IMG/VR virus record: IMGVR_UViG_3300045988_046952
Span: 1 to 64,000 of that record
Origin: a virus
Direction: 5' to 3' (one strand)
Length of the DNA stretch: 64,000 nucleotides
This document shows positions 1-64,000 of this stretch, in pieces. Below the pieces are notes generated by a model. The model had not been told where the DNA came from. It did not search any database and worked only from the letters and a program-made list of their open reading frames with translations. A program made the translations under genes and the position numbers. Numbering within the stretch: the first letter of the stretch is position 1; each line of letters begins with the position of its first letter.

Positions 1-168
1 GTAATATACTTAGCACATGTAATCTCATCGTCGACTTTAATAAACTGTGACTCCCTTACCTTAATAGGCTTATCAGTAGTATAGAACTTAGAACCTACAC
101 ATTCTACCCTATCCTTCCTAATGAGGTATAGTTGTACTTCATATAGAAAGGAAGGATACACTGTTAGT

Positions 169-627
169 TTAACGTCCCCAGAATGGTAGACAGTCGGGGG
201 CGTAGGTTTTGCCATTCCAAGAATATTTAGTAACCTGGGACTTCTCTGTCTTATATTTACTTAATAAGAAAGGGATGTCAGATTGAATACATTTATGGCT
301 AAATGTGTTCTTTGGTATAGGTTTGTTGGTCTTTGGATTCATTTTACCAGTAGTAAAGTTACCACCCTTTACATACACGACCAGAGTTCCAGGAATAGGA
401 ATAGATTTGGCAGGAGCCGGCCATTGATAACTTGGAGCGGGGAATCGTCTATAGCGTTTCCACAACTTACGTTCTTTAGGAGTTTTACTCCACACACTTG
501 GGTCACGTGGTGTTACAGACGGCTGTCTTAAATGCTCTGCCACCATGAAAGCATCATCGGTCAAATCCTTGATTCTTAGTCTTTTGAATCTCTCTTCCGG
601 AGTCTCTTTGATAGTTTCCTTCTTCAT
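169..627 (-). CDS. hypothetical protein (152 aa)
   Basis: ORF track; co-oriented with minus-strand block; no recognisable motifs. Confidence 0.4.
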   Translation of the reverse strand: MKKETIKETPEERFKRLRIKDLTDDAFMVAEHLRQPSVTPRDPSVWSKTPKERKLWKRYRRFPAPSYQWPAPAKSIPIPGTLVVYVKGGNFTTGKMNPKTNKPIPKNTFSHKCIQSDIPFLLSKYKTEKSQVTKYSWNGKTYAPDCLPFWGR

Positions 628-657
628 TACTGATAAGTTTAATGAGTTAAATATTAG

Positions 658-834
658 TTATTTACCACGTTTAGTATAAACTGTCCCACAGACATTACAT
701 TTGTAAAGCCTGTTGTCATAATCGAACAGCGTGTGAGTAGTATCTCTACCACACCTTGCACAATTCATTAACTTAACAGATTCATACACCTTCTTCGGCT
801 TATGAGGTGCCGTACCTTTCTTACGTGAAGCCAT
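658..834 (-). CDS. small Cys4 zinc-ribbon protein (58 aa)
   Basis: manual ORF below track cutoff (MASRKKGT...CARCGRD...CNVCG); fills gap between ORFs. Confidence 0.4.
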   Translation of the reverse strand: MASRKKGTAPHKPKKVYESVKLMNCARCGRDTTHTLFDYDNRLYKCNVCGTVYTKRGK

Positions 835-837
835 AGC

Positions 838-1110
838 TTAAATTCCTTTAGTTAACTCTTCTAATCTAGTTACTTCTTGTTTGTAATCTTGAATATATTC
901 TTTCAGAGACATGGCATCTGGGTGCTTACACTCTATTCTATAATCCGCTATTCTTTGAAGACATGCAGATATGGGAAGTCCATAACCAATTACTTTAAAC
1001 TCCTGACGTTCTCCGTCCTTAGATTTAATAGTCTTTAGTATAGATAGGTCCCAGAAGTGTAAATTGTCACCTACAGATTCCATTCTAAAGTCAGCTTCTT
1101 CAATAATCAT
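838..1110 (-). CDS. hypothetical protein (90 aa)
   Basis: ORF track. Confidence 0.4.
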   Translation of the reverse strand: MIIEEADFRMESVGDNLHFWDLSILKTIKSKDGERQEFKVIGYGLPISACLQRIADYRIECKHPDAMSLKEYIQDYKQEVTRLEELTKGI

Positions 1111-1139
1111 ACTTGATTATCCGTAAAGTTAGTATTAGT

Positions 1140-1352
1140 TTAATCTGATTGTTCTTCTAATACCTTACCTATTAGCCATAAGTATAAGAATGGTGATATG
1201 ACTGGACATGTCATCCACCAACCTACATCCTCCTCTACGACTTCCCAGAAGTATTCTTCATCCAAGTCGTAGTATGCAAGCATGTAGTTTAGTACAATGT
1301 TTAATAAGTAAGATACACCATATAGTGCAAGTACTATTAATATTACAATCAC
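1140..1352 (-). CDS. small hydrophobic membrane protein (70 aa)
   Basis: ORF track; GTG start; hydrophobic N-terminus. Confidence 0.35.
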   Translation of the reverse strand: MIVILIVLALYGVSYLLNIVLNYMLAYYDLDEEYFWEVVEEDVGWWMTCPVISPFLYLWLIGKVLEEQSD

Positions 1353-1825
1353 AATTTCTCTTTCTCTACTCTAAATTGACAACATAGTTTCTGCAACTCG
1401 AGTATGACGGGTTCTAAGGTACTAACACCCTTAACCAACACTGCTCGTTGGTCTACCGTCCTTCTGGCTAAATGGGATTGGACGCTGGAAACAGCATCTT
1501 CATATCTCTTCTTAATAAAGTCTCTGTTCTCGAAATACTTGGGAATCTTACCATGTAGATATATTAAAGCATCTAGTGCCTTAATAAGTTCCTTATGGCT
1601 CATAGAAGTAGATATTCTGTCATAAATAAATACATATCTATCAACTCCGTCTGGAATGATATTTATATATTTATCAGTTTCAGTTCCTTCTCTTCCTACA
1701 TGGTCTGCTAACCTCACAGTAGCAGAGAATCCATTTAATGTATAGTACTCCGAATCTCCCTTATAATTAGTAGAAGTAAACCCCTTCCTCTTTAGCCACG
1801 CTTTTAGTTTGCTCAACCCTCTCAT
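1349..1825 (-). CDS. hypothetical protein (158 aa)
   Basis: ORF track; TGA stop overlapping next start. Confidence 0.4.
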   Translation of the reverse strand: MRGLSKLKAWLKRKGFTSTNYKGDSEYYTLNGFSATVRLADHVGREGTETDKYINIIPDGVDRYVFIYDRISTSMSHKELIKALDALIYLHGKIPKYFENRDFIKKRYEDAVSSVQSHLARRTVDQRAVLVKGVSTLEPVILELQKLCCQFRVEKEKL

Positions 1826-2072
1826 CTTGTTTAATCTTCTTTTCCACCTTTCGAAATATCAAGTCTCCGTCAAGTGGACATCTACACTCCATAATACAGT
1901 CACTGGCTTTAAAGTAACAGCCAAAGCACGCGCAACCACTGTCAACGATTTCCACCGGACTACCGTTTACAGTGATAAGGTCTCCTGCCTGTAAAATGGG
2001 TATTAGTTCATTGTCTTCATATTTAAACCTCTGCATATCTAAAGTTAAAAAAGAAGGGCCAAACCCAGACAA
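1767..2072 (-). CDS. Cys-rich hypothetical protein (101 aa)
   Basis: ORF track; multiple Cys pairs; overlaps downstream ORF by 59 nt. Confidence 0.35.
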   Translation of the reverse strand: MSGFGPSFLTLDMQRFKYEDNELIPILQAGDLITVNGSPVEIVDSGCACFGCYFKASDCIMECRCPLDGDLIFRKVEKKIKQDERVEQTKSVAKEEGVYFY

Positions 2073-2283
2073 TCACTAGAGTAGACCTTACCTCATCAGA
2101 AGTAAAGAATAATCTAATAACTAATCCGAATTTGACCCTAAACGGCAGTACGAATATCGTTCTGCGCGATTAGCACTACATTAAATATAACGTAGCCTAA
2201 AGTCCGTTACCATAAACTGATAACAATAATGCCAATGCCTGGCATTAGGTGTGTTGCTAAAAGCAACGAAGAAGAGCCTACAA

Positions 2284-2295
2284 CCCCCCCCCCCC
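2284..2295. repeat. C12 homopolymer tract (intergenic)
   Basis: read directly. Confidence 0.8.
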
Positions 2296-2349
2296 TAGTG
2301 ATATTCTGGCTGGAATGTCTATTCCATAACCTATCACCATACATAAGAA

Positions 2350-2718
2350 CTATTCAAAGTAGTCTGGGAACTTATCTTTTAATATTTCAGATATGTCCAC
2401 GCCGGTCAGTTCAGCCATAGATAATTCTTCCAACATTGCGTCTTCAGAATCGTCTACACTGCTGTCAGCACTGTCAATAAGGTTGAGCAATAATTGAGCT
2501 TTCTCATCAGTCAGCCCGTCTTGTGCCCATTTGCTTACTACTTCTGCAAAGAACTCATCGAACTCGTAAGAAGTCCGCTCATCTTCATCAGCGATTACAT
2601 TCTTCTTAGCAAACAGTTCTTTGATGTCTTCATCTGTAATAGTTCCGGCTTTATCATAAGCCGCGTTCAATGACTCTATAAGAGAGTCTTGTTCATCGAA
2701 TGTCATTGTTGTTAACAA
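2350..2718 (-). CDS. highly acidic protein (122 aa), possible DNA-mimic type
   Basis: ORF track; very D/E rich; TAG stop. Confidence 0.4.
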   Translation of the reverse strand: MLTTMTFDEQDSLIESLNAAYDKAGTITDEDIKELFAKKNVIADEDERTSYEFDEFFAEVVSKWAQDGLTDEKAQLLLNLIDSADSSVDDSEDAMLEELSMAELTGVDISEILKDKFPDYFE

Positions 2719-2871
2719 TTAATGTTAAGAACATGTGAATAGTCTATTCACACCAACCCTCAAGGGCTTAAGATAATGTATGGTAATCAAATCACCATTA
2801 CAGCAGTGGGGACTGCTTAAACAGGCATTTCACTCTCAATTATGCCTGTGGTTATGTTAGAATAAAGAAAT

Positions 2872-3234
2872 TCACTTCTTCCAGGATATGAATAGATATT
2901 CTCCAACTAAGCCAGGATATCCTTCTTTATCAATAACCTTAACGAAGAATCGTTTATCTTCGTAGTATTTAAGGATTTCATCCTTGGCTTTAGCTACATC
3001 ATCATTCAAATCCATAACAAGACTAAAGTAATTGTTCTCACTCTTAGCCTTAATAAGTTGGTCAGTAGTATCTAGAAACCTCTTAATTAGAGTTTCTTGT
3101 GTCACCACTTCATTGTAAGTGGCAACTGAATATGCCTCGTCCGCATTCATAGATTCACCTTCCAACAATTTACCAAAATTAAAGATATTCTTCATAATAA
3201 CTAATAATTGGTTTGTGGTCCAGACGAGATTCAA
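2872..3234 (-). CDS. hypothetical protein (TTG start overlaps tRNA; ATG at 3195 more likely)
   Basis: ORF track; first 13 codons overlap tRNA-Arg 3216-3289. Confidence 0.4.
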   Translation of the reverse strand: MNLVWTTNQLLVIMKNIFNFGKLLEGESMNADEAYSVATYNEVVTQETLIKRFLDTTDQLIKAKSENNYFSLVMDLNDDVAKAKDEILKYYEDKRFFVKVIDKEGYPGLVGEYLFISWKK

Positions 3235-3289
3235 ACTCGTGACCTTCCCTTTAGGAGAGGGACGCTCTATTCTACTGAGCTACTAGACC
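3216..3289 (-). tRNA. tRNA-Arg(CCT)
   Basis: manual fold: acceptor GGTCTAG/CTGGACC, anticodon loop CTCCTAA, T-loop TTTGAAT. Confidence 0.75.
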
Positions 3290-3297
3290 CCTTTACG

Positions 3298-3663
3298 TTA
3301 TACGTTAATACTCCCAGTATGTCTGCCTTTTATTTTAACAGAATTAGCATCAATGTCTCCTTGTACATTACCACCAACCTCAATACTGTTAGCTTCTATA
3401 GAACCTCCCACATTGCCTTTAACTTTAACACTATTACCATGTACAGCAAATGCGTCTCCGTCAATATCACATGTGTTGCAGTTAAGCTCTTTTACGTTAC
3501 CAGTAAAACTGATATGTACACTATCCTTATTAGTTTCAGATATTAATTTACCATTTACGTAAATTTTACGCTTGATTTGTGAGATAGTGATATTGTCCTC
3601 TTCAATGTTATAGGACTCATTATCAATAAATAACTTATTCATGATTCTCTTTATCCAGTTCAT
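3298..3663 (-). CDS. bactofilin-like beta-repeat protein (121 aa)
   Basis: repeats GNVxGxIxANSVxVxG typical of bactofilin/beta-helix folds. Confidence 0.4.
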   Translation of the reverse strand: MNWIKRIMNKLFIDNESYNIEEDNITISQIKRKIYVNGKLISETNKDSVHISFTGNVKELNCNTCDIDGDAFAVHGNSVKVKGNVGGSIEANSIEVGGNVQGDIDANSVKIKGRHTGSINV

Positions 3664-4262
3664 CTTCCTTCGTAATACTTAATCAGTTTATCAAATGCTT
3701 CAATCCTAGCATTGTGACCTTTCTCATCATCTGGAATCCACCAAAATGCTTTACCGTACCTATCCTTAGGTGCCCCTAAGAACTCTCTGTTAAATTCTGG
3801 GAACATGGTAACTACATCATGTTCATCGTAGATGTTGATTCCTCGTTCGGTTCCAGCCATAGCATGTTCAATGCAGAAACACATTCCCCAGTATTCTGAA
3901 TGGTCTTCAAACAGTTTCTTAGCTTTTAGTAAGATAGCGTGCTTATCGATTCTTTCTGTGTACCAATGGATGAGTTTGTCGAAGGCTATAAGCCTATGTT
4001 TCTTCTCATCTACTGGCCACCAGAAGACAAGTCTAGCCACTTCTTCTTGTTTGACATTACCTCCTAGAAACTCTGGATTAAACTCCGGAATTAGTGTTAC
4101 TAATTCATTATAAGAGGGAGGTATTCCTTCTTTAAACACTCCGTTGAATGCTTGCTTCATATAGTGGCACATACCACCATTCTTATCACTGCCTGGTTTT
4201 GTATTTTTATCATACAAGTCTTTAGCAGTCTTTAATCTTTTAATAATTTCTAAGTTAGTCAT
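3660..4262 (-). CDS. internal tandem-repeat protein (200 aa)
   Basis: two copies of FPEFNxEFLG...WWxxDEKxH...AFDKLIxYY; ATGA overlap with downstream ORF. Confidence 0.45.
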   Translation of the reverse strand: MTNLEIIKRLKTAKDLYDKNTKPGSDKNGGMCHYMKQAFNGVFKEGIPPSYNELVTLIPEFNPEFLGGNVKQEEVARLVFWWPVDEKKHRLIAFDKLIHWYTERIDKHAILLKAKKLFEDHSEYWGMCFCIEHAMAGTERGINIYDEHDVVTMFPEFNREFLGAPKDRYGKAFWWIPDDEKGHNARIEAFDKLIKYYEGR

Positions 4263-4282
4263 CTCTTTCCTTATTAAGTTAG

Positions 4283-4354
4283 TAGTCCCAGGCAGAGTCG
4301 AACTGCCATTTCAGGTTCCGTAGACCAGCGTTCTATCCATTGAACTATGGGACC
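4283..4354 (-). tRNA. tRNA-Arg(ACG)
   Basis: manual fold: acceptor GGTCCCA/TGGGACT, anticodon loop CTACGGA (one stem mismatch), T-arm GGCAG-TTCGACT-CTGCC. Confidence 0.65.
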
Positions 4355-4500
4355 ATACAGGAAGCAATTCCGATTTAACGGCCGCCCTTGCCAGTATCAC
4401 GTACTGGGCTTTTCACGTGGACGGTCTGTCAGCATAACTCACAGTATTACTTACATGCTTCCTTTAATTTTAGCCTCTTCCAGCGCAAGAGCACTTATAG

Positions 4501-4767
4501 TCACTCTTCGCCATAGTACATCAAGTATAGCACCTGCTGACGCAAACCATATCTACGTGTAACCACGTTGGCTTCCGCTCTCCTGGAAAGCACAGCATTG
4601 ATACTCCTCTTGAGTTTATCGGCATCAAATAGCAAACCAGTCACTCCTACTAATCCATTAGGCTCATCAGCGCAGATGTAGTCTACTGCTTCAAAGAGCT
4701 GGGCTTTAGTTTCAGAGCTGTTCACCTTCTGCCATTTCTTTATTTCTTTCTCAAAGTCCATAATCAA
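4501..4767 (-). CDS. hypothetical protein (88 aa)
   Basis: ORF track. Confidence 0.4.
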   Translation of the reverse strand: MIMDFEKEIKKWQKVNSSETKAQLFEAVDYICADEPNGLVGVTGLLFDADKLKRSINAVLSRRAEANVVTRRYGLRQQVLYLMYYGEE

Positions 4768-5138
4768 TTAAGTGCTTCGAGTTCTTTAGCCAATTCTTCC
4801 AGAGACTTACCTTCGAGTTCTGCGTCTTGTTTCTTAGCCATAAGGTCAAGAATCTTCTGACGCTTAGCTTTCTTCTCACTTTCAAGTAGACGGTCTTCCT
4901 GTTCTTGCAACTTAACATCAATAATGTGTTTTGCAATATTGAATTTCAGTTCAAGTTCAGTAGTGTCTTTAGTCCGGGTTTTGATGAAGCTTTCAGTTTT
5001 AGATTCTTGCAATTTCTTGTTAAGGGCAATTGCAATATTGTCAAGTTGAATTAAGGGTAAATCCCACAAGTCTTCAACAGAAAGAACTCCACGTTGCGTG
5101 TTAAAACGCAATTTCATTCTAGATGCTTTCTCAAACAT
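4764..5138 (-). CDS. coiled-coil hypothetical protein (124 aa)
   Basis: ORF track; K/E-rich. Confidence 0.4.
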   Translation of the reverse strand: MFEKASRMKLRFNTQRGVLSVEDLWDLPLIQLDNIAIALNKKLQESKTESFIKTRTKDTTELELKFNIAKHIIDVKLQEQEDRLLESEKKAKRQKILDLMAKKQDAELEGKSLEELAKELEALN

Positions 5139-5140
5139 AA

Positions 5141-6079
5141 TTATAGCATTAAATTGTTAATACGTTTATATTCTTCAAACACTTTGTCCTCTGATTCTTC
5201 TCCCCACATACTGTGAATGAGAACACCGTAAGCACAAGGCTGGTACACAATAGGGTCTACTGCCTTCTTAGTGATTGTAACCTCTGGATTGTTTAATTGA
5301 CCAGGAGGGCAAGCTACAAATAGCTCATTTCTACCTATCTTAACAGCATCAAAGGAAACTATGTTAGGATAGCTAAAACCCTTTACATCAGCAGGAAGAC
5401 CAGGATTCTTGTTAACTATACTGGACAGCCTAAGTGTACCTTCTATATCAGGACCAATAACTATGTGATTATGTGATTCTATGTATTTCTTTAAATTGTT
5501 TAGCATAGTTTCACTGTCACTGTACCCATAGTTAATACCTGTAACATAATAATATGCTCCATTAACATACTCCAATCCTAAATCAGAGAACATGGGTCCT
5601 TCACCACTAAGTTTGCGTTTAACCTCTATGATTTCTCTAATATTACGGTCAGGAATCACTCCAGTGTACTGTTTTAGTAGACCTTTGACAAGTTTATACT
5701 TCTTACAAACTTCATCAAACTGTTTAGAGCCAACCAGAAGAGTACTCTCTCCGAACACCTCTCTTGCACGCTTTACGAAATTAAATAAGTTCTTAGCGCG
5801 CATGGCATCCGTAGCTATCTGATTATATTCAGATATTTTAGCCTGTAATAGCCTAGCATTCTTTGAGCTACCTAGCCCAGCATCAACCAACGTGTTGTAT
5901 TCTCTTATTAATGTATCTCTATTAGGAATATCAACTGATGTCTTGGAAACAGAACGTAGATATTCCTCCATACATAAAGCAAGAGCCATAGCTATGTTGG
6001 ACTGAGTAGTCATCACCGGCATGTCAACCACTTCTGGAGTTATAACTTCAGAATCATTGCGTTTTAGAAATCTAAACAT
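5141..6079 (-). CDS. duplicated-family protein A1 (312 aa), C-terminus GVLIHSMWGEESEDKVF
   Basis: paralogous to 8096-8962 over about 250 aa. Confidence 0.5.
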   Translation of the reverse strand: MFRFLKRNDSEVITPEVVDMPVMTTQSNIAMALALCMEEYLRSVSKTSVDIPNRDTLIREYNTLVDAGLGSSKNARLLQAKISEYNQIATDAMRAKNLFNFVKRAREVFGESTLLVGSKQFDEVCKKYKLVKGLLKQYTGVIPDRNIREIIEVKRKLSGEGPMFSDLGLEYVNGAYYYVTGINYGYSDSETMLNNLKKYIESHNHIVIGPDIEGTLRLSSIVNKNPGLPADVKGFSYPNIVSFDAVKIGRNELFVACPPGQLNNPEVTITKKAVDPIVYQPCAYGVLIHSMWGEESEDKVFEEYKRINNLML

Positions 6080-8091
6080 CAGAAATTGACTTTTAAAGTT
6101 CTACTAAATGTTCCGTCCACTTTAACAATAACGGAATTACGCATAGTAGATGAGAATCCTAATCCACTCAATTGATGTTCTTGGTAAGGAGTCTTCATCT
6201 TATCAGCTAGAACCTCAAATACCTTACGGTGAGGAGTTAGCTCACTGTTAAGATATTCGTTAAAGAATCCACGAACAGGCTCCGGATTCTTGCAATCATC
6301 CAACATAAAGAAGTAATGTTTATTGCCAATACCCTGCTCATCCCAATAATTGGGAGACATCATCATCACGTTCACCTTATGGAACTTGTTAGTATCAATA
6401 TTCCATAGGCTTACTGACGAATGGCTAGTACTGGGTATTAGCTCTCTTATTTGGATGCCTTTAGATTTACTGTAAGTAATCTCGGCAACCATGACATTCT
6501 CTTTATGTTTAACGGGTTTGTCATAGACAAATTGTCGGACTTCTCCATTGTGTTCTATTTCCAATGTAAATCCTGTATCAACAGATTCTCTACAATGAAA
6601 GTTATTAACATACACAACATACTTACCTTCAAGCATCTTGCGTTCGTTAACCCATATAATGTTCTCAACGGGTTTGCGAGTTTTGCCATATCCAGCATTT
6701 TCATCCACGTCTAGCTTACCGCCACTTTTACCAGTTCTGTTAGAATAGTAGATTTCGTTGTATGAAGGTTCAACGACATGCAAATCCAAGTCATCATAGT
6801 TAGACCATGCCAACGAACATCTTAAGAATCCTTCAGTCTGACCACCAGCAGCTCTTACTTTCTCTTTAATAGAATCAGCTACTCCTCCATTATATGTCCA
6901 AGCAAAGTTGTTTGGCCATTTAAATAGGTTCTTAGCATCCTTGTTAACAGGAGCTGTAAGAGTTACTAAGTTATTGGACAGTCTACTTTCCATTAACACT
7001 TCTATGTTAGTGGCAGTAGGTATCACATTAGCAATGAAATCATCAATGCTAATTTCAGTTAACTTGTCAAACTTCTTAGGATTGACTTTAGTGTCTGCGG
7101 CTAGTTCTTCGAATATATTTCCAGCCATTACCTTCTTGGCATCACGATTAGCGAATATAACATTGTTGACTGTTATATCCTCTAAGGCAGCATGTCTACG
7201 AGGTAGAGAATCCATAAGACCTAGTTCCTGCACTTTCTTCTGTGCTTCCTCAATCATTCTTTTAGTAACAATTGACTTAGGTCTTTGATAGTTCTCTGGA
7301 GCCATGATACGTTCGTATGCAGTCACACAATCGTCCAGTTCAAGTCCTGATGATATATTTACCAACAATGTACCAATTGCCGTATTACGAATGCGTGCAC
7401 ATCCTACACGATTGAAGTTTGCCCAACACCAGTTGTCTTTCTCTTCATCAGGTAATGAATCATAGTGTCTTTTATGACCCAGGAATACACTTAAGTCATT
7501 TTTAAACTGTTCTCCTCTATATAAAGCATTCTGACCTATTAAGTCCAGAACTGTTTCTATAGAATCGATAGTTAATTCCTCCAGTGCACGTTTGAACACT
7601 TCCTTAGTTGTGCGTAAAGTCCCCATTACAGCAGATACGGATTCAGTTCCTGTATACACCAATTGATTTGGCATATGATAGTAAAGATGATTCCAGGTAA
7701 TTACTTTAGGACCTTGCAAACTGTCAATATAGGCATTGTTTCTATCAATTCCTAGTTCATAATCACGAGTGATAAAAACATCTACAACTGGTTTTGATTT
7801 CACTAATGCATCGAGATTTCTAGCTACAGTAGCATAAGGTTCATCCAACTGTAGGTTCTCCCACATGGTTACTACTTTATTGTCTTTAATGGCGACAACT
7901 CTACCATAATGTCTGATATAATGTTTACAATTGTTGCAATTATGAGACTGTCTCTCTTCCTCCGGAAAGGAATTAAGGTAACAATCCCATAATGCACCCT
8001 TGTCTACATTAGTCAGAAAGAGCATGTCTGCACCAGCAGCTAGTTGATTAAACTGCGCATGGACTGCTCTTTTAAACTTGACAAATTCCAT
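6079..8091 (-). CDS. large hypothetical protein (670 aa)
   Basis: long uninterrupted ORF flanked by the two paralogs; ATGA overlap. Confidence 0.5.
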   Translation of the reverse strand: MEFVKFKRAVHAQFNQLAAGADMLFLTNVDKGALWDCYLNSFPEEERQSHNCNNCKHYIRHYGRVVAIKDNKVVTMWENLQLDEPYATVARNLDALVKSKPVVDVFITRDYELGIDRNNAYIDSLQGPKVITWNHLYYHMPNQLVYTGTESVSAVMGTLRTTKEVFKRALEELTIDSIETVLDLIGQNALYRGEQFKNDLSVFLGHKRHYDSLPDEEKDNWCWANFNRVGCARIRNTAIGTLLVNISSGLELDDCVTAYERIMAPENYQRPKSIVTKRMIEEAQKKVQELGLMDSLPRRHAALEDITVNNVIFANRDAKKVMAGNIFEELAADTKVNPKKFDKLTEISIDDFIANVIPTATNIEVLMESRLSNNLVTLTAPVNKDAKNLFKWPNNFAWTYNGGVADSIKEKVRAAGGQTEGFLRCSLAWSNYDDLDLHVVEPSYNEIYYSNRTGKSGGKLDVDENAGYGKTRKPVENIIWVNERKMLEGKYVVYVNNFHCRESVDTGFTLEIEHNGEVRQFVYDKPVKHKENVMVAEITYSKSKGIQIRELIPSTSHSSVSLWNIDTNKFHKVNVMMMSPNYWDEQGIGNKHYFFMLDDCKNPEPVRGFFNEYLNSELTPHRKVFEVLADKMKTPYQEHQLSGLGFSSTMRNSVIVKVDGTFSRTLKVNF

Positions 8092-8095
8092 AATC

Positions 8096-8962
8096 TTATA
8101 AAGGTTTAATATTGTCGAATATATTGTCTTCGGCTTCTACTCCCCATTTAGAGTGAATCATTACCCCTATTGGAGTTACTTGAAATACAAATGGGTCATT
8201 ATTAATGGGAATAATCTTCCTTTCCGGAACTGTAAACCGCATCGTTTCATTCATTTCTTCAATAGGAGCGGCAATGAATAAGTCAGCACTGCTACATTCT
8301 TTTGAATCAGCAATGTTCACATCATGTGCCTTGGCTTTATTAAGGATATGAAAGAATGGATATGCATTCATTCTAGCCTTATTTCTACTCAAATACATAA
8401 GCCCAACCTGGGAAGGTTCCTGTCTAATGAAGTACCTTCCAACCGGATAGGACATGCTATCAATAGGCATAGGGTGAGTAGCAACTTGCATACCAGTAAC
8501 ATACCGTAAAGGTGAACCGTTTCCGCTGTAGTTAACATACTCATTTGCCTCAAGTGCTTGAGCAGTAGCCATTACCTTGGAGATTTCATCAATGTTCTCA
8601 TCAGGCACAGAACCTTTATAAGCTGATAGTCTTCCAACAACTAATCCATACTTAACATTCAGATTAATGAAATCCTCCTCCTTAAGTATCAATGAGCCAG
8701 GGAAATGTCTTTGCAAAAAGCTATAACATTTTAAGACTTTAAGGTCCTCTTCCGAAGTGATAGCATCACCTACTTCTTTAGAATTAGTAAATCCTAAAGC
8801 TTTCAGTTTGACAGCCTTATCAACTAGTTGATGATTCGGATTCAGACCCTTAATAGTCTTCATGTACTCTACAGCCATTAGAGTATAAGCTAATTGCACT
8901 TCTTGGGCTGTGAATCTCTTTGTGCCTACAGACGTATCTGTAGAAGGACTAAAATTGTTCAT
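8096..8962 (-). CDS. duplicated-family protein A2 (288 aa), C-terminus GVMIHSKWGVEAEDNIF
   Basis: paralogous to 5141-6079. Confidence 0.5.
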   Translation of the reverse strand: MNNFSPSTDTSVGTKRFTAQEVQLAYTLMAVEYMKTIKGLNPNHQLVDKAVKLKALGFTNSKEVGDAITSEEDLKVLKCYSFLQRHFPGSLILKEEDFINLNVKYGLVVGRLSAYKGSVPDENIDEISKVMATAQALEANEYVNYSGNGSPLRYVTGMQVATHPMPIDSMSYPVGRYFIRQEPSQVGLMYLSRNKARMNAYPFFHILNKAKAHDVNIADSKECSSADLFIAAPIEEMNETMRFTVPERKIIPINNDPFVFQVTPIGVMIHSKWGVEAEDNIFDNIKPL

Positions 8963-9082
8963 AATTACTTTTGTTTAACTGAACCTGGTCTGGTAGTAGC
9001 TCTCTTAAATGAATCAGATTGCTTATCCCACCAAGCCTGTCGGTCTTTAAGACGTTGTACTTTCTTCTTGTATTTCATAGGT

Positions 9083-9556
9083 TTATCCTATTTCGTTACT
9101 AGCATTATAAGCAAGCTTGTCGGCTTCCTTATTATGTTCATCACTTGCGTGACCTTTACACCACTCAACAGACACTACTTTATGCCTGTTCACAGCCTTA
9201 TCAAGACGTTCCCACAAATCAGTGTTGGCTTTCCTCTTCCACCCTTTAGTAAGAGTTCCTACAATATACATAGAATCTGTCACTATTGTAATTTCAGAAG
9301 GTTCCTTTATGGATTCCAGGGCAACTATGGCAGCCATTTGCTCCATTCGCTGATTGGTGCTGTTCTTATACATCTTACTGTATTGGAATATCTTCTTGTC
9401 ATCCTCTAAAATGACAAAGCCTATTCCCCCTTGATTTCTCGCAGGGGAATAGGCACCATCACAGTATATTCTGTACTTATGCGTCGGCATTAGGATTCTC
9501 AACAAAATCCTCATCATCCTCATCTTCTTCAGTTTCGGATATGACATCTTCATCAA
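9083..9556 (-). CDS. ribonuclease H (RNase HI-like)
   Basis: motifs YCDGAY...GGIG, NQRMEQMAAIVALE, IVTDSMYIV, WCKGHASDEHNKEADKLA; true start probably an internal Met near 9490. Confidence 0.65.
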   Translation of the reverse strand: MMKMSYPKLKKMRMMRILLRILMPTHKYRIYCDGAYSPARNQGGIGFVILEDDKKIFQYSKMYKNSTNQRMEQMAAIVALESIKEPSEITIVTDSMYIVGTLTKGWKRKANTDLWERLDKAVNRHKVVSVEWCKGHASDEHNKEADKLAYNASNEIG

Positions 9557-10007
9557 TAAGGTGCTTAACCCACATACCTAAGATAAAGATGACATAGAAT
9601 TTGTCTTCCTCCTGTTTGTAGTTAACCTTGTCAGAGACTTCATTAACTACATCTAACATTGTGAACTCCTCTTTAGCCATAGCATCATCAGCTATAGCAG
9701 ACATTTCTTCTACATAAGGTCTAGCCTTCTGCATCGCTTCGTCAAAACTCTTTACTAAGGCTATGCCTTCATCACCTCTAATTTGCATAGCAACAGATAG
9801 AGGTTGTTGCAATTCATTTCTAAAGAAGCCCAAATAGAAAGCTTTCTCTACATTTCCGTTCACGAAGTCATTGAAAGATTTAGCTTTCATTACTTCTTCT
9901 ACTTTGAAATCAATTTCTGATACGTCTCTGATTTTGTCCATAATGTTATGATAGCAACCCACCAATCTTCTCGGCCATGGCTGTTGCTTTGTTAGAAACT
10001 GCTTCAA
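9477..10007 (-). CDS. hypothetical protein with poly-acidic C-terminus (176 aa)
   Basis: ORF track; ETEEDEDDEDF tail. Confidence 0.4.
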   Translation of the reverse strand: MKQFLTKQQPWPRRLVGCYHNIMDKIRDVSEIDFKVEEVMKAKSFNDFVNGNVEKAFYLGFFRNELQQPLSVAMQIRGDEGIALVKSFDEAMQKARPYVEEMSAIADDAMAKEEFTMLDVVNEVSDKVNYKQEEDKFYVIFILGMWVKHLIDEDVISETEEDEDDEDFVENPNADA

Positions 10008-10197
10008 GGTTTGCAGCTTCAGTTTGTAATTCGATAATCTCTTGTTCTCTAACCTCTTTCTCTGCTTGAGCTTTAGATGCTACCTCTTTAAGATTGGTAA
10101 CAGCTTTCTCAAATACATCAATAATCTTAGCTGACTCTTCGGCTAGTGAGGTACTTGTTACTTTAGCCGGTTCGGCTGATTGTTTCTTTCCAAACAT
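9946..10197 (-). CDS. coiled-coil hypothetical protein (83 aa)
   Basis: ORF track. Confidence 0.35.
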   Translation of the reverse strand: MFGKKQSAEPAKVTSTSLAEESAKIIDVFEKAVTNLKEVASKAQAEKEVREQEIIELQTEAANLEAVSNKATAMAEKIGGLLS

Positions 10198-10229
10198 CTT
10201 ATAGGATTAGAATTACAGGGTTCAGGGTG

Positions 10230-10312
10230 AGCGGCTGTCGGGAATCGAACCCAATCTATCACTTGTGCGCATACTAAAATTAGTGATGTGCCCTCCTTTA
10301 CACTACAACCGC
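10230..10312 (-). ncRNA. tRNA-like element with intact acceptor and T-arm but no foldable anticodon arm (83 nt)
   Basis: acceptor GCGGTTG/CAGCCGC, T-arm TTGGG-TTCGATT-CCCGA; interior ATCACT..AGTGAT long hairpin. Confidence 0.4.
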
Positions 10313-10579
10313 ATGGAGCAGTGGTTAGAATACTAATAGTCAAACACTAATAGTCATTCCTAAAGAGGTGTTCTGCAACCACCCCACAGTCAGCGCTAAA
10401 CTGCACGTCTTATTACATACGCTCAACTCTGCTTTAGTTGTCATCGCTGGACTTTATTTAACCCAGATTCCAGCCTGGTCTATACTCGTTTCCTTTTAAG
10501 CTTACCACACTTAAGGCATACTAACAGATATCTGATACAGTCAGTATAGCTAGTCTTAGCTATTATACTCCATTCATGC

Positions 10580-11773
10580 CTACATGCTCGCTTCTCTAGC
10601 CATTTTTTGAATAGTTCTTTCGTAATCAATTCGTTTTACTAATGGATATAACTGTCCGTAGCCGTGATTAACTGTTATATACCTAGAAGTCATAGAGAGA
10701 CGGTAGTGAGCATTGTTAATTTCGTTAGTAAGATACTCCATAGGTACAGGAGTTACTCCGTCACTAAATGTAACAGTTATGCCCGCTTCTATATCTTCTA
10801 CACTCTTAGTAAGAGCATCTAAGCTACTTTGAATTTCTGCATATCTAGAATTAGGAATCTGTTCCGTCTCTAAATGCATAAAGTGCTTAGATGTTTCACC
10901 TATATAACCTCCTTTGCTACATGGAATCGGAAGATAAACCCAGTTGTTATTAAACTTAACAGCTTGTTCATAAGCATGAGTTCCAGGTCTAAAGAGTTGC
11001 TGGTACGTATCGACTTTAACTACTTCTCTAGTCCCAGGAACTCTACCTTGCTTGTCGTCTAACCACCACCTTATATAGTCACGAGCATCACGTACATGAT
11101 ATACTGGCAACTCAACTGGAGTACCATTAACCATACACCAATAATGACCTAGCAACCTCGGTCTATAAAAGTTAGAGTCTGTTCCATTGGAGTCAGAATT
11201 AGAATTGGCAAATCCATAACAGTAATCATAATAGTCTGCTGCTTTATGAGGTTTAGCAATCTTACCAAACTTAGGCAAAGCATGATTCCTGTTCTCCTTC
11301 CATTGCTTAGTACTAATGTTGTATCGACGACCTTTAGGAGTCTGCTCGACAGATTGTACTAATCCATTATCATCAACTCTAAAGAACGCCTGTCTCCACC
11401 TATAATCAGTGAAGTAGTCGTCTAGGTATTCAGTTTTGTCAGTATTCTTAATTGGCTTAATCCACTCATTCCAGGCTTTGGCTAGCTCTTTATAAGGCTT
11501 ACCTACATACTTGGCTATGAATTTCACAATCCTAGATTCTTTAACGTATCCATAGCCGTGGTCCCAAGCTATATGACAACTTTTGTCTAATACCTTTCTA
11601 CCATATCCTCTCTGCGCTGCTACTTCTTTAGACACTCTCAAATTGAAATCAGCATCAAAATCAGCTAGCGTCACTTTAGTAAGGTGTCTAGGATAGTAGC
11701 TTGGATTACGAGTATGTTTACTTTTACGTTTATACTCTTTCCTATGACCAAGTTTAAGTCTTCGTTCACTCAT
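10580..11773 (-). CDS. hypothetical protein (397 aa)
   Basis: long ORF; no motif recognised. Confidence 0.45.
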   Translation of the reverse strand: MSERRLKLGHRKEYKRKSKHTRNPSYYPRHLTKVTLADFDADFNLRVSKEVAAQRGYGRKVLDKSCHIAWDHGYGYVKESRIVKFIAKYVGKPYKELAKAWNEWIKPIKNTDKTEYLDDYFTDYRWRQAFFRVDDNGLVQSVEQTPKGRRYNISTKQWKENRNHALPKFGKIAKPHKAADYYDYCYGFANSNSDSNGTDSNFYRPRLLGHYWCMVNGTPVELPVYHVRDARDYIRWWLDDKQGRVPGTREVVKVDTYQQLFRPGTHAYEQAVKFNNNWVYLPIPCSKGGYIGETSKHFMHLETEQIPNSRYAEIQSSLDALTKSVEDIEAGITVTFSDGVTPVPMEYLTNEINNAHYRLSMTSRYITVNHGYGQLYPLVKRIDYERTIQKMAREASM

Positions 11774-11774
11774 G

Positions 11775-12059
11775 TTATAGTATTTTAGTTACTTTACCAA
11801 ATACGGATTTGGTCCACCCATTAGTCTTACCATGATTGTTGCCTATAAGGACTCCTCTATCTCCCTTAGCTTTGACTAAGTGAGTATAGTATCTACCTTT
11901 AACTTTGCAGAATACTATATCACCTACCTCTACATCGCTAAGATTTATAGGACTCAAGACATGCTCTTGGCCAGATTTGATTAGAGGAGTCATAGAGTTT
12001 CCCTTCTCTGAGGTTCTGAAGGATTTTCCTTCGGTCAGTAGTTTCTCCTTGTAATGCAT
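11775..12059 (-). CDS. hypothetical protein (94 aa)
   Basis: ORF track; overlaps next ORF. Confidence 0.35.
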   Translation of the reverse strand: MHYKEKLLTEGKSFRTSEKGNSMTPLIKSGQEHVLSPINLSDVEVGDIVFCKVKGRYYTHLVKAKGDRGVLIGNNHGKTNGWTKSVFGKVTKIL

Positions 12060-12429
12060 CGGCTTTAGACATTAGATATACAAAGTTTAATCTCTCTTCC
12101 ATGGTAGAGCCATTACTTATCCTTTCAAACAAGGTTAACTCTTGCCCATTCTTGTAGTTATAGTAAGATATCAACTCATTATATCTGACAGTCTTACTAT
12201 TCAGTGAAGCTATAGTCATTGGATATCTTCTTAGCACTACTCCCCTATATAAATCAACAAGTTCACCCAATGAGTTGGCAATCTTTAATAACCTAACTAC
12301 ATTGGGTGAACCGTGTTTCTTGTACCTAATAGCATAACTCTCCAGAGCAGCATCCCAATCATGGAATACATGTTGAGCTTGAGTTAAATCAATCTCAACT
12401 ATTTTGCGCAGGAACTCTTCTATAGTCAT
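11938..12429 (-). CDS. hypothetical protein (163 aa)
   Basis: ORF track. Confidence 0.4.
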   Translation of the reverse strand: MTIEEFLRKIVEIDLTQAQHVFHDWDAALESYAIRYKKHGSPNVVRLLKIANSLGELVDLYRGVVLRRYPMTIASLNSKTVRYNELISYYNYKNGQELTLFERISNGSTMEERLNFVYLMSKADALQGETTDRRKILQNLREGKLYDSSNQIWPRACLESYKS

Positions 12430-12430
12430 A

Positions 12431-12607
12431 TTAATTAGATATTGTAGGTGATGTTAACTTGTCAATTAGATTCTTCATTGCTTCTTCACCAGCAGCAAAA
12501 CCTTCAGAATACCCGATTTTATATGCCTTCTCTACTGTATCAGTAACAGCAGTCATAATTTCATTTCCTGCAAACTGTTCTTTTAGCTGTTCTAATAGTT
12601 CTTTCAT
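12431..12607 (-). CDS. small protein (58 aa) with strong AGGAGGA Shine-Dalgarno
   Basis: manual ORF MKELLEQLKEQ...; SD 4 nt upstream of ATG. Confidence 0.4.
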   Translation of the reverse strand: MKELLEQLKEQFAGNEIMTAVTDTVEKAYKIGYSEGFAAGEEAMKNLIDKLTSPTISN

Positions 12608-12632
12608 AAATCCTCCTTTCTTTAATTATTAG

Positions 12633-12718
12633 TAGCTTGAGTGGGATTCGAACCCACACGTCCATTTCTGAACACCAGAGCTTAAATCTGGGGCGTCTAC
12701 CAATTTCGCCATCAAGCC
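12633..12718 (-). tRNA. tRNA-Leu(TAA), class II
   Basis: D-arm TGGCGAAATTGGTAGACGC, anticodon arm CCAGA-TTTAAGC-TCTGG, long variable arm. Confidence 0.8.
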
Positions 12719-12724
12719 ATACCC

Positions 12725-12901
12725 TTATACTGATATCATGACCTTAATTACAACTACAATTATCATTCCTATAGTACTTATAGCAGCTATACTTAAGAAT
12801 ATCTTAACCCATTTAAAGTCACAATCCCATATAGTTAGTAACATAGCTATTAATGCAGCCACAAATGCAATGACTACAGTAATCATTAATGCTGTTTCCA
12901 T
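12725..12901 (-). CDS. small hydrophobic membrane protein (58 aa)
   Basis: manual ORF METALMITVVIAFVAALIAMLL... Confidence 0.35.
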   Translation of the reverse strand: METALMITVVIAFVAALIAMLLTIWDCDFKWVKIFLSIAAISTIGMIIVVVIKVMISV

Positions 12902-12952
12902 ATCAATCTCTTACTAAGTCTATCCAATTAATTAGGATATGATACAACCACC

Positions 12953-13348
12953 TCATAATACGTAATCGCAATAAGTGTCAACGAAATCTTTAGCTTCTTT
13001 TAAACCGCATTTAGCAGATTCTTTTACATGCTTAACTGCTTGTAGTTTGGAACCAGTCTGCACAAACTGTTTCATCTTAAAGAAGTCTTCACATGACAAA
13101 TCAATTGTATTATTCCAACGCTTCCTGTATGCAAGCATTGCATCACTATACTCTTGAGGATGTTCTGTCCAGGTAATTTGTTGGTCTAATATAACTGTAC
13201 AAGTTCCATCAAGAGTGTCATATTCTCTACTCTCTACAGTAAATTTGCCTTCTTCTAGAACTACTGTATCAGTAGGAAACGGAATCATCTCTGGTGAGAT
13301 TGATACCTCTTGTACTACTTTATCATCTTTTACAAATTTTACAAACAT
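12953..13348 (-). CDS. hypothetical protein with L7/L12 C-terminal-domain-like motif (131 aa)
   Basis: C-terminal AVKHVKESAKCGLKEAKDFVD resembles the ribosomal L7/L12 CTD motif GLKEAKDLVE. Confidence 0.4.
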   Translation of the reverse strand: MFVKFVKDDKVVQEVSISPEMIPFPTDTVVLEEGKFTVESREYDTLDGTCTVILDQQITWTEHPQEYSDAMLAYRKRWNNTIDLSCEDFFKMKQFVQTGSKLQAVKHVKESAKCGLKEAKDFVDTYCDYVL

Positions 13349-13373
13349 AATCTTTAAGTATTAATTAATAATG

Positions 13374-13447
13374 TGGCGAGAAGGTGACTCGAACACCCAA
13401 CCTTGCGATTATGAGTCGCACGCTCTAGCCAGTTGAGCTATCTCGCC
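13374..13447 (-). tRNA. tRNA-Met(CAT), elongator or Ile2-lysidine type
   Basis: acceptor GGCGAGA/TCTCGCC, anticodon arm TGCGA-CTCATAA-TCGCA. Confidence 0.8.
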
Positions 13448-13704
13448 ATTAATAAGAACATAAAGCTCATCGTGTCTACATCGTTACCAATGCAACCTTA
13501 ATACCTCCCGTTTGCTTCACTGCCGGCTAGTCTGACTTTGTCTCCTTATGTTCTTATATATGAATAATCCGCCTGGCAGGGCTGCGAGCTGCCTTACCAA
13601 TTATTGACGTCAGCTAATCTATGGAATAGCACGTCTGCTAAACTGAAATAGCCCTATAGTCATTTCTACACCTGCTCACATTTAAGTGGTGGATTACATG
13701 TTTA

Positions 13705-13815
13705 TCGGTATTTATCAAACATGCTGTCTGATGCTTCTTCTCCCCACATAGACACGATAACAATACCTATTTTAGTAGCCCTAAATACTATTGGGTCTTC
13801 CAACCAGTCCCATAA
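13705..13815 (-). pseudogene. remnant of duplicated family A C-terminus (EDPIVFRATKIGIVIVSMWGEEASDSMFDKYR*)
   Basis: 37-codon frame matching the C-termini of 5141-6079 and 8096-8962; bounded upstream by TGA; different frame from 13788-14150. Confidence 0.5.
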
Positions 13816-14150
13816 TCACTTCTATTGAGATTAAAGTTAAGCCTATTAGGCTTGTTATTAATAAAAGCTCTATCATAGGTTGGTTTGTCTACACGTAGTT
13901 TGAACTGATTGTCCCTACCGTCAGCTATTAGTGTAAGCTCATATACAGTATGCGTCTGCTGATTAACTGTTTCGGTATAACAATCCTTAGCAACTACTGT
14001 AGTCCACACGGGTCTATCAGTACAGGTTTCTTTAACTAAGTTAGATTTACATCCTCCTAGTCCTACTAAGCACACCACCATCCATATTACTATCAAAGTT
14101 GCGTGTCTGAAAGTGTTAGCTGGTGGTCTCATATCAACAATTGTCGGCAT
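13788..14150 (-). CDS. putative lipoprotein (120 aa)
   Basis: signal peptide followed by lipobox LGGC. Confidence 0.45.
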   Translation of the reverse strand: MPTIVDMRPPANTFRHATLIVIWMVVCLVGLGGCKSNLVKETCTDRPVWTTVVAKDCYTETVNQQTHTVYELTLIADGRDNQFKLRVDKPTYDRAFINNKPNRLNFNLNRSDYGTGWKTQ

Positions 14151-14329
14151 CTTCTGTCAATAATTTAGTTGCCTTATCCATTCCTAACTCGTAAGCTTCA
14201 GCAATTAATACTGCCGCACTTGCTATAGAAAGCTTACCACCGTTGTCCTCTGCTACGTTAGCTGCATTTTCAAGCAGCTCACTTAAAGTTTCTACCATAA
14301 TTAAATACATTTAATAGTTAATAATCTAG

Positions 14330-14411
14330 TAGGGTAGGTGAGACTCGAACTCACACGCCCGAAGGCACTTGGGCCTAAACCAAGCCTGTCTGCCAATTCC
14401 AGCACTACCCC
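14330..14411 (-). tRNA. tRNA-Leu(TAG), class II
   Basis: anticodon arm CTTGG-TTTAGGC-CCAAG, long variable arm, T-arm GTGAG-TTCGAGT-CTCAC. Confidence 0.75.
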
Positions 14412-14415
14412 ATTG

Positions 14416-14634
14416 TTACTTCATCAAATTGATAAATTCATCTTCATGTCCTCTATAGTATCGCTGAAGATATGCAATATACACGGCTTCGTCCTTAACT
14501 ATTTGAGGGAATTTGGATTCAAATTGTTCTACTTTCTCTTCTCCTACTATACTTACATGAAAGTCTCTAGGTGTGTTATCCACCTTAGTTGCAGACATTA
14601 ATAAGACTAATAGGAATATCAATAAATGTCTCAT
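14416..14634 (-). CDS. small secreted protein (72 aa)
   Basis: N-terminal signal peptide. Confidence 0.4.
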   Translation of the reverse strand: MRHLLIFLLVLLMSATKVDNTPRDFHVSIVGEEKVEQFESKFPQIVKDEAVYIAYLQRYYRGHEDEFINLMK

Positions 14635-14640
14635 TTAGTT

Positions 14641-14680
14641 GTTAATAAAAGGAGAGCGAGATTGCTCTCGCCCTCCAAGG
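14641..14680 (-). terminator. intrinsic terminator after AAA+ ATPase gene
   Basis: minus-strand RNA GGAGGGCGAGAGCAAUCUCGCUCUCC followed by UUUU. Confidence 0.55.
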
Positions 14681-14681
14681 T

Positions 14682-16139
14682 TTATTTGTTGTCCTTCTTC
14701 TCCGTAGAGTAGTCCTTACGGTCGAGTTCCCACTGATACTCACACATCTGAGTGATTGCTTCAAGCTTCTCTGTACCCAGAACGAGTTTGAGAGCATTTA
14801 CCAATCTTTCAGCCGGAGTTTCCACAACAGCTTTCTTGGATGCGAGTCCAAGTTGACGTTGATAAGATTCAACGCTAGCTTTGATATGGAACGATGTTAC
14901 ATGGGTTTCTTCTGTAAAGATGAGTTTGGATTTGGTTGATTCAACGATTTCAGCCATAAATGCCGGAGCAATTTCAGCTTCTTGAATGTAGTTACATACT
15001 TCACTCAAATCATCGTCGATTGTATATCCTTCTTCAGCGGTGAAGGTAGAACGGATGAATTTCTCCGCAGTTTCAGCGTCCAGGCAGTCCATAGTAATCA
15101 CAGAGCCGATTCTCTTACCTCTCAAGAAGGTAGGTTCAATCAATTCAATGTGATTAGTAGTGAACAAGGTGATTACGTTCATATCTTTGGTATCACCACC
15201 GTCCAGAGTATTCAGGATGTCTTGCATTGCAGCATCTCTGTTACCTCTAGTTACTTGGTCAATATCTTCAACAAATACGACAACACCATGACCCGAACGG
15301 TCAACAACTTTACACATGCGCAGAGTTTCTGCAAGAAGAGAAGGATTCTTCAAATACACGAATGACCAGCCGTTTGTTACAGCATCTTTAGCCAGCTTAA
15401 ATGCCAGCAAGGTCTTACCTGTACCATATTTACCTTCCAGCAAACAACCATATTTCAATGGAATACCTTTAGCCAGACATTTCTCTGGATACAAGATTCT
15501 TGAGCGTAGCGGTTGCAATTCAAATTCAGTCTTCTTAGAAAGAACCATGAATTGTTTCTCGATGCCGGCAAGTGTCATGATAGTAGGTTCAGACAGATTG
15601 CTGATTTCCAGTGCTTGATTCTTGTAGATAGATTCTGATGCTAACAGCTCTTTAGTTCTGTCAACAATATCATCAATCAATGACTGGTATTTGAACTGGC
15701 ATTGTCCTTTAATAAGGAGTAAATGACGGTCATTGTCATAGTTGATGTTGATTTCAGAATCCTCTCCCAATTCTTCAAGGCTGATTTTACCAAACGGAAC
15801 CTTGGTACGAGAACCGTCTGCCAGAACAACGTCTACGGTATCAATATTGCTGTTTCCAGAAGGACTGTTATCCTCCTTACTAACGGCAGAACCGAAGATT
15901 TCATTGATTGCTCTGTTCAACTGATATACACCGTCCGGTTTCCAACAAAGCAGCGAGTATTTGAAACTTGCCATTTTCTTGGACTGTTTGATTTCACCTT
16001 CGATGAATCCCAGAGCATCAGCATACTTCACGTTGCTTTGGAGCACTTCAATCATTCTCTGTTTCTGAGTTTCCTCGTACTTGTTAACTCTCTGCTTAAT
16101 AGCAGCTGTAGTTCCTTGCGGAATAATGTTCTTTGCCAT
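14682..16139 (-). CDS. AAA+ ATPase (classical AAA clade)
   Basis: Walker A GKYGTGKT, Walker B VVVFVEDID, second region of homology TTNHIELIEPTFLRGKRIG. Confidence 0.7.
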   Translation of the reverse strand: MAKNIIPQGTTAAIKQRVNKYEETQKQRMIEVLQSNVKYADALGFIEGEIKQSKKMASFKYSLLCWKPDGVYQLNRAINEIFGSAVSKEDNSPSGNSNIDTVDVVLADGSRTKVPFGKISLEELGEDSEININYDNDRHLLLIKGQCQFKYQSLIDDIVDRTKELLASESIYKNQALEISNLSEPTIMTLAGIEKQFMVLSKKTEFELQPLRSRILYPEKCLAKGIPLKYGCLLEGKYGTGKTLLAFKLAKDAVTNGWSFVYLKNPSLLAETLRMCKVVDRSGHGVVVFVEDIDQVTRGNRDAAMQDILNTLDGGDTKDMNVITLFTTNHIELIEPTFLRGKRIGSVITMDCLDAETAEKFIRSTFTAEEGYTIDDDLSEVCNYIQEAEIAPAFMAEIVESTKSKLIFTEETHVTSFHIKASVESYQRQLGLASKKAVVETPAERLVNALKLVLGTEKLEAITQMCEYQWELDRKDYSTEKKDNK

Positions 16140-16142
16140 TAC

Positions 16143-16415
16143 TTAATTAGGTTTATTAATCTTATTTACTTCTTTAATGATTGCCTCACAATTCTCTCTT
16201 GTTGTAGTTAAACAACCAAGTTGAATAATAGAACCGTCTTGAGTGATAGTCAGGTTCTTCTCTTCGATTGTTTCCCTACATAGACCTCCTCTGATAATTC
16301 TTTTAATGAGTGGAAAGGGTAATATAGTATTCTTACAGAATATCATATTCTTGCCTTCCACATAAATGACATCGTAGCCGTCAATGCTACCTACTACCTT
16401 ACTCATTCGATTCAA
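16143..16415 (-). CDS. hypothetical protein (90 aa)
   Basis: ORF track. Confidence 0.4.
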   Translation of the reverse strand: MNRMSKVVGSIDGYDVIYVEGKNMIFCKNTILPFPLIKRIIRGGLCRETIEEKNLTITQDGSIIQLGCLTTTRENCEAIIKEVNKINKPN

Positions 16416-16427
16416 CTATTAACTGTG

Positions 16428-16504
16428 TAGGGACGGTGGGGATTGAACCCACATGTGACCAATTACCCTTTCAACAGCGTATAAGGCAGAGGGGATACGT
16501 CCCT
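16428..16504 (-). ncRNA. tRNA-like element (acceptor plus T-arm only; D/anticodon region unfoldable)
   Basis: acceptor AGGGACG/CGTCCCT, T-arm GTGGG-TTCAATC-CCCAC. Confidence 0.4.
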
Positions 16505-16599
16505 GAATGTTTATATCCGCTCACAATTAACAGTTCTCAAAGAGTAGTGTTGTTAGTGACTTCATGATAAATCCTATTTTAAACTGAAATAATTAGTAG

Positions 16600-16671
16600 T
16601 TGGGCTACCAGGATTCGAACCTGGGCTACAAGAGCCAAAACCTTGTGTGACTACCACTACACCATAGCCCA
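16600..16671 (-). tRNA. tRNA-Gln(TTG)
   Basis: U1:A72 acceptor TGGGCTA/TAGCCCA, anticodon arm CAAGG-TTTTGGC-TCTTG. Confidence 0.75.
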
Positions 16672-16692
16672 GTAAAAGGAGTCCGAAGACTC
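16672..16692 (-). terminator. intrinsic terminator after PurA/PurZ-like gene
   Basis: RNA GGAGUCUUCGGACUCC followed by UUUUAC. Confidence 0.5.
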
Positions 16693-17760
16693 CTAAACTA
16701 ACTTATCGAATATCATGGGTTGTATCGACATCCATAAATTCGCTAGCATTTCTTGCTCTGCGTCAGATGCTTCATCCCAATGTGATACGTACAATTTCTC
16801 CGTTCGTTCATTCCTATAAGGAACTTTAAATGAACGGTTAATGCGTACACTGTGTGCGAATAGGTCTTTGTCGAAATCAATAGCCCTAAGCGTCTTCTGG
16901 AAATCGTTGAACTTATTATTAGGGTCATCGACATCCCTAACAGACATTCCAGAAGGAAATGGGCCGTTACCATGCCTTGTTATATAAGGACGAGTTACAT
17001 AACAAGTTTGGATTTCTTTACGTATACCTGCTTTCCGCAACAGCTCGTAAGCGTTTTGTGAAGTTGTATTAGACGGAGTGCAATAAGGCATTATGCCGAA
17101 TCTTTGGTCAAGCAATATTCCCTGTGAACCTTCAAACACTAGGTTATCATAATTCAACAAGCAATCTTCATTAACCGTACCTGTATGTAAGAAATAAGCA
17201 TGTGCTAACCTACACCAGTTGTCTAGGTCTATCGAAGGATATTTACTAGACATGTTGTAATAGTTATCCACTATGGCATTTAGTTTCTCACGCAGTATGT
17301 AAGGATTCATACAATCTACAACTGTTAAGCTGTATCCTGCCTTAACTCGGTCCAAACAAGCTTTAAACCCTGTACCTACAGTACCATGTCGTAAGTTCTC
17401 TTCATTATTAACTTGGGAATAGACATCGAAGGGAATTACAACTTGGCAGTGAGGGTGATACTGAACAATGGGATGAACTCCCATTTTAGCTAAGTCTGCA
17501 CCTTCTAACATAGAGGTAATTGGGTCTACAGTACAGTATTCGGACCAATACGTCGGCACTCCAAGTAAGGTTCCGCTGCCAAAGTTACTAAAGGTGTGCA
17601 TCATGTCTCCATGCTTTACAGTATGTCCTACTTGATGTCCACCACTAAACCTGACTACTAATACAGACTCTCGCTTACCTATGTACTTGTTACATAAGTT
17701 GTGAACTGTCTGTCCCTTACCGCAATCGCCGAAGAAACTACCTAAAACTATATTTATCAT
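16693..17760 (-). CDS. adenylosuccinate synthetase family protein, short form (PurA/PurZ-like, 355 aa)
   Basis: P-loop GDCGKGQ (compare PurA GDEGKGK), SGGHQVGHTV (compare GGHNAGHT), FEGSQGILLD...PYCTPSNTT (compare FEGAQGTLLD...PYVTSSNTT), GNGPFPS. Confidence 0.7.
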   Translation of the reverse strand: MINIVLGSFFGDCGKGQTVHNLCNKYIGKRESVLVVRFSGGHQVGHTVKHGDMMHTFSNFGSGTLLGVPTYWSEYCTVDPITSMLEGADLAKMGVHPIVQYHPHCQVVIPFDVYSQVNNEENLRHGTVGTGFKACLDRVKAGYSLTVVDCMNPYILREKLNAIVDNYYNMSSKYPSIDLDNWCRLAHAYFLHTGTVNEDCLLNYDNLVFEGSQGILLDQRFGIMPYCTPSNTTSQNAYELLRKAGIRKEIQTCYVTRPYITRHGNGPFPSGMSVRDVDDPNNKFNDFQKTLRAIDFDKDLFAHSVRINRSFKVPYRNERTEKLYVSHWDEASDAEQEMLANLWMSIQPMIFDKLV

Positions 17761-17764
17761 AAAA

Positions 17765-18514
17765 TTATACTATTGTGCTACTTAATGTATGAGTTATCTC
17801 TGCTTCACATTGTCTACAATTCACCCTTATCAAGGTAACTGCATCCTTATGTCTATCACAGAAATTATTAAGTAGCTGGTCCCTGTATTGCTGCATTTGG
17901 AAATCAGCCATGCTATCATAGAATCTATAGGTTGGGCTGAAGTGCTGTTCCCCATCGTACTCTATGAAATACTGACGTCCTTTATGCTTTACAAAGAAAT
18001 CAATAACTAATCTATGTGAGGGTCTGTCTATCTCCTGGTTAATCAATACGAATTGTCGTTCATAACGAATATTACTTCGTTGTAACCACGCTTCAATTAT
18101 ATTCTCTCCACGAGACTGTTTGCATCTAGGACATCCACGTCCTTTCAGATGGTTATCTGGAGTTACGTAAAATTCCCCGTGCTTTTTGCACATGATACAA
18201 ACCTTAGTTCTAGAATTAACATACTCTACTTTAGAGTAGTTATATCTGTCGCCATGTTTGCTAACAGCCTTCCTTACAAATTCTTCGGTAGTAGAAGAGA
18301 AGTGGTTTCTTAGTTTAGTACCCTTGCATTTAGGGCATCCATGCTTCCTATTAATATGTTTGGCGGGAGTTTGTTCAAACTCTCCATGCTCCGGACATAT
18401 AATGGTTACTTTAGAGTTCATATCTACATAGACGACTTTACTATAGTCGTATTTGTCTCCATGAACATCTCTAAACCTAGATATTACTTCCTCCTCGGTC
18501 AATTTCTTACCCAT
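17765..18514 (-). CDS. homing-endonuclease-like protein: three Zn-ribbon repeats plus DUF559/Vsr-like nuclease motif
   Basis: repeats CPEHGEF...KH..GCPKC (three copies); C-terminal RLVIDFF...IEYDGEQHF. Confidence 0.5.
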   Translation of the reverse strand: MGKKLTEEEVISRFRDVHGDKYDYSKVVYVDMNSKVTIICPEHGEFEQTPAKHINRKHGCPKCKGTKLRNHFSSTTEEFVRKAVSKHGDRYNYSKVEYVNSRTKVCIMCKKHGEFYVTPDNHLKGRGCPRCKQSRGENIIEAWLQRSNIRYERQFVLINQEIDRPSHRLVIDFFVKHKGRQYFIEYDGEQHFSPTYRFYDSMADFQMQQYRDQLLNNFCDRHKDAVTLIRVNCRQCEAEITHTLSSTIV

Positions 18515-18548
18515 GTACTGTTCCTAATACAATACTAATCATTTCAGT

Positions 18549-19481
18549 TTAATAAAATTTGTCATTACTATCAGACGGCACATCTTGCCATTCCTGACTA
18601 ACAGAAGCACTAGGAGCTAAGCCTTCAACAGGCTCCTCATAGTTCTCTTTAATTGCGGTGACAATCACCTTGTCTACTTCTCCAGATGCACATGTCAATA
18701 CATTCTGTCCAAGTAAAGTCTTCCAAGATTCAGCAACCCTTGAGCCATGACTGGCATTAGTAATGTGAATGTGGAATACATGGTACTGTTCCTTTGCTTT
18801 GTCAAGAGCTTCTTGACAAGTAATGGTTTTAGCACCTTTTTGATACCCTAGAACACGTTTTAAGTAACATCCCTCTACCTTATCGAGATTTGGTTCATCT
18901 CCAATAGTAAATAAGAATCCCTTAGTGTGTCTTTCAAACCAGGAATCAGTTTCAGTATGATAACCCGCTACGATGTGAGATAGTAGATAGCTTTCACCTC
19001 TATTACCTCCTCCTCCACCTTCAATCACGAATGACTGTAAAGTGTCAAGGATTTTAGCTGTATCAGACTCAAACTGACCAATTTGAATTGGATATCGGTC
19101 ATAAACGTGGTCCCCAACTGCCATAAACATGATTTGTGGGTCACGCACACCTAGTTGAATGAGAGAGTCCATAATCTTAGGGAATTGGTCTCTAATCATT
19201 TCATAAGGTGTGTCCACCATTGAACCAGTAACGTCTAGCGCAATGATTATCGGAGTAGAGAAAGGATGTTCTTTAGAATCACGAGATTCACGAACACCCA
19301 CGTTAACCATTTCTTGCCTTATCTGCGTGTTATACTGCCTAACATTGTTGTTAAGCGATGCAGCAGTATTACATGCATTAATGGCATGGCTCTTAAAGAG
19401 TTCATCCCTAGTGGAGGTATATAAACCCCTACTGCCGGCCTCTACATCATAAGCAATTCTAGAATAACTACCTGCTCCCAT
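18549..19481 (-). CDS. von Willebrand factor A (vWA) domain protein
   Basis: MIDAS-like IIIALDVTGSM. Confidence 0.55.
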   Translation of the reverse strand: MGAGSYSRIAYDVEAGSRGLYTSTRDELFKSHAINACNTAASLNNNVRQYNTQIRQEMVNVGVRESRDSKEHPFSTPIIIALDVTGSMVDTPYEMIRDQFPKIMDSLIQLGVRDPQIMFMAVGDHVYDRYPIQIGQFESDTAKILDTLQSFVIEGGGGGNRGESYLLSHIVAGYHTETDSWFERHTKGFLFTIGDEPNLDKVEGCYLKRVLGYQKGAKTITCQEALDKAKEQYHVFHIHITNASHGSRVAESWKTLLGQNVLTCASGEVDKVIVTAIKENYEEPVEGLAPSASVSQEWQDVPSDSNDKFY

Positions 19482-19484
19482 AAA

Positions 19485-19865
19485 TTATTCATTTACAGTT
19501 GCAGCAGCGTCATCTTTCACGTCATCCAAATTAATGGATTCTGATGCATCAGCGGGAAATTCTTCTGCATCGACTTGCATAGCTAGAGCAAGTTCAATCT
19601 TTGCAACACGCAGTTTACGTGCCAATTCATGTCTTGTTCTTACCCATTCAGCCGGATTCAGTCCTTCTCCCGGATTCAAAGAGTCTCTTGATTTAACAGC
19701 CAGGTCATTGTGTTTGTTGATTTCTCCCTGAATGCGAAGTACTTTCAACTTACAATCCTGAACGAATCTGTCTTCCTCGATTTTAGCCAATTCATACAGA
19801 TTCTGCGCTCTTGCATCAAGTACACTTTGTCCACTCTTACTTAATTTCTCTTTAAAACTGCTCAT
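19485..19865 (-). CDS. hypothetical protein (126 aa)
   Basis: ORF track. Confidence 0.4.
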   Translation of the reverse strand: MSSFKEKLSKSGQSVLDARAQNLYELAKIEEDRFVQDCKLKVLRIQGEINKHNDLAVKSRDSLNPGEGLNPAEWVRTRHELARKLRVAKIELALAMQVDAEEFPADASESINLDDVKDDAAATVNE

Positions 19866-19952
19866 TTACACTTACATTTAACATGTTAAATTCAATAAGC
19901 ATCTCTGTGTGGTAATTTATAATCTAACTGTAATCATCTAGGATTACAATCG

Positions 19953-20025
19953 AGCCACCTTAGGGACTCGAACCCTAAACAGCCGCATTACAAGTGCGGT
20001 ACTCTACCAATTGAGTTAAGGTGGC
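19953..20025 (-). tRNA. tRNA-Thr(TGT)
   Basis: acceptor GCCACCT/AGGTGGC, anticodon arm CCGCA-CTTGTAA-TGCGG. Confidence 0.8.
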
Positions 20026-20083
20026 ATAAACAGGAGACGATGTTACCAAGTGTGCTGACATCTCCTTTGTAAATCAAAGAAAG

Positions 20084-20157
20084 CGGTGCATACGAGATTC
20101 GAACTCGTGATATCCACCGTGACAGGGTGGCGTCCTAGACCACTGAACGAATGCACC
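20084..20157 (-). tRNA. tRNA-Asp(GTC)
   Basis: acceptor GGTGCAT/ATGCACC, anticodon arm CCACC-CTGTCAC-GGTGG. Confidence 0.8.
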
Positions 20158-20462
20158 ATGAAGCTTGCTTAACCTACCCTCTAAACCTATGCTTGGACTT
20201 GCAGTTAGTTATTCAGATATTGTCCCTTCCCGCTAGCTGAGTCATTCTCTTACTGTAATCATGTGTCCAACTCACAATTACTATTCAGATGTGCCAAATG
20301 GGACATGGCAATTTATAGAAAGTGGGTGTTAGCCGTTTCTATCCCACCATTGCGTACTACAGTGCTAACTACCGTCTAAGCTCCTATCCCTTACGTCGCC
20401 TTAGAGTGTACATGATTATTATTGCCTAACCAGTTACCTGATTGGAAGGATTATGTACGAGG

Positions 20463-20534
20463 TACTGCCAACGGGATTCGAACCCGTATTTTCAGTGTGA
20501 GAGACTGATTACCTAACCCTTAGTAGATAGCAGT
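20463..20534 (-). tRNA. tRNA-Glu(CTC)
   Basis: acceptor ACTGCTA/TGGCAGT, anticodon arm TCAGT-CTCTCAC-ACTGA. Confidence 0.7.
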
Positions 20535-20817
20535 ATGTTAAATAGTCGTGAGTAGTTAATTGCAACTATGACAAAATTAAGATTAAAGTCAAAGACCAGC
20601 CTATTGCTATCTAGGGCAAAGTCAAAGGAATTTTGTAACTTCGCAATAGACTGACAGGGTTTGAATTAATAATACTTAATTATGCTGGAAATCGTCCCTG
20701 TATGGAATACAGAACACGATTAATTTGTCGACAATGCATCGACTAGAGTCTTTGATGCAATTCATACTACTCACGCAAAGCTATGTTAGAATCCAATGAA
20801 ATTCAAGACTATAGCAC

Positions 20818-21711
20818 CTATTTATCTGGATTGGAAATCTTAGTTAGTAACTCGTAAGTTGCTTGTAACTCATTAGGAATTACTATCTTAAGTTCCAATA
20901 GTTTCTTACGTTCTTCGACTTTCCAAGTTTCACATTGTTGAGACAGGGTTTTGGCATCCAAATTGAATCTATCAACAGCTTGTTTATAAGCCTGATTGAC
21001 TTCATATTCAGAATCCTTTACCATTTTATCAATCTTGAACTTAATCTTATTAAGTCTAGCTGATATGTCTCTGTGTTTCTGCTGTAATGCAAAGAATGTT
21101 TCTTCTACCTTATCGCTACTAACAGACGGGTCATACGAGTACACTATTGTGTCAGTGCCAGAACCTTCAACCTTAGTAGGATTAGTATAGGCATCCATTA
21201 AAGCTCTACGGGCGTTTGCAAACGGACGCATTGGATGAATATACTTACCAATAGCAGATGCTTCTGCTTCTAGTCTGTAATATTCCATACGTTCTGCAAT
21301 GCTCAATGAAGCAATTGCTTCCTCTTCGGTAAGGATATGACCCTTAATCGGGGTGTCCAACTTGAATCCAGCTACGTCTGTAGCATATAAATCCCATGTG
21401 TACCTGTTAATAATTTCAAGTTCTTCTTCTCTAGCCTTAATAGCTTCACGAATCCATGCACAGAAGGCATTCATATTAGCAACTTCTTGAAGTAATGTGG
21501 GCACATTATCAAGATATGCCTCATTTCTACCTGTCTTCACAGTCCTAGAGTTACCTCCACTTAGCAAGCTAATATTGACATTCACAAACCCTACAGAATC
21601 TAAAGCTTGTCTATTAGATTCTACTGTTTCCTTAGCTATATTAGCCAGGTGATTGGCAGAAGTTTGGGTTAGTCCCTTCTCGCCAAAGAATACTTTGTTA
21701 CATTCTTTCAT
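20818..21711 (-). CDS. hypothetical protein (297 aa)
   Basis: long ORF. Confidence 0.45.
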   Translation of the reverse strand: MKECNKVFFGEKGLTQTSANHLANIAKETVESNRQALDSVGFVNVNISLLSGGNSRTVKTGRNEAYLDNVPTLLQEVANMNAFCAWIREAIKAREEELEIINRYTWDLYATDVAGFKLDTPIKGHILTEEEAIASLSIAERMEYYRLEAEASAIGKYIHPMRPFANARRALMDAYTNPTKVEGSGTDTIVYSYDPSVSSDKVEETFFALQQKHRDISARLNKIKFKIDKMVKDSEYEVNQAYKQAVDRFNLDAKTLSQQCETWKVEERKKLLELKIVIPNELQATYELLTKISNPDK

Positions 21712-21740
21712 AAGCTGTAATTATTAATTCATTACTAATG

Positions 21741-21813
21741 CACTGGATAGGGGATTCGAACCCCTGTTTACGCATCGAAAGTGCGTCGACCTAAACCACT
21801 AGTCGAATCCAGT
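21741..21813 (-). tRNA. tRNA-Glu(TTC)
   Basis: acceptor ACTGGAT/ATCCAGT, anticodon arm ACGCA-CTTTCGA-TGCGT. Confidence 0.8.
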
Positions 21814-21821
21814 ATACCTTA

Positions 21822-22142
21822 TTAAGCTTTCCAGAATACAAACTTATTGCCTTCTGGACATCTTACATACTTCACATCAAAACCATTCTCTCGATATAGA
21901 GGTTCTACATCTAACCAATGGTTCTTAATTACTTCTTCTTCAGTTAAACCTTCAGATGCTACATAGGCTATTACATCTGATTGCTTAAATTCAGAAGCTT
22001 TACCACTCCAGTTCTTAACTATTAAAGTATTAAAAGCTAAGATAACTGCATCAGGAATAGATTTTAAATCTATACTCCTCAATTCTCTTGAATTTAATAC
22101 CTTCACCATAATTCTAATAATTAGGTTAATAATGATTTTCAC
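21822..22142 (-). CDS. hypothetical protein (106 aa)
   Basis: ORF track. Confidence 0.4.
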   Translation of the reverse strand: MKIIINLIIRIMVKVLNSRELRSIDLKSIPDAVILAFNTLIVKNWSGKASEFKQSDVIAYVASEGLTEEEVIKNHWLDVEPLYRENGFDVKYVRCPEGNKFVFWKA

Positions 22143-22161
22143 AAACTCTTATTAGCCAGCG

Positions 22162-22249
22162 CGGAGAGTGCTGGATTCGAACCAGCGGAACCCTTTTGAG
22201 GTTCGGAGTCTTAGCAGGACTCTGGTATAGACCACTCACCCAACTCTCC
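22162..22249 (-). tRNA. tRNA-Ser(GCT), class II
   Basis: acceptor GGAGAGT/ACTCTCC, anticodon arm GAGTC-CTGCTAA-GACTC, long variable arm. Confidence 0.8.
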
Positions 22250-22255
22250 AATCCA

Positions 22256-22316
22256 CAGAAGACTTATTTATGCTATATCAATCGCTTATGATTACCTTAG
22301 TGCTGTAAGTCTTCTT
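22256..22316. repeat. tRNA-associated hairpin repeat, copy 1 (cAGAAGACTTA ... gTGCTGTAAGTCTTCTta)
   Basis: inverted arms about 10 bp around a roughly 40-nt loop, directly upstream of tRNA-Ser(GCT). Confidence 0.55.
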
Positions 22317-22336
22317 AGAAATTCACTGTAAAAGGA

Positions 22337-24298
22337 TTACTTTACAGGAGGAAAATTATCACCATTAGCCGGTGATTCTTCTGGCTTCTTGCCAGTGATT
22401 ATTTGCTTAAGCGAATCTGCAATAGGCAAATTACGGGCAATCTCCAAGCTAGGAGCAAGATTCTTAGCCATATTAGCCATGAACTGCCCAGCAGTATTGG
22501 AGTCACCATACACAGTAACATTACCAAGCTGGATATGTTCAAACACCTTAGCGTTGGCTTCAGCAACTTCTTTCCACCTGTCGGTCATTGCATATTGAAC
22601 GATTGCTTCAGGATGCATACCTGATTTAATCATATGTTCAACTGCAAGAGCCGGAGCCATTTCCATTGCCTGTTTCTGTTCAGCTTCTGCCATTAAAGAT
22701 GCTTTCTTACCTTCAGCTTCTGCAAGAAGTTTCTTTTTAGTACCTTCAGCTTCTGCTTCCAGTTGCATCTTAGTAGCATTTGCTTTGGCTTCTGCTGCTT
22801 TCAAGATTTTAGCTGCTTCCGCTTCTGCTTCAAGAATGGCTACACTCTTAACAGCTTCTGCTTCAATTTTAGCTTTCTCTTTGGCCTTCTCGGCAGGTAT
22901 AATCACTTCGGCTTTAAGCTTAGCTTCTTCAGCTTTAGCTTTAGCTTCATTAACTTCTACCTGACGTTCCTGCTCTGTTTTAGCAACTGCCATTTGAGCT
23001 TCAACTTTGGAAGTACCAGCTACTCTTTCAGCTTCAGCTTTAGCTTTCTCTGCTTCTCCCTTAGCTTTGGAAACTTCAATAGTAGCTTTCTGTTCAGCTA
23101 CTCCTGCTGCTTTCTCTGCTTCAGCTGCCTTCTGACGGGCTTCTGATTCATACTGTGCAGTTTTAGCTTCCTTCTCCTGCTGTGCTTTAACAGTTTCAGC
23201 TTCTTGGTTTTGTGCTGCTACTGCCATACGAACTTCCTTCTCTGCTTCTGCTTCCGCCTTAGCAGCTTCAGCTTTGGCAGTAAATTCTGCTTCTTTAGCA
23301 GTTGCATAAGCTTGCTGCTCTGCAATCTTGGCAGCTCTTAATGCTTCTTGCTCGGCAACTTTGGAAGCTTCTTCAGTTTGGGCTGTAGCCACACCAATTT
23401 CACGTTCCTTTCTTTGCTCTGCAACAGCAATTTGTTGCTCCTTGTGCTGCTCGGCCAATTGAGTTTCCTTCTCTTTAGTGGTCTTAGCAATAGCAACTTC
23501 TTTCTCCCTGTTAGTTTCAGCCACTATGGTTTCTTGTTCCTTAGTAGCTGCTGCAATTGCAATCTCCTTCTCTCTCGTAGTTTGAGCTATCTGGATTGCT
23601 CCTTTCTTCTCTTCTTCTGCTATATCAGCTTGTGATTGCGCTCTTGCTTTAGTCTCTTCTTTCTTACCAAGATTATCAATATATTGAGCAGCATCTTGAA
23701 TGTCACTGATATTGATATTCATCAGGTAAAGACCAAGTTTGTTCAATTCCGTATTGATATTGTCTCTAGCTTGAGCTAGGAACTTGTCTCTGTCAGAGTT
23801 AAGCTCTTCAATAGTCATCGAAGCAATAACAAGCCTCATCTGACCATAAACAATATCTGAAATCAAACTTTCTTTAACGTCATCATCAGCACCTAGTAAG
23901 CGATTAGCAGCATTCTGCATAATCAGCGGTTCTTGGCTAATAGCAACAGTTACAGTAGTAGGAATAGTTACACGAATATTTTGAGCTGACAAAGCATTCT
24001 TCAATACAAGATTCAATTGAATCGGCTGCATTGACATTACTTCATAACCCTGTATAATCGGCCATACAAAAGCTGCACCACCATGATAAACCTTGGCAGT
24101 TTTAATTTCAACTTCTCTGTCAACCAGATTACCTTTAGCGTCGCGTTCGCTAACTTTCTCTTTGTGAGAGCCTGTTTTACCATAAACTACCAACAATTCG
24201 TCAGATTTACATTTACGGTAGCGGGATAGAATCCCAATGATAGTGATGATTGCAACTAGTACAACTACACCAACGATAATTAATGATGTCATTTCCAT
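22337..24298 (-). CDS. SPFH/band-7 flotillin-like protein with EA-repeat coiled coil (653 aa)
   Basis: N-terminal TM helix, PHB/SPFH-like region, then long KAEAEAEK-type EA-rich coiled coil as in flotillins/YqiK. Confidence 0.7.
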   Translation of the reverse strand: MEMTSLIIVGVVVLVAIITIIGILSRYRKCKSDELLVVYGKTGSHKEKVSERDAKGNLVDREVEIKTAKVYHGGAAFVWPIIQGYEVMSMQPIQLNLVLKNALSAQNIRVTIPTTVTVAISQEPLIMQNAANRLLGADDDVKESLISDIVYGQMRLVIASMTIEELNSDRDKFLAQARDNINTELNKLGLYLMNINISDIQDAAQYIDNLGKKEETKARAQSQADIAEEEKKGAIQIAQTTREKEIAIAAATKEQETIVAETNREKEVAIAKTTKEKETQLAEQHKEQQIAVAEQRKEREIGVATAQTEEASKVAEQEALRAAKIAEQQAYATAKEAEFTAKAEAAKAEAEAEKEVRMAVAAQNQEAETVKAQQEKEAKTAQYESEARQKAAEAEKAAGVAEQKATIEVSKAKGEAEKAKAEAERVAGTSKVEAQMAVAKTEQERQVEVNEAKAKAEEAKLKAEVIIPAEKAKEKAKIEAEAVKSVAILEAEAEAAKILKAAEAKANATKMQLEAEAEGTKKKLLAEAEGKKASLMAEAEQKQAMEMAPALAVEHMIKSGMHPEAIVQYAMTDRWKEVAEANAKVFEHIQLGNVTVYGDSNTAGQFMANMAKNLAPSLEIARNLPIADSLKQIITGKKPEESPANGDNFPPVK

Positions 24299-24311
24299 CT
24301 TGAAATTGGTA

Positions 24312-24833
24312 TTAATCTATGTATAATTTATTGTCTTCGTATTTACGAATCGTTACTGGCTCATTGACAGGATATGTCTTCTTATTAAGAGATACAACTT
24401 CTACTTCTCTCAATGCTCCACTTATGTTCACGGATGCCAAATGGCGCCCTTCACCTAAATGTACATAGATAATAGCAGTTCTGCCAACTAAGTTAGTCTT
24501 CGGTTCGTCTTTAGGAAGGTTCTGCAATTTCATACAGAACTTATATAAATGATACAGCATAAATACAAATACAAGACCTATAAAGAATCCTATTAACCAA
24601 TCAATCCAAGTTACTTCATAACCTAGTAATTGCTTAATAGATGTCCACCCTCCGAACCCCATGAAGAAATGGATAAATCCTTTAAAGGATACAACATCAC
24701 TGACATCAAAATCAGCATCACCATCAAAGTCTACATCGACATCGAACTCCCCAGCAACCCATGATATTATGAATTGTAGGATAAATATACCATAGGCGAT
24801 GCCTCCTAAGATATAATACAAGTTATTGTCCAT
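24312..24833 (-). CDS. NfeD-like membrane protein (YqiJ-like partner of flotillin)
   Basis: N-terminal TM helices plus C-terminal beta-barrel-like GRTAIIYVHLGEGRHLASVNISGALREVEVVSLN; immediately upstream of the flotillin gene. Confidence 0.55.
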   Translation of the reverse strand: MDNNLYYILGGIAYGIFILQFIISWVAGEFDVDVDFDGDADFDVSDVVSFKGFIHFFMGFGGWTSIKQLLGYEVTWIDWLIGFFIGLVFVFMLYHLYKFCMKLQNLPKDEPKTNLVGRTAIIYVHLGEGRHLASVNISGALREVEVVSLNKKTYPVNEPVTIRKYEDNKLYID

Positions 24834-24862
24834 CTTACTAATAATTATTTAATCTTTTAAAG

Positions 24863-24937
24863 TGGGGCGAAATGGAGTCGAACCATTATCTCTGGATTTT
24901 CAGTCCAGCGCGAACTGACCACCTGCGCTACCGCCCC
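24863..24937 (-). tRNA. tRNA-Phe(GAA)
   Basis: anticodon arm CTGGA-CTGAAAA-TCCAG; enlarged D-loop. Confidence 0.7.
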
Positions 24938-25236
24938 ATACTGCCTACACATACGTCTTCACTGGATTTTATGCTTTATTACGCCAGTTGCTTTGGACAG
25001 TCTAAATCCTTCGGTGCTGTACAGCTATACATATATTAACGAGGCCTCAACATTAATTAAGCTGCCATCGCACCTACTACCATTACTTCGTCACGCAACG
25101 TACCCTACATTCCACTTTAGGATTTTCACCTAACCACATCCTCGGCATTCCGTTTCAAGATAAAATATAACTCTGCTGAATAAGTCAAACCAAACAGGAA
25201 GATTTATGATACGTTTATACCTAAACAGCAGAATTG

Positions 25237-25310
25237 GGTGACATACGAGACTTGAACTCGTAACCCTTAGAACCACAACCTAATGCTCTGCCAATTGAGC
25301 TAATGCCACC
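25237..25310 (-). tRNA. tRNA-His(GTG) with G-1
   Basis: 8-bp acceptor including G-1:C73, anticodon loop TTGTGGT. Confidence 0.75.
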
Positions 25311-25318
25311 ATATTGAG

Positions 25319-25900
25319 TTATTGCAACTCTAATCCTTCTTTTAGTGCCCTAGTATATGCCATTCTAGCAAAGAATAGTTCAGCCACAGCCATAACTACT
25401 GGCTCTGCTAACTCTTCGGCTTCTTCAGCTCTTTCTTCTTTGGGCTTAGATTCTACATATTCTAGTAATTCCAACACAGCTCTATTAGCTTCGACCAGGC
25501 GACTATAAGCAATGCGAACTTGTTTATAGTTCTTATATCTTTCTCGATATGGTCTTATTGCATTCCATGAATATGAAGCAGCTACTATTATTGATATGGC
25601 ACATAGTACCATGAATCCGAAGGGTTCTTCTTTAGACCATGCTGAATAGATTTGATACAATACAGCACCCAAACACAGGTTTTGTCCTATAAAGAGAGAC
25701 AGTAAAAACCAATAAGCTGAAAAGGCTTTCTTTGCTTCATCAAGTAATGACTCTGACTCCTTTAGCTTCTCTTGTTCAGCTTTTAATGAGTCAATTGACA
25801 CTTCCATAGCTTCCCCTTCTTCGTCTGAACCTTTAAGGCGTTCATATTCCTCTTCACTAATCTTAGTTATTTTCAAATCTTCTAATTCTTCTCGATTCAT
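25319..25900 (-). CDS. membrane coiled-coil protein (193 aa)
   Basis: ORF track; central TM segments. Confidence 0.45.
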   Translation of the reverse strand: MNREELEDLKITKISEEEYERLKGSDEEGEAMEVSIDSLKAEQEKLKESESLLDEAKKAFSAYWFLLSLFIGQNLCLGAVLYQIYSAWSKEEPFGFMVLCAISIIVAASYSWNAIRPYRERYKNYKQVRIAYSRLVEANRAVLELLEYVESKPKEERAEEAEELAEPVVMAVAELFFARMAYTRALKEGLELQ

Positions 25901-25928
25901 TACCTTTCAATTTAAGTTCAACAATCTG

Positions 25929-26003
25929 TGGACCTGATGAGACTCGAACTCACGACCCTCTGCGTGCAAGGCAGATGCTCTAGCCAATCTGAGCTACAGG
26001 CCC
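25929..26003 (-). tRNA. tRNA-Ala(TGC)
   Basis: G3:U70 in acceptor GGGCCTG/CAGGTCC, anticodon arm TCTGC-CTTGCAC-GCAGA. Confidence 0.85.
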
Positions 26004-26190
26004 ATATTTAGCCACACTATCGTAGGGCTATCAGCTCCCAACGTCCGACTGATTACGGAAGGTTACCTACCGGTCTGATAACCTATAAAATGCACAATTA
26101 CTTAGTCATGCCCCAACTGTTCTTGTCAGTCTCCGACTCCAACCCATAGCATGTTATAGAACTCTACATGCATACCCTCCTCATTGTGCA

Positions 26191-26502
26191 CTATTTTAAA
26201 CCTATCATTTCAGCAATTTCTTCAAATGAATAATTCAGGAATAGTCTATCCATATCTGCATCAGATTTAACCCATTTAGGTCTAGGATATATAAGAGTAG
26301 GAGAATGTCCTCTCTCATGTAATCCATACACTACTTCCTTCTTACCTTTAATAAGACGAAGGTCAATATGCTCTGACATAGAAGAATAAAATCCTATATT
26401 AGAATCCTCTACATATGTAGAACCCTTCTTAGACATTACCTTGCGATAAGGTTTATACCCTTTACTAATTAAATACTCTATGAACCCAATCATGTTAACC
26501 AC
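26191..26502 (-). CDS. hypothetical protein (103 aa)
   Basis: ORF track. Confidence 0.4.
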   Translation of the reverse strand: MVNMIGFIEYLISKGYKPYRKVMSKKGSTYVEDSNIGFYSSMSEHIDLRLIKGKKEVVYGLHERGHSPTLIYPRPKWVKSDADMDRLFLNYSFEEIAEMIGLK

Positions 26503-26508
26503 TATTAG

Positions 26509-26581
<73 letters not shown>

Positions 26582-26586
26582 ATCAT

Positions 26587-26636
26587 CAGAAGGCAAATTG
26601 AACTACATGACACAGTAAAAATGCTGATGCCTTCTT
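26587..26636. repeat. tRNA-associated hairpin repeat, copy 2 (cAGAAGGCA ... aTGCTGATGCCTTCTta)
   Basis: directly upstream of tRNA-Arg(TCT). Confidence 0.55.
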
Positions 26637-26651
26637 ATATTACCCATTCAG

Positions 26652-27002
26652 TTATTCTAGATTAAGTAATTCTCTTGTCTCTTTCTTAAACTGTCTCCTA
26701 TTATAGCGTTCTCCTTTACATATAGGACAACTACAAGGAGTGCTGGTTGTTTTATAGGCAAACGTATATTTAGAATTATATAATTCTGTCCAATGTCTAC
26801 CTCTTGCTGTCTTATCTGGATTATACCAGTAGGCAGCGTGGAGTTTAATCCTAGTAATATACTTCTGGTCTTTCTTTAGGTTCCTCCACCTTTTGTTTCT
26901 TTGGATTAGTGAATCCTTCAGTTTCTCCGTTCTTAGTTCTTCCATCGTCTCTACCATTAGTGTTAATAATGTCTTGAGACGGGTTATAGCCGGTTCCAAC
27001 AA
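26652..27002 (-). CDS. basic protein with C-terminal CxxC Zn-ribbon (116 aa)
   Basis: ORF track; CSCPICKGERY; overlapped out of frame by 26851-27042. Confidence 0.4.
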   Translation of the reverse strand: MLEPAITRLKTLLTLMVETMEELRTEKLKDSLIQRNKRWRNLKKDQKYITRIKLHAAYWYNPDKTARGRHWTELYNSKYTFAYKTTSTPCSCPICKGERYNRRQFKKETRELLNLE

Positions 27003-27051
27003 ACTTCTTCATGTCCAATCCTGTTAAATTAATTCCTTTCATACGATAATT

Positions 27052-27399
27052 TTACAATCTATTAAATACTGCATGTTCCTTTAACCACTCTTGATAGAGC
27101 TTATCATCATAGTTCCCTGAATACTCCCAATGAAATCTACTACATTCTATAGTCTTTAGTAAGAACTTCATCACAGACCTTGTATTAGCCTTCTTTGATA
27201 TAGATGAAATGTAAAACTTCTCTTTATCAAAATCATAGTATCCTTGTAATACCACTCGGCGAGAATTTTGTCTATTTAAGTAAATTCTTGCCAACAACTT
27301 GGAGTTATTGTCTACATATCGAGTAGATATGAATTTATAAGCCATCTGATTCAGCCAGCAATAAAGTAATACCAACACAATAGGCATTATTGACTGCAT
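27052..27399 (-). CDS. hypothetical protein (115 aa)
   Basis: ORF track. Confidence 0.35.
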   Translation of the reverse strand: MQSIMPIVLVLLYCWLNQMAYKFISTRYVDNNSKLLARIYLNRQNSRRVVLQGYYDFDKEKFYISSISKKANTRSVMKFLLKTIECSRFHWEYSGNYDDKLYQEWLKEHAVFNRL

Positions 27400-27658
27400 T
27401 CAACCTTTTCTTGAGTTCCTTCTTAGCCTTTCTGGGCAACTTAGGATACTCTGCATATAAATCCTGTTCAGCGGCTCTGCTTGCTTCACTTAATTGCTCA
27501 AGTAAAGCATTAACATCTTCGTTAGTTTTGTAATCCTTAAGAAGGACTCTAACTAATGTGGGACGTTTCACCATTTCTCGCATTCCAGATTCGTACACTC
27601 TACAAATTTGGTTTCTACTTAACGTAGACACTCTCCTTAATTTCACTTTAAACTTCAT
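27335..27658 (-). CDS. hypothetical protein (107 aa)
   Basis: ORF track. Confidence 0.35.
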   Translation of the reverse strand: MKFKVKLRRVSTLSRNQICRVYESGMREMVKRPTLVRVLLKDYKTNEDVNALLEQLSEASRAAEQDLYAEYPKLPRKAKKELKKRLNAVNNAYCVGITLLLAESDGL

Positions 27659-27677
27659 AGTACATTCAAATTAGTTG

Positions 27678-27764
27678 AGGAAGCAGAGGGATTCGAACCC
27701 CCGGACCCCGAAGGGCCTACGGATTTCAAGTCCGTTCCGTTCAACCTGGCTCCGGCATACTTCC
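27678..27764 (-). tRNA. tRNA-Ser(TGA), class II
   Basis: anticodon arm ACGGA-CTTGAAA-TCCGT, long variable arm; 5' end overlaps the HNH gene's 3' end by 24 nt. Confidence 0.75.
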
Positions 27765-28148
27765 TTGATATTTCTTTCTATGTGTTCTAGCACTGTTCTT
27801 ATTCTTAGACTTATAAGTGTCCAACTGTGAATCACAGTTAGGACATATTAATCGTAAATTATGTTCCCAGTTGTTAGAAGCATCTCCGTTTATATGGTCA
27901 AGTATAAAGTTCAGGGGCTTGCCCTGCCATACACTATCTATACCACATATAGCACACTTGTGTTCCTGTTTATCTGCAATATAATCTCTGATACAATTTC
28001 TAAGCGTAGTTGAAACTTTACATCCAGTATCTCCAGTCTCTTTCCACTTTGCAATCTTATCTTCGTTTACTTTCTTACGGTAACATTCTTGACATAATCC
28101 AGATTGATTACCAGCACTTAATTGCTTTCCACATACGGAACACTTCAC
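27741..28148 (-). CDS. HNH homing endonuclease
   Basis: LDHINGDASNNWEHNLRLICPNCDSQ plus N-terminal Zn-finger; located inside the tRNA array. Confidence 0.7.
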   Translation of the reverse strand: MKCSVCGKQLSAGNQSGLCQECYRKKVNEDKIAKWKETGDTGCKVSTTLRNCIRDYIADKQEHKCAICGIDSVWQGKPLNFILDHINGDASNNWEHNLRLICPNCDSQLDTYKSKNKNSARTHRKKYQGSMPEPG

Positions 28149-28194
28149 ATTTAGTAATTCTAATTAATAGATAACCTATCTATTTTCTACCATG

Positions 28195-28269
28195 CACGCC
28201 CTGCACGACTCGAACATGCAACACACCCAGTTTTGGAGACAGGGGCTCTACCGATTGAGCTAAGGACGC
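28195..28269 (-). tRNA. tRNA-Trp(CCA)
   Basis: anticodon loop CTCCAAA (one stem mismatch), D-arm GCTC-AATCGGTA-GAGC. Confidence 0.6.
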
Positions 28270-28394
28270 ATCAATTTTAGATTGTGGAATCTTTAAAGAT
28301 GTAATACAGTACTACTAGCACTATAGCTCCCACAATGTAAGCACCAAAACTATGCATAATCTTATAATTTAATGTTAATAATCTAATATGTTTG

Positions 28395-28481
28395 CGTGCA
28401 GTGCAAGATTCGAACTTGCGGTGGGACTTTCGTCACGATAGATTAACAGTCTATTGCCTTCGACCACTCGGCCAACTGCAC
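28395..28481 (-). tRNA. class II (long variable arm) tRNA with anticodon GTT (Asn anticodon on a Tyr/Ser-type body)
   Basis: acceptor GTGCAGT/ACTGCAC, D-arm GCCGAGTGGTCGAAGGC, anticodon arm ATAGA-CTGTTAA-TCTAT, variable stem-loop GAC-GAAA-GTC. Confidence 0.6.
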
Positions 28482-28488
28482 ATTGATT

Positions 28489-28845
28489 TTATGTCTTTAT
28501 AAGTCCTGAATGTATTTCTCTATGACAGTTAGAACATACCAAGATGCATTTATCAAGCTCCTCTTTTACTTTATCCCAAGACCTGGTATATCCTTTAGAA
28601 GATATTCCAAAATCCTTTTGGGAAGGGTCTAAATGATGAAACTCTAAAGCATCCGCACATCTGTCATATCCACAGACAGAACATTTACCACCTTTGTACT
28701 CTACAGCCATCTCTTTAACTTTGTTACGTCTCTTTTGAGTTGCTTCTACTTGACATTTTAGACAACGCCAGCGTCCAGATTTCTCAAGAGCAAACTCTGT
28801 TTCTCCGTGTTTAGAACATATTCTTATTTCTCTTTGTCTTTCCAT
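28489..28845 (-). CDS. HNH endonuclease
   Basis: CSVCGY...EFHHLDP...CSNCHREIH. Confidence 0.65.
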   Translation of the reverse strand: MERQREIRICSKHGETEFALEKSGRWRCLKCQVEATQKRRNKVKEMAVEYKGGKCSVCGYDRCADALEFHHLDPSQKDFGISSKGYTRSWDKVKEELDKCILVCSNCHREIHSGLIKT

Positions 28846-29169
28846 AAAACAAAGATACTAAGAATTAAGTCAAACCGCAAGTTAAAAGGTGTCAACGCTT
28901 GTTAATAAACTTGCCATAATGTTTAATTGACCTATCCCGATTGCATCGGAGTTAATCCCTATGGTAAGGAACTACTCCTGTTGGTGTCCAAGCATAGCTA
29001 TTTGCAGCTATTCTAAAATACCAACGAACTGCTTTCTTAATTAACTTAAATAGTCTCATAATACATCAGTTTTAGTCAATAAATAAGTAATCTAAATAAA
29101 CCACTCTATCTTCACAGACTGAGTGGTCAAACTCGTTCTTTGACATCATGTACAATCTTAGTACATATG

Positions 29170-29241
29170 TGATTCCGCAGGGACTTGAACCCTGTTCTAT
29201 AGATTAAAAGTCTATAGCATATCCATACATGCTCCGGAATC
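29170..29241 (-). tRNA. tRNA-Lys(TTT)
   Basis: acceptor GATTCCG/CGGAATC, anticodon arm ATAGA-CTTTTAA-TCTAT. Confidence 0.8.
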
Positions 29242-29246
29242 ATCCG

Positions 29247-29306
29247 CAGAAGGCGCGTTATCAAAAACATGTAAACTGTACAATGATTAGTGCTGTACGC
29301 CTTCTT
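29247..29306. repeat. tRNA-associated hairpin repeat, copy 3 (cAGAAGGCG ... gTGCTGTACGCCTTCTta)
   Basis: directly upstream of tRNA-Lys. Confidence 0.55.
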
Positions 29307-29324
29307 ATGTTTCACTAAATCGAG

Positions 29325-29396
29325 AGTGGGCTGACGGAATCGAACCGTCCTAACCGCTTTTGCAGAGCGGCCCCTAAACCTCTCGGGCAAGCCCAC
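29325..29396 (-). tRNA. tRNA-Cys(GCA)
   Basis: acceptor GTGGGCT/AGCCCAC, anticodon arm CCGCT-CTGCAAA-AGCGG. Confidence 0.8.
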
Positions 29397-29621
29397 ATAT
29401 CAATACGACTTATGGGCTTAACTATGAAACAGGTTAATCAAATCATAAATTAAAAGTTGTTGAGTTGGTTGTTGAGTTGATTTGATAATTGTTTAGTGAA
29501 ACTATATATTATTGTGTTAATTATGGTTCTTATTAAAACTACTCTATTCTCACGAACGGAGTAGTTGTCCACATTTATTATTATGGGATTATCAGCATCC
29601 TCTCTTGGATGCTACAGGGGG

Positions 29622-29694
29622 TCGGGATGACTGGATTCAAACCAGCGACCTCGTGGTCCCAAACCACGCATTCTATCTACTGAACTACATCCCG
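29622..29694 (-). tRNA. tRNA-Pro(TGG)
   Basis: acceptor CGGGATG/CATCCCG, anticodon arm CGTGG-TTTGGGA-CCACG. Confidence 0.8.
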
Positions 29695-29700
29695 GACTAC

Positions 29701-29766
29701 AGAAGTCTCTTAGTTTAATTAAAATCATAAAATATGAAACACTTTCTTTCGTGCCGTAAGACTTCT
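29701..29766. repeat. tRNA-associated hairpin repeat, copy 4 (AGAAGTCTcTTA ... cGTGCCGTAAGACTTCTta)
   Basis: directly upstream of tRNA-Pro. Confidence 0.5.
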
Positions 29767-29796
29767 TATTCAAAGCTATTGAAAATTGTTGTATTG

Positions 29797-29869
29797 TGGG
29801 TGTACTTGGACTTGAACCAAGGACTTACACGTTATCAGCGTGTTACTCTACCACCTGAGTTATACACCC
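29797..29869 (-). tRNA. tRNA-Ile(GAT)
   Basis: acceptor GGGTGTA/TACACCC, anticodon arm ACACG-CTGATAA-CGTGT. Confidence 0.8.
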
Positions 29870-29874
29870 ATCAT

Positions 29875-29935
29875 CAGAAGACAATAGATTCATTTACTTA
29901 TGCCAACATACAGGAAAATTGCTGTTTGTCTTCTT
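29875..29935. repeat. tRNA-associated hairpin repeat, copy 5 (cAGAAGACAA ... tTGCTGTTTGTCTTCTta)
   Basis: directly upstream of tRNA-Ile. Confidence 0.55.
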
Positions 29936-29972
29936 AACATTCTGAAAATGTAGTATGTACAATGATTGTAGT

Positions 29973-30041
29973 TGCGGTCGGACGATTCGAACGTCGTCTC
30001 TGGGTTATGAGCCCAGTAAGCTACCATTGCTCCACCACCGC
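29973..30041 (-). tRNA. tRNA-Met(CAT), initiator-like
   Basis: anticodon arm CTGGG-CTCATAA-CCCAG with three G:C pairs closing the loop; overall similarity to bacterial tRNA-fMet; ends uncertain by 1-2 nt. Confidence 0.6.
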
Positions 30042-30044
30042 AAG

Positions 30045-30116
30045 TGCCCCATGTTGGACTCGAACCAACGCCATACAAGTTTAGAATTTGCTCTTCTACC
30101 ACTGAAGTAATGGGGC
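30045..30116 (-). tRNA. putative amber suppressor tRNA (anticodon CTA)
   Basis: acceptor GCCCCAT/ATGGGGC, D-arm CTTC-AGTGGTA-GAAG, anticodon loop TTCTAAA (U33, CUA, A37) on stem GCAAA/CTTGT with G:U and A:C at the ends, T-arm GTTGG-TTCGAGT-CCAAC. Confidence 0.5.
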
Positions 30117-30153
30117 GACAGAGGGTTTTACGAGATTACCCACAACTCATCAA

Positions 30154-30471
30154 CTATTCGATAATTTGATTCCACTGTTCAAGTGTAAGTTCCTTGACTA
30201 CTATGCCATTTAGTTCAAATGGAGTATATTGGTTTCCATTCTCTTCTACAAGGATTAACCATTCGTAGCCACGTTGCTTGCTATGAGTTCTAATAATCTC
30301 CTTAATGGTTTCGATGCCAAAAGGAGTTAGAATCTTCTGCCCTTCTCTGTAAAGATACCTCTTGTTGAGGTCTTCTAAATCCTCTAATGTGGTTAAATGA
30401 GGATTAGGGTTCTTAGTGATAACTACATGGTCATCTCCTACACTAACATAATAATCTCGATTGTATATCAT
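30154..30471 (-). CDS. hypothetical protein (105 aa)
   Basis: ORF track. Confidence 0.4.
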   Translation of the reverse strand: MIYNRDYYVSVGDDHVVITKNPNPHLTTLEDLEDLNKRYLYREGQKILTPFGIETIKEIIRTHSKQRGYEWLILVEENGNQYTPFELNGIVVKELTLEQWNQIIE

Positions 30472-30770
30472 TCTCTTACTAATTTAAGTTTCTTGAACAT
30501 GCGACCGTCATCTTGTAATGCGATTGCTGTTAATTGATTGCCAAGGTCTGGTTCATAGAATGAAGAATAGTCCTTATTAACTAAGTCCAGTCTTACTTTC
30601 CATTTGTCCAAGTCAGCATATAAGTAGATTAAGTAGTTATTATTCCAATCCTGCTTAGGATGTTCTAATAACCACTGTGCTACTGCATGACCTCCTTGTA
30701 CACAACCATAAACTGCATCAAGCTTCTGGTCTATTAGCACATACAATCTCTTCATCAGAATATGTATCAA
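30468..30770 (-). CDS. hypothetical protein (100 aa)
   Basis: ORF track. Confidence 0.4.
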   Translation of the reverse strand: MIHILMKRLYVLIDQKLDAVYGCVQGGHAVAQWLLEHPKQDWNNNYLIYLYADLDKWKVRLDLVNKDYSSFYEPDLGNQLTAIALQDDGRMFKKLKLVRE

Positions 30771-31056
30771 TCAGTGAATCAACTCTTTCTCGGAAATACT
30801 TCTCTCCACTATACATCTTAGAATAACCACACCAACCTTGAGTTTCAAGTGATTTCCATTCTTTGATAACTTTAGCTAGATACTCATTCATAGCTTCTCC
30901 GATTAGTTTATGCTTTAATATGTAATAAGCTACATACATTGCATGTAATATTCCTCTGTTGTAATAAACTGATGAGCAGTCATTAATATTCTTAGCTGCT
31001 TTCTGTGCTTTTACTAAATTCGCGATTTCTTGTTTAAATTGTTTAATTGTTGCCAT
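30718..31056 (-). CDS. hypothetical protein (112 aa)
   Basis: ORF track. Confidence 0.4.
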   Translation of the reverse strand: MATIKQFKQEIANLVKAQKAAKNINDCSSVYYNRGILHAMYVAYYILKHKLIGEAMNEYLAKVIKEWKSLETQGWCGYSKMYSGEKYFRERVDSLIDTYSDEEIVCANRPEA

Positions 31057-31145
31057 GATAGTTAATTGTTAATAAGTTAATAAATAAATTGCCTTAATTA
31101 ATAATCAACTATCTTATGGTGGCTTGTAAGTAATCTACCGCATAA

Positions 31146-31442
31146 TCATTTCCCTTTAATTTGTTTACACATGTTAATAAACTCATCATCCGATTCACAT
31201 ATAATCGGATTCGTTTCCTTGAGATACATCTCCAGATAGGCTTCTTTAGACAAATCGTCCACGTCATCCGGATACACACCATGTACATCATATGACATAT
31301 GAGAACCCCAGCAACTAAGCCAATCAGCATCCTCAAATGTAGTACATATACACACACTTAACCCAGCATCCTCTAGTTTCTTACGAAGTTCTGGAGTATT
31401 CTTCTTAATAAGACAGTGTTCACTCATGGATTTAATACACAT
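31146..31442 (-). CDS. hypothetical protein (98 aa)
   Basis: ORF track. Confidence 0.4.
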   Translation of the reverse strand: MCIKSMSEHCLIKKNTPELRKKLEDAGLSVCICTTFEDADWLSCWGSHMSYDVHGVYPDDVDDLSKEAYLEMYLKETNPIICESDDEFINMCKQIKGK

Positions 31443-31762
31443 AAACCACCTTTCTCGGAATCTCTAAGCACATACTTAATACCTGGAATACCAGGACCTG
31501 ATACCTTATAAATGGTTAGTTCGTTAATAAATTCATACTGCACTCTGTTGATTTTATAATCTCCATTAGTAGCAGCAGACTCATTAATTGATGCTTTACT
31601 TGTGGTTGCAAATAATGCCAAGAAGGTAAATACTCCACATAATCCACCAATAACACCTGCCTTAAATGATGTCTCTTTCATAATCTCATCTATTATTAAT
31701 AATGAGCGGGATAACAGAATTGAACTGTCATCTTCAGCTTGGAAGGCTGTTATAATAACCAT
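31424..31762 (-). CDS. small membrane protein (112 aa)
   Basis: ORF track; TM segment. Confidence 0.4.
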   Translation of the reverse strand: MVIITAFQAEDDSSILLSRSLLIIDEIMKETSFKAGVIGGLCGVFTFLALFATTSKASINESAATNGDYKINRVQYEFINELTIYKVSGPGIPGIKYVLRDSEKGGLCVLNP

Positions 31763-31863
31763 TATACGAATCCCGCAGTTTACTTCTACTATTCTCTCGA
31801 ACCATAGAAGGGTTTGTCGAGTTTGACCTCAACAGATATTGTATTTAATTATCGCAGTGTGAG

Positions 31864-31946
31864 TGGGCATGGTAGGATTCGAACCTACTCAGCCATAGGC
31901 AACGGTTTTACAGACCGCCCCAGCTCTCCAACTCTGGCGCATACCC
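31864..31946 (-). tRNA. tRNA-Tyr(GTA), class II
   Basis: acceptor GGGTATG/CATGCCC, anticodon arm GCGGT-CTGTAAA-ACCGT, 13-nt variable arm. Confidence 0.8.
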
Positions 31947-32196
31947 GAATCACACAATCCATATTAACTGTGAATTGTGAGTGCAAAGGTAATGAATCTT
32001 TCCCACATATAAAAGTTAATATGTATTAAATACGATAGAAGTTTGCTCGGTATTAAACTAAGCTCACATATTCTCTCGAACCGATGAGCTTAGTAGTTAT
32101 TCAACAATTGCAGATACTTTAACTCGTAATAATGACTATGAGTCGAGATAGAAATGACACTGCATATGTTGAAAGAATCATATTAATAAAATGGTG

Positions 32197-32270
32197 TAGA
32201 GATAACCAGATTCGAACTGATGTTCTTCTAAAGATTGACTTTAGCTGTTCTACCACTGAACTATATCTCT
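32197..32270 (-). tRNA. non-canonical tRNA-like (anticodon loop GTCAATC, CAA; or 6-bp stem with 5-nt loop)
   Basis: good acceptor AGAGATA/TATCTCT, D-arm and T-arm; anticodon arm CTAAA-GTCAATC-TTTAG atypical (G32, U37). Confidence 0.4.
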
Positions 32271-32433
32271 ATCCAGTCCCTATGGAATCATCCAATAAAT
32301 TCCCACCTAGTGTTACTAGATATGCACAAAGATTACTATACCAAATATGCGCTCTTCTCCATGCATAATGAAATCTATCTTCTATCCAATCAGAACATTA
32401 ATTCAACTATTAAATAAACGGTGCGCGAAATAC

Positions 32434-34128
32434 TTAGACCTTCACAGGCTTCTTCTGCACGCTTGCATTCTTCTTGACAACATCCTTCTCTAGAATCATC
32501 ATATTAAGCAACTCTTGATTCATAGCATGCTTAAAGATGTCTCTAGTGGTTTTAGGCACCTGGAACCTCTTCTCTCCAGTAATAAATGAGGATGTTGAAT
32601 TATTAAGTCCATTTACTAAGAAGCAATTTGACACTCCTGGAACCAAAGCCACATTAGGTCTTCCCTTATATGCTAAAGGAACTCTCCAAATGGTAACTTT
32701 GAATGCTCTTACAAATTCCTTACTGAAATTTGCTTTAAGCAGTCTTTGCTTAAATTCCACGAATGCTTGGTTGTTCAACTTGGTAAAATATGTATGGTTA
32801 GTAATTACCACACAGCCTCTAGGGAACTCTCCTTCATCCACACCATAATCTTCTTTCATTTTACACAGCATTTCTGCTATATTAATAATAGAAGGATTCT
32901 GGCATAATGCTTCTTCTTTGTCAGATTTCCATTTCTCAATGACATTCTGACCTTTGAACTTACGTAGAACCATGTTATCTTCTAACACGGCATAGGAGTT
33001 CTTGAATATTGTAGGAAGTAATTCAGAATGATATAAAGCATATGCTTTACCCAAACTGTAAGCAGATGTTTCGCTATTCTCTATCTCACCATTAGCAGAA
33101 TGACTTATATCTCTTACTACCAACAACGGAGCTACTCTATTGCGTTTAGCATTATCAACGAATACGTTGAAACTTGCATTAATAGAAGTTTCCATAAATT
33201 CTGGAATCTCTTCGGCAATTTTATCCAGTCCATATGGTTTGAATAAAGTATGTAGAAATCCGCTATTAGAGGGCTTCTTACGGTTCTTCAACCAGTTCTG
33301 ATACTTCTCTTTAAGACCTTGATGTTTGAGGAATTTAGAGCCTACTAGCTGTGCCAGCGCCTTTCCAGTAACAGTGTCAAAATCAATTTCCAAGAATTTC
33401 TTTTGACTGATTAACTGCTGCCATTGGGCTGCTTTCCCGCTATTCTTCATCTTCCTATATTTACGATAGGTGGAATAGTCTCCTTCGTCCTTAGGTTTAC
33501 CATAAAGGCCTTCCGCCAAGAATTTGGCTACTGTGTTACGTGCTTTTGCCTCATCTGTCTTACATGCAACACTGGAACGAACACGAGGAAGATACTTCTT
33601 TACTAAATCACATGTCTGACCATTAGCAAGACCTGCAAATATGACTTTCTTGAAGAAGTCCCAATCCAATCTGTGCTTAAAGCCATGGAGTTGAACATCT
33701 AAAGCCATCATAGTAATGAAATCTTTCCAGCATCCAGCTGCTGCAAAATAAGCAATGTTGGCATGGAATGTGGGTTTGTGATAGATTGCCAACCACAGCA
33801 TCCTCATTATACCTTCATTCTTCAAACCTTCTCCTTGCTGTGTATCAAGCTGTATAACTCCTTCCGGGGTAGTTATTCTACATTTACGAGTTATCATTCT
33901 CGTATATGCAGTAAACTTGGTACATAGTAATGGATTAGCTTTCCATAAAGGATACATATCTTTAGCCACTTGCACGTAGGTACGTGGCTGAAGACATTTC
34001 TTAAGATTAACAAACTGGTCTATGAATAACTGATTATTATCCACAAACTTAGGTTTATTCTCATCCCGCCTTTGACGTGCGGCATTAGGGTAAGGCCTCC
34101 TTGGCCTTTGTGCTCCTTTCATTTCCAT
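32434..34128 (-). CDS. vWA-domain protein (564 aa); TROVE/Ro60-like architecture possible
   Basis: MIDAS DxSxS in PLLVVRDISHSANG after a roughly 330-aa N-terminal domain; size and architecture resemble Ro60; untested. Confidence 0.5.
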   Translation of the reverse strand: MEMKGAQRPRRPYPNAARQRRDENKPKFVDNNQLFIDQFVNLKKCLQPRTYVQVAKDMYPLWKANPLLCTKFTAYTRMITRKCRITTPEGVIQLDTQQGEGLKNEGIMRMLWLAIYHKPTFHANIAYFAAAGCWKDFITMMALDVQLHGFKHRLDWDFFKKVIFAGLANGQTCDLVKKYLPRVRSSVACKTDEAKARNTVAKFLAEGLYGKPKDEGDYSTYRKYRKMKNSGKAAQWQQLISQKKFLEIDFDTVTGKALAQLVGSKFLKHQGLKEKYQNWLKNRKKPSNSGFLHTLFKPYGLDKIAEEIPEFMETSINASFNVFVDNAKRNRVAPLLVVRDISHSANGEIENSETSAYSLGKAYALYHSELLPTIFKNSYAVLEDNMVLRKFKGQNVIEKWKSDKEEALCQNPSIINIAEMLCKMKEDYGVDEGEFPRGCVVITNHTYFTKLNNQAFVEFKQRLLKANFSKEFVRAFKVTIWRVPLAYKGRPNVALVPGVSNCFLVNGLNNSTSSFITGEKRFQVPKTTRDIFKHAMNQELLNMMILEKDVVKKNASVQKKPVKV

Positions 34129-34467
34129 CTCTTGTTAAATTTATTGTTATGAGAGTCTTTCTTTATTCTAAACAATAAACAAGCGGCATTACGGCAATTG
34201 GACATGCGTTAATCCGCTCGCCACTTACAGACCGTAATGCACACTTGACCAGGCAGGAAAGAGGTTTGCTTGGTTACCTGCCCCACAATATTGATTTGCA
34301 TAGTGGGGCTACGAGGATTCTCTCTACTCGTGATGCTATAAATCGTCTTTTGACGCAAGCACAGGTTTCAACTCTTTAATATAGCCTTTAAGTCACAGAT
34401 GCATTCTAGACTACATCTGCTGGTTCTTCAGACCAAGTTTGCTACCACTACTCGTCAATAGTGGATT

Positions 34468-35163
34468 TTACGGTATCAGATAGTCCACACGAAGGTCTAC
34501 CGTCTCTTCGTTTGCTTCTAACACCACAGTCGTCGAAAGAATGTCAGGATTGTCAGCCGTAGTTATCATACCCACAATATCATGTGGGGATTCCAAGTAT
34601 AAATAACCTCTACCGTCCCAAGCTGGAACATATCCGCCTCGTAGAATGTTTCGAGACGGAATAGACTTATAATAATAGTGTGCTGGCCGGTAGTGAGCGA
34701 ATGATACGTTAATAGCTGATTGGTGTGTGCCTATGGTAAAACCACCCAGGACTGTTGCCAGTCTCATCACCTTACTAACGTATTTTGAATCGCCTACTAC
34801 ATCTAGTCTTATGTTCAAGCCTGGATAGTAGAATTTAGCAACTCTCCTGCTTATATCCTTCAACGTTTGAAGAGATTGAAATTCAGCAACATCAACATAG
34901 TCTTTCTCCGATTCAGAACTACCGAAGATACAATTGATTGGTATTGGCTGATTAGCTTCAATACATTCTTCCAAAATAGTGATTGCTTCGGACGGAATAG
35001 CTTCATTACCAAGTCTGATTCTCTTAGTCCCATATAAGATATGAGCTATAATCTGACTAAGTGGCAATGATAATTTCTCCTTAGCAAAGTTGCTTTCCAA
35101 ATCATATAGATATTGGCAAATGTGTGCACTGAATGGCGTGTTCCCTTGTACTGTAAACTTCAT
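34468..35163 (-). CDS. hypothetical protein (231 aa)
   Basis: ORF track. Confidence 0.4.
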   Translation of the reverse strand: MKFTVQGNTPFSAHICQYLYDLESNFAKEKLSLPLSQIIAHILYGTKRIRLGNEAIPSEAITILEECIEANQPIPINCIFGSSESEKDYVDVAEFQSLQTLKDISRRVAKFYYPGLNIRLDVVGDSKYVSKVMRLATVLGGFTIGTHQSAINVSFAHYRPAHYYYKSIPSRNILRGGYVPAWDGRGYLYLESPHDIVGMITTADNPDILSTTVVLEANEETVDLRVDYLIP

Positions 35164-35657
35164 ACTATCTGTTCAACTGTTATTAATTTAGTGATTCTAT
35201 AACCTCTTGATTTCAGGAATTTGATTGCTTCCATTTCAGCTTGTGTAATAGGAATCAGATGTTTGTCTTCTTCCGCTTCTGTAACAGCTTCCATTTCAGC
35301 TTGTGGCTTAGGTTTAGGAGGTGCTACATAAGTGCCAGCTTTAATAGCCATTCTCTTAGCATATGCATCTCTCTGTATCTTAGCCATTTCTTTCCTACTG
35401 ATAGTTATCAATTCAATGACTCTAGTCTTATACAAAGGGCCATGTTCTTTCCACATAAATCCTTTAGTATAGATAGCACCGTCAGGTTCAATCACTCCCT
35501 GCTTACGCAAAACAGCCATGAAGTTCTCTGGCCTTGGGAAGCCATTCTTCTTCAAATCCTTGACTACATCTGTAATCTTAAAAGGCCCAGGATTCATTGT
35601 CTTTACCGTGTTAAAAATCCGAACGATGTCATCGTCGGATATTGACCTCTTTCCCAT
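35160..35657 (-). CDS. hypothetical protein (165 aa)
   Basis: ORF track. Confidence 0.4.
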   Translation of the reverse strand: MGKRSISDDDIVRIFNTVKTMNPGPFKITDVVKDLKKNGFPRPENFMAVLRKQGVIEPDGAIYTKGFMWKEHGPLYKTRVIELITISRKEMAKIQRDAYAKRMAIKAGTYVAPPKPKPQAEMEAVTEAEEDKHLIPITQAEMEAIKFLKSRGYRITKLITVEQIV

Positions 35658-35683
35658 AATTTCAATAACTTTTAGTGAAACAA

Positions 35684-35965
35684 TTACTCTTTATATATTC
35701 TAATTCGAGATTTACGCAGATGTACACGCATTCGTTTAACCTCGGACAGAATCCAATTACGTCTGCATTGATGTAACCATGCAATTACATCTTCGTCAAA
35801 TAATAATTCTTGACCACAGTAGTATGTGCCACTGTAGTAAGTATCAAGCTTTGGTCTTAATATGTCATGAGGACTATCAGTAACTATGTATTGATAATCC
35901 TCACCTCTTATTAATTTTAGCTTCTCTGACTCTTTACGAAGTTTCTTTAATAACTTTGCTTTCAT
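35684..35965 (-). CDS. basic hypothetical protein (93 aa)
   Basis: ORF track. Confidence 0.4.
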   Translation of the reverse strand: MKAKLLKKLRKESEKLKLIRGEDYQYIVTDSPHDILRPKLDTYYSGTYYCGQELLFDEDVIAWLHQCRRNWILSEVKRMRVHLRKSRIRIYKE

Positions 35966-35981
35966 TTTAATTACTTAAATG

Positions 35982-36547
35982 TGGACCTAGAGGGAGTCGA
36001 ACCCTCGTCCAGACAACTCTCATTAATAAGATTACGTGTGTCTCTATTTTATTACATCAGCTGTTGAGTTCAGCATGTAGGTAGTTTTACTAAGAAGCCG
36101 AGTGTTAATTCACCAATTACGTCTCCCTCGTAGGGCTACGACTTAGTTGTTCACAAACTACCAAACTGGGCTTGACCGAACGGTCACTCCACCACTCCAT
36201 TTACGTTGGAGAACGTTTCTATTTGTAACCCATAGATAGGTAGTGGAGATTTCAGCTTTACTAACCTTTGGCTTTCAAGTTAATGCATCTAAGCTTCACT
36301 GTAACCTGTAGGTACTATGACTCTTCCCCGCAGGTCTCGTTATAGCACTTAGATACAAACCTCTTCTGTTTCTAGGTCTCTCCAATTAACCCGACTTAGA
36401 GCTAAATTAATAGATAAGCCAGCAGCTTAGGCTGCCATTCTGTTGTAGTCGATTTCAGCAACTATTGTTTGCATCATTATTAAAGAGTTGGTGCCAACTC
36501 TACACGTCTTACTAACTTGTAATCGCCTGTCAAATCCAGGTAGGCCC
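35982..36547 (-). ncRNA. ssrA: tmRNA (ssrA), tag peptide AEIDYNRMAA
   Basis: 5' GGGCCTACCTGGATTTGACAGGCG (compare E. coli GGGGCTGATTCTGGATTCGACGGG); 3' GGACGAGGGTTCGACTCCCTCTAGGTCCA (compare GGACGCGGGTTCAACTCCCGCCAGCTCCA); acceptor GGGCCTA/TAGGTCC with G3:U70; GCU resume codon at RNA positions 89-91; ORF GCT GAA ATC GAC TAC AAC AGA ATG GCA GCC TAA at 36427-36459. Confidence 0.75.
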
Positions 36548-36856
36548 TTATAATTCTATTACTGTTCCTGGTTTTAGTATCCTAACTCGTATCTTGGCAG
36601 ATTTGTTAAGTACTATGTTATCAGGGATTGAATTGCTAGCCTCGCCAACTACGTATAGGTTGTTAACAATCCTAATCACGACTGTACCTGGAGTTACAAA
36701 CCCATTGTACCATTCAATTACTTCTGCCAATTCACCATGTCTCATTTCTATAGGATGAACAAGGTAACTAGCGCGTTTTACAATTTTTACCATAATTCTA
36801 AGTATTAAAAGTGAACTGCCAGTATCCTCCTGTGCTACATTAAGTAGCGTACCCAT
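36548..36856 (-). CDS. hypothetical protein (102 aa)
   Basis: ORF track. Confidence 0.4.
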   Translation of the reverse strand: MGTLLNVAQEDTGSSLLILRIMVKIVKRASYLVHPIEMRHGELAEVIEWYNGFVTPGTVVIRIVNNLYVVGEASNSIPDNIVLNKSAKIRVRILKPGTVIEL

Positions 36857-36892
36857 TACAGACTTAGTAACTTACGAGCTACTTTGTTCCAT

Positions 36893-37246
36893 TTAAAATG
36901 GCAAGTTTCCTTCATGTTTCATCCAACTATAAACTACAATTTCATAATCTGGAAAATCGTTAGCAAGTTTAACACAACTGTCAAACGATAACTCTGTTAT
37001 GCATATAAGAGGGTAATCATTGTCAAGCCATTCTCTAATTACATCCTTATCAGGAATATGCTCATCCAATGACCATTTAAGCTCACGTTCAAGTCTTTCA
37101 CGTATTGTATTCAATTTAATATGGTCATGCGTTCCATATATAACATTTAATATGTAATACAATAAATGGCTATTGAACTTATCAACATCGCTAATAAGGA
37201 TATGCCTCTTGGCATTCCTTAGAGAATTAACTGCGTTTTGATTCAT
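36893..37246 (-). CDS. hypothetical protein (117 aa)
   Basis: ORF track. Confidence 0.4.
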   Translation of the reverse strand: MNQNAVNSLRNAKRHILISDVDKFNSHLLYYILNVIYGTHDHIKLNTIRERLERELKWSLDEHIPDKDVIREWLDNDYPLICITELSFDSCVKLANDFPDYEIVVYSWMKHEGNLPF

Positions 37247-37326
37247 AAATTTACTAATTAAAAGCCCAAGTGTGTTTCACAACATGACTGGGCAAGCCTA
37301 AACTATACAAAACTTTAAAATGATTG

Positions 37327-37394
37327 AAGAGGATGGGAGATTCGAACTCCCACTACTAGTTGTAACTAGCCTTCTACCATTAAACTAATCCTCT
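37327..37394 (-). ncRNA. truncated tRNA-like element (68 nt; anticodon arm replaced by 5-bp stem plus tetraloop)
   Basis: acceptor AGAGGAT/ATCCTCT, D-arm GTTT-AATGGTA-GAAG, CTAGT-TACA-ACTAG hairpin, T-arm GGGAG-TTCGAAT-CTCCC. Confidence 0.45.
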
Positions 37395-37404
37395 CTTGGC
37401 ATTA

Positions 37405-38028
37405 TTAACGCTTCACAGCTTCTTCAAAGTTCTTTACAATTTTCTCTGCCTTCTCACGGGAACAGTCAAGCACGTGCATAGTAAGATGAATGCGTTGTTC
37501 ACGCATCAAATCTTCTATGTCATCCTCGTTGTCCTTCTGTCTGTTCTTAAGAGCTTTTAATAGCTCTTCTGGCGTTTCAACACCTTCAACATCAGCACCG
37601 ATAGCCTTAGATACATCCTTCAGAAACTCAAACAGAGCTTTCTTGCCTTCTTCGACTTTAAATGTTGAGCCTTGTCTTTGGTCTCTCATTTTCATAAGAA
37701 TGTCAAAGATTTCACGGGCAGAAGCTTCGTCATCCTCATTCAGAGTGACAGCATGACGTTCATGAGGTTGAACACGAATAGATTCGTCTTTAACTTCCAT
37801 AACGAGCAAGTCTTCACCGTCACCACGAACAATGACGATTTCACGGTCTTTCCTTTCGTCATAACCGCCACCAACAGTGAAGTTCTTGTAAGGAACTTCT
37901 TTGCCTTCAGCGGCATCGAGCACATGCCCAAGAATAGTTTCAGCTTCTTCTACGATAGAATCATAGCATGGGTCTTTCTTTGGATTGAAATCAATACCAG
38001 CTTTCAGGCGTTCTTGTAATTTCTTCAT
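37405..38028 (-). CDS. acidic hypothetical protein (207 aa)
   Basis: ORF track; D/E-rich. Confidence 0.4.
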   Translation of the reverse strand: MKKLQERLKAGIDFNPKKDPCYDSIVEEAETILGHVLDAAEGKEVPYKNFTVGGGYDERKDREIVIVRGDGEDLLVMEVKDESIRVQPHERHAVTLNEDDEASAREIFDILMKMRDQRQGSTFKVEEGKKALFEFLKDVSKAIGADVEGVETPEELLKALKNRQKDNEDDIEDLMREQRIHLTMHVLDCSREKAEKIVKNFEEAVKR

Positions 38029-38069
38029 TTCCTTCTAAATTTAAAGAGTTTGATTTATTAATTATTTGA

Positions 38070-38231
38070 TTAATCTGGTAAGAACCAGACTCCTATGGCC
38101 GCAACAATACCTATAGCTCCGACTACATATGTAAAATCGCCAGCTGTAGGCAACATGATATTAATAATTACTAATGCTCCAATGGCAGAACTAATTATTA
38201 TATTGTCTTTCTTATTCTTAGTGAGTTTCAT
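38070..38231 (-). CDS. small membrane protein (53 aa)
   Basis: manual ORF MKLTKNKKDNIIISSAIGALVIINIML... Confidence 0.35.
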   Translation of the reverse strand: MKLTKNKKDNIIISSAIGALVIINIMLPTAGDFTYVVGAIGIVAAIGVWFLPD

Positions 38232-38340
38232 AATTACTAATATTGGTTAAGAGTGACTCCACCGTGACGTGCCAAATCATAGTGAAGTTTCGTCGTAATT
38301 TTCAACGACTCATCAGACTCTCTTTTAGACGGAAAGGAGA

Positions 38341-38583
38341 TTATGACATATAATTATCAATAGAATCTCCAGTTGCTGCCCTAATCTGTTCCCATGGAAT
38401 GTTCTCTTCTTCGCAAAGCTGTTTGGAGGATTGTATCCACTCCTTGGCGAAGTCTATAAAATCACCGCATTCTCTCTTAGCCATTACCATAGCTTCTTTG
38501 CAGCTATAAGCGATGATTCCGGGAAGAAGAGATTTGTCATTGTTAATTGCATGTTTAACTATAGGGCTGTTCTTTATATCCAT
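38341..38583 (-). CDS. hypothetical protein (80 aa)
   Basis: ORF track. Confidence 0.4.
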   Translation of the reverse strand: MDIKNSPIVKHAINNDKSLLPGIIAYSCKEAMVMAKRECGDFIDFAKEWIQSSKQLCEEENIPWEQIRAATGDSIDNYMS

Positions 38584-38593
38584 TGTTTAAAGG

Positions 38594-38827
38594 TTAGATT
38601 GTTGTTACACTGCTAATAATAGAATAATCAATAATAACTGAAAGCATGCCATTTAAATCAGATGTCTCATAGGGAACTTGATATTTGGCGATTTGTCTTT
38701 CGGCTTGCTGCATCATGGGCTGGTTAGTTCCAAACCCAAGAAGCAATTTACCTTCACGAGAAGTAATAGATTGATGATTGAGAGTACATGGTATTCTCTG
38801 TTTCCTAAATTGTATCTGCGATAACAT
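38594..38827 (-). CDS. hypothetical protein (77 aa)
   Basis: ORF track. Confidence 0.35.
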   Translation of the reverse strand: MLSQIQFRKQRIPCTLNHQSITSREGKLLLGFGTNQPMMQQAERQIAKYQVPYETSDLNGMLSVIIDYSIISSVTTI

Positions 38828-38829
38828 TG

Positions 38830-39174
38830 TTACTTAGTTAATAAGTTAGCAAATCCTTTCCAGAAGTAGCGAGGGAAGTGTCCAGTCAGTTGTACATAAT
38901 TAACTCCTGCTGACACCTTATGTCTAGCTGTAACCTTATGTCCGTCAATGGACATCGTGATTAAGCTGCCAGAAACTGTCACATCACTATCTGACATATC
39001 ATACAAATCTCCTAAGTCCTTAATAGGAATCCACTTAGATGTAGTTTCATCTTTGTAGCTATTAAGACGAGATTGTAGTTTGGCATCAGAAGGCTGGCCA
39101 GTTCTCATATCAATAACCTCACCCTCACAATCTGCAAGGATGAAGTTCTGTGTATAGTTAAAGTATAGTTTCAT
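38830..39174 (-). CDS. hypothetical protein (114 aa)
   Basis: ORF track. Confidence 0.4.
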   Translation of the reverse strand: MKLYFNYTQNFILADCEGEVIDMRTGQPSDAKLQSRLNSYKDETTSKWIPIKDLGDLYDMSDSDVTVSGSLITMSIDGHKVTARHKVSAGVNYVQLTGHFPRYFWKGFANLLTK

Positions 39175-39710
39175 GTGTACTGAACTTTATATCTTTTAGT
39201 TCTTCTAGTTTGTAGATTAATAACATCTACCGAATCAGTACCTGCCTTTACGTAAACCTTACCAGATATCTCTTTGATAAAGTCATTCTCTGATTTACCT
39301 TCAAAAGTTCCGATAAGGCATAGTGTTACTCCATTGACAAGTACTTTGGTAAATTTATCAACCTGTATAGGAGCCAAAGGTATTCCTTCTTCTCTTACAT
39401 GGTTAAATGCCTTAGTGTAGGCTCTATACCTCGCAAGACGATGTTCATAATTAGCACCTTTAGAGGGATAGCTGGCAAGTACTGAAGTATCCTTAATTAC
39501 CACATACTCTTTACCAGGCAATCCACCTTCATACCATGATTTAGATATTACTTTGATACCGGATTTTACTAATAACCATTTGTCTACAGCATCACATAAA
39601 CGCTCTTTACCACATGTCTGTAACAATATGGGTATTAAGTTACGTTTAAGCTCTCTGTATTCCTCTGCTAATTCATTAGTCATAGATAAGTTGGCAGTTA
39701 ACCTACTCAC
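39171..39710 (-). CDS. hypothetical protein (179 aa)
   Basis: ORF track. Confidence 0.4.
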   Translation of the reverse strand: MSRLTANLSMTNELAEEYRELKRNLIPILLQTCGKERLCDAVDKWLLVKSGIKVISKSWYEGGLPGKEYVVIKDTSVLASYPSKGANYEHRLARYRAYTKAFNHVREEGIPLAPIQVDKFTKVLVNGVTLCLIGTFEGKSENDFIKEISGKVYVKAGTDSVDVINLQTRRTKRYKVQYT

Positions 39711-39749
39711 TGCCAGGTTTTAAAATATGGAAATCTCACACTCCTTTGG

Positions 39750-40556
39750 TTACTTAAAGATTATTGCAGACATGATATTAACGCGGATGTTCTCTTTAGA
39801 AGAGATATATTTATTCCACAGGTCAGTCACAACCTTTTGTTTGTCCTGACCACGCACAGACAGCAAACGATTACGACCACTCGTATACAACGGAAGTGTG
39901 CTTGTAGATACTTTGTTCCAGAAGTCGTCAAGAGTATCTAATTTATGCTTCTTATCAAGAACAAGATAAGCTGTTACACCACCAATCATAGATGCATGGA
40001 GTAATCCTTTAGTGTACTTCTTGTACTTGAGTGCAAGTCCTGTAACCTCATCAAAGGTAGTTTCATGCTTTCTGTACATGTTCAACAAATCTTGACGAGT
40101 CAGACCAGTCCCTCTAAGTCTGTGAAGAGCGCCAGCATTAGCCAAACCTTTCAAGCCCTTGGTCAAAGCGTAATATTTAGCCACAATGGAAGCTTTCTGG
40201 GTAGGATTAGTAATGCCCATGATTCCAAACACATCACCTGCACTTCTTGTTTTACCAGTATCTATGGTAGTCCAAGTTTCGTGTTTAACACCTTCTATGA
40301 GCACAGTTTGAAATGGAACACCTGCCTGTATGCACGCTGCTAGACGATGATAGCCGTTATCAGTAAGACCTTTATCATTTATAATGATTGCCTCACCGTT
40401 CAAATGCCATTTACCTTCAGACATTTGAATAGCATACTTGTTGATATTGTCTCTAGAAATAGGCCGATTGTGCAAATACTTTGACAATAGTACTTCTGCA
40501 TCTTTCGGTGTGATTTCTACTACACTGAACTTGAGAGATGATTTTAATGTCTTCAT
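39750..40556 (-). CDS. ParB-like nuclease-domain protein (268 aa)
   Basis: N-terminal IIINDKGLTDNGYHRLAACIQAGVP resembles the ParB/Srx arginine-finger region. Confidence 0.45.
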   Translation of the reverse strand: MKTLKSSLKFSVVEITPKDAEVLLSKYLHNRPISRDNINKYAIQMSEGKWHLNGEAIIINDKGLTDNGYHRLAACIQAGVPFQTVLIEGVKHETWTTIDTGKTRSAGDVFGIMGITNPTQKASIVAKYYALTKGLKGLANAGALHRLRGTGLTRQDLLNMYRKHETTFDEVTGLALKYKKYTKGLLHASMIGGVTAYLVLDKKHKLDTLDDFWNKVSTSTLPLYTSGRNRLLSVRGQDKQKVVTDLWNKYISSKENIRVNIMSAIIFK

Positions 40557-40895
40557 AATTAATCTAATGAGTTACCTATACACTCACGAGGTTTTAGTGA
40601 AACGTTAATAAAGAACTAATTAGTTTCAGTCTATTGACTTACTTATAGCATCGCCACGTAAAGGCTTAGTCATGATGCCACTCCCGTCACGGGAGGATAT
40701 GCTGTAATAAAACGAACAAAAATATTATTACAAGTAAAGGAATCCACCTTCCTGTGCCACACTCCTTTGCCTTATCTCACGATAAGACATCTCTCCAGTA
40801 TTAAAGGAAGATACTGTTTGGTATAAGAGATGCTCTGCATTAGTCTCCGGGCGTACCCATTATGGTGGTAGATTATATTATTCCTACGAAAGTAA

Positions 40896-41195
40896 TCACG
40901 CAATAGTTTTACATTTACTCACCTTTAAGATGAGTTCTTGGTCTTCAGGGTCTTTCTCTAACTGACGTTCTAATCCTTTCATGTAATTGGAACGTTCGTA
41001 GCCAGTAAGACTGAATCCTTGCCAGTTCTCCAGACACCATGCTACATAGAATGGATTGAAGTAACAGACGTCTTTCACTTTCTGATTCTTATATTTGCCA
41101 ACATTGAAGAATCTCCACGAGCTCATTCCTATAGCTGTGGTATATCTATTGTCAACTCTGCGATAATCATCGTATTTACTCATAACTATGTACAC
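40896..41195 (-). CDS. hypothetical protein (99 aa)
   Basis: ORF track. Confidence 0.4.
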   Translation of the reverse strand: MYIVMSKYDDYRRVDNRYTTAIGMSSWRFFNVGKYKNQKVKDVCYFNPFYVAWCLENWQGFSLTGYERSNYMKGLERQLEKDPEDQELILKVSKCKTIA

Positions 41196-41463
41196 TTTAC
41201 CTATTCAGTGTGAGGTTTTTGATTAGTGGCTCTTTGTACGCATTACTTGGCAGAGGAGCCATACCAAAACCCACAAACAATGCAGGACGCTGTTTAAAAC
41301 TTAAAGATTAACTTAAATTAAAACTAAAACAATCATAGTGGACCCCTGCTTTAACGCGTGAAACAGGAACGTCTTAATTTGGGCAATACATGCATTATGT
41401 CCATTTTGCATGTAAAGGATTCTAAGCATTTGCAACTACTTAGAAGAGCTAAACCCTGTGATG

Positions 41464-41781
41464 TTATCGGTGTGAGGAATAGATGTCTATAATCTCTTTG
41501 TAAAAGTCTCTACGACCTACGAGATAGTCATCTCCCCAATACTCTACTACCTTCTTAAGACCTTCAATTACTTGGTACATAGTAGCGCCATTACTAAAGC
41601 ATGTCAATAGCTCTAGATGTCCATGTATGTCCTCTTTACACAAATGCATCCATTCGTTGCCAATTGGATTGTAAATGCATAATATGCTGTTAGTCAAAGG
41701 TCTAGCCGGACGTAGTTTAATTCCGCTTGGATGAATGTATTCGAATACCATAAATGTGCACATGGTTAACCTGTACACCAT
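41464..41781 (-). CDS. hypothetical protein (105 aa)
   Basis: ORF track. Confidence 0.4.
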   Translation of the reverse strand: MVYRLTMCTFMVFEYIHPSGIKLRPARPLTNSILCIYNPIGNEWMHLCKEDIHGHLELLTCFSNGATMYQVIEGLKKVVEYWGDDYLVGRRDFYKEIIDIYSSHR

Positions 41782-41798
41782 GAGGTTTTAATTGTTAT

Positions 41799-42053
41799 TT
41801 ACTTCCAGATAAGTTTAGAGCCTTTGGAACATGCTGCATAAGATTCATCATTAAGTACTACATATAATAAATCAAAGTCGTCTTTGCTTTCATTAAATGC
41901 ATCTTCAATGTCCTTCTTATTGTCAGCTTCCTTGACTATTGTCTCTCCGTCTGGGTCAAAGTTCTCTCCTATTAAGGTATACCAAGTGCTTGGTGATTTC
42001 TCACAAATTGCATCAATCAGAGCATCTGTGAAATCATTTTCTATGTAGTCCAT
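41799..42053 (-). CDS. small highly acidic protein (84 aa)
   Basis: ORF track; D/E-rich, early-gene position. Confidence 0.4.
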   Translation of the reverse strand: MDYIENDFTDALIDAICEKSPSTWYTLIGENFDPDGETIVKEADNKKDIEDAFNESKDDFDLLYVVLNDESYAACSKGSKLIWK

Positions 42054-42145
42054 AAATATATATTATTATTGTCAACTCGAATAAAAGGTGAGTATGTATA
42101 TCTATCACAGACCTACATACTCTTAATAATATTCATTTTACACAT

Positions 42146-42343
42146 TCAAACGGTCTGAACTACGTACTTTAGTACTTTATATCTCGTCCCACTCCAAGTG
42201 GAGATTTGTTCAAGCAAATAATAGCCTACTGCTTCCTCAAATAGAGGATTTGTCAGTTTATATCTTATACCATTATTTGCATGAATTGCATCGTTCCGAT
42301 TACGTCCAAATACAGTTCTTAGTTTTGATTTCTTCGCTTTCAT
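42146..42343 (-). CDS. hypothetical protein (65 aa)
   Basis: ORF track. Confidence 0.35.
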   Translation of the reverse strand: MKAKKSKLRTVFGRNRNDAIHANNGIRYKLTNPLFEEAVGYYLLEQISTWSGTRYKVLKYVVQTV

Positions 42344-42450
42344 TTCACTATTCGGCTAACTACATACTAATAAATATATCTGAATAAGCATGATAAAAAG
42401 AAAGACACAAATAGACTTTCTAAATGTGCCTTTCAATAAGAAGTACTTTG

Positions 42451-42933
42451 TTATTCTTTGCAGTAAGCAATAACATTGACGTTCATTTGTGAGCCGTCTC
42501 TAGCGACGCTTTCAAACGTTTCAATAGCCTTTGCGGTTACCTCTGTGCCCTGTAAATCTGCAAGACATTCCGCTATTGTCTTATTTTCAAACATATTGAA
42601 AATACATTTATCTTTGTCCGCCTCTGGGAGAATGTCAACCGGTGTAATACGTTTGTTGTTCTCTCTGTCGTTGAAAGACCGGAATAAAGAGTTTATAGAT
42701 ACGTTTCTTGCCACTCCATTGACCTCAACGGCAACTTGAAAGAACGTATTACCATTTACAACGCCCTTTGTAATAGTTCCGTTGAACTCGTTAATTTCAG
42801 CGGGAAATTTCAATTTGTCGCCTACCTTGATAGAATCAGGATTAACACCCAAACGGTTTAAAGCCGCCGCAATTTCGTTTTTGCTTGCTTTCGGTAACTT
42901 CTTGTTAACTTCTTGTAATTCTGCTAAATTCAT
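42451..42933 (-). CDS. hypothetical protein (160 aa), first gene of leftward arm
   Basis: ORF track. Confidence 0.45.
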   Translation of the reverse strand: MNLAELQEVNKKLPKASKNEIAAALNRLGVNPDSIKVGDKLKFPAEINEFNGTITKGVVNGNTFFQVAVEVNGVARNVSINSLFRSFNDRENNKRITPVDILPEADKDKCIFNMFENKTIAECLADLQGTEVTAKAIETFESVARDGSQMNVNVIAYCKE

Positions 42934-43165
42934 AGTTTAATAATTTATTAGTGAAACAATATAGAACGAGCTTATTTGCTCGTTCTGATTAGCTTTTAAA
43001 TTAGATTTGCTTTAATTTCTTCACATTCTTCGCGTGTGATAATGCAACGTGTAGCATTAACTAAAACATAACCGTTTGATAAGTAAGTAAACATAACTAA
43101 TAATTTTAAAATGAATATTATAAAGCAAAATCAAATGATATAAATCTTTTGATTTTCTCCAAACA

Positions 43166-43455
43166 TGGGTGAGGGGTGTGAGGGGTAACACGACTGTCGT
43201 ATCCGCAATATACACAAATCTTGCAATATTCACCCAGCATCCGAGTTGGCAATATATAATATGACAACCCACCCCGGGAGTGGGAGGGGTGTGATTTTGA
43301 GCACCCGTACTTGTGAGTTGGCAATATATATTAATTTCTATTCATCTTACTAATTGCAAGCAAGCCCTGAAGGGGCGCAGATTGCCACAGTGCGTTATAG
43401 AGTTCCGAGTTGGCAATATACTTAATATTAACTGTGAATTTGAGTTGGCAATATA
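43166..43455. promoter_or_regulatory. divergent control region: four direct repeats GAGTTGGCAATATA (43243, 43315, 43407, 43442) plus two GAGGGGTGTGA copies (43171, 43284), then an AT-rich tract to 43560
   Basis: read directly; lies between the divergently transcribed arms. Confidence 0.6.
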
Positions 43456-43587
43456 TAATATATATTAATAATTATATTACCATTTGGTAATATTGAAATA
43501 TATAACTAATTTTGTATTGTCAAATTAAATAGTAATATATTTGCGAACTTAAATCGCAGAATTTAATAACAATTAAAATTTATAACA

Positions 43588-43842
43588 ATGGCCAAAGAAG
43601 TTAAAGACTTAACAAGTAAAGAAGTAGATGAAGTAAAAATATTAAAGACTAGTTTGTCAGAATGTCCAGTAAATACTGATTTAGGATGTAATGAATCAAA
43701 GGCAACTAACTGGGTGAAGTTAGACAATAAAACAACAGATGTAAAATTAGAATTATTAAATAAATTGCAAGACGGACTAGCTAATGGAGCTGGTATTGAA
43801 TATTTAATGCAACTATCTTGCATTTATAATAACATTCGCTAA
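43588..43842 (+). CDS. hypothetical protein (84 aa)
   Basis: ORF track; first gene of rightward arm. Confidence 0.45.
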   Translation: MAKEVKDLTSKEVDEVKILKTSLSECPVNTDLGCNESKATNWVKLDNKTTDVKLELLNKLQDGLANGAGIEYLMQLSCIYNNIR

Positions 43843-43844
43843 TA

Positions 43845-44219
43845 ATGAGACATATTGATAGAATTAATAAGCAGTATGAAGAGAAGGAAGTTAAATTGCT
43901 ATACGATAAAGCTGTAGCATTAATGAATCTTCTTAGTGATGAGGAATATGAACAAGTAATTACAGACAATGCAGATATATTTAAATTAGCATCTCATCCC
44001 GAGAAGGGTGAGTTCTATTTGCAAGATAAGCACAACTTAGTCCAGATTATAGACATATTTAGTAAATTTATCAAAACTAAAGGTCTATCTAAGGATGAAT
44101 TTAAAATAATGACTCTAGATGAAGTTAAAGAGTATATGGTTGATGTTATTAATGATATCACATCATTCGAACCAGATGAGCTATTCACGATAGTAAAGAA
44201 CTTAGAGAAACTTCAATGA
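43845..44219 (+). CDS. hypothetical protein (124 aa)
   Basis: ORF track. Confidence 0.45.
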   Translation: MRHIDRINKQYEEKEVKLLYDKAVALMNLLSDEEYEQVITDNADIFKLASHPEKGEFYLQDKHNLVQIIDIFSKFIKTKGLSKDEFKIMTLDEVKEYMVDVINDITSFEPDELFTIVKNLEKLQ

Positions 44220-44527
44220 AACTAGAACAGATACCAGGTGATTATGATAATGTAGACCAGAGAGCTCTAGAATTATTAAAGACTAATGACTATGAATTAG
44301 CAGAGTATATGAGGGATTATATAAAGGAATTATATGCTAACATACATATGAGAGACTTCTATATTAGAAACCTTAAGGATGAAATACTTCATACACTCAA
44401 ACATAGAGACTCTATAAGTGGTGAGGAGCTACTACAAATACTAAATAAGGTAGCTCCATGGGATATGGAATATGATGGCAGATGGCAAACTAGAGACTAT
44501 TTAGCAAGAGCAAAGGCTAATCAATGA
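44216..44527 (+). CDS. hypothetical protein (103 aa)
   Basis: ORF track; ATGA overlap. Confidence 0.45.
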   Translation: MKLEQIPGDYDNVDQRALELLKTNDYELAEYMRDYIKELYANIHMRDFYIRNLKDEILHTLKHRDSISGEELLQILNKVAPWDMEYDGRWQTRDYLARAKANQ

Positions 44528-44597
44528 TAACACAAGAAGTAGAATTAGTAGAAGAAGCATTATATAGGAATGCGTACATATATCCAGGCTGGAAGTA

Positions 44598-44867
44598 TTG
44601 CCTACCTGGATTACTAAAGACAATATATTTATGACAGGAGAAGAAATTATAGTAACATTTAAAGAGCCTTGGTATAATGATTATACCAGACGATTATACA
44701 CTCAATTATCTGAACAAATGATTAGAGAAGAGATTGAGAGAGTGCATAAAGAACCAATCATTACTAATACTGCATTTGATATAGCAGTAGACAAGGCTTT
44801 CTTAGAGTTACTGCATGACAACAAGGATTTAATTAATATTACAGAACGATACAAGAACCATGAGTAA
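44598..44867 (+). CDS. hypothetical protein (89 aa)
   Basis: ORF track. Confidence 0.45.
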   Translation: MPTWITKDNIFMTGEEIIVTFKEPWYNDYTRRLYTQLSEQMIREEIERVHKEPIITNTAFDIAVDKAFLELLHDNKDLINITERYKNHE

Positions 44868-44897
44868 AATAGCAACAGAATTAGAAGCTAAGACTAT

Positions 44898-44906
44898 GGG
44901 GGGGGG
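44898..44906 (+). repeat. G9 tract immediately after an ATG (AAG ACT ATG G9), at a frame junction
   Basis: read directly. Confidence 0.8.
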
Positions 44907-45074
44907 ACTCTCTCGGTAATTGATAATAAGTGCTGTACTAAAGCTAGAGCACTTGAATTAGGATGTCAGATTAAAAGTGGATTTAGTTATACTGATAATC
45001 AGTTAGTAGAGTTAGAAGGCATAGAGGCAGCTATAACTGCTCCAAATGTAATCCTTCATTATGGTTGGCAGGAT

Positions 45075-45506
45075 ATGCCAATTAATAATATACAGCGATT
45101 TAGAGTACGTTTCTCATTTGTTAATCAGAGTTCGGTGGATGGAGACCCATTTAAGTATTCTGATAATGCTACTTACTTTACAATTACTCCAAGATTAGAG
45201 CAAGGAGAACAAACGTACACTAAGACTTTAGCAAACCCTCTTAAATATTACTTAGAGAAACTAGCACTTCCTAACCAAGACCCATATAATACACCTGTTT
45301 GGATACGTTTTGAGGGATACATGATGCTTAGGCAAGTGTCTCAAATTATATTAGCAGTAGATTCTCAATCTGAGAATTGGGCAGAAGGAGTAACATTCCC
45401 TTCATCTGGAAGGTGGGTCAAAATGAATAATTCTGGTAGAGTATTTAGATTTACTGGTGGGGAAACAGACCTAAACATAGAACTGTATACAGCGTCAGCG
45501 CAATGA
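45075..45506 (+). CDS. hypothetical protein (143 aa as annotated; frame open upstream to 44892 and likely fused to the ATG at 44860 via the G9 tract)
   Basis: ORF track plus manual frame analysis. Confidence 0.45.
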   Translation: MPINNIQRFRVRFSFVNQSSVDGDPFKYSDNATYFTITPRLEQGEQTYTKTLANPLKYYLEKLALPNQDPYNTPVWIRFEGYMMLRQVSQIILAVDSQSENWAEGVTFPSSGRWVKMNNSGRVFRFTGGETDLNIELYTASAQ

Positions 45507-45700
45507 TTAAAGTAACCGATAATAAAGAAGTAAAGGAAACAGTCCTAGCAGGACTTAAAAGGAATAAAGAGAAGTATGGTAAGAAGTACTGTCCATGCTC
45601 CTTAGTAAGAGATGAAGATACAGTATGTATGTGTAAAGAGTTTAGGGAAATGGAAGAAGGGACTTGCCATTGCCAACTTTATGTTAAAACTAAAGACTAA
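45503..45700 (+). CDS. small CPC...CMC...CHC cysteine-motif protein (65 aa)
   Basis: CPCx9CMCx10CHC reminiscent of ferredoxin-thioredoxin-reductase catalytic motif. Confidence 0.4.
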   Translation: MIKVTDNKEVKETVLAGLKRNKEKYGKKYCPCSLVRDEDTVCMCKEFREMEEGTCHCQLYVKTKD

Positions 45701-45866
45701 TAATTATGGATGAATTAAAGAACCAATTAGCACAGTATTTATGTAGCCAAATTCATAATGGTACTAAAGATTTGATTGAATTAATTGAATCAGAAGACCT
45801 TATTAATGAACAGTGGTATAAGAACTGGAAGGAAGAGATGAGAATCTTACTACAGGAGAAGTAATT

Positions 45867-46106
45867 ATGATAATACTTAGTGGGAATTGTCCTAGGCATC
45901 ATAATGCCATTATGTTGGAACTTACAGACTTTGATGATAGTAAAATTTCCTATCTAGCTAGAATATCTAGAGGACATCATGTCGATACTCTGTTAGTTCC
46001 TAGAGAATATAAAGATACATTTGAATCTACAGAACTGCACAAAGTACTACTGCCTAATATTAGTATAGGTGATGTACAATTTGCTAAAATATACTATTAT
46101 GATTGA
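45867..46106 (+). CDS. hypothetical protein (79 aa)
   Basis: ORF track. Confidence 0.4.
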   Translation: MIILSGNCPRHHNAIMLELTDFDDSKISYLARISRGHHVDTLLVPREYKDTFESTELHKVLLPNISIGDVQFAKIYYYD

Positions 46107-46329
46107 TGTTAGAAGGACATTAGAGAATTTACATCAGATACTTCCAAACTTATCAATAGAGGACTTATTTAGAGTTCTTGATAACATAGTAGAGATTCCA
46201 CAATTTAACGTAGGACAGACAACTACTATACGTAGAGATGATAGTGGCTGGAGACCATATGACACAGGTACATTTATATCTTATGCTAGTAATGGAATAA
46301 CACTTAGTGATGAAGGAACTTGTAAATAA
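46069..46329 (+). CDS. hypothetical protein (86 aa)
   Basis: ORF track. Confidence 0.4.
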   Translation: MMYNLLKYTIMIDVRRTLENLHQILPNLSIEDLFRVLDNIVEIPQFNVGQTTTIRRDDSGWRPYDTGTFISYASNGITLSDEGTCK

Positions 46330-46516
46330 TTGGAATGAGAAGCATCCCGAATACGTATTGGTACACGGGATGTATTCTTATGTAGACAACGGTCAGTCTA
46401 AGGATATGCACATGCTTACTATCTTTAATAAGGATAATGAATGTGTATGTGAATATAAAGGAGAAGATTTTATTAAACTATATAATACATTAGAAGAAGA
46501 ATGGCAGGACGCTTAA
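46307..46516 (+). CDS. hypothetical protein (69 aa)
   Basis: ORF track. Confidence 0.4.
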   Translation: MMKELVNNWNEKHPEYVLVHGMYSYVDNGQSKDMHMLTIFNKDNECVCEYKGEDFIKLYNTLEEEWQDA

Positions 46517-46782
46517 TTGAAGTAGGAGAACCTATGTGGGTTCATTGGGATGATAGATACGTATTGCGTGGAGGACATATACTAGGAAAATGCCCAGATG
46601 AGAATTTGATACCAGCCAGTAGATGCTAGGCACAAAGCCTAAGATAGTTTTTTACATCTTCGTCTTGGTGGTCTACGCCAGTGTGCTCTGATGTATTCTC
46701 ACTTACCGAGACAGAATCTTATTATAAACAACAAAGCCCGAACTTAGTTTAATTACTAGGCTCGGGCTTGTTCTATTAGAAA

Positions 46783-49700
46783 CTATTTATTCTTAAATTT
46801 AGCATTAGATACTTTAATAATATCTTCGTTATAAGCGGCTTCCGGGTCAAAGATGACTGGTTTACCGTTAAGCATACCTACATTCTCTGTGGTAATATCT
46901 CCGACTGTAATCTTGGAGTTCTTATAGGATGAATCATTAATTCTAGTCCATCCTTTAGCTTCAAACATCCTTGCCAACTCGTCAAGTACACTCATCTTTT
47001 CAATAGACCCTACTCTGGTTTGAGTAAACACTGGATACATACCCTTCTCTCCTTGTAAGTAACCTTGAAGTTCTGCGGGCACTGCCCCAGGTACCTCATC
47101 TCTAGCTCTATACATTCTAAGACCTTCACGTAATTCATCCAAAGTTTTATACCCTCCTTCGGTTGGTTTGTACACTTTAACTACTTTAGTCGGGTCTGTC
47201 TTATGTTTAAACACCACATGCTTAGTTCCTTGTGTAGGGAGAATTTCTCCAAAGATGTCCCCAGTAGGTTCGAAGATACCATCTACCATTGTAGCTGTTC
47301 CTATCTTAGGATATGGATTGTTCTCAGTTGGGATAACTGTCTTACCAGTTGGCTTATGAGTCATAGTACCATTCTTCAAGTCATCTCTAAGACTAAAGAT
47401 TACTTGATTGTTAGAGTATCCATTATCATATACATTGTTAAAGATTACTCCATCTGCGCCCATTTTATCTGCTGCTCGCTCTAATGCTGCTCTATTAGGT
47501 ACATCACCTACAGTAACTATAGGTCTCTCCAACTCCAAGTCTCCTTCCACTCTATAAGGTCTCTTAGCAAATCTGTCTCTAGCCGCAGCTGCCTTCTCAG
47601 CTTTACCTTGAACAGAGTGGTTAGCTGCTGTTCTAGGATTACCTACTTTACCTTGATACCATATACCAGCTTCAGGAGCACCTTCGTAAACAGCATCCCA
47701 TCTTTCTGGGCTATGCAATTGTAGTTTGTTGGAAGTATTAGCATCGTGTGTTACATGTATGGATTGCCTAGGTCCCCAACCTACATTATTGGGCAATGGT
47801 TTAACTGAAGGAGTTCCTTTGTCTATAGTCTTACTAATTACTCTAGCTCTAGCCCATTTGTTACCGCCTATTGCTAGGTCCTCCACTGGTTTAGGTCTAG
47901 GCCCGAACTTATTAAAACCATGCAGTCCTATATATGAACCAGGATTAGTAAATTCTGCAAGGACGGGATTCATTCCAGCATTAGTCATCATGTCTCCCCA
48001 TGTATTATATTTACCTTTGCTAAGTTCCCTAGTAGCTTCATCAACTGTTGTACTGCCTATAGCTCCACTTAATACTGGAAGAGGTCCAAATATTGCACCT
48101 GTTAATAATGTGCTAACATAAGGTGCGGCTTCTCTCCTTCCTCTATCTACAGCTCCTGCTAGATTAATATTCCTAGGAGTAACTGTTACTTCTGGCAAAG
48201 TTACATTATTCATACCATTCTCATTAATAACTGGCAATACTATATTACCTCTCTTATCATAACCTCCCATATATTTAATAGGTTGTGCAGGTTCTTGATA
48301 TTTAATAATCATACCATTCTCACCTTTAGGAATACCATTATATACCCCAGTAAGTACTTTAGCATAATTAGTAGCTTCTGCATATCTTCTCTTACCTTTA
48401 TTAGAACCAGTAAGCTTAGCTACAAACTTATTAATATCATCATTCTCATCAAAGTCATATAGTCTCTTTAAGAATTGTATCTTATCTGCTGCATACTCAT
48501 CCATAGAATTATAAGACCTAAACTTCTGCTTAATAGCTTCACCTTTAGCATTCTTATCATTACCAGTTACATAATCACCTTTCCATGAACTACCAGTAGT
48601 TAAATTACCAAAGTTGTACTTACCTTGTGCAGACTTACCCCAACTAGATTCTAATGCGTCTTGTGCTAATAACATTCTAATTGCATTATCATTAGTAATA
48701 CCTGCCTTCTTATAGGCATTAATAAGTTCTGTAGTCCATTGTCTTCTATTAGTATATGGACTCTTCCAAGTTGAGTTGGCAGTTTTAGTAACAGGTTTAT
48801 CAGTAACAGATTTACTAGCTACTGGCTTATTAATTACTGGCTCTGCTATAGGATTATTAGCTACTACATCAGGTTCATTAGTATCTCTTACTGGTACTAC
48901 TAATGCTTCCGGCTTATCGTAAACTGTATTAAAGTTATATTCACTGAATGGATTAATAGGATTAGTAATGTCAGTATAATCTATTGTAGGATTACTTACT
49001 GGATTATAACTAACAAATCTCATTCCTTGTTGAGCTTTCTTAATTCGCTTCTTATAGGTTGGACGACTTGATTTGATGAACTTCTTGCGCACATCCCTCT
49101 TACCGTTAATCTCTTCTTGTTTCTTTAGCAGAGGGGACTTCTTAAAATCAAATCTTCCACCATGTGCCATAGTTACTAATTCCGGATTTCTAACAGACTT
49201 ACCTTCAATCCATATAGGATTAGATTGCTGTAATATGAAAGGACGACCTACTTTATCCATTAATGCAGCTTGTTTAACTACTCTAACAGTTTCTGAGTTG
49301 ACAGGTTTGCCTCCCCAGCGTTTAGCGTAATCAGCTGGATTAAATTTCCACATATCTTGAGAAGTCTGTCTTAATTTACCTTTGCTCATTTGAAACTTAA
49401 CCAAGCGTCCAGCAACATCATCAATAGGACCTATATAATCAGTTCCTGGCTGCCTAAAGGTCATGAACTCTTTATCTCCCATACGCATTACTGGTTCAGC
49501 TTCCTTACCAATAATTTTACCAATCGGATTCTTTCCTGCGTATTCTGTAAATTCAGAAGCTTCTTGAAATTTCAATGGCCTACCAGAGGGTACTACTGCA
49601 CTCATTTCGTATCTTCTGTTATATATCCCAGGATAGAGCTGTTCATATCTATCCCCATGACTAAATCCTCTTCTTGCTTCGTTACGGCTAATAGGTTTGA

Positions 49701-50538
49701 TATTACTAGTCGCTTTATTAAAGAACATTCTTTTAACTACTGGATTCTCATCAAATATATATTTAGCTAATAGATTCCTACCTTCTAAATTTCCTCCACC
49801 TAGTATTGAAGAACCTGTGTAGTCGGCTGGCATTGTTTTTATATCTTGCAAACTTACTGATGCATTACCGTTAGTTCTCTTGGCAGCTTTATAAGCAGCC
49901 ACTTTTAATGGTAATTTCTTTACCTTAGATAGAAATGGAGTAATTCTGTTAGTTGCAGCCATTACTAAGTTAGTAGGGGTTCTGGCTTCTTTGTTAAAAA
50001 CCCAATGGTTCTTGTTAATTGGATTCCAAGCTAAGTCAGCATCACCTTTAATTGATTTAGTTATTAACTTGTCCTTTCCAATCTTATATCCTTTAGCACC
50101 ACCATACCAAGCTCCTGGATTAGTATAAACTCCAATTTCGGACGGAATGCCAGTTTTATCTTCCAACCAGTTACCCCAGCCCCCGGTAAGCTTATCCACA
50201 GTCATATTACCTAAAGCTCCTACTACAACAGCGGCTGGAGTTGTTACTAATGCAGCACCAGCTGCTGAAGGAAGTATAGTTCTTTCTATTCCAACTAAAG
50301 GATTAGTCTCATTGGACATAGAAGCCCTGAATCTGGCTTTAGCTCCTTTAATAGGATGCCAATAGTCTCTATTTCTTTCAGCAGCTGACCTGGTATCATT
50401 AGAAGGTTCTCCACCTAAATCTACAATGGAATACTGTCTAGGTTTAGCTTTAATAGGTTCATGAATTTCTGGCCTAACTACTTTAGTATTATCGGACTCT
50501 ATGGTGTTTCCTTGTTGTAGTTTAGGTATTACTTTCAT
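46783..50538 (-). CDS. large virion protein (1251 aa) with GH73 glucosaminidase domain (tape-measure or ejection-protein-like)
   Basis: LAQDALESSWGKSAQGKYNFGNLTTG...RSYNSMDEYAADKIQFL matches FlgJ/GH73 ESGWGKS...NLFGI...YDS..ES..DY motifs. Confidence 0.65.
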   Translation of the reverse strand: MKVIPKLQQGNTIESDNTKVVRPEIHEPIKAKPRQYSIVDLGGEPSNDTRSAAERNRDYWHPIKGAKARFRASMSNETNPLVGIERTILPSAAGAALVTTPAAVVVGALGNMTVDKLTGGWGNWLEDKTGIPSEIGVYTNPGAWYGGAKGYKIGKDKLITKSIKGDADLAWNPINKNHWVFNKEARTPTNLVMAATNRITPFLSKVKKLPLKVAAYKAAKRTNGNASVSLQDIKTMPADYTGSSILGGGNLEGRNLLAKYIFDENPVVKRMFFNKATSNIKPISRNEARRGFSHGDRYEQLYPGIYNRRYEMSAVVPSGRPLKFQEASEFTEYAGKNPIGKIIGKEAEPVMRMGDKEFMTFRQPGTDYIGPIDDVAGRLVKFQMSKGKLRQTSQDMWKFNPADYAKRWGGKPVNSETVRVVKQAALMDKVGRPFILQQSNPIWIEGKSVRNPELVTMAHGGRFDFKKSPLLKKQEEINGKRDVRKKFIKSSRPTYKKRIKKAQQGMRFVSYNPVSNPTIDYTDITNPINPFSEYNFNTVYDKPEALVVPVRDTNEPDVVANNPIAEPVINKPVASKSVTDKPVTKTANSTWKSPYTNRRQWTTELINAYKKAGITNDNAIRMLLAQDALESSWGKSAQGKYNFGNLTTGSSWKGDYVTGNDKNAKGEAIKQKFRSYNSMDEYAADKIQFLKRLYDFDENDDINKFVAKLTGSNKGKRRYAEATNYAKVLTGVYNGIPKGENGMIIKYQEPAQPIKYMGGYDKRGNIVLPVINENGMNNVTLPEVTVTPRNINLAGAVDRGRREAAPYVSTLLTGAIFGPLPVLSGAIGSTTVDEATRELSKGKYNTWGDMMTNAGMNPVLAEFTNPGSYIGLHGFNKFGPRPKPVEDLAIGGNKWARARVISKTIDKGTPSVKPLPNNVGWGPRQSIHVTHDANTSNKLQLHSPERWDAVYEGAPEAGIWYQGKVGNPRTAANHSVQGKAEKAAAARDRFAKRPYRVEGDLELERPIVTVGDVPNRAALERAADKMGADGVIFNNVYDNGYSNNQVIFSLRDDLKNGTMTHKPTGKTVIPTENNPYPKIGTATMVDGIFEPTGDIFGEILPTQGTKHVVFKHKTDPTKVVKVYKPTEGGYKTLDELREGLRMYRARDEVPGAVPAELQGYLQGEKGMYPVFTQTRVGSIEKMSVLDELARMFEAKGWTRINDSSYKNSKITVGDITTENVGMLNGKPVIFDPEAAYNEDIIKVSNAKFKNK

Positions 50539-50780
50539 TATTTATTCGATTTATCGTTATTGGTGAATCTCTTCCATATTCCTGTTACTGAATCTATGCC
50601 AAGCAATCCCATACAACACAACAGGACTGTGTCTATCATTAATGGGGCTTGAATTACGTTTATTGCACAGTATATTAACACTCCCAAGCAGACAAACCAC
50701 CCTACTACTCCGCAGAGTCTCTTAGATGATATGCCAGAGTGGGATGTGAATACTTGCTTTAAGAATGTTACAAACTTCAT
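50538..50780 (-). CDS. small membrane protein (80 aa)
   Basis: ORF track; two TM helices. Confidence 0.45.
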   Translation of the reverse strand: MKFVTFLKQVFTSHSGISSKRLCGVVGWFVCLGVLIYCAINVIQAPLMIDTVLLCCMGLLGIDSVTGIWKRFTNNDKSNK

Positions 50781-51322
50781 TATATAATTACATTTATAGA
50801 AATATTAGCTGTGTCACCTCCTATATATGCCTGATTTATTGGTATTTCAGTAGTTACCCCAGATTGGCATACTGCGTTATGTGTTACACTATCTGCATCT
50901 ACAGTCACCCTGTATGTACTGAAATATCCAGTGAACAATAATTTAGAGACATTAGTTAAATCAGTTGGTAAATTAAAGTGGAAGTTTCTGTCAAAGAAAG
51001 TTGCCCCTTGATAGTCTAGAGTTCCAGACCTAGGAATTGTTATAAACCCATCTGGAACTCCATCTATGTAAACATCTGCTACAAAGTCATAGGATTTAGA
51101 CGTAAGCCCAGAGTTAGTTATTGAAACATGTATATTGAAGTCATACTGGAATGTTGACAACTGTATATCCTCTTCCTTAACTAACTGATTATTAGCGTAA
51201 TTATCGTTAGTTTCAAGTCCGAAGAACTCTACTCTATCTCTAGTGGCACACTTGGTTGGAGTATTTGTACCTCCACCAGCTAAATTAATTAAATATTGTT
51301 CTGTTGCAATTTTATTTGTCAT
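50780..51322 (-). CDS. N/T/S-rich structural-like protein (180 aa); co-framed with upstream ORF across a TAG
   Basis: ORF track; same frame as 51335-51763. Confidence 0.45.
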   Translation of the reverse strand: MTNKIATEQYLINLAGGGTNTPTKCATRDRVEFFGLETNDNYANNQLVKEEDIQLSTFQYDFNIHVSITNSGLTSKSYDFVADVYIDGVPDGFITIPRSGTLDYQGATFFDRNFHFNLPTDLTNVSKLLFTGYFSTYRVTVDADSVTHNAVCQSGVTTEIPINQAYIGGDTANISINVII

Positions 51323-51334
51323 TTTAAATACTTG

Positions 51335-51763
51335 CTATGTATTGTTTATACACATAACGGCAAGTAGACCCTGTACTGGTATATTCTGATTAGTTCCTAT
51401 AGTAAGTCTATCTGTTTCATAATTAGAATAGTGATTTATATTCTTTGCATTATTTAATAGGACTGCTACGTAAATATTACTTCCAATCACACTATTGCCA
51501 AACAAAGCTACATTTCTTATAACACCTGCTATAGGGTATACCACCATAGATGAAGCAGGAATATCTGGTGTAGCCGATGTGCTTTGACCATACATATCCA
51601 TGATTGATATACCCATTGTAGTGTCTGTAGTAGTGTTATTAAAGAATATTAGGGTGCGGCCGTTTAGTGAACTGTTTAATAAATCTATAGCGTCAGCAAT
51701 ACCCCCCCCCCGACGGTAGGTTATCATTGAACTGTTGCTTAGTAATGCATCTATTGTTCGCAA
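51335..51763 (-). CDS. N/T/S-rich structural-like protein (142 aa) with a G10 tract near the 5' end and a TAG stop
   Basis: ORF track; RRGGG encoded by the G10 run. Confidence 0.45.
   Translation of the reverse strand: MRTIDALLSNSSMITYRRGGGIADAIDLLNSSLNGRTLIFFNNTTTDTTMGISIMDMYGQSTSATPDIPASSMVVYPIAGVIRNVALFGNSVIGSNIYVAVLLNNAKNINHYSNYETDRLTIGTNQNIPVQGLLAVMCINNT
51702..51711 (-). repeat. G10 tract (C10 on plus) inside the 5' end of ORF 51335-51763
   Basis: read directly. Confidence 0.8.
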
Positions 51764-51829
51764 CTCCGTCTAAGCTCAAGCCTTCTGCTCTGGCTTCAGC
51801 TGCTGTTACTAATTCATTAGTGCTTTCCA

Positions 51830-52033
51830 TTATTCTTGATATTCTCTTAAATTACCAATTGTTACTTCAAATTCATCTGATTTCATGTAGGGTGATACAT
51901 CTGCATCTTTAGCAGCTTCGTTCAAACAGAACATGTCTGAAGGAAACGATAGTGCCTTTACCCTTATTTGCTTAAGTAGTCTGGAGTGTTTGGCTTTAGA
52001 CCAAACCCAGACGTCAAATATAAAATTTCTCAT
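51830..52033 (-). CDS. hypothetical protein (67 aa)
   Basis: ORF track. Confidence 0.35.
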   Translation of the reverse strand: MRNFIFDVWVWSKAKHSRLLKQIRVKALSFPSDMFCLNEAAKDADVSPYMKSDEFEVTIGNLREYQE

Positions 52034-52064
52034 ACTGCGATTAATGTACTTTAATTCTTAAATG

Positions 52065-52457
52065 TTAAGAATTACTAAGTGTAGAAGCAATCCACTTTTG
52101 ATTGGAGCCTTTGTTAAGGCTAAAGTGCTGTAAACCATCTTGACTTACATTTACGTATAATGTGAACAAATTAGCCATTGGAATTCCGACTATTGTCACA
52201 CTAATACATGTTGGCGTACCATTAGATACTCCATAATACAGTAACTGAAATGGGACCATGTCTGTCATATTAGACTTCACAATCTCCATTACAGCAGTAT
52301 CAGCACTGTTAATCTCTATATTACTACTTCTACCTGGATAAATCAAATCTTGTGTTGTTAAAACTAGGGTCTGAACCCCCCCCCCCATAGACTTGAGTGC
52401 ATCATTCACTTGTTTAGTGGTAGGGCATTTGTTGTCTTCATTTTGAATTAAAGCCAT
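52065..52457 (-). CDS. hypothetical protein (130 aa) with ATG-G11 tract in its 5' region
   Basis: ORF track; KSMGGGV encoded by AAG TCT ATG G11. Confidence 0.45.
   Translation of the reverse strand: MALIQNEDNKCPTTKQVNDALKSMGGGVQTLVLTTQDLIYPGRSSNIEINSADTAVMEIVKSNMTDMVPFQLLYYGVSNGTPTCISVTIVGIPMANLFTLYVNVSQDGLQHFSLNKGSNQKWIASTLSNS
52376..52386 (-). repeat. ATG-G11 tract (C11 on plus) inside the 5' end of ORF 52065-52457
   Basis: read directly. Confidence 0.8.
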
Positions 52458-52465
52458 GATTGTTA

Positions 52466-52846
52466 TTATTTAATAATTCTACGTTTAATTTGCACACCTC
52501 TCTTAGCTATTAGCATAGTATTACTTCTTTTGTTGTTAGCATTACTAGCGAAGGTATTATGCAGTTTAGCTATCTCGTCATCACTAAGGGTATTAAACCC
52601 TGAAGGTATTTTAGCTCCCTTAGTTCTCATCTCTTGAATATCTGTACCTTTTAATTGCCTGTTGGGGTCAATATAATAGTTACCATTTGCATCTTTCATG
52701 TTCACATTAGCTCCTCTAAATCCTTGTTGTTGAACATTAACTCTGTCTGGATTGTCTTTATTCTCCTTGGGATTAGGTCTTGCTACTGTTCCTTGCTGTG
52801 CCTTAATAATCCCTCTTCCTTTAGTTGATATTCTCATAATATCCAC
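52466..52846 (-). CDS. basic hypothetical protein (126 aa)
   Basis: ORF track. Confidence 0.4.
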   Translation of the reverse strand: MDIMRISTKGRGIIKAQQGTVARPNPKENKDNPDRVNVQQQGFRGANVNMKDANGNYYIDPNRQLKGTDIQEMRTKGAKIPSGFNTLSDDEIAKLHNTFASNANNKRSNTMLIAKRGVQIKRRIIK

Positions 52847-53214
52847 TTAAACCAGCCATAGCTAAACGTCTTCCTATTAAGCTCTGGATGTTCAGCTACA
52901 TATCTAGCTTCTCTCTCAAATGATATGTTTCTATAAGCAGTATGGGCATTACCGTTAGCTATCAGCTTTATAAGCCATTCTATTACATACCATAAATAGA
53001 AGAATACTATTCCCATTTCCAACATCTGTTTCGTGTGAGCCTTCTCATGTGTAACTGTAGCTTGACTCATTCTCTTTATATAATCCTCACTCCTAGTGAA
53101 CATAATAGCACAGATATTCATAAATGAATATCCTTTTACCGGAAGTAACGGATTAATAAAGAATAGTAATCCCTTAGATTTGTCGTACTTAAATTTCATA
53201 GTTAATGCTTCCAT
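52834..53214 (-). CDS. small membrane protein with HExxH zinc-peptidase motif (126 aa)
   Basis: TVTHEKAHTKQ (HEKAH) adjacent to TM helices. Confidence 0.4.
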   Translation of the reverse strand: MEALTMKFKYDKSKGLLFFINPLLPVKGYSFMNICAIMFTRSEDYIKRMSQATVTHEKAHTKQMLEMGIVFFYLWYVIEWLIKLIANGNAHTAYRNISFEREARYVAEHPELNRKTFSYGWFKWIL

Positions 53215-53873
53215 TTGGCGGCATTATCAACTATTGCAGAACACAGAATTAAAATAGTATCCATATCTAAATCTGACTTAAGTTGATTAACTGCCATACA
53301 TACTAATTGTATATTATCTATAGTATAACCTTTTGAGGGCATTATCTGGTCAATGCTAACATTCGTATAGATTCGACCTTCTCCTAATTCATAAGTCATG
53401 TCTAATCCAGAAATTGCACACTTGCCATTTTGTGCCTTCCATACGGTTAGTAAATCTTCTTTAGTAATAGTGAAAGGTATAGATTTGTCTATAGCTCTGG
53501 ATTTAGCTGCAAGCCAACGTGCTTGTAAAACCTTCTCTAGTTTAACGTCGTTATCATAAGTAGCTATAGCAGCTTTCCTTTGTTCTAGTTTACAGGAATT
53601 ACACCTACACTCCTTATTCTGACGTAAAGTGTATTTATTAGCCCCTGCATAAGTAAACTCACTAGGCTCTTTATATTCTCCACATATGTGGCATAAGAGC
53701 TTCCCATCTTTCCATTCGGTATTCAATTTGATTCGGTCTTCACAATCCCTACATGTAGTGTGAAAGTTTAAGCCGTTTGTCTTGCGTGAATACTTTCTGA
53801 AGTTGCTTATATTCTTGTCTAGCAACCTCCCACATACGTCACATTGCTGTTGCAATCTTTCTTCTTTCTTCAT
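53202..53873 (-). CDS. HNH-like endonuclease with N-terminal Zn-finger (223 aa)
   Basis: CxxC pairs; C-terminal KCAISG...IDQIMPSKG...NIQLVCMAVNQLK resembles a degenerate HNH. Confidence 0.45.
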   Translation of the reverse strand: MKKEERLQQQCDVCGRLLDKNISNFRKYSRKTNGLNFHTTCRDCEDRIKLNTEWKDGKLLCHICGEYKEPSEFTYAGANKYTLRQNKECRCNSCKLEQRKAAIATYDNDVKLEKVLQARWLAAKSRAIDKSIPFTITKEDLLTVWKAQNGKCAISGLDMTYELGEGRIYTNVSIDQIMPSKGYTIDNIQLVCMAVNQLKSDLDMDTILILCSAIVDNAAKWKH

Positions 53874-53875
53874 GT

Positions 53876-54178
53876 TTACTTCTTAGACCAAGACGCCGCA
53901 TTCCGTGCAAAATTAGCTCTCTTCTTCTGTAACGGAGTCGCATTAGGATTGTTAAGTACAGACCTAGCATGTTCTTGAACACTCTGTCCAGCTTTCTTAG
54001 CTGATGCCGTAAATTTGCCGCGATTCTTCTTCTTAATATGAATCTTGCTTCCATTTTTATCTTTCCTTACTAACTTACTACCACATCTAAACATAGGAAC
54101 CTCTTCTAGGTCCGCATCATCGAGTAACTCTTTCAGAGCCTCATTAATTCTTGATAATTCCTCTGCGTTAAATTCCAT
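53876..54178 (-). CDS. basic hypothetical protein (100 aa)
   Basis: ORF track. Confidence 0.4.
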   Translation of the reverse strand: MEFNAEELSRINEALKELLDDADLEEVPMFRCGSKLVRKDKNGSKIHIKKKNRGKFTASAKKAGQSVQEHARSVLNNPNATPLQKKRANFARNAASWSKK

Positions 54179-54339
54179 AATTAAATTACATGTTAAATCA
54201 CTTTTTTATTCACAAAGGTATTGCTAAATTTGCACATTATCAAACAAATCAGATGAATTAATGATTTAAGGTGTCAATGTAAATAAGTAATAAAGAAACT
54301 AAACTATTATTAATCTCTAACCTTTAAATCAGTAGATTA

Positions 54340-55098
54340 ATGTTATTGGGCAAACTAAAAGAGGTGTACAGGTGGATTGACAGTTGGAGTTCTGGTGTTA
54401 AGACGATAGTCATTATAATGCTTGCATTCTTGATGGTAGAGCTTCATTTCTCTTCACACACTAAAGCTATTTTAGAAGATTATAGACAGGCAGCTGTTAC
54501 GGAGAAGGTATTAGCTGAGAAATATACAGAGATGATTACTCCACAAGTTAACGGGCATATAGAGCATATTCTTATGGAAGATAAGGATGCGTCGAATGTC
54601 TTGTTATTGAATTACCATAATACCTTACAAAGTACACATGGTTTATCATATCGTTATTTAACAGCTCTTACAGAGAAGAGAAGAGGGTATGAAACTAAGG
54701 CAACTATTAAGATATGGAAAGAGTTGGAGTATATTAACTACGGTGATGAGCTTGGAAGGATTAATGACAACCAATTCATTAGAATGGACACTATTGAGAA
54801 CTACTACAGAACATTCCCTAATTTAGTAGCTTTATTAGAAGAATCCGGAGCAAAGTCTGCTGCGATGTATCCGATTGCTGGAATTGATAGACCTATAGGA
54901 ATGATTGTTGTTATTTATCCAGTTACTAAAGAGTACTATTTGGGGTACTATAACTCCGTTATTGCTCCGTGTATCCAACCTCTATCTACCTTATTAGATT
55001 ATAACTCAATTAGGAAGAAATTTAAAATGGATTATGAAAGTAGACAAGAGGAACAAGGAAATATGTTACAACGATTCTTCCCATATGTATTGGAGTGA
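54340..55098 (+). CDS. hypothetical membrane-anchored protein (252 aa)
   Basis: ORF track; N-terminal TM. Confidence 0.45.
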   Translation: MLLGKLKEVYRWIDSWSSGVKTIVIIMLAFLMVELHFSSHTKAILEDYRQAAVTEKVLAEKYTEMITPQVNGHIEHILMEDKDASNVLLLNYHNTLQSTHGLSYRYLTALTEKRRGYETKATIKIWKELEYINYGDELGRINDNQFIRMDTIENYYRTFPNLVALLEESGAKSAAMYPIAGIDRPIGMIVVIYPVTKEYYLGYYNSVIAPCIQPLSTLLDYNSIRKKFKMDYESRQEEQGNMLQRFFPYVLE

Positions 55099-55957
55099 AA
55101 TCGACAATACTATATACACTTCAGTAACAACAATGATACATGAGTTCTGTCAAAAGTTCGACAGTGATTTCTGGTCGCAATACAAAGCATTACAGAAGCT
55201 ATTAAGTGCTGAACAGTTTGCCATGGAGAAGAAGAGACTATTAGAAACTAAACGTTTTGATAAGAAGTACTTCTTAGACATGTACGATTTAAATGAGACG
55301 GAGTTTAATTCTGCACAACAGGATATACTGGATGAGTGGTCTAAAACTAATGCCGATTCCAAGGAAAGAGGTACAAAGATTCATAGTGATTTGGAGCATC
55401 AATACTTAGGTAAGAGTTCATGCCAAATGAGAAGTTACGGTTTAGGCGGAACTTTTGAAGTTAATACTAATGAATCTTTAGAGAAGAATAACTTAGACCT
55501 ACTAAGCATAGAAAGAGGAGTCTTCCCTGAATATATGATATACAGAAGGTCGGACGACAATAAGTTTAGGTTGGCAGGTCAAATTGACTTACTTATTAAG
55601 GACGGAAATGACATTTACATTGTTGACTACAAGACTAATAAAAGTATTGACGAGAAATCTTACTTTGATACCAGGACTAAGAAGAGTCAAATGATGAAGT
55701 ATCCTATGAATAACTTAATGGACTGTAATAAAGTACATTATACTTTACAACTATCTACCTATGCATGGATGCTTCAGAAATTAAATCCTGATTTTGTTAT
55801 TAAGAAGCTATTGCTTATACATTATGACCATAATGGTAACGTTACAGAACATGAGTTAGATTATCTTAAAGATGATGTGGAACGTATGTGTAAGCATTGG
55901 AAAAAACAGTGTATACTTGAGGAAATCAAGGAGAAGAGAAAGCCTATAGAGTTCTAA
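55034..55957 (+). CDS. PD-(D/E)xK nuclease, RecB/Cas4-like family (307 aa; start possibly 55082)
   Basis: motifs IDLLIKDGNDIYIVDYKT (D..E.K) and QLSTYAWML (QhxxY). Confidence 0.6.
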   Translation: MKVDKRNKEICYNDSSHMYWSEIDNTIYTSVTTMIHEFCQKFDSDFWSQYKALQKLLSAEQFAMEKKRLLETKRFDKKYFLDMYDLNETEFNSAQQDILDEWSKTNADSKERGTKIHSDLEHQYLGKSSCQMRSYGLGGTFEVNTNESLEKNNLDLLSIERGVFPEYMIYRRSDDNKFRLAGQIDLLIKDGNDIYIVDYKTNKSIDEKSYFDTRTKKSQMMKYPMNNLMDCNKVHYTLQLSTYAWMLQKLNPDFVIKKLLLIHYDHNGNVTEHELDYLKDDVERMCKHWKKQCILEEIKEKRKPIEF

Positions 55958-56043
55958 TGAGCTAGTTCATAATCATAGAGTATCTTTCAAACTGGGATTT
56001 GAGATATTAAAAGTAAAGTATAATTAAAGCTCATTAGAAATCT

Positions 56044-56313
56044 ATGGGAATTACTAATATTGTAAATGGACACTTAAATGAGTTACTAGGTAATAACGAA
56101 GAAATAGCTAAAGCTCGTATTAGAATATGTAAGAAGTGTCCTATTATGAAGGATTCGTTTATGGGGTATGTATGTAGCAGTAAACTGTGGCTAAACCCTA
56201 AAACAGGAGATATATCAACAGAACGTAAAGATGGTTATAAACGTGGATGCGGGTGTAGACTTAATGCTAAAGTTAGAAATATTAAGTCTTCATGTCCAGC
56301 ATGTAAATGGTAA
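56044..56313 (+). CDS. Cys-rich Zn-finger protein (89 aa)
   Basis: CKKCP...CGCRLN...CPACKW. Confidence 0.4.
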   Translation: MGITNIVNGHLNELLGNNEEIAKARIRICKKCPIMKDSFMGYVCSSKLWLNPKTGDISTERKDGYKRGCGCRLNAKVRNIKSSCPACKW

Positions 56314-56325
56314 ATGATTTAAATT

Positions 56326-56877
56326 ATGAGTAATAACGGAACAATGGATGTAATGTTTGGGGGTAAAGGATTAAGCTTTGCCGGTGCAGATGGATTTAAA
56401 GATTTAAAGAAAGAAGCTGCTGTGGAAGCACATAATAAAGCAGTAGATACTTACACTAAAGCACTTAATAAGAACATTAAAGATGAATTGGAGAAAGCGG
56501 AGGAAGTAACAGAGAAGATGAATAGTATGGAAATTATGCCTATTAATTCATACGTATTGGTTAGACCTTATGCTAAGAATCCGTATCAAAAGATAGAAGT
56601 GACTAAAGGCGGACTTATTATACCAGAATATGACGGAGCATTTAAGAATCCAGACACTGGAGAGAAAGATACAGAGTATCAACTTTCAGTTGTAGCTAAT
56701 GTTATAGAAGTAAGTCCTTTGTGTAAGTTTATTAAACCGGGAGACGATATATATTATAGACGTTCTTCTGGAGTACCTGTTCCGTTCTTCAGACAAGGAT
56801 TTGAAGTTGTAGCTGAACAGCAAGTGCAGGTGGTTATTAATGAAGGTTTAAAAGAACGATTTAAAAGTATAGAATAA
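56326..56877 (+). CDS. GroES/gp31-like co-chaperonin domain protein (183 aa)
   Basis: C-terminal MPINSYVLVRPYA...KTKGGLIIPE...VVANVIEVS...IKPGDDIYY...GFEVVAEQQV follows the GroES pattern. Confidence 0.45.
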   Translation: MSNNGTMDVMFGGKGLSFAGADGFKDLKKEAAVEAHNKAVDTYTKALNKNIKDELEKAEEVTEKMNSMEIMPINSYVLVRPYAKNPYQKIEVTKGGLIIPEYDGAFKNPDTGEKDTEYQLSVVANVIEVSPLCKFIKPGDDIYYRRSSGVPVPFFRQGFEVVAEQQVQVVINEGLKERFKSIE

Positions 56878-57101
56878 TGGAAGAGAAAGTGTTTTATCAA
56901 CCAGGAGATGTAGTAACATTAAGACAAGACATCCCATATAAACCTCAGATGATTGTAGTTAAGAAAGAGACGATGACGTTTAGACCATCTAAGGATGAGA
57001 AGAAAGATGAATATTTCAAGGGTATTAGATGTAGATGGTTCTCTACAAGAGGAGAGCTACAAGAAGCTATCTTTAATACTAAAGACTTAATTAAACTATA
57101 A
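56877..57101 (+). CDS. hypothetical protein (74 aa)
   Basis: ORF track; ATGA coupling. Confidence 0.4.
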   Translation: MEEKVFYQPGDVVTLRQDIPYKPQMIVVKKETMTFRPSKDEKKDEYFKGIRCRWFSTRGELQEAIFNTKDLIKL

Positions 57102-57928
57102 TGGCAACTAAGTTTCAACAAGGTGGGCAGGACGACCAAGAGTTGTTCTCTGCCTACCTTATTAAGTTATTTAAGCCTAAGTCTCAGCAGGAGTTTGAGG
57201 ATACTATATCCAAACTCTCAGAGAGGGAAATTAATGAAATCTATAAACAATACAAGAGTATGGAGAATAATCAAACTATCATGGCTAAGATGGGAGCCAA
57301 AATTAACTACATTAGCAGATTGCAAGGTAAGTGTCCAGAAGGTTATGAGGTAGAGAGATTCATGGCTGGAGGATGTGTTAAATGTAGAAGGAAAGCAATG
57401 GCTGAAGGCAGTAAAGCTATGGACGTATTCAAAGATAAATGTGGAGGTAAAGCCAAGAGACGCATTAAGAAGAGCGAGAATGGTGATAAAATAGCAGTTA
57501 ATAAGACTGATACTGTACACACCAGTAAGGGAATATATAATGTTAGTAATAAGAAGCTCCCTTATAAGAAGATGTCCAAAGCAGATTACAAAGGACTACC
57601 TTTAAAAGACAAAATGAAAGTTGATATGAAAGACCAGGCTAACGGCAGAGGTGCTAGCGGAGCAGGTGCAACTAGAGGTAGTAATATAGGTAAAAAGTTA
57701 AGAGGTGGCACTATTACTTCGTTCAAGTGCGGAGGAAGGGCTAAGAAGAGAATTAAGAAGAATATGGGCGGAACTGTTAGCAATAAATGGAGTATTCCTA
57801 GTAAAGCTAGCGGTGATGCTATTAAACACATTAAAGGTGGACCAGGCTCAGCAGATAGCACTAGAGAAATGAAATTTAATGGGTTTCAGAGGAAAGCACT
57901 AGCTGGTAAGCCTTATAAAAGCAAATAA
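57101..57928 (+). CDS. highly basic protein with repeated KCGG(K/R)AK(R/K)RIKK motif (275 aa)
   Basis: ORF track; likely nucleic-acid binding. Confidence 0.45.
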   Translation: MATKFQQGGQDDQELFSAYLIKLFKPKSQQEFEDTISKLSEREINEIYKQYKSMENNQTIMAKMGAKINYISRLQGKCPEGYEVERFMAGGCVKCRRKAMAEGSKAMDVFKDKCGGKAKRRIKKSENGDKIAVNKTDTVHTSKGIYNVSNKKLPYKKMSKADYKGLPLKDKMKVDMKDQANGRGASGAGATRGSNIGKKLRGGTITSFKCGGRAKKRIKKNMGGTVSNKWSIPSKASGDAIKHIKGGPGSADSTREMKFNGFQRKALAGKPYKSK

Positions 57929-57930
57929 AT

Positions 57931-58506
57931 ATGAAAGTATTCCTATTTGATAATGGTACTAATTCGGTGATTGTGAATGAGCCAGAGGTTCTTCTTATTA
58001 AGGAGTTCGCAGCTCTATGGACTAATGAAAGGAATAAGACCAAAGAAGACCCTACGGGAGTTTGCAAATCAAGAGCTTATAGAGAGCTTGTTTACATATG
58101 GCTAATGTTAGATTGGGCATCTCCATACTCTGATTATACAGAGCAAGAAAGACATCAATCATGTCTTCAGGATGCTAATTTAAGTGAAGAGGAATGGGCA
58201 GACCCAATCTTCAGAGCCGCATGTAGGAAGTACAGAGATATTCAAAACGAATCTAGAGCACTTAAACTCATTAAGTCTGCTCAAAGTGTAGTCGATAGAA
58301 TTACTGATTACTTTGACACCATAGATTTATCCGAAAGAGACCCAGTTACTAATAGACCTGTTTGGAAAGTGGCTGATGTAATGAAAGAAATGCAATCAGT
58401 TTCTAAGGTTATAGAAGAACTTAAAACTCTTGAGTATATGTACAAGAAAGAGCAAGAGGAAGAGACTGGTATCAGAGGTGAAGGTAAGAAAGGACATTTA
58501 GATTAG
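57931..58506 (+). CDS. possible terminase small subunit (191 aa)
   Basis: position immediately upstream of TerL; no motif support. Confidence 0.35.
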   Translation: MKVFLFDNGTNSVIVNEPEVLLIKEFAALWTNERNKTKEDPTGVCKSRAYRELVYIWLMLDWASPYSDYTEQERHQSCLQDANLSEEEWADPIFRAACRKYRDIQNESRALKLIKSAQSVVDRITDYFDTIDLSERDPVTNRPVWKVADVMKEMQSVSKVIEELKTLEYMYKKEQEEETGIRGEGKKGHLD

Positions 58507-58508
58507 TT

Positions 58509-60785
58509 ATGGCTGGACGTGGCAGACCTAAGAAGAAAGTCGAAATTCCAGAAACAGTTCAAGAGTTAATACAGAGAGTAGAACCAGAGTTAATAGAAGC
58601 TGTTCAACATATGAATCCTGTCATAGAGGACAATTCAATTAAAACATCTAATGTTGAATGGGATGTATCATTAGATACCGAGATTAAGCATTTCGACCCT
58701 ACTCTATCTTATGAGCTGACTGGATATCGACCAGTGGATGAAGAAAGAGGACTGGATTTTAATCCAGAGTGGTTCACTGAAGCTAGACAGATTAAACTAA
58801 GAAACGGTAAATACTGTGCTTATCCGGAAGGAACAAAGAAGTATAATGACTTTTGGGACGAAGAGGTTAGAAGATGTAATCGAGGATATGAATCACATGG
58901 GTATAGGATTACAGGTGATAATTACTTCTTCCTTAATTATTATAGGTTGAAAAATACTGATGTGTCTCAAGCTGGTACTGGTCGTGAAACTACATTCCCT
59001 TCATTCTTTAGTAAGCAGTATGAGTACTTCCATTACATAGAAATGTGTGAGAAATTGAAGAAAGATGTATGTGCCCTTAAAGCTCGTGGAGTCGGTTTTA
59101 GTGAAATTGCAGCATCTTTAGGAGTTAGGTTATATACAACTGTTAGAGGTTCGCATACAGTATATGTAGCATTTACCGAGAAATTCGTTAGTGACGTACT
59201 TCGTAAATGCTGGGAGCAACTTGAGTATTTAAATGCTGATACAGAAGGCGGCATGAGACACCTAAGACAGAAATATAATTCTGATATGCATAAGAGAGCT
59301 TCTCTTCTTACTAAAGACAGAGAAGAATTTGGATTCATGTCAGACATTATTGGCTTCGTAGTAGATGTTCCTCGTAAGCTACGTGGAGACCGTGTGGATA
59401 GATTGTTCTTTGAAGAATCTGGTTCTAACCCAATCCTAGTAAAGACTTACTTACAGAGTACAGCTCTTGTAGAGATTCTGGGTAATAAGTTTGGAACTAG
59501 ATTTGTGTGGGGAACAGGTGGAGACCAGGGACCTGCACTTGACGGACTTAGTAAGATGTTTTATAATCCAGCTGGTTATAATTTCTTACCTTATAAACAT
59601 AACCATACTAAAGACGGGTCTTATGCTTTTACCTCATTCTTCATACCTGCTTACACATTTGTAGCAGCAAATGGATATGTAGACGATAGAGGAGTTACTA
59701 ATACTGCGAAGGCTAAGAAGTTCTATTTGGACCAAAGAGAAGCTCTACTAGCTAACCCGAAGGAGCATTTAATTGCATGTGCAGAGTTCTGTTTTACTCC
59801 TGATGATGCTTTGGCTCTTGAAGGAGATAATCAGTTTAATACTGTATTGTTAAGTGAGCAACTTGCTAATATCAAACTACACAAACTGGGACCACATATT
59901 GATGTAGGCCAGTTAGAGTATAACTTCACTAACAACCAGCACACAGAAGAAGCAATTGATAGTGTAAGATTTGTTAGTAACCCCAAAGGTAAAGTTAAGA
60001 TACTTGAACATCCGATTAGAGGAGAACATGGAGCTGTACCTAGAAATTTATATGTTGCTGGTATTGACGGTATTGATATGGGTGGTGAAGACACTTCTGA
60101 TAAGACTCAAGACCCTTCTGATTTCTGTGTAGTAGTTAAAAAGAGAGCTTATGGATTAGATGAACCTAAAATAGTGTGCTATTATAGGGACAGACCTAAA
60201 ACTTTACGTGAAGCACATATGACATGTCTTAAGATATTACAGTATTACGATTGCCAGGCAGTTCTTGAATCTACTAGAATGTCTACTCTGCAATTCTTTA
60301 GAGAGAAACATAAAGAGAATAGACATTTGATGAGAAGACCTAGAGCTACTCAATCTGACATACAAGGAGGTCGTAGTAAACAATTCGGAGCTCCTGCTAC
60401 TGAAGTAGTAATTAGGCATCAATTAGATTTAATAGCTCAACATATAGAAGATTATTGTCATAATATATGGTTTGAAGAAATTCTAGAAGAAGCAATTAAA
60501 TACAGTTATGAGAATAAACGTAAGTTTGATATTATAGCTGCATGGGGTATGTGCGAACTAGGAGACGAGGAATTAATGGGAGTAGTTCCTAAAGAAATGG
60601 ACAGTCCTAATAACAAACTAAGACCTTTCGGTTATTGGGTTGACGAAAGAGGAATTAGACATAAAGGAGTTATTCCAGAGAAACAACAGATAGTACCTAA
60701 GTTTAATTTATGGCCTACACAATACGATGACCCTACAAGAATTAGAAGTAGCAATCAGAGATTTATTCAAACAGATTTATCATAA
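58509..60785 (+). CDS. terL: terminase large subunit
   Basis: Walker-A-like KARGVGFS, Walker-B-like RLFFEESG, nuclease-domain start YVAGIDGIDMGGED; 758 aa. Confidence 0.7.
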   Translation: MAGRGRPKKKVEIPETVQELIQRVEPELIEAVQHMNPVIEDNSIKTSNVEWDVSLDTEIKHFDPTLSYELTGYRPVDEERGLDFNPEWFTEARQIKLRNGKYCAYPEGTKKYNDFWDEEVRRCNRGYESHGYRITGDNYFFLNYYRLKNTDVSQAGTGRETTFPSFFSKQYEYFHYIEMCEKLKKDVCALKARGVGFSEIAASLGVRLYTTVRGSHTVYVAFTEKFVSDVLRKCWEQLEYLNADTEGGMRHLRQKYNSDMHKRASLLTKDREEFGFMSDIIGFVVDVPRKLRGDRVDRLFFEESGSNPILVKTYLQSTALVEILGNKFGTRFVWGTGGDQGPALDGLSKMFYNPAGYNFLPYKHNHTKDGSYAFTSFFIPAYTFVAANGYVDDRGVTNTAKAKKFYLDQREALLANPKEHLIACAEFCFTPDDALALEGDNQFNTVLLSEQLANIKLHKLGPHIDVGQLEYNFTNNQHTEEAIDSVRFVSNPKGKVKILEHPIRGEHGAVPRNLYVAGIDGIDMGGEDTSDKTQDPSDFCVVVKKRAYGLDEPKIVCYYRDRPKTLREAHMTCLKILQYYDCQAVLESTRMSTLQFFREKHKENRHLMRRPRATQSDIQGGRSKQFGAPATEVVIRHQLDLIAQHIEDYCHNIWFEEILEEAIKYSYENKRKFDIIAAWGMCELGDEELMGVVPKEMDSPNNKLRPFGYWVDERGIRHKGVIPEKQQIVPKFNLWPTQYDDPTRIRSSNQRFIQTDLS

Positions 60786-61038
60786 AGAATATGTGGCTAA
60801 ATTAAAGCTAGAAGAGCTACAAACTGCCGAGGGGACACATAGGGGTTATAAGTTAACACTTGGCATGAATAATATAGACAAGCCACTTATTATATCGTTT
60901 GAGGGTGGTGAAGTAGCGTATCTTAAATTTCTTAGACAGGAATTAAGAGATAGAAGATTAGGCGACACACATTATTTCCTAGGATATAAACAATATAACG
61001 GATTAGAGAGTTGTAATGAGTGCACAGAACAGGAGTGA
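60727..61038 (+). CDS. hypothetical small ORF overlapping TerL end and portal start (103 aa)
   Basis: ORF track; may be spurious. Confidence 0.25.
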   Translation: MTLQELEVAIRDLFKQIYHKEYVAKLKLEELQTAEGTHRGYKLTLGMNNIDKPLIISFEGGEVAYLKFLRQELRDRRLGDTHYFLGYKQYNGLESCNECTEQE

Positions 61039-63217
61039 TGAGTACTTAATGGAGCATATTGATAAGGCAGTGTCAGAATTAGTATTTCCTAAGTACAAAT
61101 TACAGAAAGCATATAATTATTATAATGGATATAGAGATGCCGAACAATATAGGTATCTAGAAGAGAATTTTGGAATAGGTAATCCTACTTCTATAGAATT
61201 TACTCCTCTTATCAGGAAGCATGTTGATGCTTTACTTGGAGAATACCTAGGTACTCCATTACTGCCTAAAGTGTCATGCAAGGATAAAGAAACTATATCT
61301 AAGATATCTAGAGATAAGGAATTACAAATTAATAAAGAAGTATATCAATACTTACAACAACATCTTAACAATCAGATACTAGCGTTCTTAGGAGGACAAG
61401 AAGTAACTGATAAGGCTGTAGAGGCTCAACTTAATAAGTTAGTAGAAGATATTAATAATAGCTTTGTTAGCGAGTATGAAATAGCTGCACAGAATGTTGT
61501 TGAGTATATAATCCAATCTAGAGATATTAACTTACTTACTAAGTTAAAGAACCTGTTACTTGACTTACTAGTAACTGGCATGAGCTTTTACCAGGTTCAT
61601 CCTAGTAGGAAGAGAACTAATATAGAAATAGAGGTATTAGACCCACGTAATGTATTCGTTGATAGAAATCCAGAATCTGTATATGTTAGAGATAGCTACA
61701 GAGTAGTTATTAGACGTTGGTTAACTAAGCAACAAATACTTAATAAATATGGTCCTCAACTAGATACAAGTAGTATCAATGAATTAGAGGAGATGTTTGA
61801 GGGATATTACGATAGTAGTTATATATATGTACGCGCTATGAGCAATCAAGCTACTGGAGCTCCTATTACAGACGGACTCGAGGCGGGTAAAGAAGTAATA
61901 CCTGGATTCCCTACCGACTACTATGAGACTTACAATTATAAGTTAATACCTGTGTTTGAAGTTGAGTGGATTGATGTTGATAAAGAAGGAGAAGATTATG
62001 TAGAGAATAGATATGAAGGAGTTAAAATCGGAGAATCTATTTACATTCTTACTGGTAAGTCTCCTGATGTAGTTAGAACTAAAGATAATCCTACACACTG
62101 TGGATTGTCAGTTAATGGTTTGTTCTTTGTAAACAGAAGTAACGAACCATATTCACTTGTGCTTGCATGTTCACATCTTCAAGACAAGTATGATTTGATT
62201 ACTTTCTTTAGGGACAATGTAATTGCTAATAGTGGTACTAGTGGAGACTGGATTGACTTTAGTATGCTACCTATGGCTCTTGGTGATGATTTGACTGAAA
62301 GATTGCAGAAATTCATTGCCTATAAGAAGACTGGTGTGGCTCCTATTGATACTTCACAAGAAGGTAGGGCATTTAACAACAATACTTCTTTTGCTGGATT
62401 CGATGACTTATTAAAAGCTGATACTATTCAGGCATTTAATATGGCGTTGCAGATGTTAGAAGAGCAGACATCATCTATTACTGGAGTGTTTAGAGAGAGA
62501 TTAAATGGAATAGAAACTAGGGATGCTGTTAGTAATGTTAAGGCAGGTATGAGAAACTCTTATATCATTACTAAATCTTACTATCAACAAATGGATACTT
62601 TGGCAGAGGATATTCTGATTGATTCTCTTAATTGTGCTAAGAAGGTATGGAAACATAAACCACTTACTGGAACTTTAGTGCTAGGTGACAAACTACAGAA
62701 AGTATTTACTGCTCTCCCTGAACATTTTACTTTTACTGACTATGATATTCATGTAATAGCTAGTAGTAGAATTATGGAGGAAATGCAGAACATGCAACAG
62801 TTAATGATTGAGTTCATCAAGAGTGGTCAACTAGACCCAGACATAGCTATGGAGTGCATGACTGCCAGAAGTATGACTGAACTCAAATCTAAATTGTCTA
62901 AAGCATTTCAAAAGAGAAGAGAAGAAACTCAGAACACTGCACAGATGCAACAACAGAACGAAGAGCTACAGAAGCAACTTCAAAAGGCGGAACAAGAGAA
63001 AGAGCAGCTTAATAATAAGATTGCATCTCTTAATGAAGCTAAGATTGCTATTGATAGGCAGAAGGTTGAATATGACTATGAGATTGGCCTTATTAAGGCT
63101 AACGCTGATAGAGATTATAAGCAGAGTACTTCTGACAATGACACCAAAAGAACAGATATTGAGATAGCCCAATTGTACGATGGGAATCAGCAGAATAACG
63201 AAGTGAAGAACGTATAA
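61016..63217 (+). CDS. probable portal protein (733 aa)
   Basis: large ORF immediately downstream of TerL; size and position only. Confidence 0.5.
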   Translation: MSAQNRSDEYLMEHIDKAVSELVFPKYKLQKAYNYYNGYRDAEQYRYLEENFGIGNPTSIEFTPLIRKHVDALLGEYLGTPLLPKVSCKDKETISKISRDKELQINKEVYQYLQQHLNNQILAFLGGQEVTDKAVEAQLNKLVEDINNSFVSEYEIAAQNVVEYIIQSRDINLLTKLKNLLLDLLVTGMSFYQVHPSRKRTNIEIEVLDPRNVFVDRNPESVYVRDSYRVVIRRWLTKQQILNKYGPQLDTSSINELEEMFEGYYDSSYIYVRAMSNQATGAPITDGLEAGKEVIPGFPTDYYETYNYKLIPVFEVEWIDVDKEGEDYVENRYEGVKIGESIYILTGKSPDVVRTKDNPTHCGLSVNGLFFVNRSNEPYSLVLACSHLQDKYDLITFFRDNVIANSGTSGDWIDFSMLPMALGDDLTERLQKFIAYKKTGVAPIDTSQEGRAFNNNTSFAGFDDLLKADTIQAFNMALQMLEEQTSSITGVFRERLNGIETRDAVSNVKAGMRNSYIITKSYYQQMDTLAEDILIDSLNCAKKVWKHKPLTGTLVLGDKLQKVFTALPEHFTFTDYDIHVIASSRIMEEMQNMQQLMIEFIKSGQLDPDIAMECMTARSMTELKSKLSKAFQKRREETQNTAQMQQQNEELQKQLQKAEQEKEQLNNKIASLNEAKIAIDRQKVEYDYEIGLIKANADRDYKQSTSDNDTKRTDIEIAQLYDGNQQNNEVKNV

Positions 63218-63975
63218 TGGAATTAAAAATTAAAGTTTGCACTAACGATAGCTGTAAGGTAATCATACTTGACGATACTGGTACAGGAGAGAATGGCTAT
63301 TTGCCTGAATCTTCTTCAGTCATCGTCAAGAACAGATTCAAGTACTCTGACACTGTATCTATTGATGTCTTACAACATAATAAGGCAGATGGGCCTGAAA
63401 TACAACTTCCTGTTTACACTTTACATGATGACGGTAATAAGTCAGTAACTATGCCAGTAGGGTTTGATGGGTGGTTTAATGTATATCATATAGTTCTGCC
63501 GACTAAAGATTGGTTTGATAGAGAGATGGGTAAAACGGCTGGTTCAGCTGTAACTATGTATGCCACTGTGTACTATTCGGACGGCATCTACATCTATAAG
63601 TATTTTAATGGCACATCTACGACCGTAACTGTAGATGAGATAGTAGAGAGGAACGTAGAAGATACTACAATTTCTAGGACATATAATAATTACGTGTCTA
63701 TTTGTTTTCTTAAGAAATGTTATATATCTTTGTGCCAGCAAATATTTAATAGCAGAGGTTTCAGTAAATGTTGGAGTAAGAATGCTGTAGCGGCCGAATT
63801 ATCCTACAAGAGAGATTTAGTCTGGATGGCTATTAATGTAATCAAATATATGGTTCAATCTAATCAGTTAGCTGAAGCTGAACGAATCATAGAACAAATA
63901 GGAGGTTGTAATGGCTTGTGTAAATCAGAATACAGCAAATGGCCAGAGCAAGGCTGTGGATGCTCTCAAAGATAA
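63217..63975 (+). CDS. hypothetical protein (252 aa), Cys-containing
   Basis: ORF track; ATGA coupling to portal. Confidence 0.4.
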   Translation: MELKIKVCTNDSCKVIILDDTGTGENGYLPESSSVIVKNRFKYSDTVSIDVLQHNKADGPEIQLPVYTLHDDGNKSVTMPVGFDGWFNVYHIVLPTKDWFDREMGKTAGSAVTMYATVYYSDGIYIYKYFNGTSTTVTVDEIVERNVEDTTISRTYNNYVSICFLKKCYISLCQQIFNSRGFSKCWSKNAVAAELSYKRDLVWMAINVIKYMVQSNQLAEAERIIEQIGGCNGLCKSEYSKWPEQGCGCSQR

Positions 63976-64000
63976 GGTGATTTGTGAATACAAAGAACTG

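Follow-up and report, generated by a model that had tools for sequence, protein, structure and literature searches.

A 64,000-nucleotide stretch of viral DNA (positions 1 to 64,000 of the IMG/VR record IMGVR_UViG_3300045988_046952; the window) from a very common human-gut phage encodes a true relative of adenylosuccinate synthetase (PurA). By sequence, its 355-aa product, the query, is one of the short forms in a phage clade of this superfamily whose genes are associated with a vWA gene. Equivalog scores far below cutoff and the clade-wide replacement of substrate-site residues set it apart from canonical PurA, which acts on IMP and aspartate. We put at about one half the probability of the whole reading, namely that the protein would be a catalytically competent superfamily member, neither PurZ nor IMP/aspartate PurA, belonging to a third, vWA-paired clade with altered substrates. 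The genes concerned are the following.

16693..17760, minus strand: PurA-like gene, 355 aa (ORF with Pfam and PHROG matches, clade placement and residue table)
17765..18514, minus strand: free-standing homing endonuclease gene of the DUF723/HNH type, 249 aa (phrog_559 at 1.5e-56; Pfam DUF723)
18549..19481, minus strand: vWA-fold partner gene, 310 aa (MIDAS-like D83-x-T85-x-S87 ... D195; N-terminal Met-Gly)
19485..19865, minus strand: ORF, 126 aa, with its stop 3 nt from the vWA start

Fold and family assignment of the PurA-like protein

A sequence-only reading of the window had described an adenylosuccinate-synthetase homolog with all the PurA motifs, clustered with homing endonuclease, vWA and AAA genes, and the 355-aa ORF, its five motifs and these neighbours were all confirmed. 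Among the PurA and PurZ models scored, the query passed only the superfamily-level Pfam PF00709 (5e-33; 114.9 bits, cutoff 27), in a partial match that stops at residue 273, ahead of the L-aspartate loop; PHROG 1211 matched at E=6e-45. Scores against the PurA equivalogs were 95.4 bits for NF002223 (NCBIfam; a quarter of the cutoff of 402) and 86.7 bits for TIGR00184 (cutoff 395.55), and the archaeal-type PurA model NF003295 gave 58.3 bits (cutoff 368).

The AF2 model of the protein (pLDDT 94) is a compact PurA fold, and the fold search returned bacterial PurA as its best matches (E. coli 1ADE/1CG0 and H. pylori 6ZXQ/9F17; Foldseek E=2.6e-21, TM ~0.72, 24% identity). An hhalign comparison with PurA reached a probability of 99.9 over query residues 2-331, and bacterial PurA were also the closest sequences to the query.

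A third clade of phage PurA homologs

In a distance-based NJ tree (200 bootstraps, no archaeal PurA among the sequences), PurZ and PurZ0 formed a group with 100% bootstrap support that excluded the query, while the query grouped, also with 100% support, with homologs from mycobacteriophages, Rhizobium phages and gut phages, separately from both PurA and PurZ. Placement within canonical PurA, which the sequence-only reading had named as counting against its PurZ proposal, was not borne out either. Fold ranking and phmmer scores agreed with the tree: PurZ matched canonical-type PurA at E=1e-16 and the query clade only at E ~1e-3, and in the fold search with the query model PurZ ranked below canonical PurA. 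Between PurZ and the query hardly any sequence similarity could be detected (tblastn E=0.03-0.2), and their fold alignments showed 14-18% identity.

From its sequence, the query belongs to a large phage-restricted third clade that is neither PurZ nor canonical PurA. Its members include the genes called "PurA-like" in some 200 cluster C mycobacteriophages, in Rhizobium phages and in Vibrio phage Va1, and in metagenomes (E<=1e-30) the family comprises 1,171 clusters at 50% identity. In published trees, about 330 of 481 phage homologs lie outside both named groups (PMC12884076). The proteins MoMoMixon gp259, RHph_Y65 EVB97_019 and Va1_039 (PHROG 1211), which group with the query at 100% bootstrap, are 31-33% identical to it. 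The mycobacteriophage and Rhizobium-phage members are full-length (442 and 416 aa, against 355 aa), and the mycobacteriophage protein retains a C-terminal S-W-G-P loop that the query lacks; Va1_039 (370 aa) is C-terminally shortened, like the query. Megablast of 14-22 kb found no close relative in INPHARED, where the best protein match to the query came from an unannotated human-faecal scaffold (31% identity). RefSeq labels genes of this clade '2-aminooxy adenylosuccinate synthetase', a PurZ-derived name for which their sequences give no grounds. Literature searches turned up no account of what non-PurZ phage PurA homologs do, nor of their pairing with vWA genes.

Comparison with PurZ

The window gene had been put forward as a PurZ candidate, that is, an enzyme that would take dGMP and aspartate towards dZMP, with the phage swapping A for 2-aminoadenine. 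We consider this scarcely credible, as the proposal failed with respect to the P-loop residue, HMM score, tree position, partner genes and architecture. The position that discriminates the two enzymes is Ser14 in phiVC8 PurZ and Asp13 in E. coli PurA, with Ser in 100% of 147 phage PurZ and Asp in 99% of canonical PurA (PMC12884076; bioRxiv 10.1101/2025.10.22.683976), and in the metaGPA study the Asp-type homologs derived from unmodified contigs, which also argues against a PurZ. The query P-loop reads GDCGKG, with Asp at the diagnostic position where PurZ (GSTGKG) has Ser; GD was found in all 254 family members with a readable P-loop and GS in none, whereas all seven PurZ/PurZ0 references have GS. 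The PurZ model NF038379 (NCBIfam) aligned to residues 192-264 only and gave 19.3 bits against a cutoff of 300. Exclusion from the PurZ/PurZ0 group and the ranking of PurZ under canonical PurA in the fold search point the same way.

Two features are shared with PurZ/PurZ0 (phiVC8 6FM1, S-2L 7ODX, Gordonia phage Archimedes 7VF6) and speak for the PurZ reading: these enzymes are likewise phage-encoded members of the superfamily of similar length, and the equivalent of R303, which contacts the 2'-OH, is lost in both. The length had been taken as a sign of a PurZ or archaeal type. This use of size was rejected, because the query is shortened at its C-terminus and PurZ by internal deletions; as the architectures differ, the similar size is a coincidence. 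PurZ also retains N38, T129, R143, V273, T301, R305, R306 and the C-terminal G-[FYW]-G-P, unlike the query, in which the aspartate-binding set of T301, R305 and R306 equivalents is not kept.

In Z-phages purZ is syntenic with datZ and mazZ, and PurZ genes adjoin datZ, mazZ, dpoZ or a primase, unlike the query. The observation that no MazZ, DatZ or DpoZ is recognisable in the window stood up: with DatZ, MazZ, DpoZ and PrimPol as the search queries, no match was obtained at E<=0.01 in the 64-kb window, none in 10-kb extensions on either side, and none in 5,465 ORFs around 90 related loci. The window and extensions cover about 84 kb of a genome of about 185 kb, which leaves the PurZ reading some room. 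INPHARED records number about 220 for the query-type clade and 211 for PurZ, and hardly any contain both. The general premise that phage PurA homologs are typically PurZ does not hold, as only 147 of the 481 in NCBI viruses are PurZ (PMC12884076). Taken on sequence grounds, the PurZ reading is already largely refuted.

Catalytic residues are retained and substrate-binding residues replaced

To compare active sites, a residue table was drawn up for 259 family members, with four canonical PurA and seven PurZ/PurZ0 as references. Motif order is alike in PurA and the query, and the catalytic Asp13, Lys16, His41, Gln224 and Thr239 are common to both. Across the 259 members these residues are conserved at 98% (D13, K16) and 99% (H41, Q224, T239); their equivalents in the query are D12, K15, H46 (in GGHQVGHT), Q213 (in FEGSQG) and T228. 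By sequence, the query retains what is needed to phosphorylate a purine 6-oxo group at the expense of NTP (G-D-x-G-K-G and the Asp13, His41, Gln224 and Thr239 equivalents). The phosphate donor may be GTP, given that in the guanine site (T-K-L-D 330-333 in PurA, S-H-W-D in the query) the D333 equivalent is kept (76% of the family), although K331 is replaced by H or C and the query lacks the last ~90 residues of PurA, which include the S414-x-G416-P guanine loop.

In the H. pylori enzyme, Arg135*, Thr230, Asn37 and Thr121 hold the IMP phosphate, the Val264 carbonyl and Arg294 contact the ribose, and Arg294 and Arg296 bind an anion in the aspartate site (PMC11571797 Table 3). N38, T129, V273 and R143 are identical in all 11 PurA, PurZ and PurZ0 references. 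In the clade, N38 is replaced by Q (98%), T129 by V or C (95%) and V273 by H (99%), and the R143 position is not Arg at the aligned site. The query has Q43, V128 and H263 at the first three positions and, depending on the alignment, G142 or K140 at the fourth. An invariant family Arg138 lies one helical turn off the R143 position and might stand in for it.

The aspartate loop has changed in the same manner. T300-T301-G302-R303-x-R305-R306 (TTGRxRR) has become x-x-Q-[GK]-x-[FLM]-R in the clade and N285-D-F-Q-K-T-L-R292-A in the query, with both T300 and T301 lost. The register of this loop differs by one between MAFFT and hhalign, so that R303 corresponds to T290 or K289, and at most one of the three conserved arginines (R303/R305/R306) is kept under either alignment. 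A clade signature loop, N-x-x-N-x-x-Q-x-x-[FLM]-R, is found in the query as N282..N285..Q288..L291-R292, so that together with Q43, V128 and H263 it carries the full signature; the mycobacteriophage, Rhizobium-phage and Va1 proteins share Q for N38, C or V for T129, H for V273 and the Q..R loop. By alignment, the residues that would hold the IMP 5'-phosphate, the ribose and both L-aspartate carboxylates are replaced throughout the clade.

These data bear on whether the gene encodes a genuine adenylosuccinate synthetase, an auxiliary metabolic gene whose product would make adenylosuccinate from IMP, L-aspartate and NTP through a divergent binding mode and so raise the supply of AMP/dATP during infection. 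We regard this as unlikely, though it has several points in its favor: all catalytic residues are kept, including the Asp13 equivalent that fits hypoxanthine; the nearest folds and sequences are bacterial PurA; and the mycobacteriophage and Rhizobium-phage members are of PurA-like length, with the guanine loop preserved in the former. Against it, equivalog scores of 95 and 87 bits fall far short of cutoffs of 402 and 395, the Pfam match ends at residue 273, before the Asp loop, and N38, T129, V273, T301 and R303/R305/R306, which PurZ still shares with PurA despite their ancient divergence, have been replaced in 95-99% of the clade.

The PurA-like gene is paired with a vWA gene

The gene upstream of the PurA-like gene, on the same strand, encodes a vWA-fold protein that corresponds to PHROG 2971 in the clade. 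It lay immediately upstream in all 78 informative IMG/VR loci, mostly with a gap of 7-12 nt, and upstream in all nine other loci (L001, L009-L012, L014, L015, L025 and the window); the same arrangement is found in MoMoMixon (gp257), RHph_Y65 (EVB97_018) and Va1 (Va1_038). Over 50,697 phage records the phyletic profiles of the two genes match (Mycobacterium 202 PurA-like vs 201 vWA, Rhizobium 10 vs 10, Vibrio 6 vs 6). The vWA neighbor is obligatory for the query clade and PurA never has one; a canonical-type phage PurA (L024) also occurs without it. Adjacency of this kind is linkage and says nothing of physical interaction. A natural variant (L003) carries a 731-nt deletion inside the vWA gene next to an identical PurA-like gene, which implies that the partner is dispensable for genome persistence. 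In another locus (L080) a single ORF spans both genes; it was rejected as interaction evidence, since an in-frame deletion has removed the C-terminus of the partner and the P-loop Asp, and was treated as a defective variant or assembly artefact.

This pairing cuts both ways for a genuine adenylosuccinate synthetase. In canonical PurA, Arg143 comes in trans from the other subunit (PMC11571797), so a heteromeric site is conceivable, and the partner carries three invariant arginines, R48, R64 and R67. On this view the vWA protein might take the place of the second homodimer subunit and contribute the missing Arg in trans. However, no known purine pathway includes anything like an obligatory vWA partner, and the canonical-type phage PurA of L024 does without one.

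All distant homologs of the partner share its N-terminal motif, MG.G.[WYF]....Y. One elaboration of the altered-substrate reading, a long shot in our estimation, is that the enzyme would have given up free L-aspartate and would join to C6 of an activated purine nucleotide either the alpha-amino group of the invariant N-terminal Gly, freed once Met is removed, or some other amine than aspartate that the partner presents. This would yield a protein-N6-purine-nucleotide conjugate, a so far undescribed post-translational tagging with a nucleotide attached by its base. Such a reaction would account at once for the strictness of the gene pairing, the missing carboxylate-binding Arg and the N-terminal motif conserved from mycobacteriophages to gut phages.

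Other genes of the neighborhood

The homing endonuclease gene sits in the 7-nt spacer between the vWA and PurA-like genes. Among 21 IMG/VR loci with a 99-100% identical PurA-like gene, 11 have a 789-nt gap containing the endonuclease and 10 a 7-nt gap without it; the gene is a polymorphic mobile insertion outside the functional pair. Directly upstream of the pair, the 126-aa ORF is kept in gut-phage lineages (11 of 32 lineages), with a 65% identical counterpart at the same position in L001, and it had no match in Pfam, PHROG, NCBIfam or PADLOC. The AAA ATPase and a 297-aa ORF were rejected as conserved module members, being absent from the families that recur across lineages; the 297-aa ORF is moreover unrelated to the kinase-like gene of other lineages. 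PADLOC returned no match for the PurA-like/vWA pair and therefore gives no support for a known defense system.

The PurA-like gene lies inside a tRNA array; the window has 28 tRNAs and cluster C mycobacteriophages 29-34. A suppressor tRNA hinted at TAG recoding, which was discarded as no convincing ORF lengthening was seen in the window. Near the homologs are RNA ligase, Thg1-like, Pnk and DNA ligase genes. This setting invites the possibility, which we hold to be quite improbable, of a base-modifying enzyme acting on a polymer or non-phosphorylated substrate, that is, on a 6-oxopurine in tRNA or DNA, or on a nucleoside, to give an N6-substituted adenine-type base. In agmatidine synthesis by TiaS, a carbonyl is phosphorylated and then attacked by an amine, and the chemistry here could be analogous. 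In addition to the tRNA array, the large tRNA sets of the big phages that carry the gene and the nearby RNA- and DNA-end genes, the clade-wide change of all but one of the four side chains by which PurA holds the free IMP 5'-phosphate is consistent with this reading. The tRNA association may, however, reflect large genome size alone, no nucleic-acid-binding domain was detectable, and the predicted model is a compact PurA fold. We also know of no DNA modification in cluster C mycobacteriophages, which counts against it.

Proposed function of the pair

Based on the alignment to solved PurA structures, the protein most likely acts as a purine C6 amidoligase that depends on NTP, has new substrates and would work with its vWA partner. 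A 6-phosphoryl-purine intermediate would be formed, and an amine would displace the phosphate; the purine acceptor, the amine or both would differ from IMP and L-aspartate. The predicted product is an N6-substituted adenine-type nucleotide, neither adenylosuccinate nor its 2-amino-deoxy analogue. The vWA protein, as a putative obligatory partner, would be either a further subunit by which the active site is completed or regulated, or a donor or carrier of the second substrate. Candidate biological roles are a modified nucleotide, a nucleotide-derived metabolite, or host takeover. Counting against changed substrates, the kept Asp13 suits a hypoxanthine-type base as in PurA, and the partner could supply the missing phosphate- and carboxylate-binding residues in trans, in which case the reaction could still be that of IMP and aspartate.

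An amidoligase paired with a vWA protein recalls the Ter-type systems, in which, according to excerpts of PMC7824862 (citing Anantharaman, Iyer and Aravind 2012), a vWA protein (TerF/TerY) is combined with enzymes predicted to make a nucleoside-like metabolite. By this literature-based comparison, both would join a vWA/MIDAS protein with a nucleotide-modifying enzyme. TerD, SPFH/Band_7, HAD, ATP-grasp and kinase genes are found repeatedly close to the pair in relatives, and the window has an SPFH gene 3 kb upstream. In MoMoMixon the vWA gene directly follows a Ser/Thr-kinase gene, an order that recalls the TerY-kinase-phosphatase triad. In contrast to Ter systems, no TerB, TerC, TelA or PRTase is linked to the pair in the window, the vWA partner matches no Ter-specific model, and PurA-like enzymes are not among the Ter components described in the excerpts of PMC7824862.

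Implications

Phage adenylosuccinate-synthetase homologs are now routinely taken as markers of 2-aminoadenine (Z) genomes, and a PurZ-derived name is already attached to this clade in RefSeq and PHROGs. A large share of phage homologs nevertheless falls in the third clade, whose active site is made up differently and whose vWA partner is obligatory; among its carriers is a human-gut phage that ranks with the most frequently assembled ones. Predictions of Z-DNA would be led astray if genes of this clade were named PurZ or PurA. Cultured, genetically tractable carriers exist in Bxz1-type mycobacteriophages, Vibrio phage Va1 and Rhizobium phage RHph_Y65. If the substrates are indeed new, the clade would add a reaction to phage nucleotide chemistry, leading to a new N6-modified purine or a nucleotide-derived metabolite.

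A PurA-like reading frame in a conserved neighborhood

The sequence-only reading had described a short adenylosuccinate synthetase homolog clustered with endonuclease, vWA and AAA ATPase genes. All three neighbors are in place, the reading frame is real, and its translation contains every PurA motif listed: GDCGKG (residues 11-16), GGHQVGHT (40-47), FEGSQGILLD (209-218), PYCTPSNTT (225-233) and GNGPFP (264-269).

14682-16139: AAA ATPase gene (Pfam AAA, 1.3e-13)
16693..17760, minus strand: PurA-like gene, ATG start, 355-aa reading frame
17765-18514: homing endonuclease gene splitting the vWA/PurA-like pair (phrog_559, 1.5e-56; DUF723, HNH)
18549-19481, minus strand: vWA gene, the direct upstream neighbor apart from the endonuclease insertion
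22337-24298, minus strand: SPFH/Band_7 gene, 653 aa (Pfam, 1e-24), 3 kb upstream of the vWA/PurA-like pair

The protein matched the Pfam adenylosuccinate synthetase family (PF00709, E=5e-33) over residues 4-273 only, equivalent to profile positions 1-277 of 416, and PHROG 1211 with E=6e-45. An AlphaFold2 model built from 60 homologs (pLDDT 94, pTM 0.93) retrieved bacterial adenylosuccinate synthetases as its top PDB folds, namely that of Helicobacter pylori (9F17; E=2.6e-21, 24% identity) followed by that of E. coli. Sequence and predicted fold assign the protein to the adenylosuccinate synthetase superfamily, as a catalytically equipped member.

At the stop codon of the gene the sequence reads as a GGAGTC-TTCG-GACTCC hairpin followed by TTTT (16674-16693, minus strand), located just before a tRNA-Gln gene (16599-16671); a terminator scan did not include this hairpin among its listed terminators. 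The sequence upstream of the PurA-like, vWA and endonuclease start codons is A/T-rich, and no Shine-Dalgarno-like purine run was found before them (17761-17800 and 19482-19520, minus strand), which would fit a weak-Shine-Dalgarno host, with Bacteroidota as a candidate only.

The protein is not a PurZ

The protein had also been put forward as a candidate PurZ, the enzyme of 2-aminoadenine (Z) DNA synthesis, a proposal that was rejected on the basis of the diagnostic residue, HMM scores, structure searches, phylogeny, partner genes and size. PurZ and PurA are discriminated by a P-loop residue, Ser14 in phiVC8 PurZ versus Asp13 in E. coli PurA. Ser is present in 147 of 147 phage PurZ/PurZ0 proteins (100%), and 99% of the proteins grouped as canonical PurA have Asp (PMC12884076); the mutant S14D has lost selectivity altogether (bioRxiv 10.1101/2025.10.22.683976). 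This position is Asp in our protein and in all 254 relatives with a readable P-loop, and Ser in the seven PurZ/PurZ0 references fetched. The protein scored 19 bits with the NCBIfam PurZ model, whose cutoff is 300. No PurZ structure was retrieved by a PDB sequence search, and the fold search with the model placed PurZ0 at rank 15 and PurZ at rank 32 and below (14-18% identity). In a neighbor-joining tree (200 bootstraps) PurZ and PurZ0 formed one group with 100% bootstrap support and the protein fell within another, also at 100%. By phmmer, PurZ was closer to a canonical-type PurA (E=1e-16) than to the clade of the protein (E about 1e-3).

In true Z-phages, datZ, mazZ, dpoZ and PrimPol genes flank purZ. 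As had been noted for MazZ, DatZ and DpoZ, searches with DatZ, MazZ, DpoZ and PrimPol queries from phiVC8 and S-2L gave no match at E<=0.01 in the 64-kb window; the same held for the 10 kb past each of its ends and for the 5,465 ORFs of 90 related loci. The PurZ-like length, noted earlier as lying in the size range of phage PurZ and archaeal-type PurA, is a coincidence: by hhalign, residues 2-331 are colinear with E. coli 4-342 and the protein stops soon after, whereas PurZ is short through internal deletions and retains its C-terminal G-[FYW]-G-P loop. A PurZ-like activity is highly improbable.

A conserved reactive core with a rebuilt substrate pocket

The PurA equivalog models also scored well below their cutoffs (95 and 87 bits versus 402 and 395). 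When four canonical PurA and seven PurZ/PurZ0 sequences were aligned with 259 members of the family, and the register was checked by profile-profile alignment, the equivalents of Asp13, Lys16, His41, Gln224 and Thr239 were 98-99% conserved in the family. In contrast, several positions identical in all 11 reference sequences are replaced across the clade: Asn38 by Gln (98%), Thr129 by Val or Cys (95%) and Val273 by His (99%), while the position aligned with Arg143 lacks Arg throughout. In place of the aspartate loop T300-T301-G-R303-x-R305-R306 the clade has x-x-Q-[G/K]-x-[F/L/M]-R, the stretch in our protein being F-Q-K-T-L-R-A, with a one-residue difference in register between the two alignments. 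Arg138, which is invariant in the family, might stand in for Arg143.

In H. pylori structures the equivalents of Arg143, Thr239, Asn38 and Thr129 are IMP phosphate ligands, those of Val273 and Arg303 contact the ribose, and those of Arg303 and Arg305 bind an anion in the aspartate site (PMC11571797, Table 3). As the catalytic residues are kept and the IMP and aspartate ligands replaced, the reactive core appears intact and both recognition elements appear rebuilt. By sequence, ligand-binding residues are replaced across the clade, and the protein lies outside both PurZ and canonical PurA.

Strict linkage to a vWA gene and a proposed function

In each locus inspected, the gene directly upstream of the PurA-like one was a vWA homolog. 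The loci comprised those of a 58%-identical phage from the gut, three environmental phages (one on a 399-kb contig) and the faecal scaffold MT835469, and the pairs gp257/gp259 of mycobacteriophage MoMoMixon, 018/019 of RHph_Y65 and 038/039 of Vibrio phage Va1. Of 80 IMG/VR loci, 78 have the vWA gene upstream and in the same orientation, and the remaining two end at a contig edge. Across 50,697 phage records the counts of PurA-like and vWA genes matched (Mycobacterium, 202 versus 201; Rhizobium, 10 versus 10; Vibrio, 6 versus 6), and a canonical-type PurA of one megaphage had no vWA neighbor. The PurA-like gene is strictly linked to the vWA gene.

In locus L003 (ena:ERZ27259578:k141_93538), a natural variant, the vWA gene has lost 731 nt and its frame is broken (window equivalent about 18604-19334), beside a PurA-like gene whose product is identical to that of the window, which weakens the case for an obligatory partnership. 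Locus L080 (IMGVR_UViG_3300045988_050010, 7278-9008) has a single 576-aa ORF joining vWA residues 1-249 to the PurA-like protein from residue 13 onward, and the joined product lacks the P-loop Asp. This ORF stems either from a deletion that left a defective variant or from faulty assembly.

We propose, with a probability of about 0.5, that the PurA-like enzyme acts as an NTP-dependent purine C6 amidoligase, that its acceptor, its amine or both would be other than IMP and L-aspartate, and that the vWA protein would be its working partner. The main rival, that the protein is still an adenylosuccinate synthetase whose heteromeric active site is completed by the vWA partner, is unlikely. A base modifier directed at a polymer or a nucleoside is less probable again. 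The vWA N-terminus, MG.G.[W/Y/F]....Y, is kept in all distant homologs compared, which is unusual for a cytoplasmic protein; that its glycine amine might take the place of aspartate to form a protein-nucleotide conjugate is a long shot.

Genes near the pair and mobile insertions

A gene with a J-domain (HPD motif) and a kinase-like region, homologous to the MoMoMixon Ser/Thr kinase gp256 (34 bits against Pfam Pkinase), was found near the pair in 15 of 32 lineages; mycobacteriophages and numerous environmental lineages have it immediately upstream of vWA:

MoMoMixon (L009), 1535-2665: gp256
Related locus L012, 7819-8703: J-domain/kinase-like gene
Related locus L014, 7950-8834: J-domain/kinase-like gene

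A HAD-family phosphatase (HAD_SAK_2) accompanied the pair in 15 of the 32 lineages and an R2K ATP-grasp ligase in 13; none of the three genes occurs in the window. As a lead taken from published work, the arrangement may recall Ter-type systems in three respects: a vWA protein beside an enzyme that produces a nucleotide-derived metabolite, SPFH and TerD genes near the pair, and a kinase gene adjoining the vWA gene. In the related phage L001 the PurA-like gene is followed downstream, about 8-10 kb away, by Band_7 and then two TerD genes (19274-21080). In Va1 (L025) a NADAR-domain gene (10095-10745; Pfam, 9.7e-49) precedes the vWA gene by about 1.1 kb, with anaerobic ribonucleotide reductase genes further upstream.

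Among 21 loci with a 99-100% identical PurA-like gene (including L026-L044 and L075), the endonuclease was present in 11 and absent from 10; where it is absent, 7 nt separate the vWA gene from the PurA-like gene, and this spacer is the insertion target. On the 399-kb contig (L015, 7891-9993) the vWA gene is split into ORFs of 501 and 161 aa by a LAGLIDADG-domain insertion, which may represent an intein or an endonuclease encoded in an intron and is a second, independent mobile element at the locus.

The source phage

The window is phage DNA, with terminase and portal genes at 58.5-63.2 kb, 28 tRNA genes and a GC content of about 0.38. In its flanks (L106 and L107), ferritin, helicase, DnaB-like and Toprim genes lie past the left end and tail-fibre genes past the right end.

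3215-37394, minus strand: array of the 28 tRNA genes, small ORFs interspersed
6079-8091, minus strand: DUF8224 protein, 670 aa (phrog_1735, E=5.5e-261)
32434-34128, minus strand: 564-aa ORF at the tRNA-array edge (phrog_850 'RNA-binding protein', E=1.5e-11; no Pfam match at E<=0.01)

One tRNA of the array (30044-30116) has a CUA anticodon of the amber suppressor type and is called tRNA-Pyl by ARAGORN; another (37326-37394) is odd, its anticodon being called as two bases. TAG ends 9 of the 64 window ORFs of at least 120 codons, and reading it as sense gave no convincing ORF lengthening in the window. The DUF8224 protein shares 46-50% identity with proteins from Vi01-like Ackermannviridae and from Serratia, Klebsiella and Bacillus Tsarbomba-type phages; their annotations are inconsistent, namely hypothetical, 'DNA-directed RNA polymerase' or 'DUF2135'.

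Public assemblies contain identical copies of the PurA-like protein in 504 indexed blocks, the contigs measuring about 185 kb; some IMG/VR matches carry Human Microbiome Project-type sample identifiers, and the closest GenBank relatives are human-faecal scaffolds. The source is a very common gut phage. Its lineage is extremely prevalent in public metagenomes, with 13,996 assembly blocks for a 152-aa protein at the left end (169-627) and 5,263 for the portal protein (61016-63217).

Spread and naming of the clade

The bootstrap group of the protein (100%) includes the cluster C mycobacteriophage "PurA-like" proteins (about 200 records), RHph_Y65-type Rhizobium phage proteins and a human-faecal phage scaffold protein, and all its members share the replacements at Asn38, Thr129, Val273, Arg143 and the aspartate loop. 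Exhaustive HMMER searches of 1.84 billion representatives yielded 1,171 clusters at 50% identity (E<=1e-30), the best 150 among the matches listed being mostly of 350-450 aa. A published tree of 481 phage homologs contains 147 PurZ and very few members of the E. coli PurA group (PMC12884076), leaving roughly 330 unexplained; we found no paper on their function.

RefSeq labels the cluster C homologs '2-aminooxy adenylosuccinate synthetase', exactly as it does phiVC8 PurZ, and PHROG 1211 bears the same name. The cluster C proteins have Asp, not Ser, and fall outside the PurZ clade; from their sequences, the PurZ-derived name looks like an over-propagated annotation. Our result corrects this spreading mis-annotation, and the vWA/PurA-like pair, an uncharacterized and widespread two-gene module, points to a nucleotide chemistry that is possibly new and can be tested in cultured phages.

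Follow-up and report, generated by a model that had tools for sequence, protein, structure and literature searches.

A conserved amber suppressor tRNA in a phage genome without UAG recoding

A minus-strand gene in the 64,000-nucleotide viral sequence analysed here (positions 1 to 64,000 of IMG/VR record IMGVR_UViG_3300045988_046952, hereafter the window) is a bona fide tRNA with the anticodon CUA and a canonical cloverleaf, and it resides in a phage for which TAG is a true stop codon and no genome-wide recoding occurs. We consider it probable that this gene is a functional orphan amber suppressor, carried in the early/middle-strand tRNA array of a standard-code, Zeta-type Bacteroidales phage, and that its benefit lies outside the decoding of the phage's own genes. 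It would be an orphan in that no conserved phage ORF appears to need it for decoding. Many gut phages rely on suppressor tRNAs as the switch to another genetic code for their late genes, and a strongly selected suppressor with nothing to decode is a puzzle already flagged in the literature. The locus is neither new nor evidence of selective read-through; it offers a clean example, with a single invariant gene, no confounding recoding and recoded sister clades for comparison.

Results

A canonical tRNA with a CUA anticodon

ARAGORN called a tRNA with a CTA anticodon at 30044-30116 on the minus strand, labelling it 'Pyl' as it does every CUA tRNA. The Rfam tRNA model RF00005 matched 30045-30116 on the same strand over the full model, with 62.7 bits against a gathering score of 29 (E = 3e-11). 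The gene and the features around it are the following.

3215..37394, minus strand: 27 tRNA genes and one anomalous tRNA-like gene (ARAGORN, Rfam)
30045..30116, minus strand: tRNA gene with anticodon CUA, the amber suppressor (ARAGORN; Rfam RF00005; sequence; relatives)
30082..30084, minus strand: anticodon C34-U35-A36, TAG on the plus strand (sequence; ARAGORN, gene position 33)
29973..30041, minus strand: tRNA(CAU), 3 nt downstream of the suppressor (ARAGORN, Rfam coordinates)

The suppressor gene is 72 nt long, does not encode CCA and ends in the discriminator A73. Read on the minus strand, its acceptor stem GCCCCAU/AUGGGGC is Watson-Crick paired at all seven positions and is followed by U8-A9, a D arm CUUC-AGUGGUA-GAAG with a 4-bp stem and a 7-nt loop, and a single A. 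The anticodon arm GCAAA-UUCUAAA-CUUGU carries G27.U43 and A31.C39 at the two ends of its stem, with U33 on one side of the anticodon and A37-A38 on the other. A 5-nt variable loop (AUGGC) and a T arm with a 5-bp stem (GUUGG-UUCGAGU-CCAAC) complete the molecule. The cloverleaf, the conserved T-loop and D-loop and the score above the Rfam gathering threshold are those of a canonical elongator tRNA. The 7-nt anticodon loop with U33, C34-U35-A36 and a purine at 37 is that of an amber suppressor, position 31-39 being an A.C mismatch. An earlier, sequence-only reading of the window had proposed a CUA tRNA here, without giving its strand, and had described a perfect acceptor stem, standard D- and T-arms, the loop UUCUAAA and terminal G:U and A:C pairs in the anticodon stem; each of these details is confirmed by the minus-strand sequence, and the anticodon also by ARAGORN. 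Because ARAGORN and Rfam agree, the sequence is invariant in 19 of 19 close relatives and compensatory changes are found in its orthologues, the gene is no chance resemblance to a tRNA.

An assignment as tRNA-Pyl was rejected. That class is recognised by a variable loop of 3 nt, an anticodon stem of 6 bp, a small D-loop, a single base joining the acceptor and D stems, and the genes pylS/pylBCD. The window suppressor has five nucleotides in the variable loop, seven in the D-loop, U8-A9 between the stems and a five-position anticodon stem, and no PylS-like or other pyl domain was present among the 20 window proteins scanned with Pfam. The CUA anticodon is the sole likeness.

Phage identity and genome data

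The TerL (58509-60785) and portal (61016-63217) proteins match phage families, TerL matching phrog_6681 and being about 30% identical to cultured and uncultured crAss-like phages. The nearest GenBank record, the 117-kb human-gut contig MT835470.1, encodes a TerL 97.6% identical to that of the window; it aligns to 48275-64000 at 97.5% and runs 100 kb further. Window and contig were joined into a 164-kb composite, in which the 100 kb beyond the window represent a 97.5%-identical relative and not this genome, and up to about 20 kb of the genome may lie outside it. Contigs of relatives in IMG/VR measure 146-185 kb. GC content is 36.4-37.5% and the number of tRNAs 27 (window/composite). By these features the window fits a crAss-like phage of the published Zeta group, for which crAss-like TerL and portal, a genome of about 160-190 kb, 20-30 tRNAs, GC of about 35-37%, a CTA tRNA and no suppression are characteristic. 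Genome size, a GC of 36-37%, the number of tRNAs, the giant late ORFs and the TerL insertion that some relatives have make 'clade 8' of PMC12386605 the closer fit, by features rather than by sequence comparison.

In many otherwise identical relatives (among L110-L118 and others) the TerL match spans 3271 nt rather than 2274 nt, and a LAGLIDADG ORF adjoins a shortened TerL in L061. This is consistent with a mobile intron or homing endonuclease, absent from the TerL of the window.

The tRNA array and its neighbourhood

ARAGORN found 28 tRNA-like genes in the window, every one on the minus strand between 3215 and 37394 and interspersed with small ORFs on that strand; the suppressor is member 24. 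All amino acids but Val are represented in the set of 27 tRNAs, and no further tRNA was found in the relative's 100 kb beyond the window. The neighbouring tRNA(CAU) has three G-C pairs beside its anticodon loop and is thereby initiator-like; it lies 3 nt away by the Rfam coordinates, as the sequence-only reading had stated, and is probably co-transcribed with the suppressor. The pairing of the two genes is retained in all lineages, diverged ones included, despite two very different CAU alleles.

Between 28194 and 32270 (minus strand), the window and L001-L021 and L030 have swapped tRNA alleles in a manner resembling cassette replacement, in genomes that are about 98% identical. The Lys, Pro, Ile, Tyr, Asn, Phe, Ala and CAU tRNAs each occur as two to five very different alleles per position; the CUA suppressor and the His tRNA are invariant, and Arg-UCU has one variant, which differs by one base (18+1). 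In L002, L007, L016 and L017, tRNA(CAU) gives way to a longer CAU tRNA-like allele whose D region is enlarged and which ARAGORN missed. The swapping may reflect recombination, or pressure from tRNA-targeting host defences. Two atypical tRNAs of the array, at 32196-32270 and 37326-37394 (both minus strand), have an AGAG... acceptor in common. The one called 'Leu-CAA' combines a short variable arm with G32 and U37, and L007 shows a compensatory change in its stem. The anticodon loop of the other is 6 nt long in the window, where relatives show GCG or ACG.

Several other elements lie on the minus strand among or near the tRNAs. A tmRNA at 35979-36547, missed by ARAGORN, matches the full Rfam model RF00023 with 91 bits, exceeds it by about 200 nt through insertions and has the tag frame AEIDYNRMAA followed by UAA; a phage tmRNA near an amber suppressor could matter if read-through yields non-stop ribosomes. 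A full-length RAGATH-34 RNA (34358-34464; 120.6 bits against a gathering score of 60.7) is located between the tRNA array and the tmRNA. Inside the array, 22337-24298 encodes a 653-aa SPFH/Band-7 protein (Pfam PF01145, E = 1e-24). An adenylosuccinate synthetase homologue is encoded at 16693-17760 (Pfam PF00709, E = 5e-33); its best PHROG is annotated as PurZ-type, which raises the question of 2-aminoadenine DNA.

Invariance and covariation of the suppressor

All 19 of the 19 genomes compared in the species-level cluster have one and the same suppressor sequence. Across about 17 relatives there are no variable columns in its 73 nt, compared with 12% in the surrounding 4.5 kb; the neighbouring Lys, Pro, Ile, Tyr and CAU tRNAs have 25-41 variable columns each, owing to very different alternative alleles. 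A pattern scan of IMG/VR recovered only three suppressor alleles, in 18, 8 and 1 contigs, and all 27 contigs have CUA. Blastn against GenBank phages gave no match to the suppressor tRNA or its neighbourhood.

Analysis of four diverged orthologues with RNAalifold revealed double (compensatory) changes in 11 of 20 base pairs, distributed over all four stems. Between alleles such changes lie in the D, anticodon and T stems; C10-G25 of the D stem, for instance, is exchanged for G10-C25, and the tertiary pair G19-C56 covaries to A19-U56. Through such stem changes CUA is retained in the orthologues of two diverged lineages, and C34-U35-A36-A37-A38 is strictly kept in four independent lineages of CUA tRNAs in the phage family. 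The mismatch at 31-39 is preserved as a mismatch in three lineages, and one allele (the one in 8 contigs) has C33; both could lower decoding efficiency. Judged from these alignments, the CUA anticodon and the cloverleaf are evidently under purifying selection across three diverged lineages. Because CUA has been kept through compensatory changes in diverged orthologues, the gene appears to be a selected UAG decoder.

TAG is a stop codon in this phage

TerL, portal and the 1251-aa ORF are intact under the standard code with zero in-frame TAG. Treating TAG as a sense codon lengthened no real gene in the window, and neither TAG nor TGA occurs in frame in the late ORFs of 2970, 2281, 1594, 1556 and 1529 aa in the 100 kb of the 97.5%-identical relative. 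The stop codon is TAA in 119, TGA in 42 and TAG in 19 (about 10%) of the 180 genes crudely called in the composite. In-frame TAG is likewise zero in all relatives with at least 74% protein identity around TerL, among them lineages with the two other suppressor alleles.

More distant relatives served as a positive control. L130-L161, with 42-61% TerL identity, carry 7-47 in-frame TAG per 20-kb locus, or in-frame TGA; in L133, 17 in-frame TAG fall in TerL and 24 in portal. In the recoded relatives 21-28% of TAG sites align to Gln in the window proteins, where the background is 4.4%, and in those with in-frame TGA this codon aligns to Trp at 47%. Code 15 (TAG-to-Gln) would show as in-frame TAG codons in conserved genes (TerL, portal, MCP, RNAP) that align with Gln in relatives; none is present in TerL, portal and the 1251-aa ORF of the window or in the 100 kb of the 97.5%-identical relative. 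With zero in-frame TAG here against those of its recoded relatives, the window phage is a standard-code member of a family rich in TAG-to-Gln and TGA-to-Trp recoding; that both are common in the crAss-like family has already been published. The sequence-only reading had seen no evident genome-wide recoding, a judgement that holds for TerL, portal, the 1251-aa ORF and the 100 kb of late genes. Neither Pfam on 20 window proteins nor a GGQ-motif scan detected a release factor, and no synthetase gene was found by these searches.

The TAG at 51335-51337 is judged an ordinary stop

The same reading had proposed that the suppressor mediates selective read-through at an in-frame TAG at 51335. Two features are concerned.

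51335..51337, minus strand: TAG stop, the proposed read-through site, judged an ordinary stop (sister-lineage comparison)
50780..51322, minus strand: independent 180-aa gene with its own conserved start and a modular, fibre-like architecture (homologue search)

The upstream ORF (51763-51335) and the downstream ORF (51322-50780) are in frame, with the TAG and 12 nt between them, and suppression of the TAG would fuse the two into a longer structural protein. The junction is identical in 24 of 25 close relatives and altered by a single spacer base in the other; as the relatives sharing it are only 94-99% identical, this conservation says little. An in-frame relation is expected by chance in 1 of 3 cases, and no other convincing pair of TAG-joined ORFs was found in the window or composite. 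The downstream ORF has an independent ATG, and homologues down to 44-57% identity retain its N-terminal sequence M-[TS]-N-[KR]-IATEQY. When the hypothetical fusion protein was used as the query, nearly all homologues were stand-alone 180-aa proteins. With such homologues and a conserved start, the downstream ORF is an independent, modular gene.

Sister lineages show a different junction. L061, L062 and L064 have TAA at the end of the upstream ORF, and because their spacer measures 11 nt the two ORFs do not share a frame; in L065 the upstream ORF is absent. In the window itself, a G10 tract at 51702-51711 (minus strand) frameshifts the upstream ORF. The tract ranges from G6 to G11 in 30 relatives (G9 in 12, G10 in 8); G9 or G6 keeps the frame with the upstream start (MESTNELV...), and G10 breaks it. 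This pattern resembles phase variation by strand slippage in a fibre-like gene, or else assembly noise at a homopolymer. A true fusion exists in one relative, L060 (1117-1743 of Logan contig ERR14037817_8512), where CAG (Gln) replaces the TAG, ACG replaces the downstream ATG, most of the upstream ORF is deleted and one 208-aa ORF joins its 23-aa remnant to the downstream ORF. This is compatible with insertion of Gln; as a single case it is a curiosity.

Where other window genes terminate in TAG, their orthologues in diverged lineages often have TAA at the corresponding position, and no TAG stop conserved between lineages as a read-through site was found. Programmed read-through would leave a stop conserved in diverged relatives and an extension lacking an independent start; neither is seen at 51337. 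Given the downstream start and the sister lineages with TAA and shifted frame, the proposal of selective read-through is not borne out, and we assign it the lowest probability of all the explanations considered in this study.

The 180-aa protein has a conserved N-terminus of about 55 aa that is joined in relatives to unrelated C-terminal domains of about 300 aa (P0091, P0093), and its homologues at 44-57% identity include different C-terminal domains, an architecture typical of receptor-binding or fibre proteins. Immediately downstream of its gene come an 80-aa ORF and the 1251-aa protein with a glucosaminidase domain. The ORF that stops at 51337 has a C-terminus that is hypervariable even between near-identical relatives; a diversity-generating retroelement (DGR) was rejected as the cause, no template repeat having been found.

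Stop codon usage and context

The phage's use of TAG was compared in late and other genes. Stops in the late block are TAA in 40 genes, TGA in 4 and TAG in 1 (89% TAA). TAG thus ends 1 of 45 late genes, compared with 18 of 135 others (Fisher p = 0.047). A TAG-specific depletion was nonetheless rejected, because TGA is equally depleted, which makes this a general TAA bias. Back-up stops are not enriched behind TAG in the composite: their median distance is 14 codons, against 7-9 after TAA or TGA. TAG followed by A occurs in 0 of the 19 TAG stops of the composite, though TAGA is the commonest TAGN genome-wide; avoidance of this suppression-prone context as a property of the clade was rejected, since the sister lineage has it in 11 of 18. 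Usage and context, in late genes as elsewhere, accordingly show no TAG-specific adaptation. With TAG ending about 10% of genes, efficient suppression would extend about 10% of the phage's own proteins; the 1251-aa protein would gain 9 codons and the PurA-like protein 37.

Suppressor scaffold and possible charging

The CUA tRNAs of the recoded relatives and of the L014/L015 lineage are Gln-derived, with U1-A72 and the D-arm GGUGUAAUGGU; in 487 of 500 bootstraps Gln is the isotype nearest to the L014a suppressor. For the window suppressor, Gln is the nearest isotype in 0 of 500. Its scaffold has G1-C72, C2-G71 and C3-G70 and shows neither U1-A72 nor a Gln-like D-arm. On this comparison it appears clearly to be of a different tRNA lineage than the Gln-type suppressors of recoded relatives. 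Among the paralogues the tRNA-Arg(UCU) family comes closest, with a bootstrap share of 47-74% across the three alleles, and the two share the unusual A19-U56 variant as well as a UUCUAA hexamer, which lies one position later in the loop. A relationship to the tRNA-Arg(UCU) scaffold is thus suggested, if weakly supported.

In E. coli, the Arg identity elements are C35 and A at position 20, and amber suppressors on such scaffolds are charged with Lys or Gln via U35. The window suppressor has neither C35 nor A at position 20. The 5' half of the suppressor has no match in 185,579 species genomes and gave no bacterial source. Its 3' half and acceptor strand match bacterial tRNAs of Glu, Thr, Lys, Arg and Leu, and the acceptor stem is therefore not diagnostic. 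A search with the 564-aa neighbouring protein, as a route to the tRNA arrays of recoded relatives, returned close relatives only.

Discussion

How the suppressor might act

The following course would account for a functional orphan suppressor. The tRNA would be transcribed with its array and receive CCA from a host enzyme; with A36-A37-A38 it is also likely to undergo i6A37 modification. Charging would then fall to a host synthetase able to tolerate or recognise U35, whose E. coli counterpart would be GlnRS or LysRS, and the charged suppressor would compete with RF1, so that UAG is partly read through during infection. Most likely the phage benefits in some way other than the decoding of its own genes. 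One option is that UAG termination in the host or in a competitor is perturbed, to which the late phage genes, 89% TAA, would be largely immune; another is that the phage is kept compatible with the TAG-recoded gene pool of its relatives.

A more specific proposal, which we put forward only tentatively, is that the suppressor is an effector rather than a decoder: an Arg(UCU)-like scaffold whose anticodon loop has shifted register by one base, charged by a host synthetase, perhaps with Lys or Gln, that would deliberately weaken UAG termination in the infected Bacteroides cell. If so, proteins of the host or of competing phages could be crippled, or genes captured from TAG-recoded relatives expressed, and the TAA-terminated late genes, possibly together with the phage's own tmRNA, would shield the phage.

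Alternative explanations

The heavy TAG recoding of sister clades invites the view that the suppressor is an intermediate in a code change, pre-adapted to TAG-to-Gln, or a relic left after reversion, with no present function; acquisition of a suppressor before recoding has been proposed in PMC7886860 and by Borges et al. (bioRxiv 10.1101/2021.08.26.457843). A functionless gene should decay, however, and this one is the most conserved element of its part of the array. CUA has been kept in three lineages diverged to about 75% protein identity while zero in-frame TAG were gained, and the scaffold is of another lineage than the Gln-type suppressors of the recoded relatives. With this evidence, and the same counter-argument made in PMC12386605, we regard an intermediate or relic as unlikely. 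A suppressor could also buffer nonsense mutations, lowering the cost when CAG, TGG, GAG and similar codons turn into TAG in a large and AT-rich genome; the idea appears in Borges et al. (bioRxiv 10.1101/2021.08.26.457843), and L011 does carry an E-to-TAG change in an otherwise 99%-identical 112-aa ORF. Yet among the in-frame stop polymorphisms of close relatives TAA (about 6 cases) outnumbers TAG (1 case). A recurrent W-to-TAG change at 27356, in seven relatives, was rejected as an example, being upstream of the real start (M19) and synonymous in the overlapping gene 27658-27335. Buffering is in our estimation very unlikely.

We give less credence still to a non-translational suppressor, serving as a decoy for tRNA-targeting defence or in some other non-decoding role, or reading another codon through a modified wobble base. 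The cassette-like replacement of other array tRNAs hints at pressure from the host, and one would not usually expect the 31-39 mismatch or the C33 allele in a tRNA that decodes efficiently. Set against these points are the fully canonical structure with its high Rfam score and the strict retention of C34-U35-A36-A37-A38 in the four CUA lineages, and we know of no defence system that targets a CUA tRNA. A functional suppressor whose benefit lies outside the phage's own decoding is the reading we retain.

Comparison with known systems

Phages recoded at TAG (code 15) and carrying amber suppressor tRNAs were reportedly described by Ivanova in 2014. Gln-type amber suppressors of such crAss-like and other gut phages are treated in Peters 2022 (PMC9523058) and in Borges et al. 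(bioRxiv 10.1101/2021.08.26.457843). They resemble that of the window in having CUA and A37-A38, in being phage-encoded and in coming from the same phage family. They differ in U1-A72, in the Gln-like D-arm and in the tens of in-frame TAG per late gene that accompany them, whereas the window suppressor combines G1-C72, C2-G71, C3-G70 and another D-arm with a genome devoid of in-frame TAG.

The classical suppressors of E. coli (supE, supF and engineered CUA derivatives) likewise present CUA on a normal elongator scaffold, and as with them, charging of the window suppressor would be expected from host synthetases reading U35. The E. coli suppressors arise by a single anticodon substitution in a cellular tRNA; the nearest paralogue here, with weak support, is tRNA-Arg(UCU).

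The closest counterpart is Zeta clade 8 (PMC12386605), whose members have Bacteroides hosts, GC of 35.4-36.9% and 20-29 tRNAs, all with a CTA suppressor and none with suppression. The window phage shares with it the giant RNAP-like late ORFs, the introns in TerL of some relatives, and a single CTA suppressor without amber suppression in any ORF; we found no substantive difference between them. Suppressors without reassignment had been noted in crAss-like phages by Yutin et al. (PMC7886860), so the occurrence of a CTA suppressor without suppression in standard-code Zeta crAss-like phages is already published (PMC7886860, PMC12386605). In PMC12386605 the 'incipient recoding' of PMC7886860 is disputed, and the suggestion made there is that the suppressor acts on the host. 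To this our analysis adds the invariance of the suppressor amid allele swapping, its non-Gln scaffold, the lack of a conserved TAG stop and the lack of TAG-specific avoidance.

Follow-up and report, generated by a model that had tools for sequence, protein, structure and literature searches.

Poly-G tracts of variable length as probable frame switches in a small gene family of a crAss-like gut phage

Why should a phage genome of low GC content carry long runs of G near the 5' ends of its genes, and what might such runs do there? The window, a stretch of 64,000 nucleotides of viral DNA (IMG/VR record IMGVR_UViG_3300045988_046952, positions 1 to 64,000), has a GC content of 37.5%. It contains four G/C runs of at least 6 nucleotides, and every one of them is at least 9 long: 2284-2295 (12), 44898-44906 (9), 51702-51711 (10) and 52376-52386 (11). 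The last two are poly-C10 and poly-C11 on the plus strand and hence poly-G on the minus strand, which is the coding one here; the original prediction had picked them out as highly unexpected, and both the tracts and their exact coordinates were reproduced. Under a first-order Markov model of the window, 0.03 runs of 9 or more are expected against the four observed. Dinucleotide shuffles agree, with a mean of 0.04 G9 matches compared with ten overlapping matches, all within the four tracts. Runs of 6-8 are missing (0 observed, 4.5 expected under the same model), and runs of 4-5 number 82 where 122 are expected. The tracts are real and exceed chance expectation by a wide margin, and shorter G/C runs are depleted.

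Codon usage in the window gives a similar picture. GGG is the rarest glycine codon (8.5% of all glycine codons), and all six of the other Gly-Gly-Gly tripeptides are written without G runs, as is the homologous glycine triplet of a paralog, gene D. Judged by GGG usage, by the other Gly3 motifs and by the missing runs of 6-8, the tracts are kept up against codon and composition bias. Homopolymers of a length prone to slippage (about 7 or more) lie inside three ORFs, A (G10), B (G11) and C (G9), the G12 run being intergenic.

What reading frames do these tracts leave in place? Gene B (52065..52457, minus strand) encodes 130 aa. Its tract (52376..52386, minus strand) is a coding-strand G11 to which the G of ATG codon 24 belongs, and it encodes M-G-G-G-(V); the predicted placement was confirmed, as K22-S23-M24-G25-G26-G27, and so was the near-identity of its flank to that of the tract at 44898 (AAG TCT ATG-Gn and AAG ACT ATG-Gn). 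Because G11 is in frame, B is ON in the window; a G8 tract would also give a full-length protein, of 129 aa. The gene model first proposed for tract A (51335-51763, with a TTG start and the tract read as RRGGG in codons 18-21) proved to be wrong, since upstream of the tract it follows the wrong reading frame. Gene A (51335..51830, minus strand) in fact starts at the ATG at 51830, with MESTNELV...NDNLPSGGG, and the frame changes at the tract (51702..51711, minus strand; G10 on the coding strand, codons 40-43). Full-length A (163, 164 or 165 aa) is obtained only with G6, G9 or G12. With the G10 of the window, the frame from ATG-51830 ends at a TGA after 45 aa (51830..51693) and the body (to 51335) lies in a different frame, so that A is a frameshifted copy, OFF for the full-length protein. 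The frame-corrected 164-aa A is intact in other metagenomes (P0121, 99% identity; 311 homologs), and in-frame length classes with one to four glycines occur in protein records. Tract C (44898..44906, plus strand; G9) occupies codons 13-16 of gene C (44860..45506, plus strand), which reaches its full length of 214-215 aa only with G7 or G10; at the G9 of the window C is OFF, with a 19-aa product, MSKIATELEAKTMGGGLSR.

The coding tracts thus lie 13-43 codons into their ORFs. They directly follow a conserved N-terminal module in A and B, and lie inside it in C and in a further gene, E, found only in relatives. The description of the tracts as lying just after start codons therefore held as far as they are 5'-proximal, but they stand after or within the N-terminal module rather than at the start itself.

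How do tract lengths behave among related phages? Lengths were pooled over IMG/VR, ENA, JGI and Logan contigs, which gave roughly 55-65 related assemblies, independent of one another and sharing the flanks. Every ortholog recovered carries the tract, and in the pooled assemblies both A and B range from 6 to 11 with a mode of 9. For tract A, length 6 was seen three times, 7 eight times, 8 seven times, 9 in 23 cases, 10 in nine and 11 once, together with two interrupted versions; for tract B, the counts for lengths 6 to 11 were 2, 9, 17, 22, 6 and 3, with seven interrupted. Tract C spans 8-10 in relatives, three interrupted versions among them. MT835470.1, which is 97% identical and spans neither the 2284 nor the 44898 region, has G9/G9 at A/B, compared with G10/G11 in the window. 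Even groups of sequences with identical flanks of 100 nt on either side hold three or four different lengths each (A = 9, 9, 6, 8 or 9, 9, 10, 10, 6; B = 10, 9, 7 or 9, 8, 7, 8, 10). All nine joint A/B states are present among 45 genomes, and A or B is out of frame in about half of genomes.

These length changes shift the frame between an intact and a truncated product, and both are found in protein databases. Protein B has 2110 homologs, the best 120 of the 2110 comprising a 130-aa form with ...SMGGGV and a 129-aa form with ...SMGGV; in-frame B classes carry two or three glycines, and truncation products of both kinds exist as gene calls (P0254, P0255). Since 9 is the commonest length at each of the three coding sites, whatever frame results, the length distribution looks set mainly by mutation, rather than by any demonstrated selection for ON or OFF.

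Could the true tracts be constant, their apparent variation arising from errors of sequencing or assembly? Homopolymers are prone to errors on some platforms and many of the contigs have low coverage (2-6x), but the lengths span 6-11 instead of differing by one about a single value, and assemblies at 10-21x differ too (B = 6, 7 and 10). Length variation remains at coverage of at least 10x; B is 8 in the 82x and the 180x assembly alike. The same pattern appears across independent collections and assemblers, and interrupted variants such as GGGGGGAGGGG recur. In a 1.2-kb alignment of 24 genomes the number of other frameshifting indels is zero: indels that are not multiples of three occur only at the two tracts, and the remaining ones (3, 9 and 24 nt) are in frame. 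We consider this explanation close to negligible.

The same region allows constraint to be compared between the parts of each gene. Across 24 genomes, dN/dS is 0.04 in the N-terminal part of A and about 1.3 in its body; the corresponding values for B are 0.14 and 0.53. Between B and A lies a 67-aa gene, orf67 (51830..52033, minus strand), which has no tract and is strongly conserved (dN/dS 0.06, its sole indel being one in-frame 24-nt deletion) and therefore serves as an internal control. The bodies evolve far faster than adjoining genes, with a dN of 0.21 in the B body versus 0.02 in orf67. Within one lineage, B alleles go down to 58% identity (bodies 58-83% identical) and still keep the tract. 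No stop codon interrupts the body frame of A or B in any of the 24 genomes, whether ON or OFF. The OFF alleles are otherwise intact, and this sequence pattern points to reversible change, not decay.

The intactness of the bodies bears directly on the idea that the tracts are incidental, encoding a flexible glycine linker or lying in decaying pseudogenes that accumulate neutral frameshifts. The tracts do encode two to four glycines at or near the edge of the module, which they directly follow in A and B, and the dN/dS of the A body would suit such a reading. We nevertheless hold this to be highly improbable, since the body frames are open and the N-terminal modules strongly constrained, full-length intact proteins are abundant, GGG is disfavored while other Gly3 motifs, including that of D, lack G runs, and the window contains no G/C run of 6-8.

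Taken together, the presence of a tract in every ortholog, its variable length and the restriction of frameshifting indels to the tracts uphold the parallel to contingency loci drawn in the original prediction, which had proposed comparing lengths across relatives and had named invariance, or absence from orthologs, as evidence against it. We conclude that the runs are very probably hypermutable homopolymer switches, that is, slipped-strand contingency loci. The polymerase would slip on a G run during replication of the phage genome, so that one G is gained or lost; with the tract 13-43 codons into the ORF, each such change would move the body into or out of frame with the start codon. The genes would switch independently, and one lineage could in this way keep yielding progeny with differing combinations of proteins. 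Because the data are consensus assemblies and the differences are those between assemblies, it is from these that we infer heterogeneity within populations, as well as reversibility.

The frame relation at the tracts might also be handled after replication. Runs of this type match the formal X XXY YYZ slippery pattern, which is an established pattern of frameshift sites, and transcripts can be heterogeneous at long homopolymers; if the ribosome shifted frame or the RNA polymerase slipped on the run, both products would come from every genome, and DNA length would be largely irrelevant. Such recoding sites, however, are conserved in length and frame relation, whereas here lengths of 6-11 separate near-identical genomes and each site occurs in all three frame relations; moreover, the commonest protein calls are simple in-frame products. 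Recoding is accordingly very unlikely as the explanation of the tracts, although it could make the OFF state leaky and may operate alongside slippage of the DNA.

If the tracts are DNA-level switches, what do the remaining frames encode? In gene A, an out-of-frame ATG (51725..51727, minus strand) spans the AAT-GAT codons of a conserved ND motif, and at G7 or G10 it opens a putative A of 129-130 aa without the N-terminus (MITYRRGGGIADA...). In gene B, an out-of-frame ATG, itself part of ATG(ATG) (52403..52405, minus strand), opens an N-terminally truncated B at G6, G9 or G12 (MMHSSLWGGVQTL..., 111-113 aa); the same product is called by gene callers elsewhere (P0242, P0246). The predicted tract-spanning sequence of full-length B is ...ALKSMGGGVQTLVLTTQDLIYPGR, and that from the alternative start is MMHSSLWGGVQ....

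Gene D (50780..51322, minus strand; 180 aa) is paralogous to C and E and shares their N-terminal module. Its Gly-Gly-Gly is written GGT-GGA-GGT and is therefore not slippery, which leaves D constitutively in frame. C and D are 28% identical over 96 aa (E 9e-6 in a four-sequence database, and hence indicative only); C, D and E have the N-terminal module in common and unrelated bodies. Gene E, the fifth switchable gene, sits in an accessory island absent from the window, and its tract length varies among relatives. The TAG stop of A is conserved, and the ATG of D lies 12 nt downstream in the same frame; the phage carries a TAG-reading suppressor tRNA. An A-TAG-D read-through fusion would be expected to read ...CINNTQQVFKMTNK....

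The fourth tract (2284..2295, minus strand) is a G12 on the strand that is sense for the local genes, and it falls inside a 314-nt spacer (2349..2036) that is highly structured, with a folding z of -9.6 against shuffles. A first flank pattern found nothing in IMG/VR because most relatives read ...Gn-TGTAGG rather than Gn-TTGTAGG; contigs were instead gathered by an identical neighboring protein. In ten contigs with the identical upstream protein, the lengths are 7, 9, 9, 9, 10, 10, 10, 10, 10 and 12. As a separate matter, G-quadruplex regulation was considered for the tracts and dropped, a single G run being unable to form an intramolecular quadruplex. A scan of 50.4-54.4 kb for sigma-70 promoters and terminators gave no enrichment over shuffles.

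What, then, is being switched? The proteins are lineage-restricted ORFans that combine a conserved N-terminal module with a fast-evolving, exchangeable body, and chimeric B/D and B/A products are on record. A-E have no match in Pfam, PHROGs, a PDB sequence search or annotated phages, and tblastn of D and E against 50,697 phage records returned nothing except an unannotated close relative. An exhaustive representative search with B yielded 21 clusters only, mainly fragments, and thus no distant relatives with which to deepen its alignment; AlphaFold2 gave B a pLDDT of 40.6 from a 30-row alignment of at least 90% identity, too poor for a fold search. Alignment of the A and B families by hhalign is limited to a 21-residue N-terminal motif (probability 31%), and we accordingly claim no whole-protein paralogy for them. 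A beta-propeller resembling lectins and BNR glycosidases is predicted for the E body, and a BFVD fold search with E found generic propellers only (TM 0.2-0.3).

A fibre or adhesin role for the A-E proteins is plausible. Their layout is fibre-like, conserved at the N terminus and variable at the C terminus (in A and B, dN/dS of 0.04-0.14 versus 0.5-1.3 in the bodies), and the A/B N-terminal motif, defined post hoc, turns up again in a protein of 533 aa encoded within the tail-fibre cluster. The rapid divergence of the bodies, the chimeric products, the predicted E propeller and a 1251-aa glucosaminidase-domain protein encoded in the operon also speak for such a role. Our tentative proposal, to which we give slightly less than an even chance, is that the N-terminal module docks the protein to the virion, that the bodies are alternative host-surface binding or adhesin domains, and that the switch hedges host recognition against phase-variable Bacteroidota surfaces.

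The genomic setting of the genes invites a different view of the products. A and B are small (130-164 aa) and are encoded on the strand opposite to TerL, some 6-8 kb away from it, adjoining endonuclease VII-like (HNH-like) and protease-like genes, and the operon of tract genes includes a small membrane protein. All of A-E are upstream of TerL, on the opposite strand, and outside the structural/tail module; the conventional fibre genes (Phage_fiber_rpt, Peptidase_S74, tail-fibre PHROGs) form a cluster downstream of the portal, and that cluster has no tracts. The earlier labeling of A and B as late-region, structural-like genes went further than this setting and the lack of family matches allow. 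Switching could occur as proposed with products that are intracellular host-interaction proteins, either anti-defence factors or proteins sensed by defence, so that the OFF state lets some progeny escape. The nuclease-like, protease-like and membrane-protein neighbors, away from the fibre cluster, favor this, as do the accessory nature of the genes (A or B so often out of frame, E in an island) and the precedent of the defence-driven agt and rIIA contingency loci of T-even phages (PMC12633550). The N-terminal module, the exchangeable bodies, the E beta-propeller and the motif in the fibre cluster fit surface binding better, none of them decisively, and we regard intracellular products as a serious possibility, though one clearly below even. 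The loci may also do more than turn ON and OFF: a third, truncated state at A and B that starts at the out-of-frame ATG and lacks the module, an A-D fusion through TAG suppression and the fifth gene in the accessory island could together give a combinatorial, heritable but reversible surface or adhesin repertoire mirroring the phase-variable capsules of Bacteroidota, an extension we think unlikely.

How do these probable switches compare with known systems? PolyG/C tracts control phase-variable surface genes in Haemophilus, Neisseria, Campylobacter and Helicobacter. The phage loci resemble such bacterial contingency loci in their 5'-proximal homopolymer, ON/OFF control by frame, intact OFF ORF and length polymorphism in close relatives; unlike the bacterial loci, they sit on a virulent phage genome, so that switching would take place during phage replication and be sorted among virions, not cells. 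In phage Mu, the G segment is an invertible tail-fibre cassette, and DGRs are found in crAss-like Zeta/Epsilon phages (PMC12386605). As in those systems, phage host-interaction proteins would be diversified without waiting for point mutation, but reverse-transcriptase-driven A-mutagenesis (DGRs) and site-specific inversion (cassettes) are neither needed nor seen at our loci. In T2, T4 and other phages, simple-sequence repeats in ORFs undergo reversible frameshifts by polymerase slippage and provide bet-hedging (Gomez, Barrick and Waters 2025, bioRxiv; PMC12633550), and the loci here would act in the same way. The T2 agt loci, however, are mononucleotide A repeats, one of them at bases 288-296, and T2 has 168 repeats of at least 6 of any base, in all gene classes (PMC12633550); here there are four tracts in 64 kb, all sense-strand poly-G of at least 9. 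They cluster in a single small gene family, and elsewhere the genome has been cleared of G/C runs.

Fletchervirus, a group of Campylobacter phages, has hypermutable polyG tracts (Sorensen et al. 2021, Cell Rep 35:109214; cited in PMC10579305 and PMC12823448). There, as in our phage, poly-G lies inside phage genes at several tracts per genome; its length is reported to switch expression and to give progeny of mixed phenotypes, as we propose here. The commonest length, near 9, also resembles the G9 mode reported for the host C. jejuni (PMC3401435). The lineage and proteins are unrelated, since ours is a distant crAss-like phage, ~180 kb in size, whose host is presumably a member of the Bacteroidota. 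A PHROG search with A-E and tblastn of D and E against the 50,697 phage records revealed no homology to the Fletchervirus polyG genes. The Fletchervirus targets are reported to be receptor-binding proteins, shown by experiment, whereas here function is a proposal from sequence; paralog sets with a common N-terminal module, a paralog (D) with its Gly3 recoded as non-slippery and one intergenic tract further set our phage apart.

The phage is very common in the human gut. Its genome size and the origin of its contigs would suit the Zeta group, to which we do not assign it. Its portal protein is indexed in more than 5,000 blocks of an assembly collection, protein B forms more than 2,000 sequence clusters, and the phage is present in runs SRR13348831, SRR36307677, SRR31227382, ERR13991742 and ERR12816404. 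Bacterial genome representatives contain no copy of the locus, and for this reason we assign no host. The literature searched for crAss-like phages holds no account of homopolymer switching, crediting instead DGRs, stop-codon recoding and polymerase swapping; poly-G switching, known in Campylobacter phages, has apparently not yet been described for the crAss-like group.

In about one assembly out of two, these genes come out of gene calling split or truncated, and annotation pipelines should therefore treat each as a single switchable gene. Among the viruses of the human gut, crAss-like phages dominate. The loci described here would offer a concrete account, testable with public metagenomic reads, of how they coexist for years with hosts whose surfaces vary in phase.

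The window has a GC content of 37.5% and contains exactly four G/C homopolymers of 6 or more nucleotides, each of them at least 9 long: C12 at 2284-2295, G9 at 44898-44906, C10 at 51702-51711 and C11 at 52376-52386, every one reading as poly-G in the sense direction of the surrounding genes. In a first-order Markov model of the window, 0.03 runs of 9 or more are expected against the 4 observed, 4.5 runs of 6-8 against none, and 122 runs of 4-5 against 82, implying that the genome generally avoids G/C runs while keeping four long ones; dinucleotide-preserving shuffles yield a mean of 0.04 G9 matches. Glycine is encoded least often by GGG (8.5%) in the window's 37 long ORFs. Gly-Gly-Gly occurs six more times there, each time without a G run, and gene D, a paralog beside the tract-bearing genes, writes its homologous ...LAGGGT... 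as GGT-GGA-GGT. The tract is maintained at the DNA level, not for the glycine codons that it encodes.

Three of the tracts lie inside genes, where their length sets whether the body is in frame with the start codon (ON) or not (OFF). The original prediction had taken ORF 51335-51763 as a gene; this is not a real gene, since the true start of gene A is the ATG at 51830 and the frame changes at the tract. From this ATG the protein opens MESTNELV...NDNLPSGGG and, at G10, meets a TGA after 45 codons, the long body (IADAIDLL...CINNT) sitting in a different frame. Our frame model fuses the two parts at G6, G9 or G12 into 163-165 aa. An intact protein from other metagenomes (P0121, 164 aa) is 99% identical, and gene A has 311 protein homologs. 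Because G10 splits the frames while the fused protein exists elsewhere, we conclude that gene A is OFF in the window. At G11 gene B (52457..52065, 130 aa) reads in frame, as it would at G8. In gene C (44860..45506) the tract at 44898 occupies codons 13-16, and the protein is full-length at G7 or G10 only, so that its window state, G9, is OFF. The in-frame lengths show up in database proteins: among the best 120 homologs of B, 45 carry two glycines at this point and 67 carry three; A proteins have one to four.

A third state is possible. Shortly before the tract, A and B each have conserved Asn-Asp codons (AAT GAT) that contain an out-of-frame ATG; reading from this ATG enters the body if the tract exceeds a full-length state by one base (G7/G10 in A; G6/G9/G12 in B). 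Gene callers report such N-terminally truncated products (P0242, P0246), and for B the truncated proteins of both out-of-frame states are recorded as gene calls, P0254 and P0255. A putative truncated protein could thus be a third state of the switch, into which gene A would fall at the G10 of the window.

Tract length differs among relatives. The closest GenBank record, the human faecal phage MT835470.1, is 97% identical and has the same flanks with G9 at both A and B; both window states are therefore reversed, A being ON and B out of frame. Further relatives were recovered from IMG/VR and public metagenomes by flank patterns with a variable gap, and lengths were pooled over distinct sequence contexts with exact duplicates collapsed. 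Tract A was 6 in 3 contexts, 7 in 8, 8 in 7, 9 in 23, 10 in 9, 11 in 1 and interrupted in 2, and tract B was 6 in 2, 7 in 9, 8 in 17, 9 in 22, 10 in 6, 11 in 3 and interrupted in 7; these relatives are consensus assemblies, part of them at low coverage, and near-duplicate genomes across collections may somewhat inflate the counts. At coverage of at least 10x, tract B was 8 (180x), 8 (82x), 6 (21x), 7 (19x) and 10 (10.5x). Even genomes with identical flanks of 100 nt on either side differed, with tract A at 9, 9, 6, 8 in one group and 9, 9, 10, 10, 6 in another, and tract B at 10, 9, 7 and at 9, 8, 7, 8, 10. In an alignment of 24 genomes over this 1.2-kb region (90.6-98.5% identity), indels not divisible by three were confined to tracts A and B, the remaining three being of 3, 9 and 24 nt, and no genome, ON or OFF, had a stop codon in either body frame. 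All nine joint A/B states are present among 45 genomes, implying that the two tracts switch independently. Tract C ranges from 8 to 10 in relatives. The proposal that the G10 and G11 tracts are contingency loci is thus upheld, the tracts being neither invariant nor absent from orthologs.

Of the mechanism, we directly observe the tracts, their frame effects, polymorphism and specificity, and OFF alleles that remain intact. Length changes would arise by slipped-strand mispairing, an established behaviour of homopolymers, during phage DNA replication, and would probably be frequent and reversible within a population; the mixed virions that they produce may act as a bet-hedge. Ribosomal or transcriptional slippage on the G runs may add leakiness; as the main device, such recoding is ruled out by the fact that neither tract length nor frame relation is conserved. 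Length 9 is the mode at all coding sites, whatever the frame, which suggests a mutation-driven equilibrium and is in line with C. jejuni, whose tracts are reported to have a G9 mode (PMC3401435). The nearest known systems are the Campylobacter Fletchervirus phages, with polyG tracts cited as giving phase-variable receptor-binding proteins (Sorensen 2021, cited in PMC10579305, PMC12823448), and T2/T4, with demonstrated contingency loci (PMC12633550); the loci described here work like both but share no homology with either. As adaptive devices, the crAss-like phage papers searched name DGRs, stop-codon recoding and polymerase switching; none of them brings up homopolymer switching.

The genome carrying the tracts is that of a distant crAss-like phage, whose large terminase reaches no more than 32-33% identity with those of named Crassvirales in partial alignments; contigs of relatives extend to about 185 kb. 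All 28 tRNA genes of the window lie on the minus strand, in an array at 3.2-37.4 kb, and one of them is a CTA-anticodon suppressor that reads TAG (30044-30116, minus strand). No in-frame TAG was found in the TerL, portal or fibre-cluster genes, and any recoding is at most partial, because TAG still ends 11 of the 70 ORFs of at least 100 aa. Gene A stops at a TAG (51335-51337), and the ATG of gene D (51322) follows 12 nt on in the same frame with no intervening stop; read-through by the suppressor tRNA would produce a putative A-Q-QVFK-D fusion of about 349 aa. Of 69 related sequences, 68 have this TAG and in-frame spacer. In the window, 184 open codons follow the TAG of A; all other TAG-terminated ORFs (12 in the window including A) meet another stop within 1-46 codons. 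The minus strand also encodes a tmRNA (35979-36547; Rfam RF00023, scoring 91 bits where the gathering score is 47), whose span of 569 nt against a 374-position model suggests an insertion, and has a full-length match to RAGATH-34 RNA (RF03103, 34358-34464; 120.6 bits, gathering score 60.7). The fourth tract, at 2284, is in a 314-nt spacer (2036-2349, minus strand) separating two minus-strand genes, and measures 7-12 in ten contigs that all encode an identical upstream protein. The spacer is probably a structured RNA, because its fold (-117.5 kcal/mol) beats shuffles (-76.9 +/- 4.2; z = -9.6) and it has a terminator-like end, GGGTTTGGCCC-TTCTTTTTT. The gene upstream (2706..2350) stops at TAG, and a 23-codon in-frame continuation crosses the G12 tract.

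Genes A to D, and a fifth tract-bearing gene, E, present in relatives only, had no Pfam, PHROG, PDB-sequence or annotated-phage matches, and an exhaustive search with B returned only 21 clusters, mostly fragments. A and B have in common a 21-residue N-terminal motif ending at the tract, N(N/K)(R)C(I/P)T(K/T)(Q/K)Q(F/V)ND(N/A)L, and do not share bodies; C, D and E attach unrelated bodies to a common N-terminal module of about 55 residues, M-S/T-x-K-I-A/V-T...GGG...C...NQLV-K/E-EEDI. Constraint on the N-terminal parts is strong (dN/dS 0.04 in A, 0.14 in B), close to that on a neighbouring 67-aa gene (0.06), and the bodies evolve fast (about 1.3 in A; 0.53 in B, with dN 0.21), B alleles falling to 58% identity within the lineage. 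In five database relatives of 50780-52457 (P0243, P0244, P0258, P0260, P0261), the N-terminus of B continues into the C-terminus of D or A or into the beginning of the 67-aa gene, suggesting inter-paralog deletions or recombination in some genomes, or else chimeric assembly. Gene E (361 aa; L022 9016-10101, also L013, L015, L023 and L035) has its own G9-10 tract, reads MSKIVTQDKLNELTG...GKGGG and then YCPHYQ..., with an Asp-box-like STDRGNNWTT, and is ON in only one of the five loci. Its body is predicted to be a beta-propeller. E lies just downstream of a 1251-aa gene, on a 2-4 kb accessory island that is missing from the window (site ~46504 to ~46733).

Downstream of the portal are the conventional fibre genes (Phage_fiber_rpt, Peptidase_S74, tail-fibre PHROGs). 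In relatives, the portal and a 252-aa gene are immediately followed by a tail-fibre-like cluster (L113 13117-22202; 463, 533, 358, 327, 648 and 482 aa), in which G/C runs of 6 or more are absent. The 533-aa protein of this cluster carries IPSSKAIKDAIAT near the N-terminus, the sole further match to the A/B motif in a six-frame translation of 86 kb, with a pattern defined post hoc. Proteins at 46783-50538 (minus), 52466-52846 (minus) and 57101-57928 (plus) have similar basic ...K-x-QQG... N-termini (MKVIPKLQQGN..., MRISTKGRGIIKAQQGT..., MATKFQQGGQ...), and are possibly a group that is processed or ejected. The 1251-aa protein, one of this group, contains a glucosaminidase domain at residues 609-734 and weakly matches a polyvalent-protein kinase; at 52834-53214 there is a protease-like gene (phrog_15610). 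By analogy with the T-even contingency loci, a serious rival is that A-E could have an intracellular host-interaction role. We prefer the reading that a virion-docking N-terminal module would carry alternative binding bodies.
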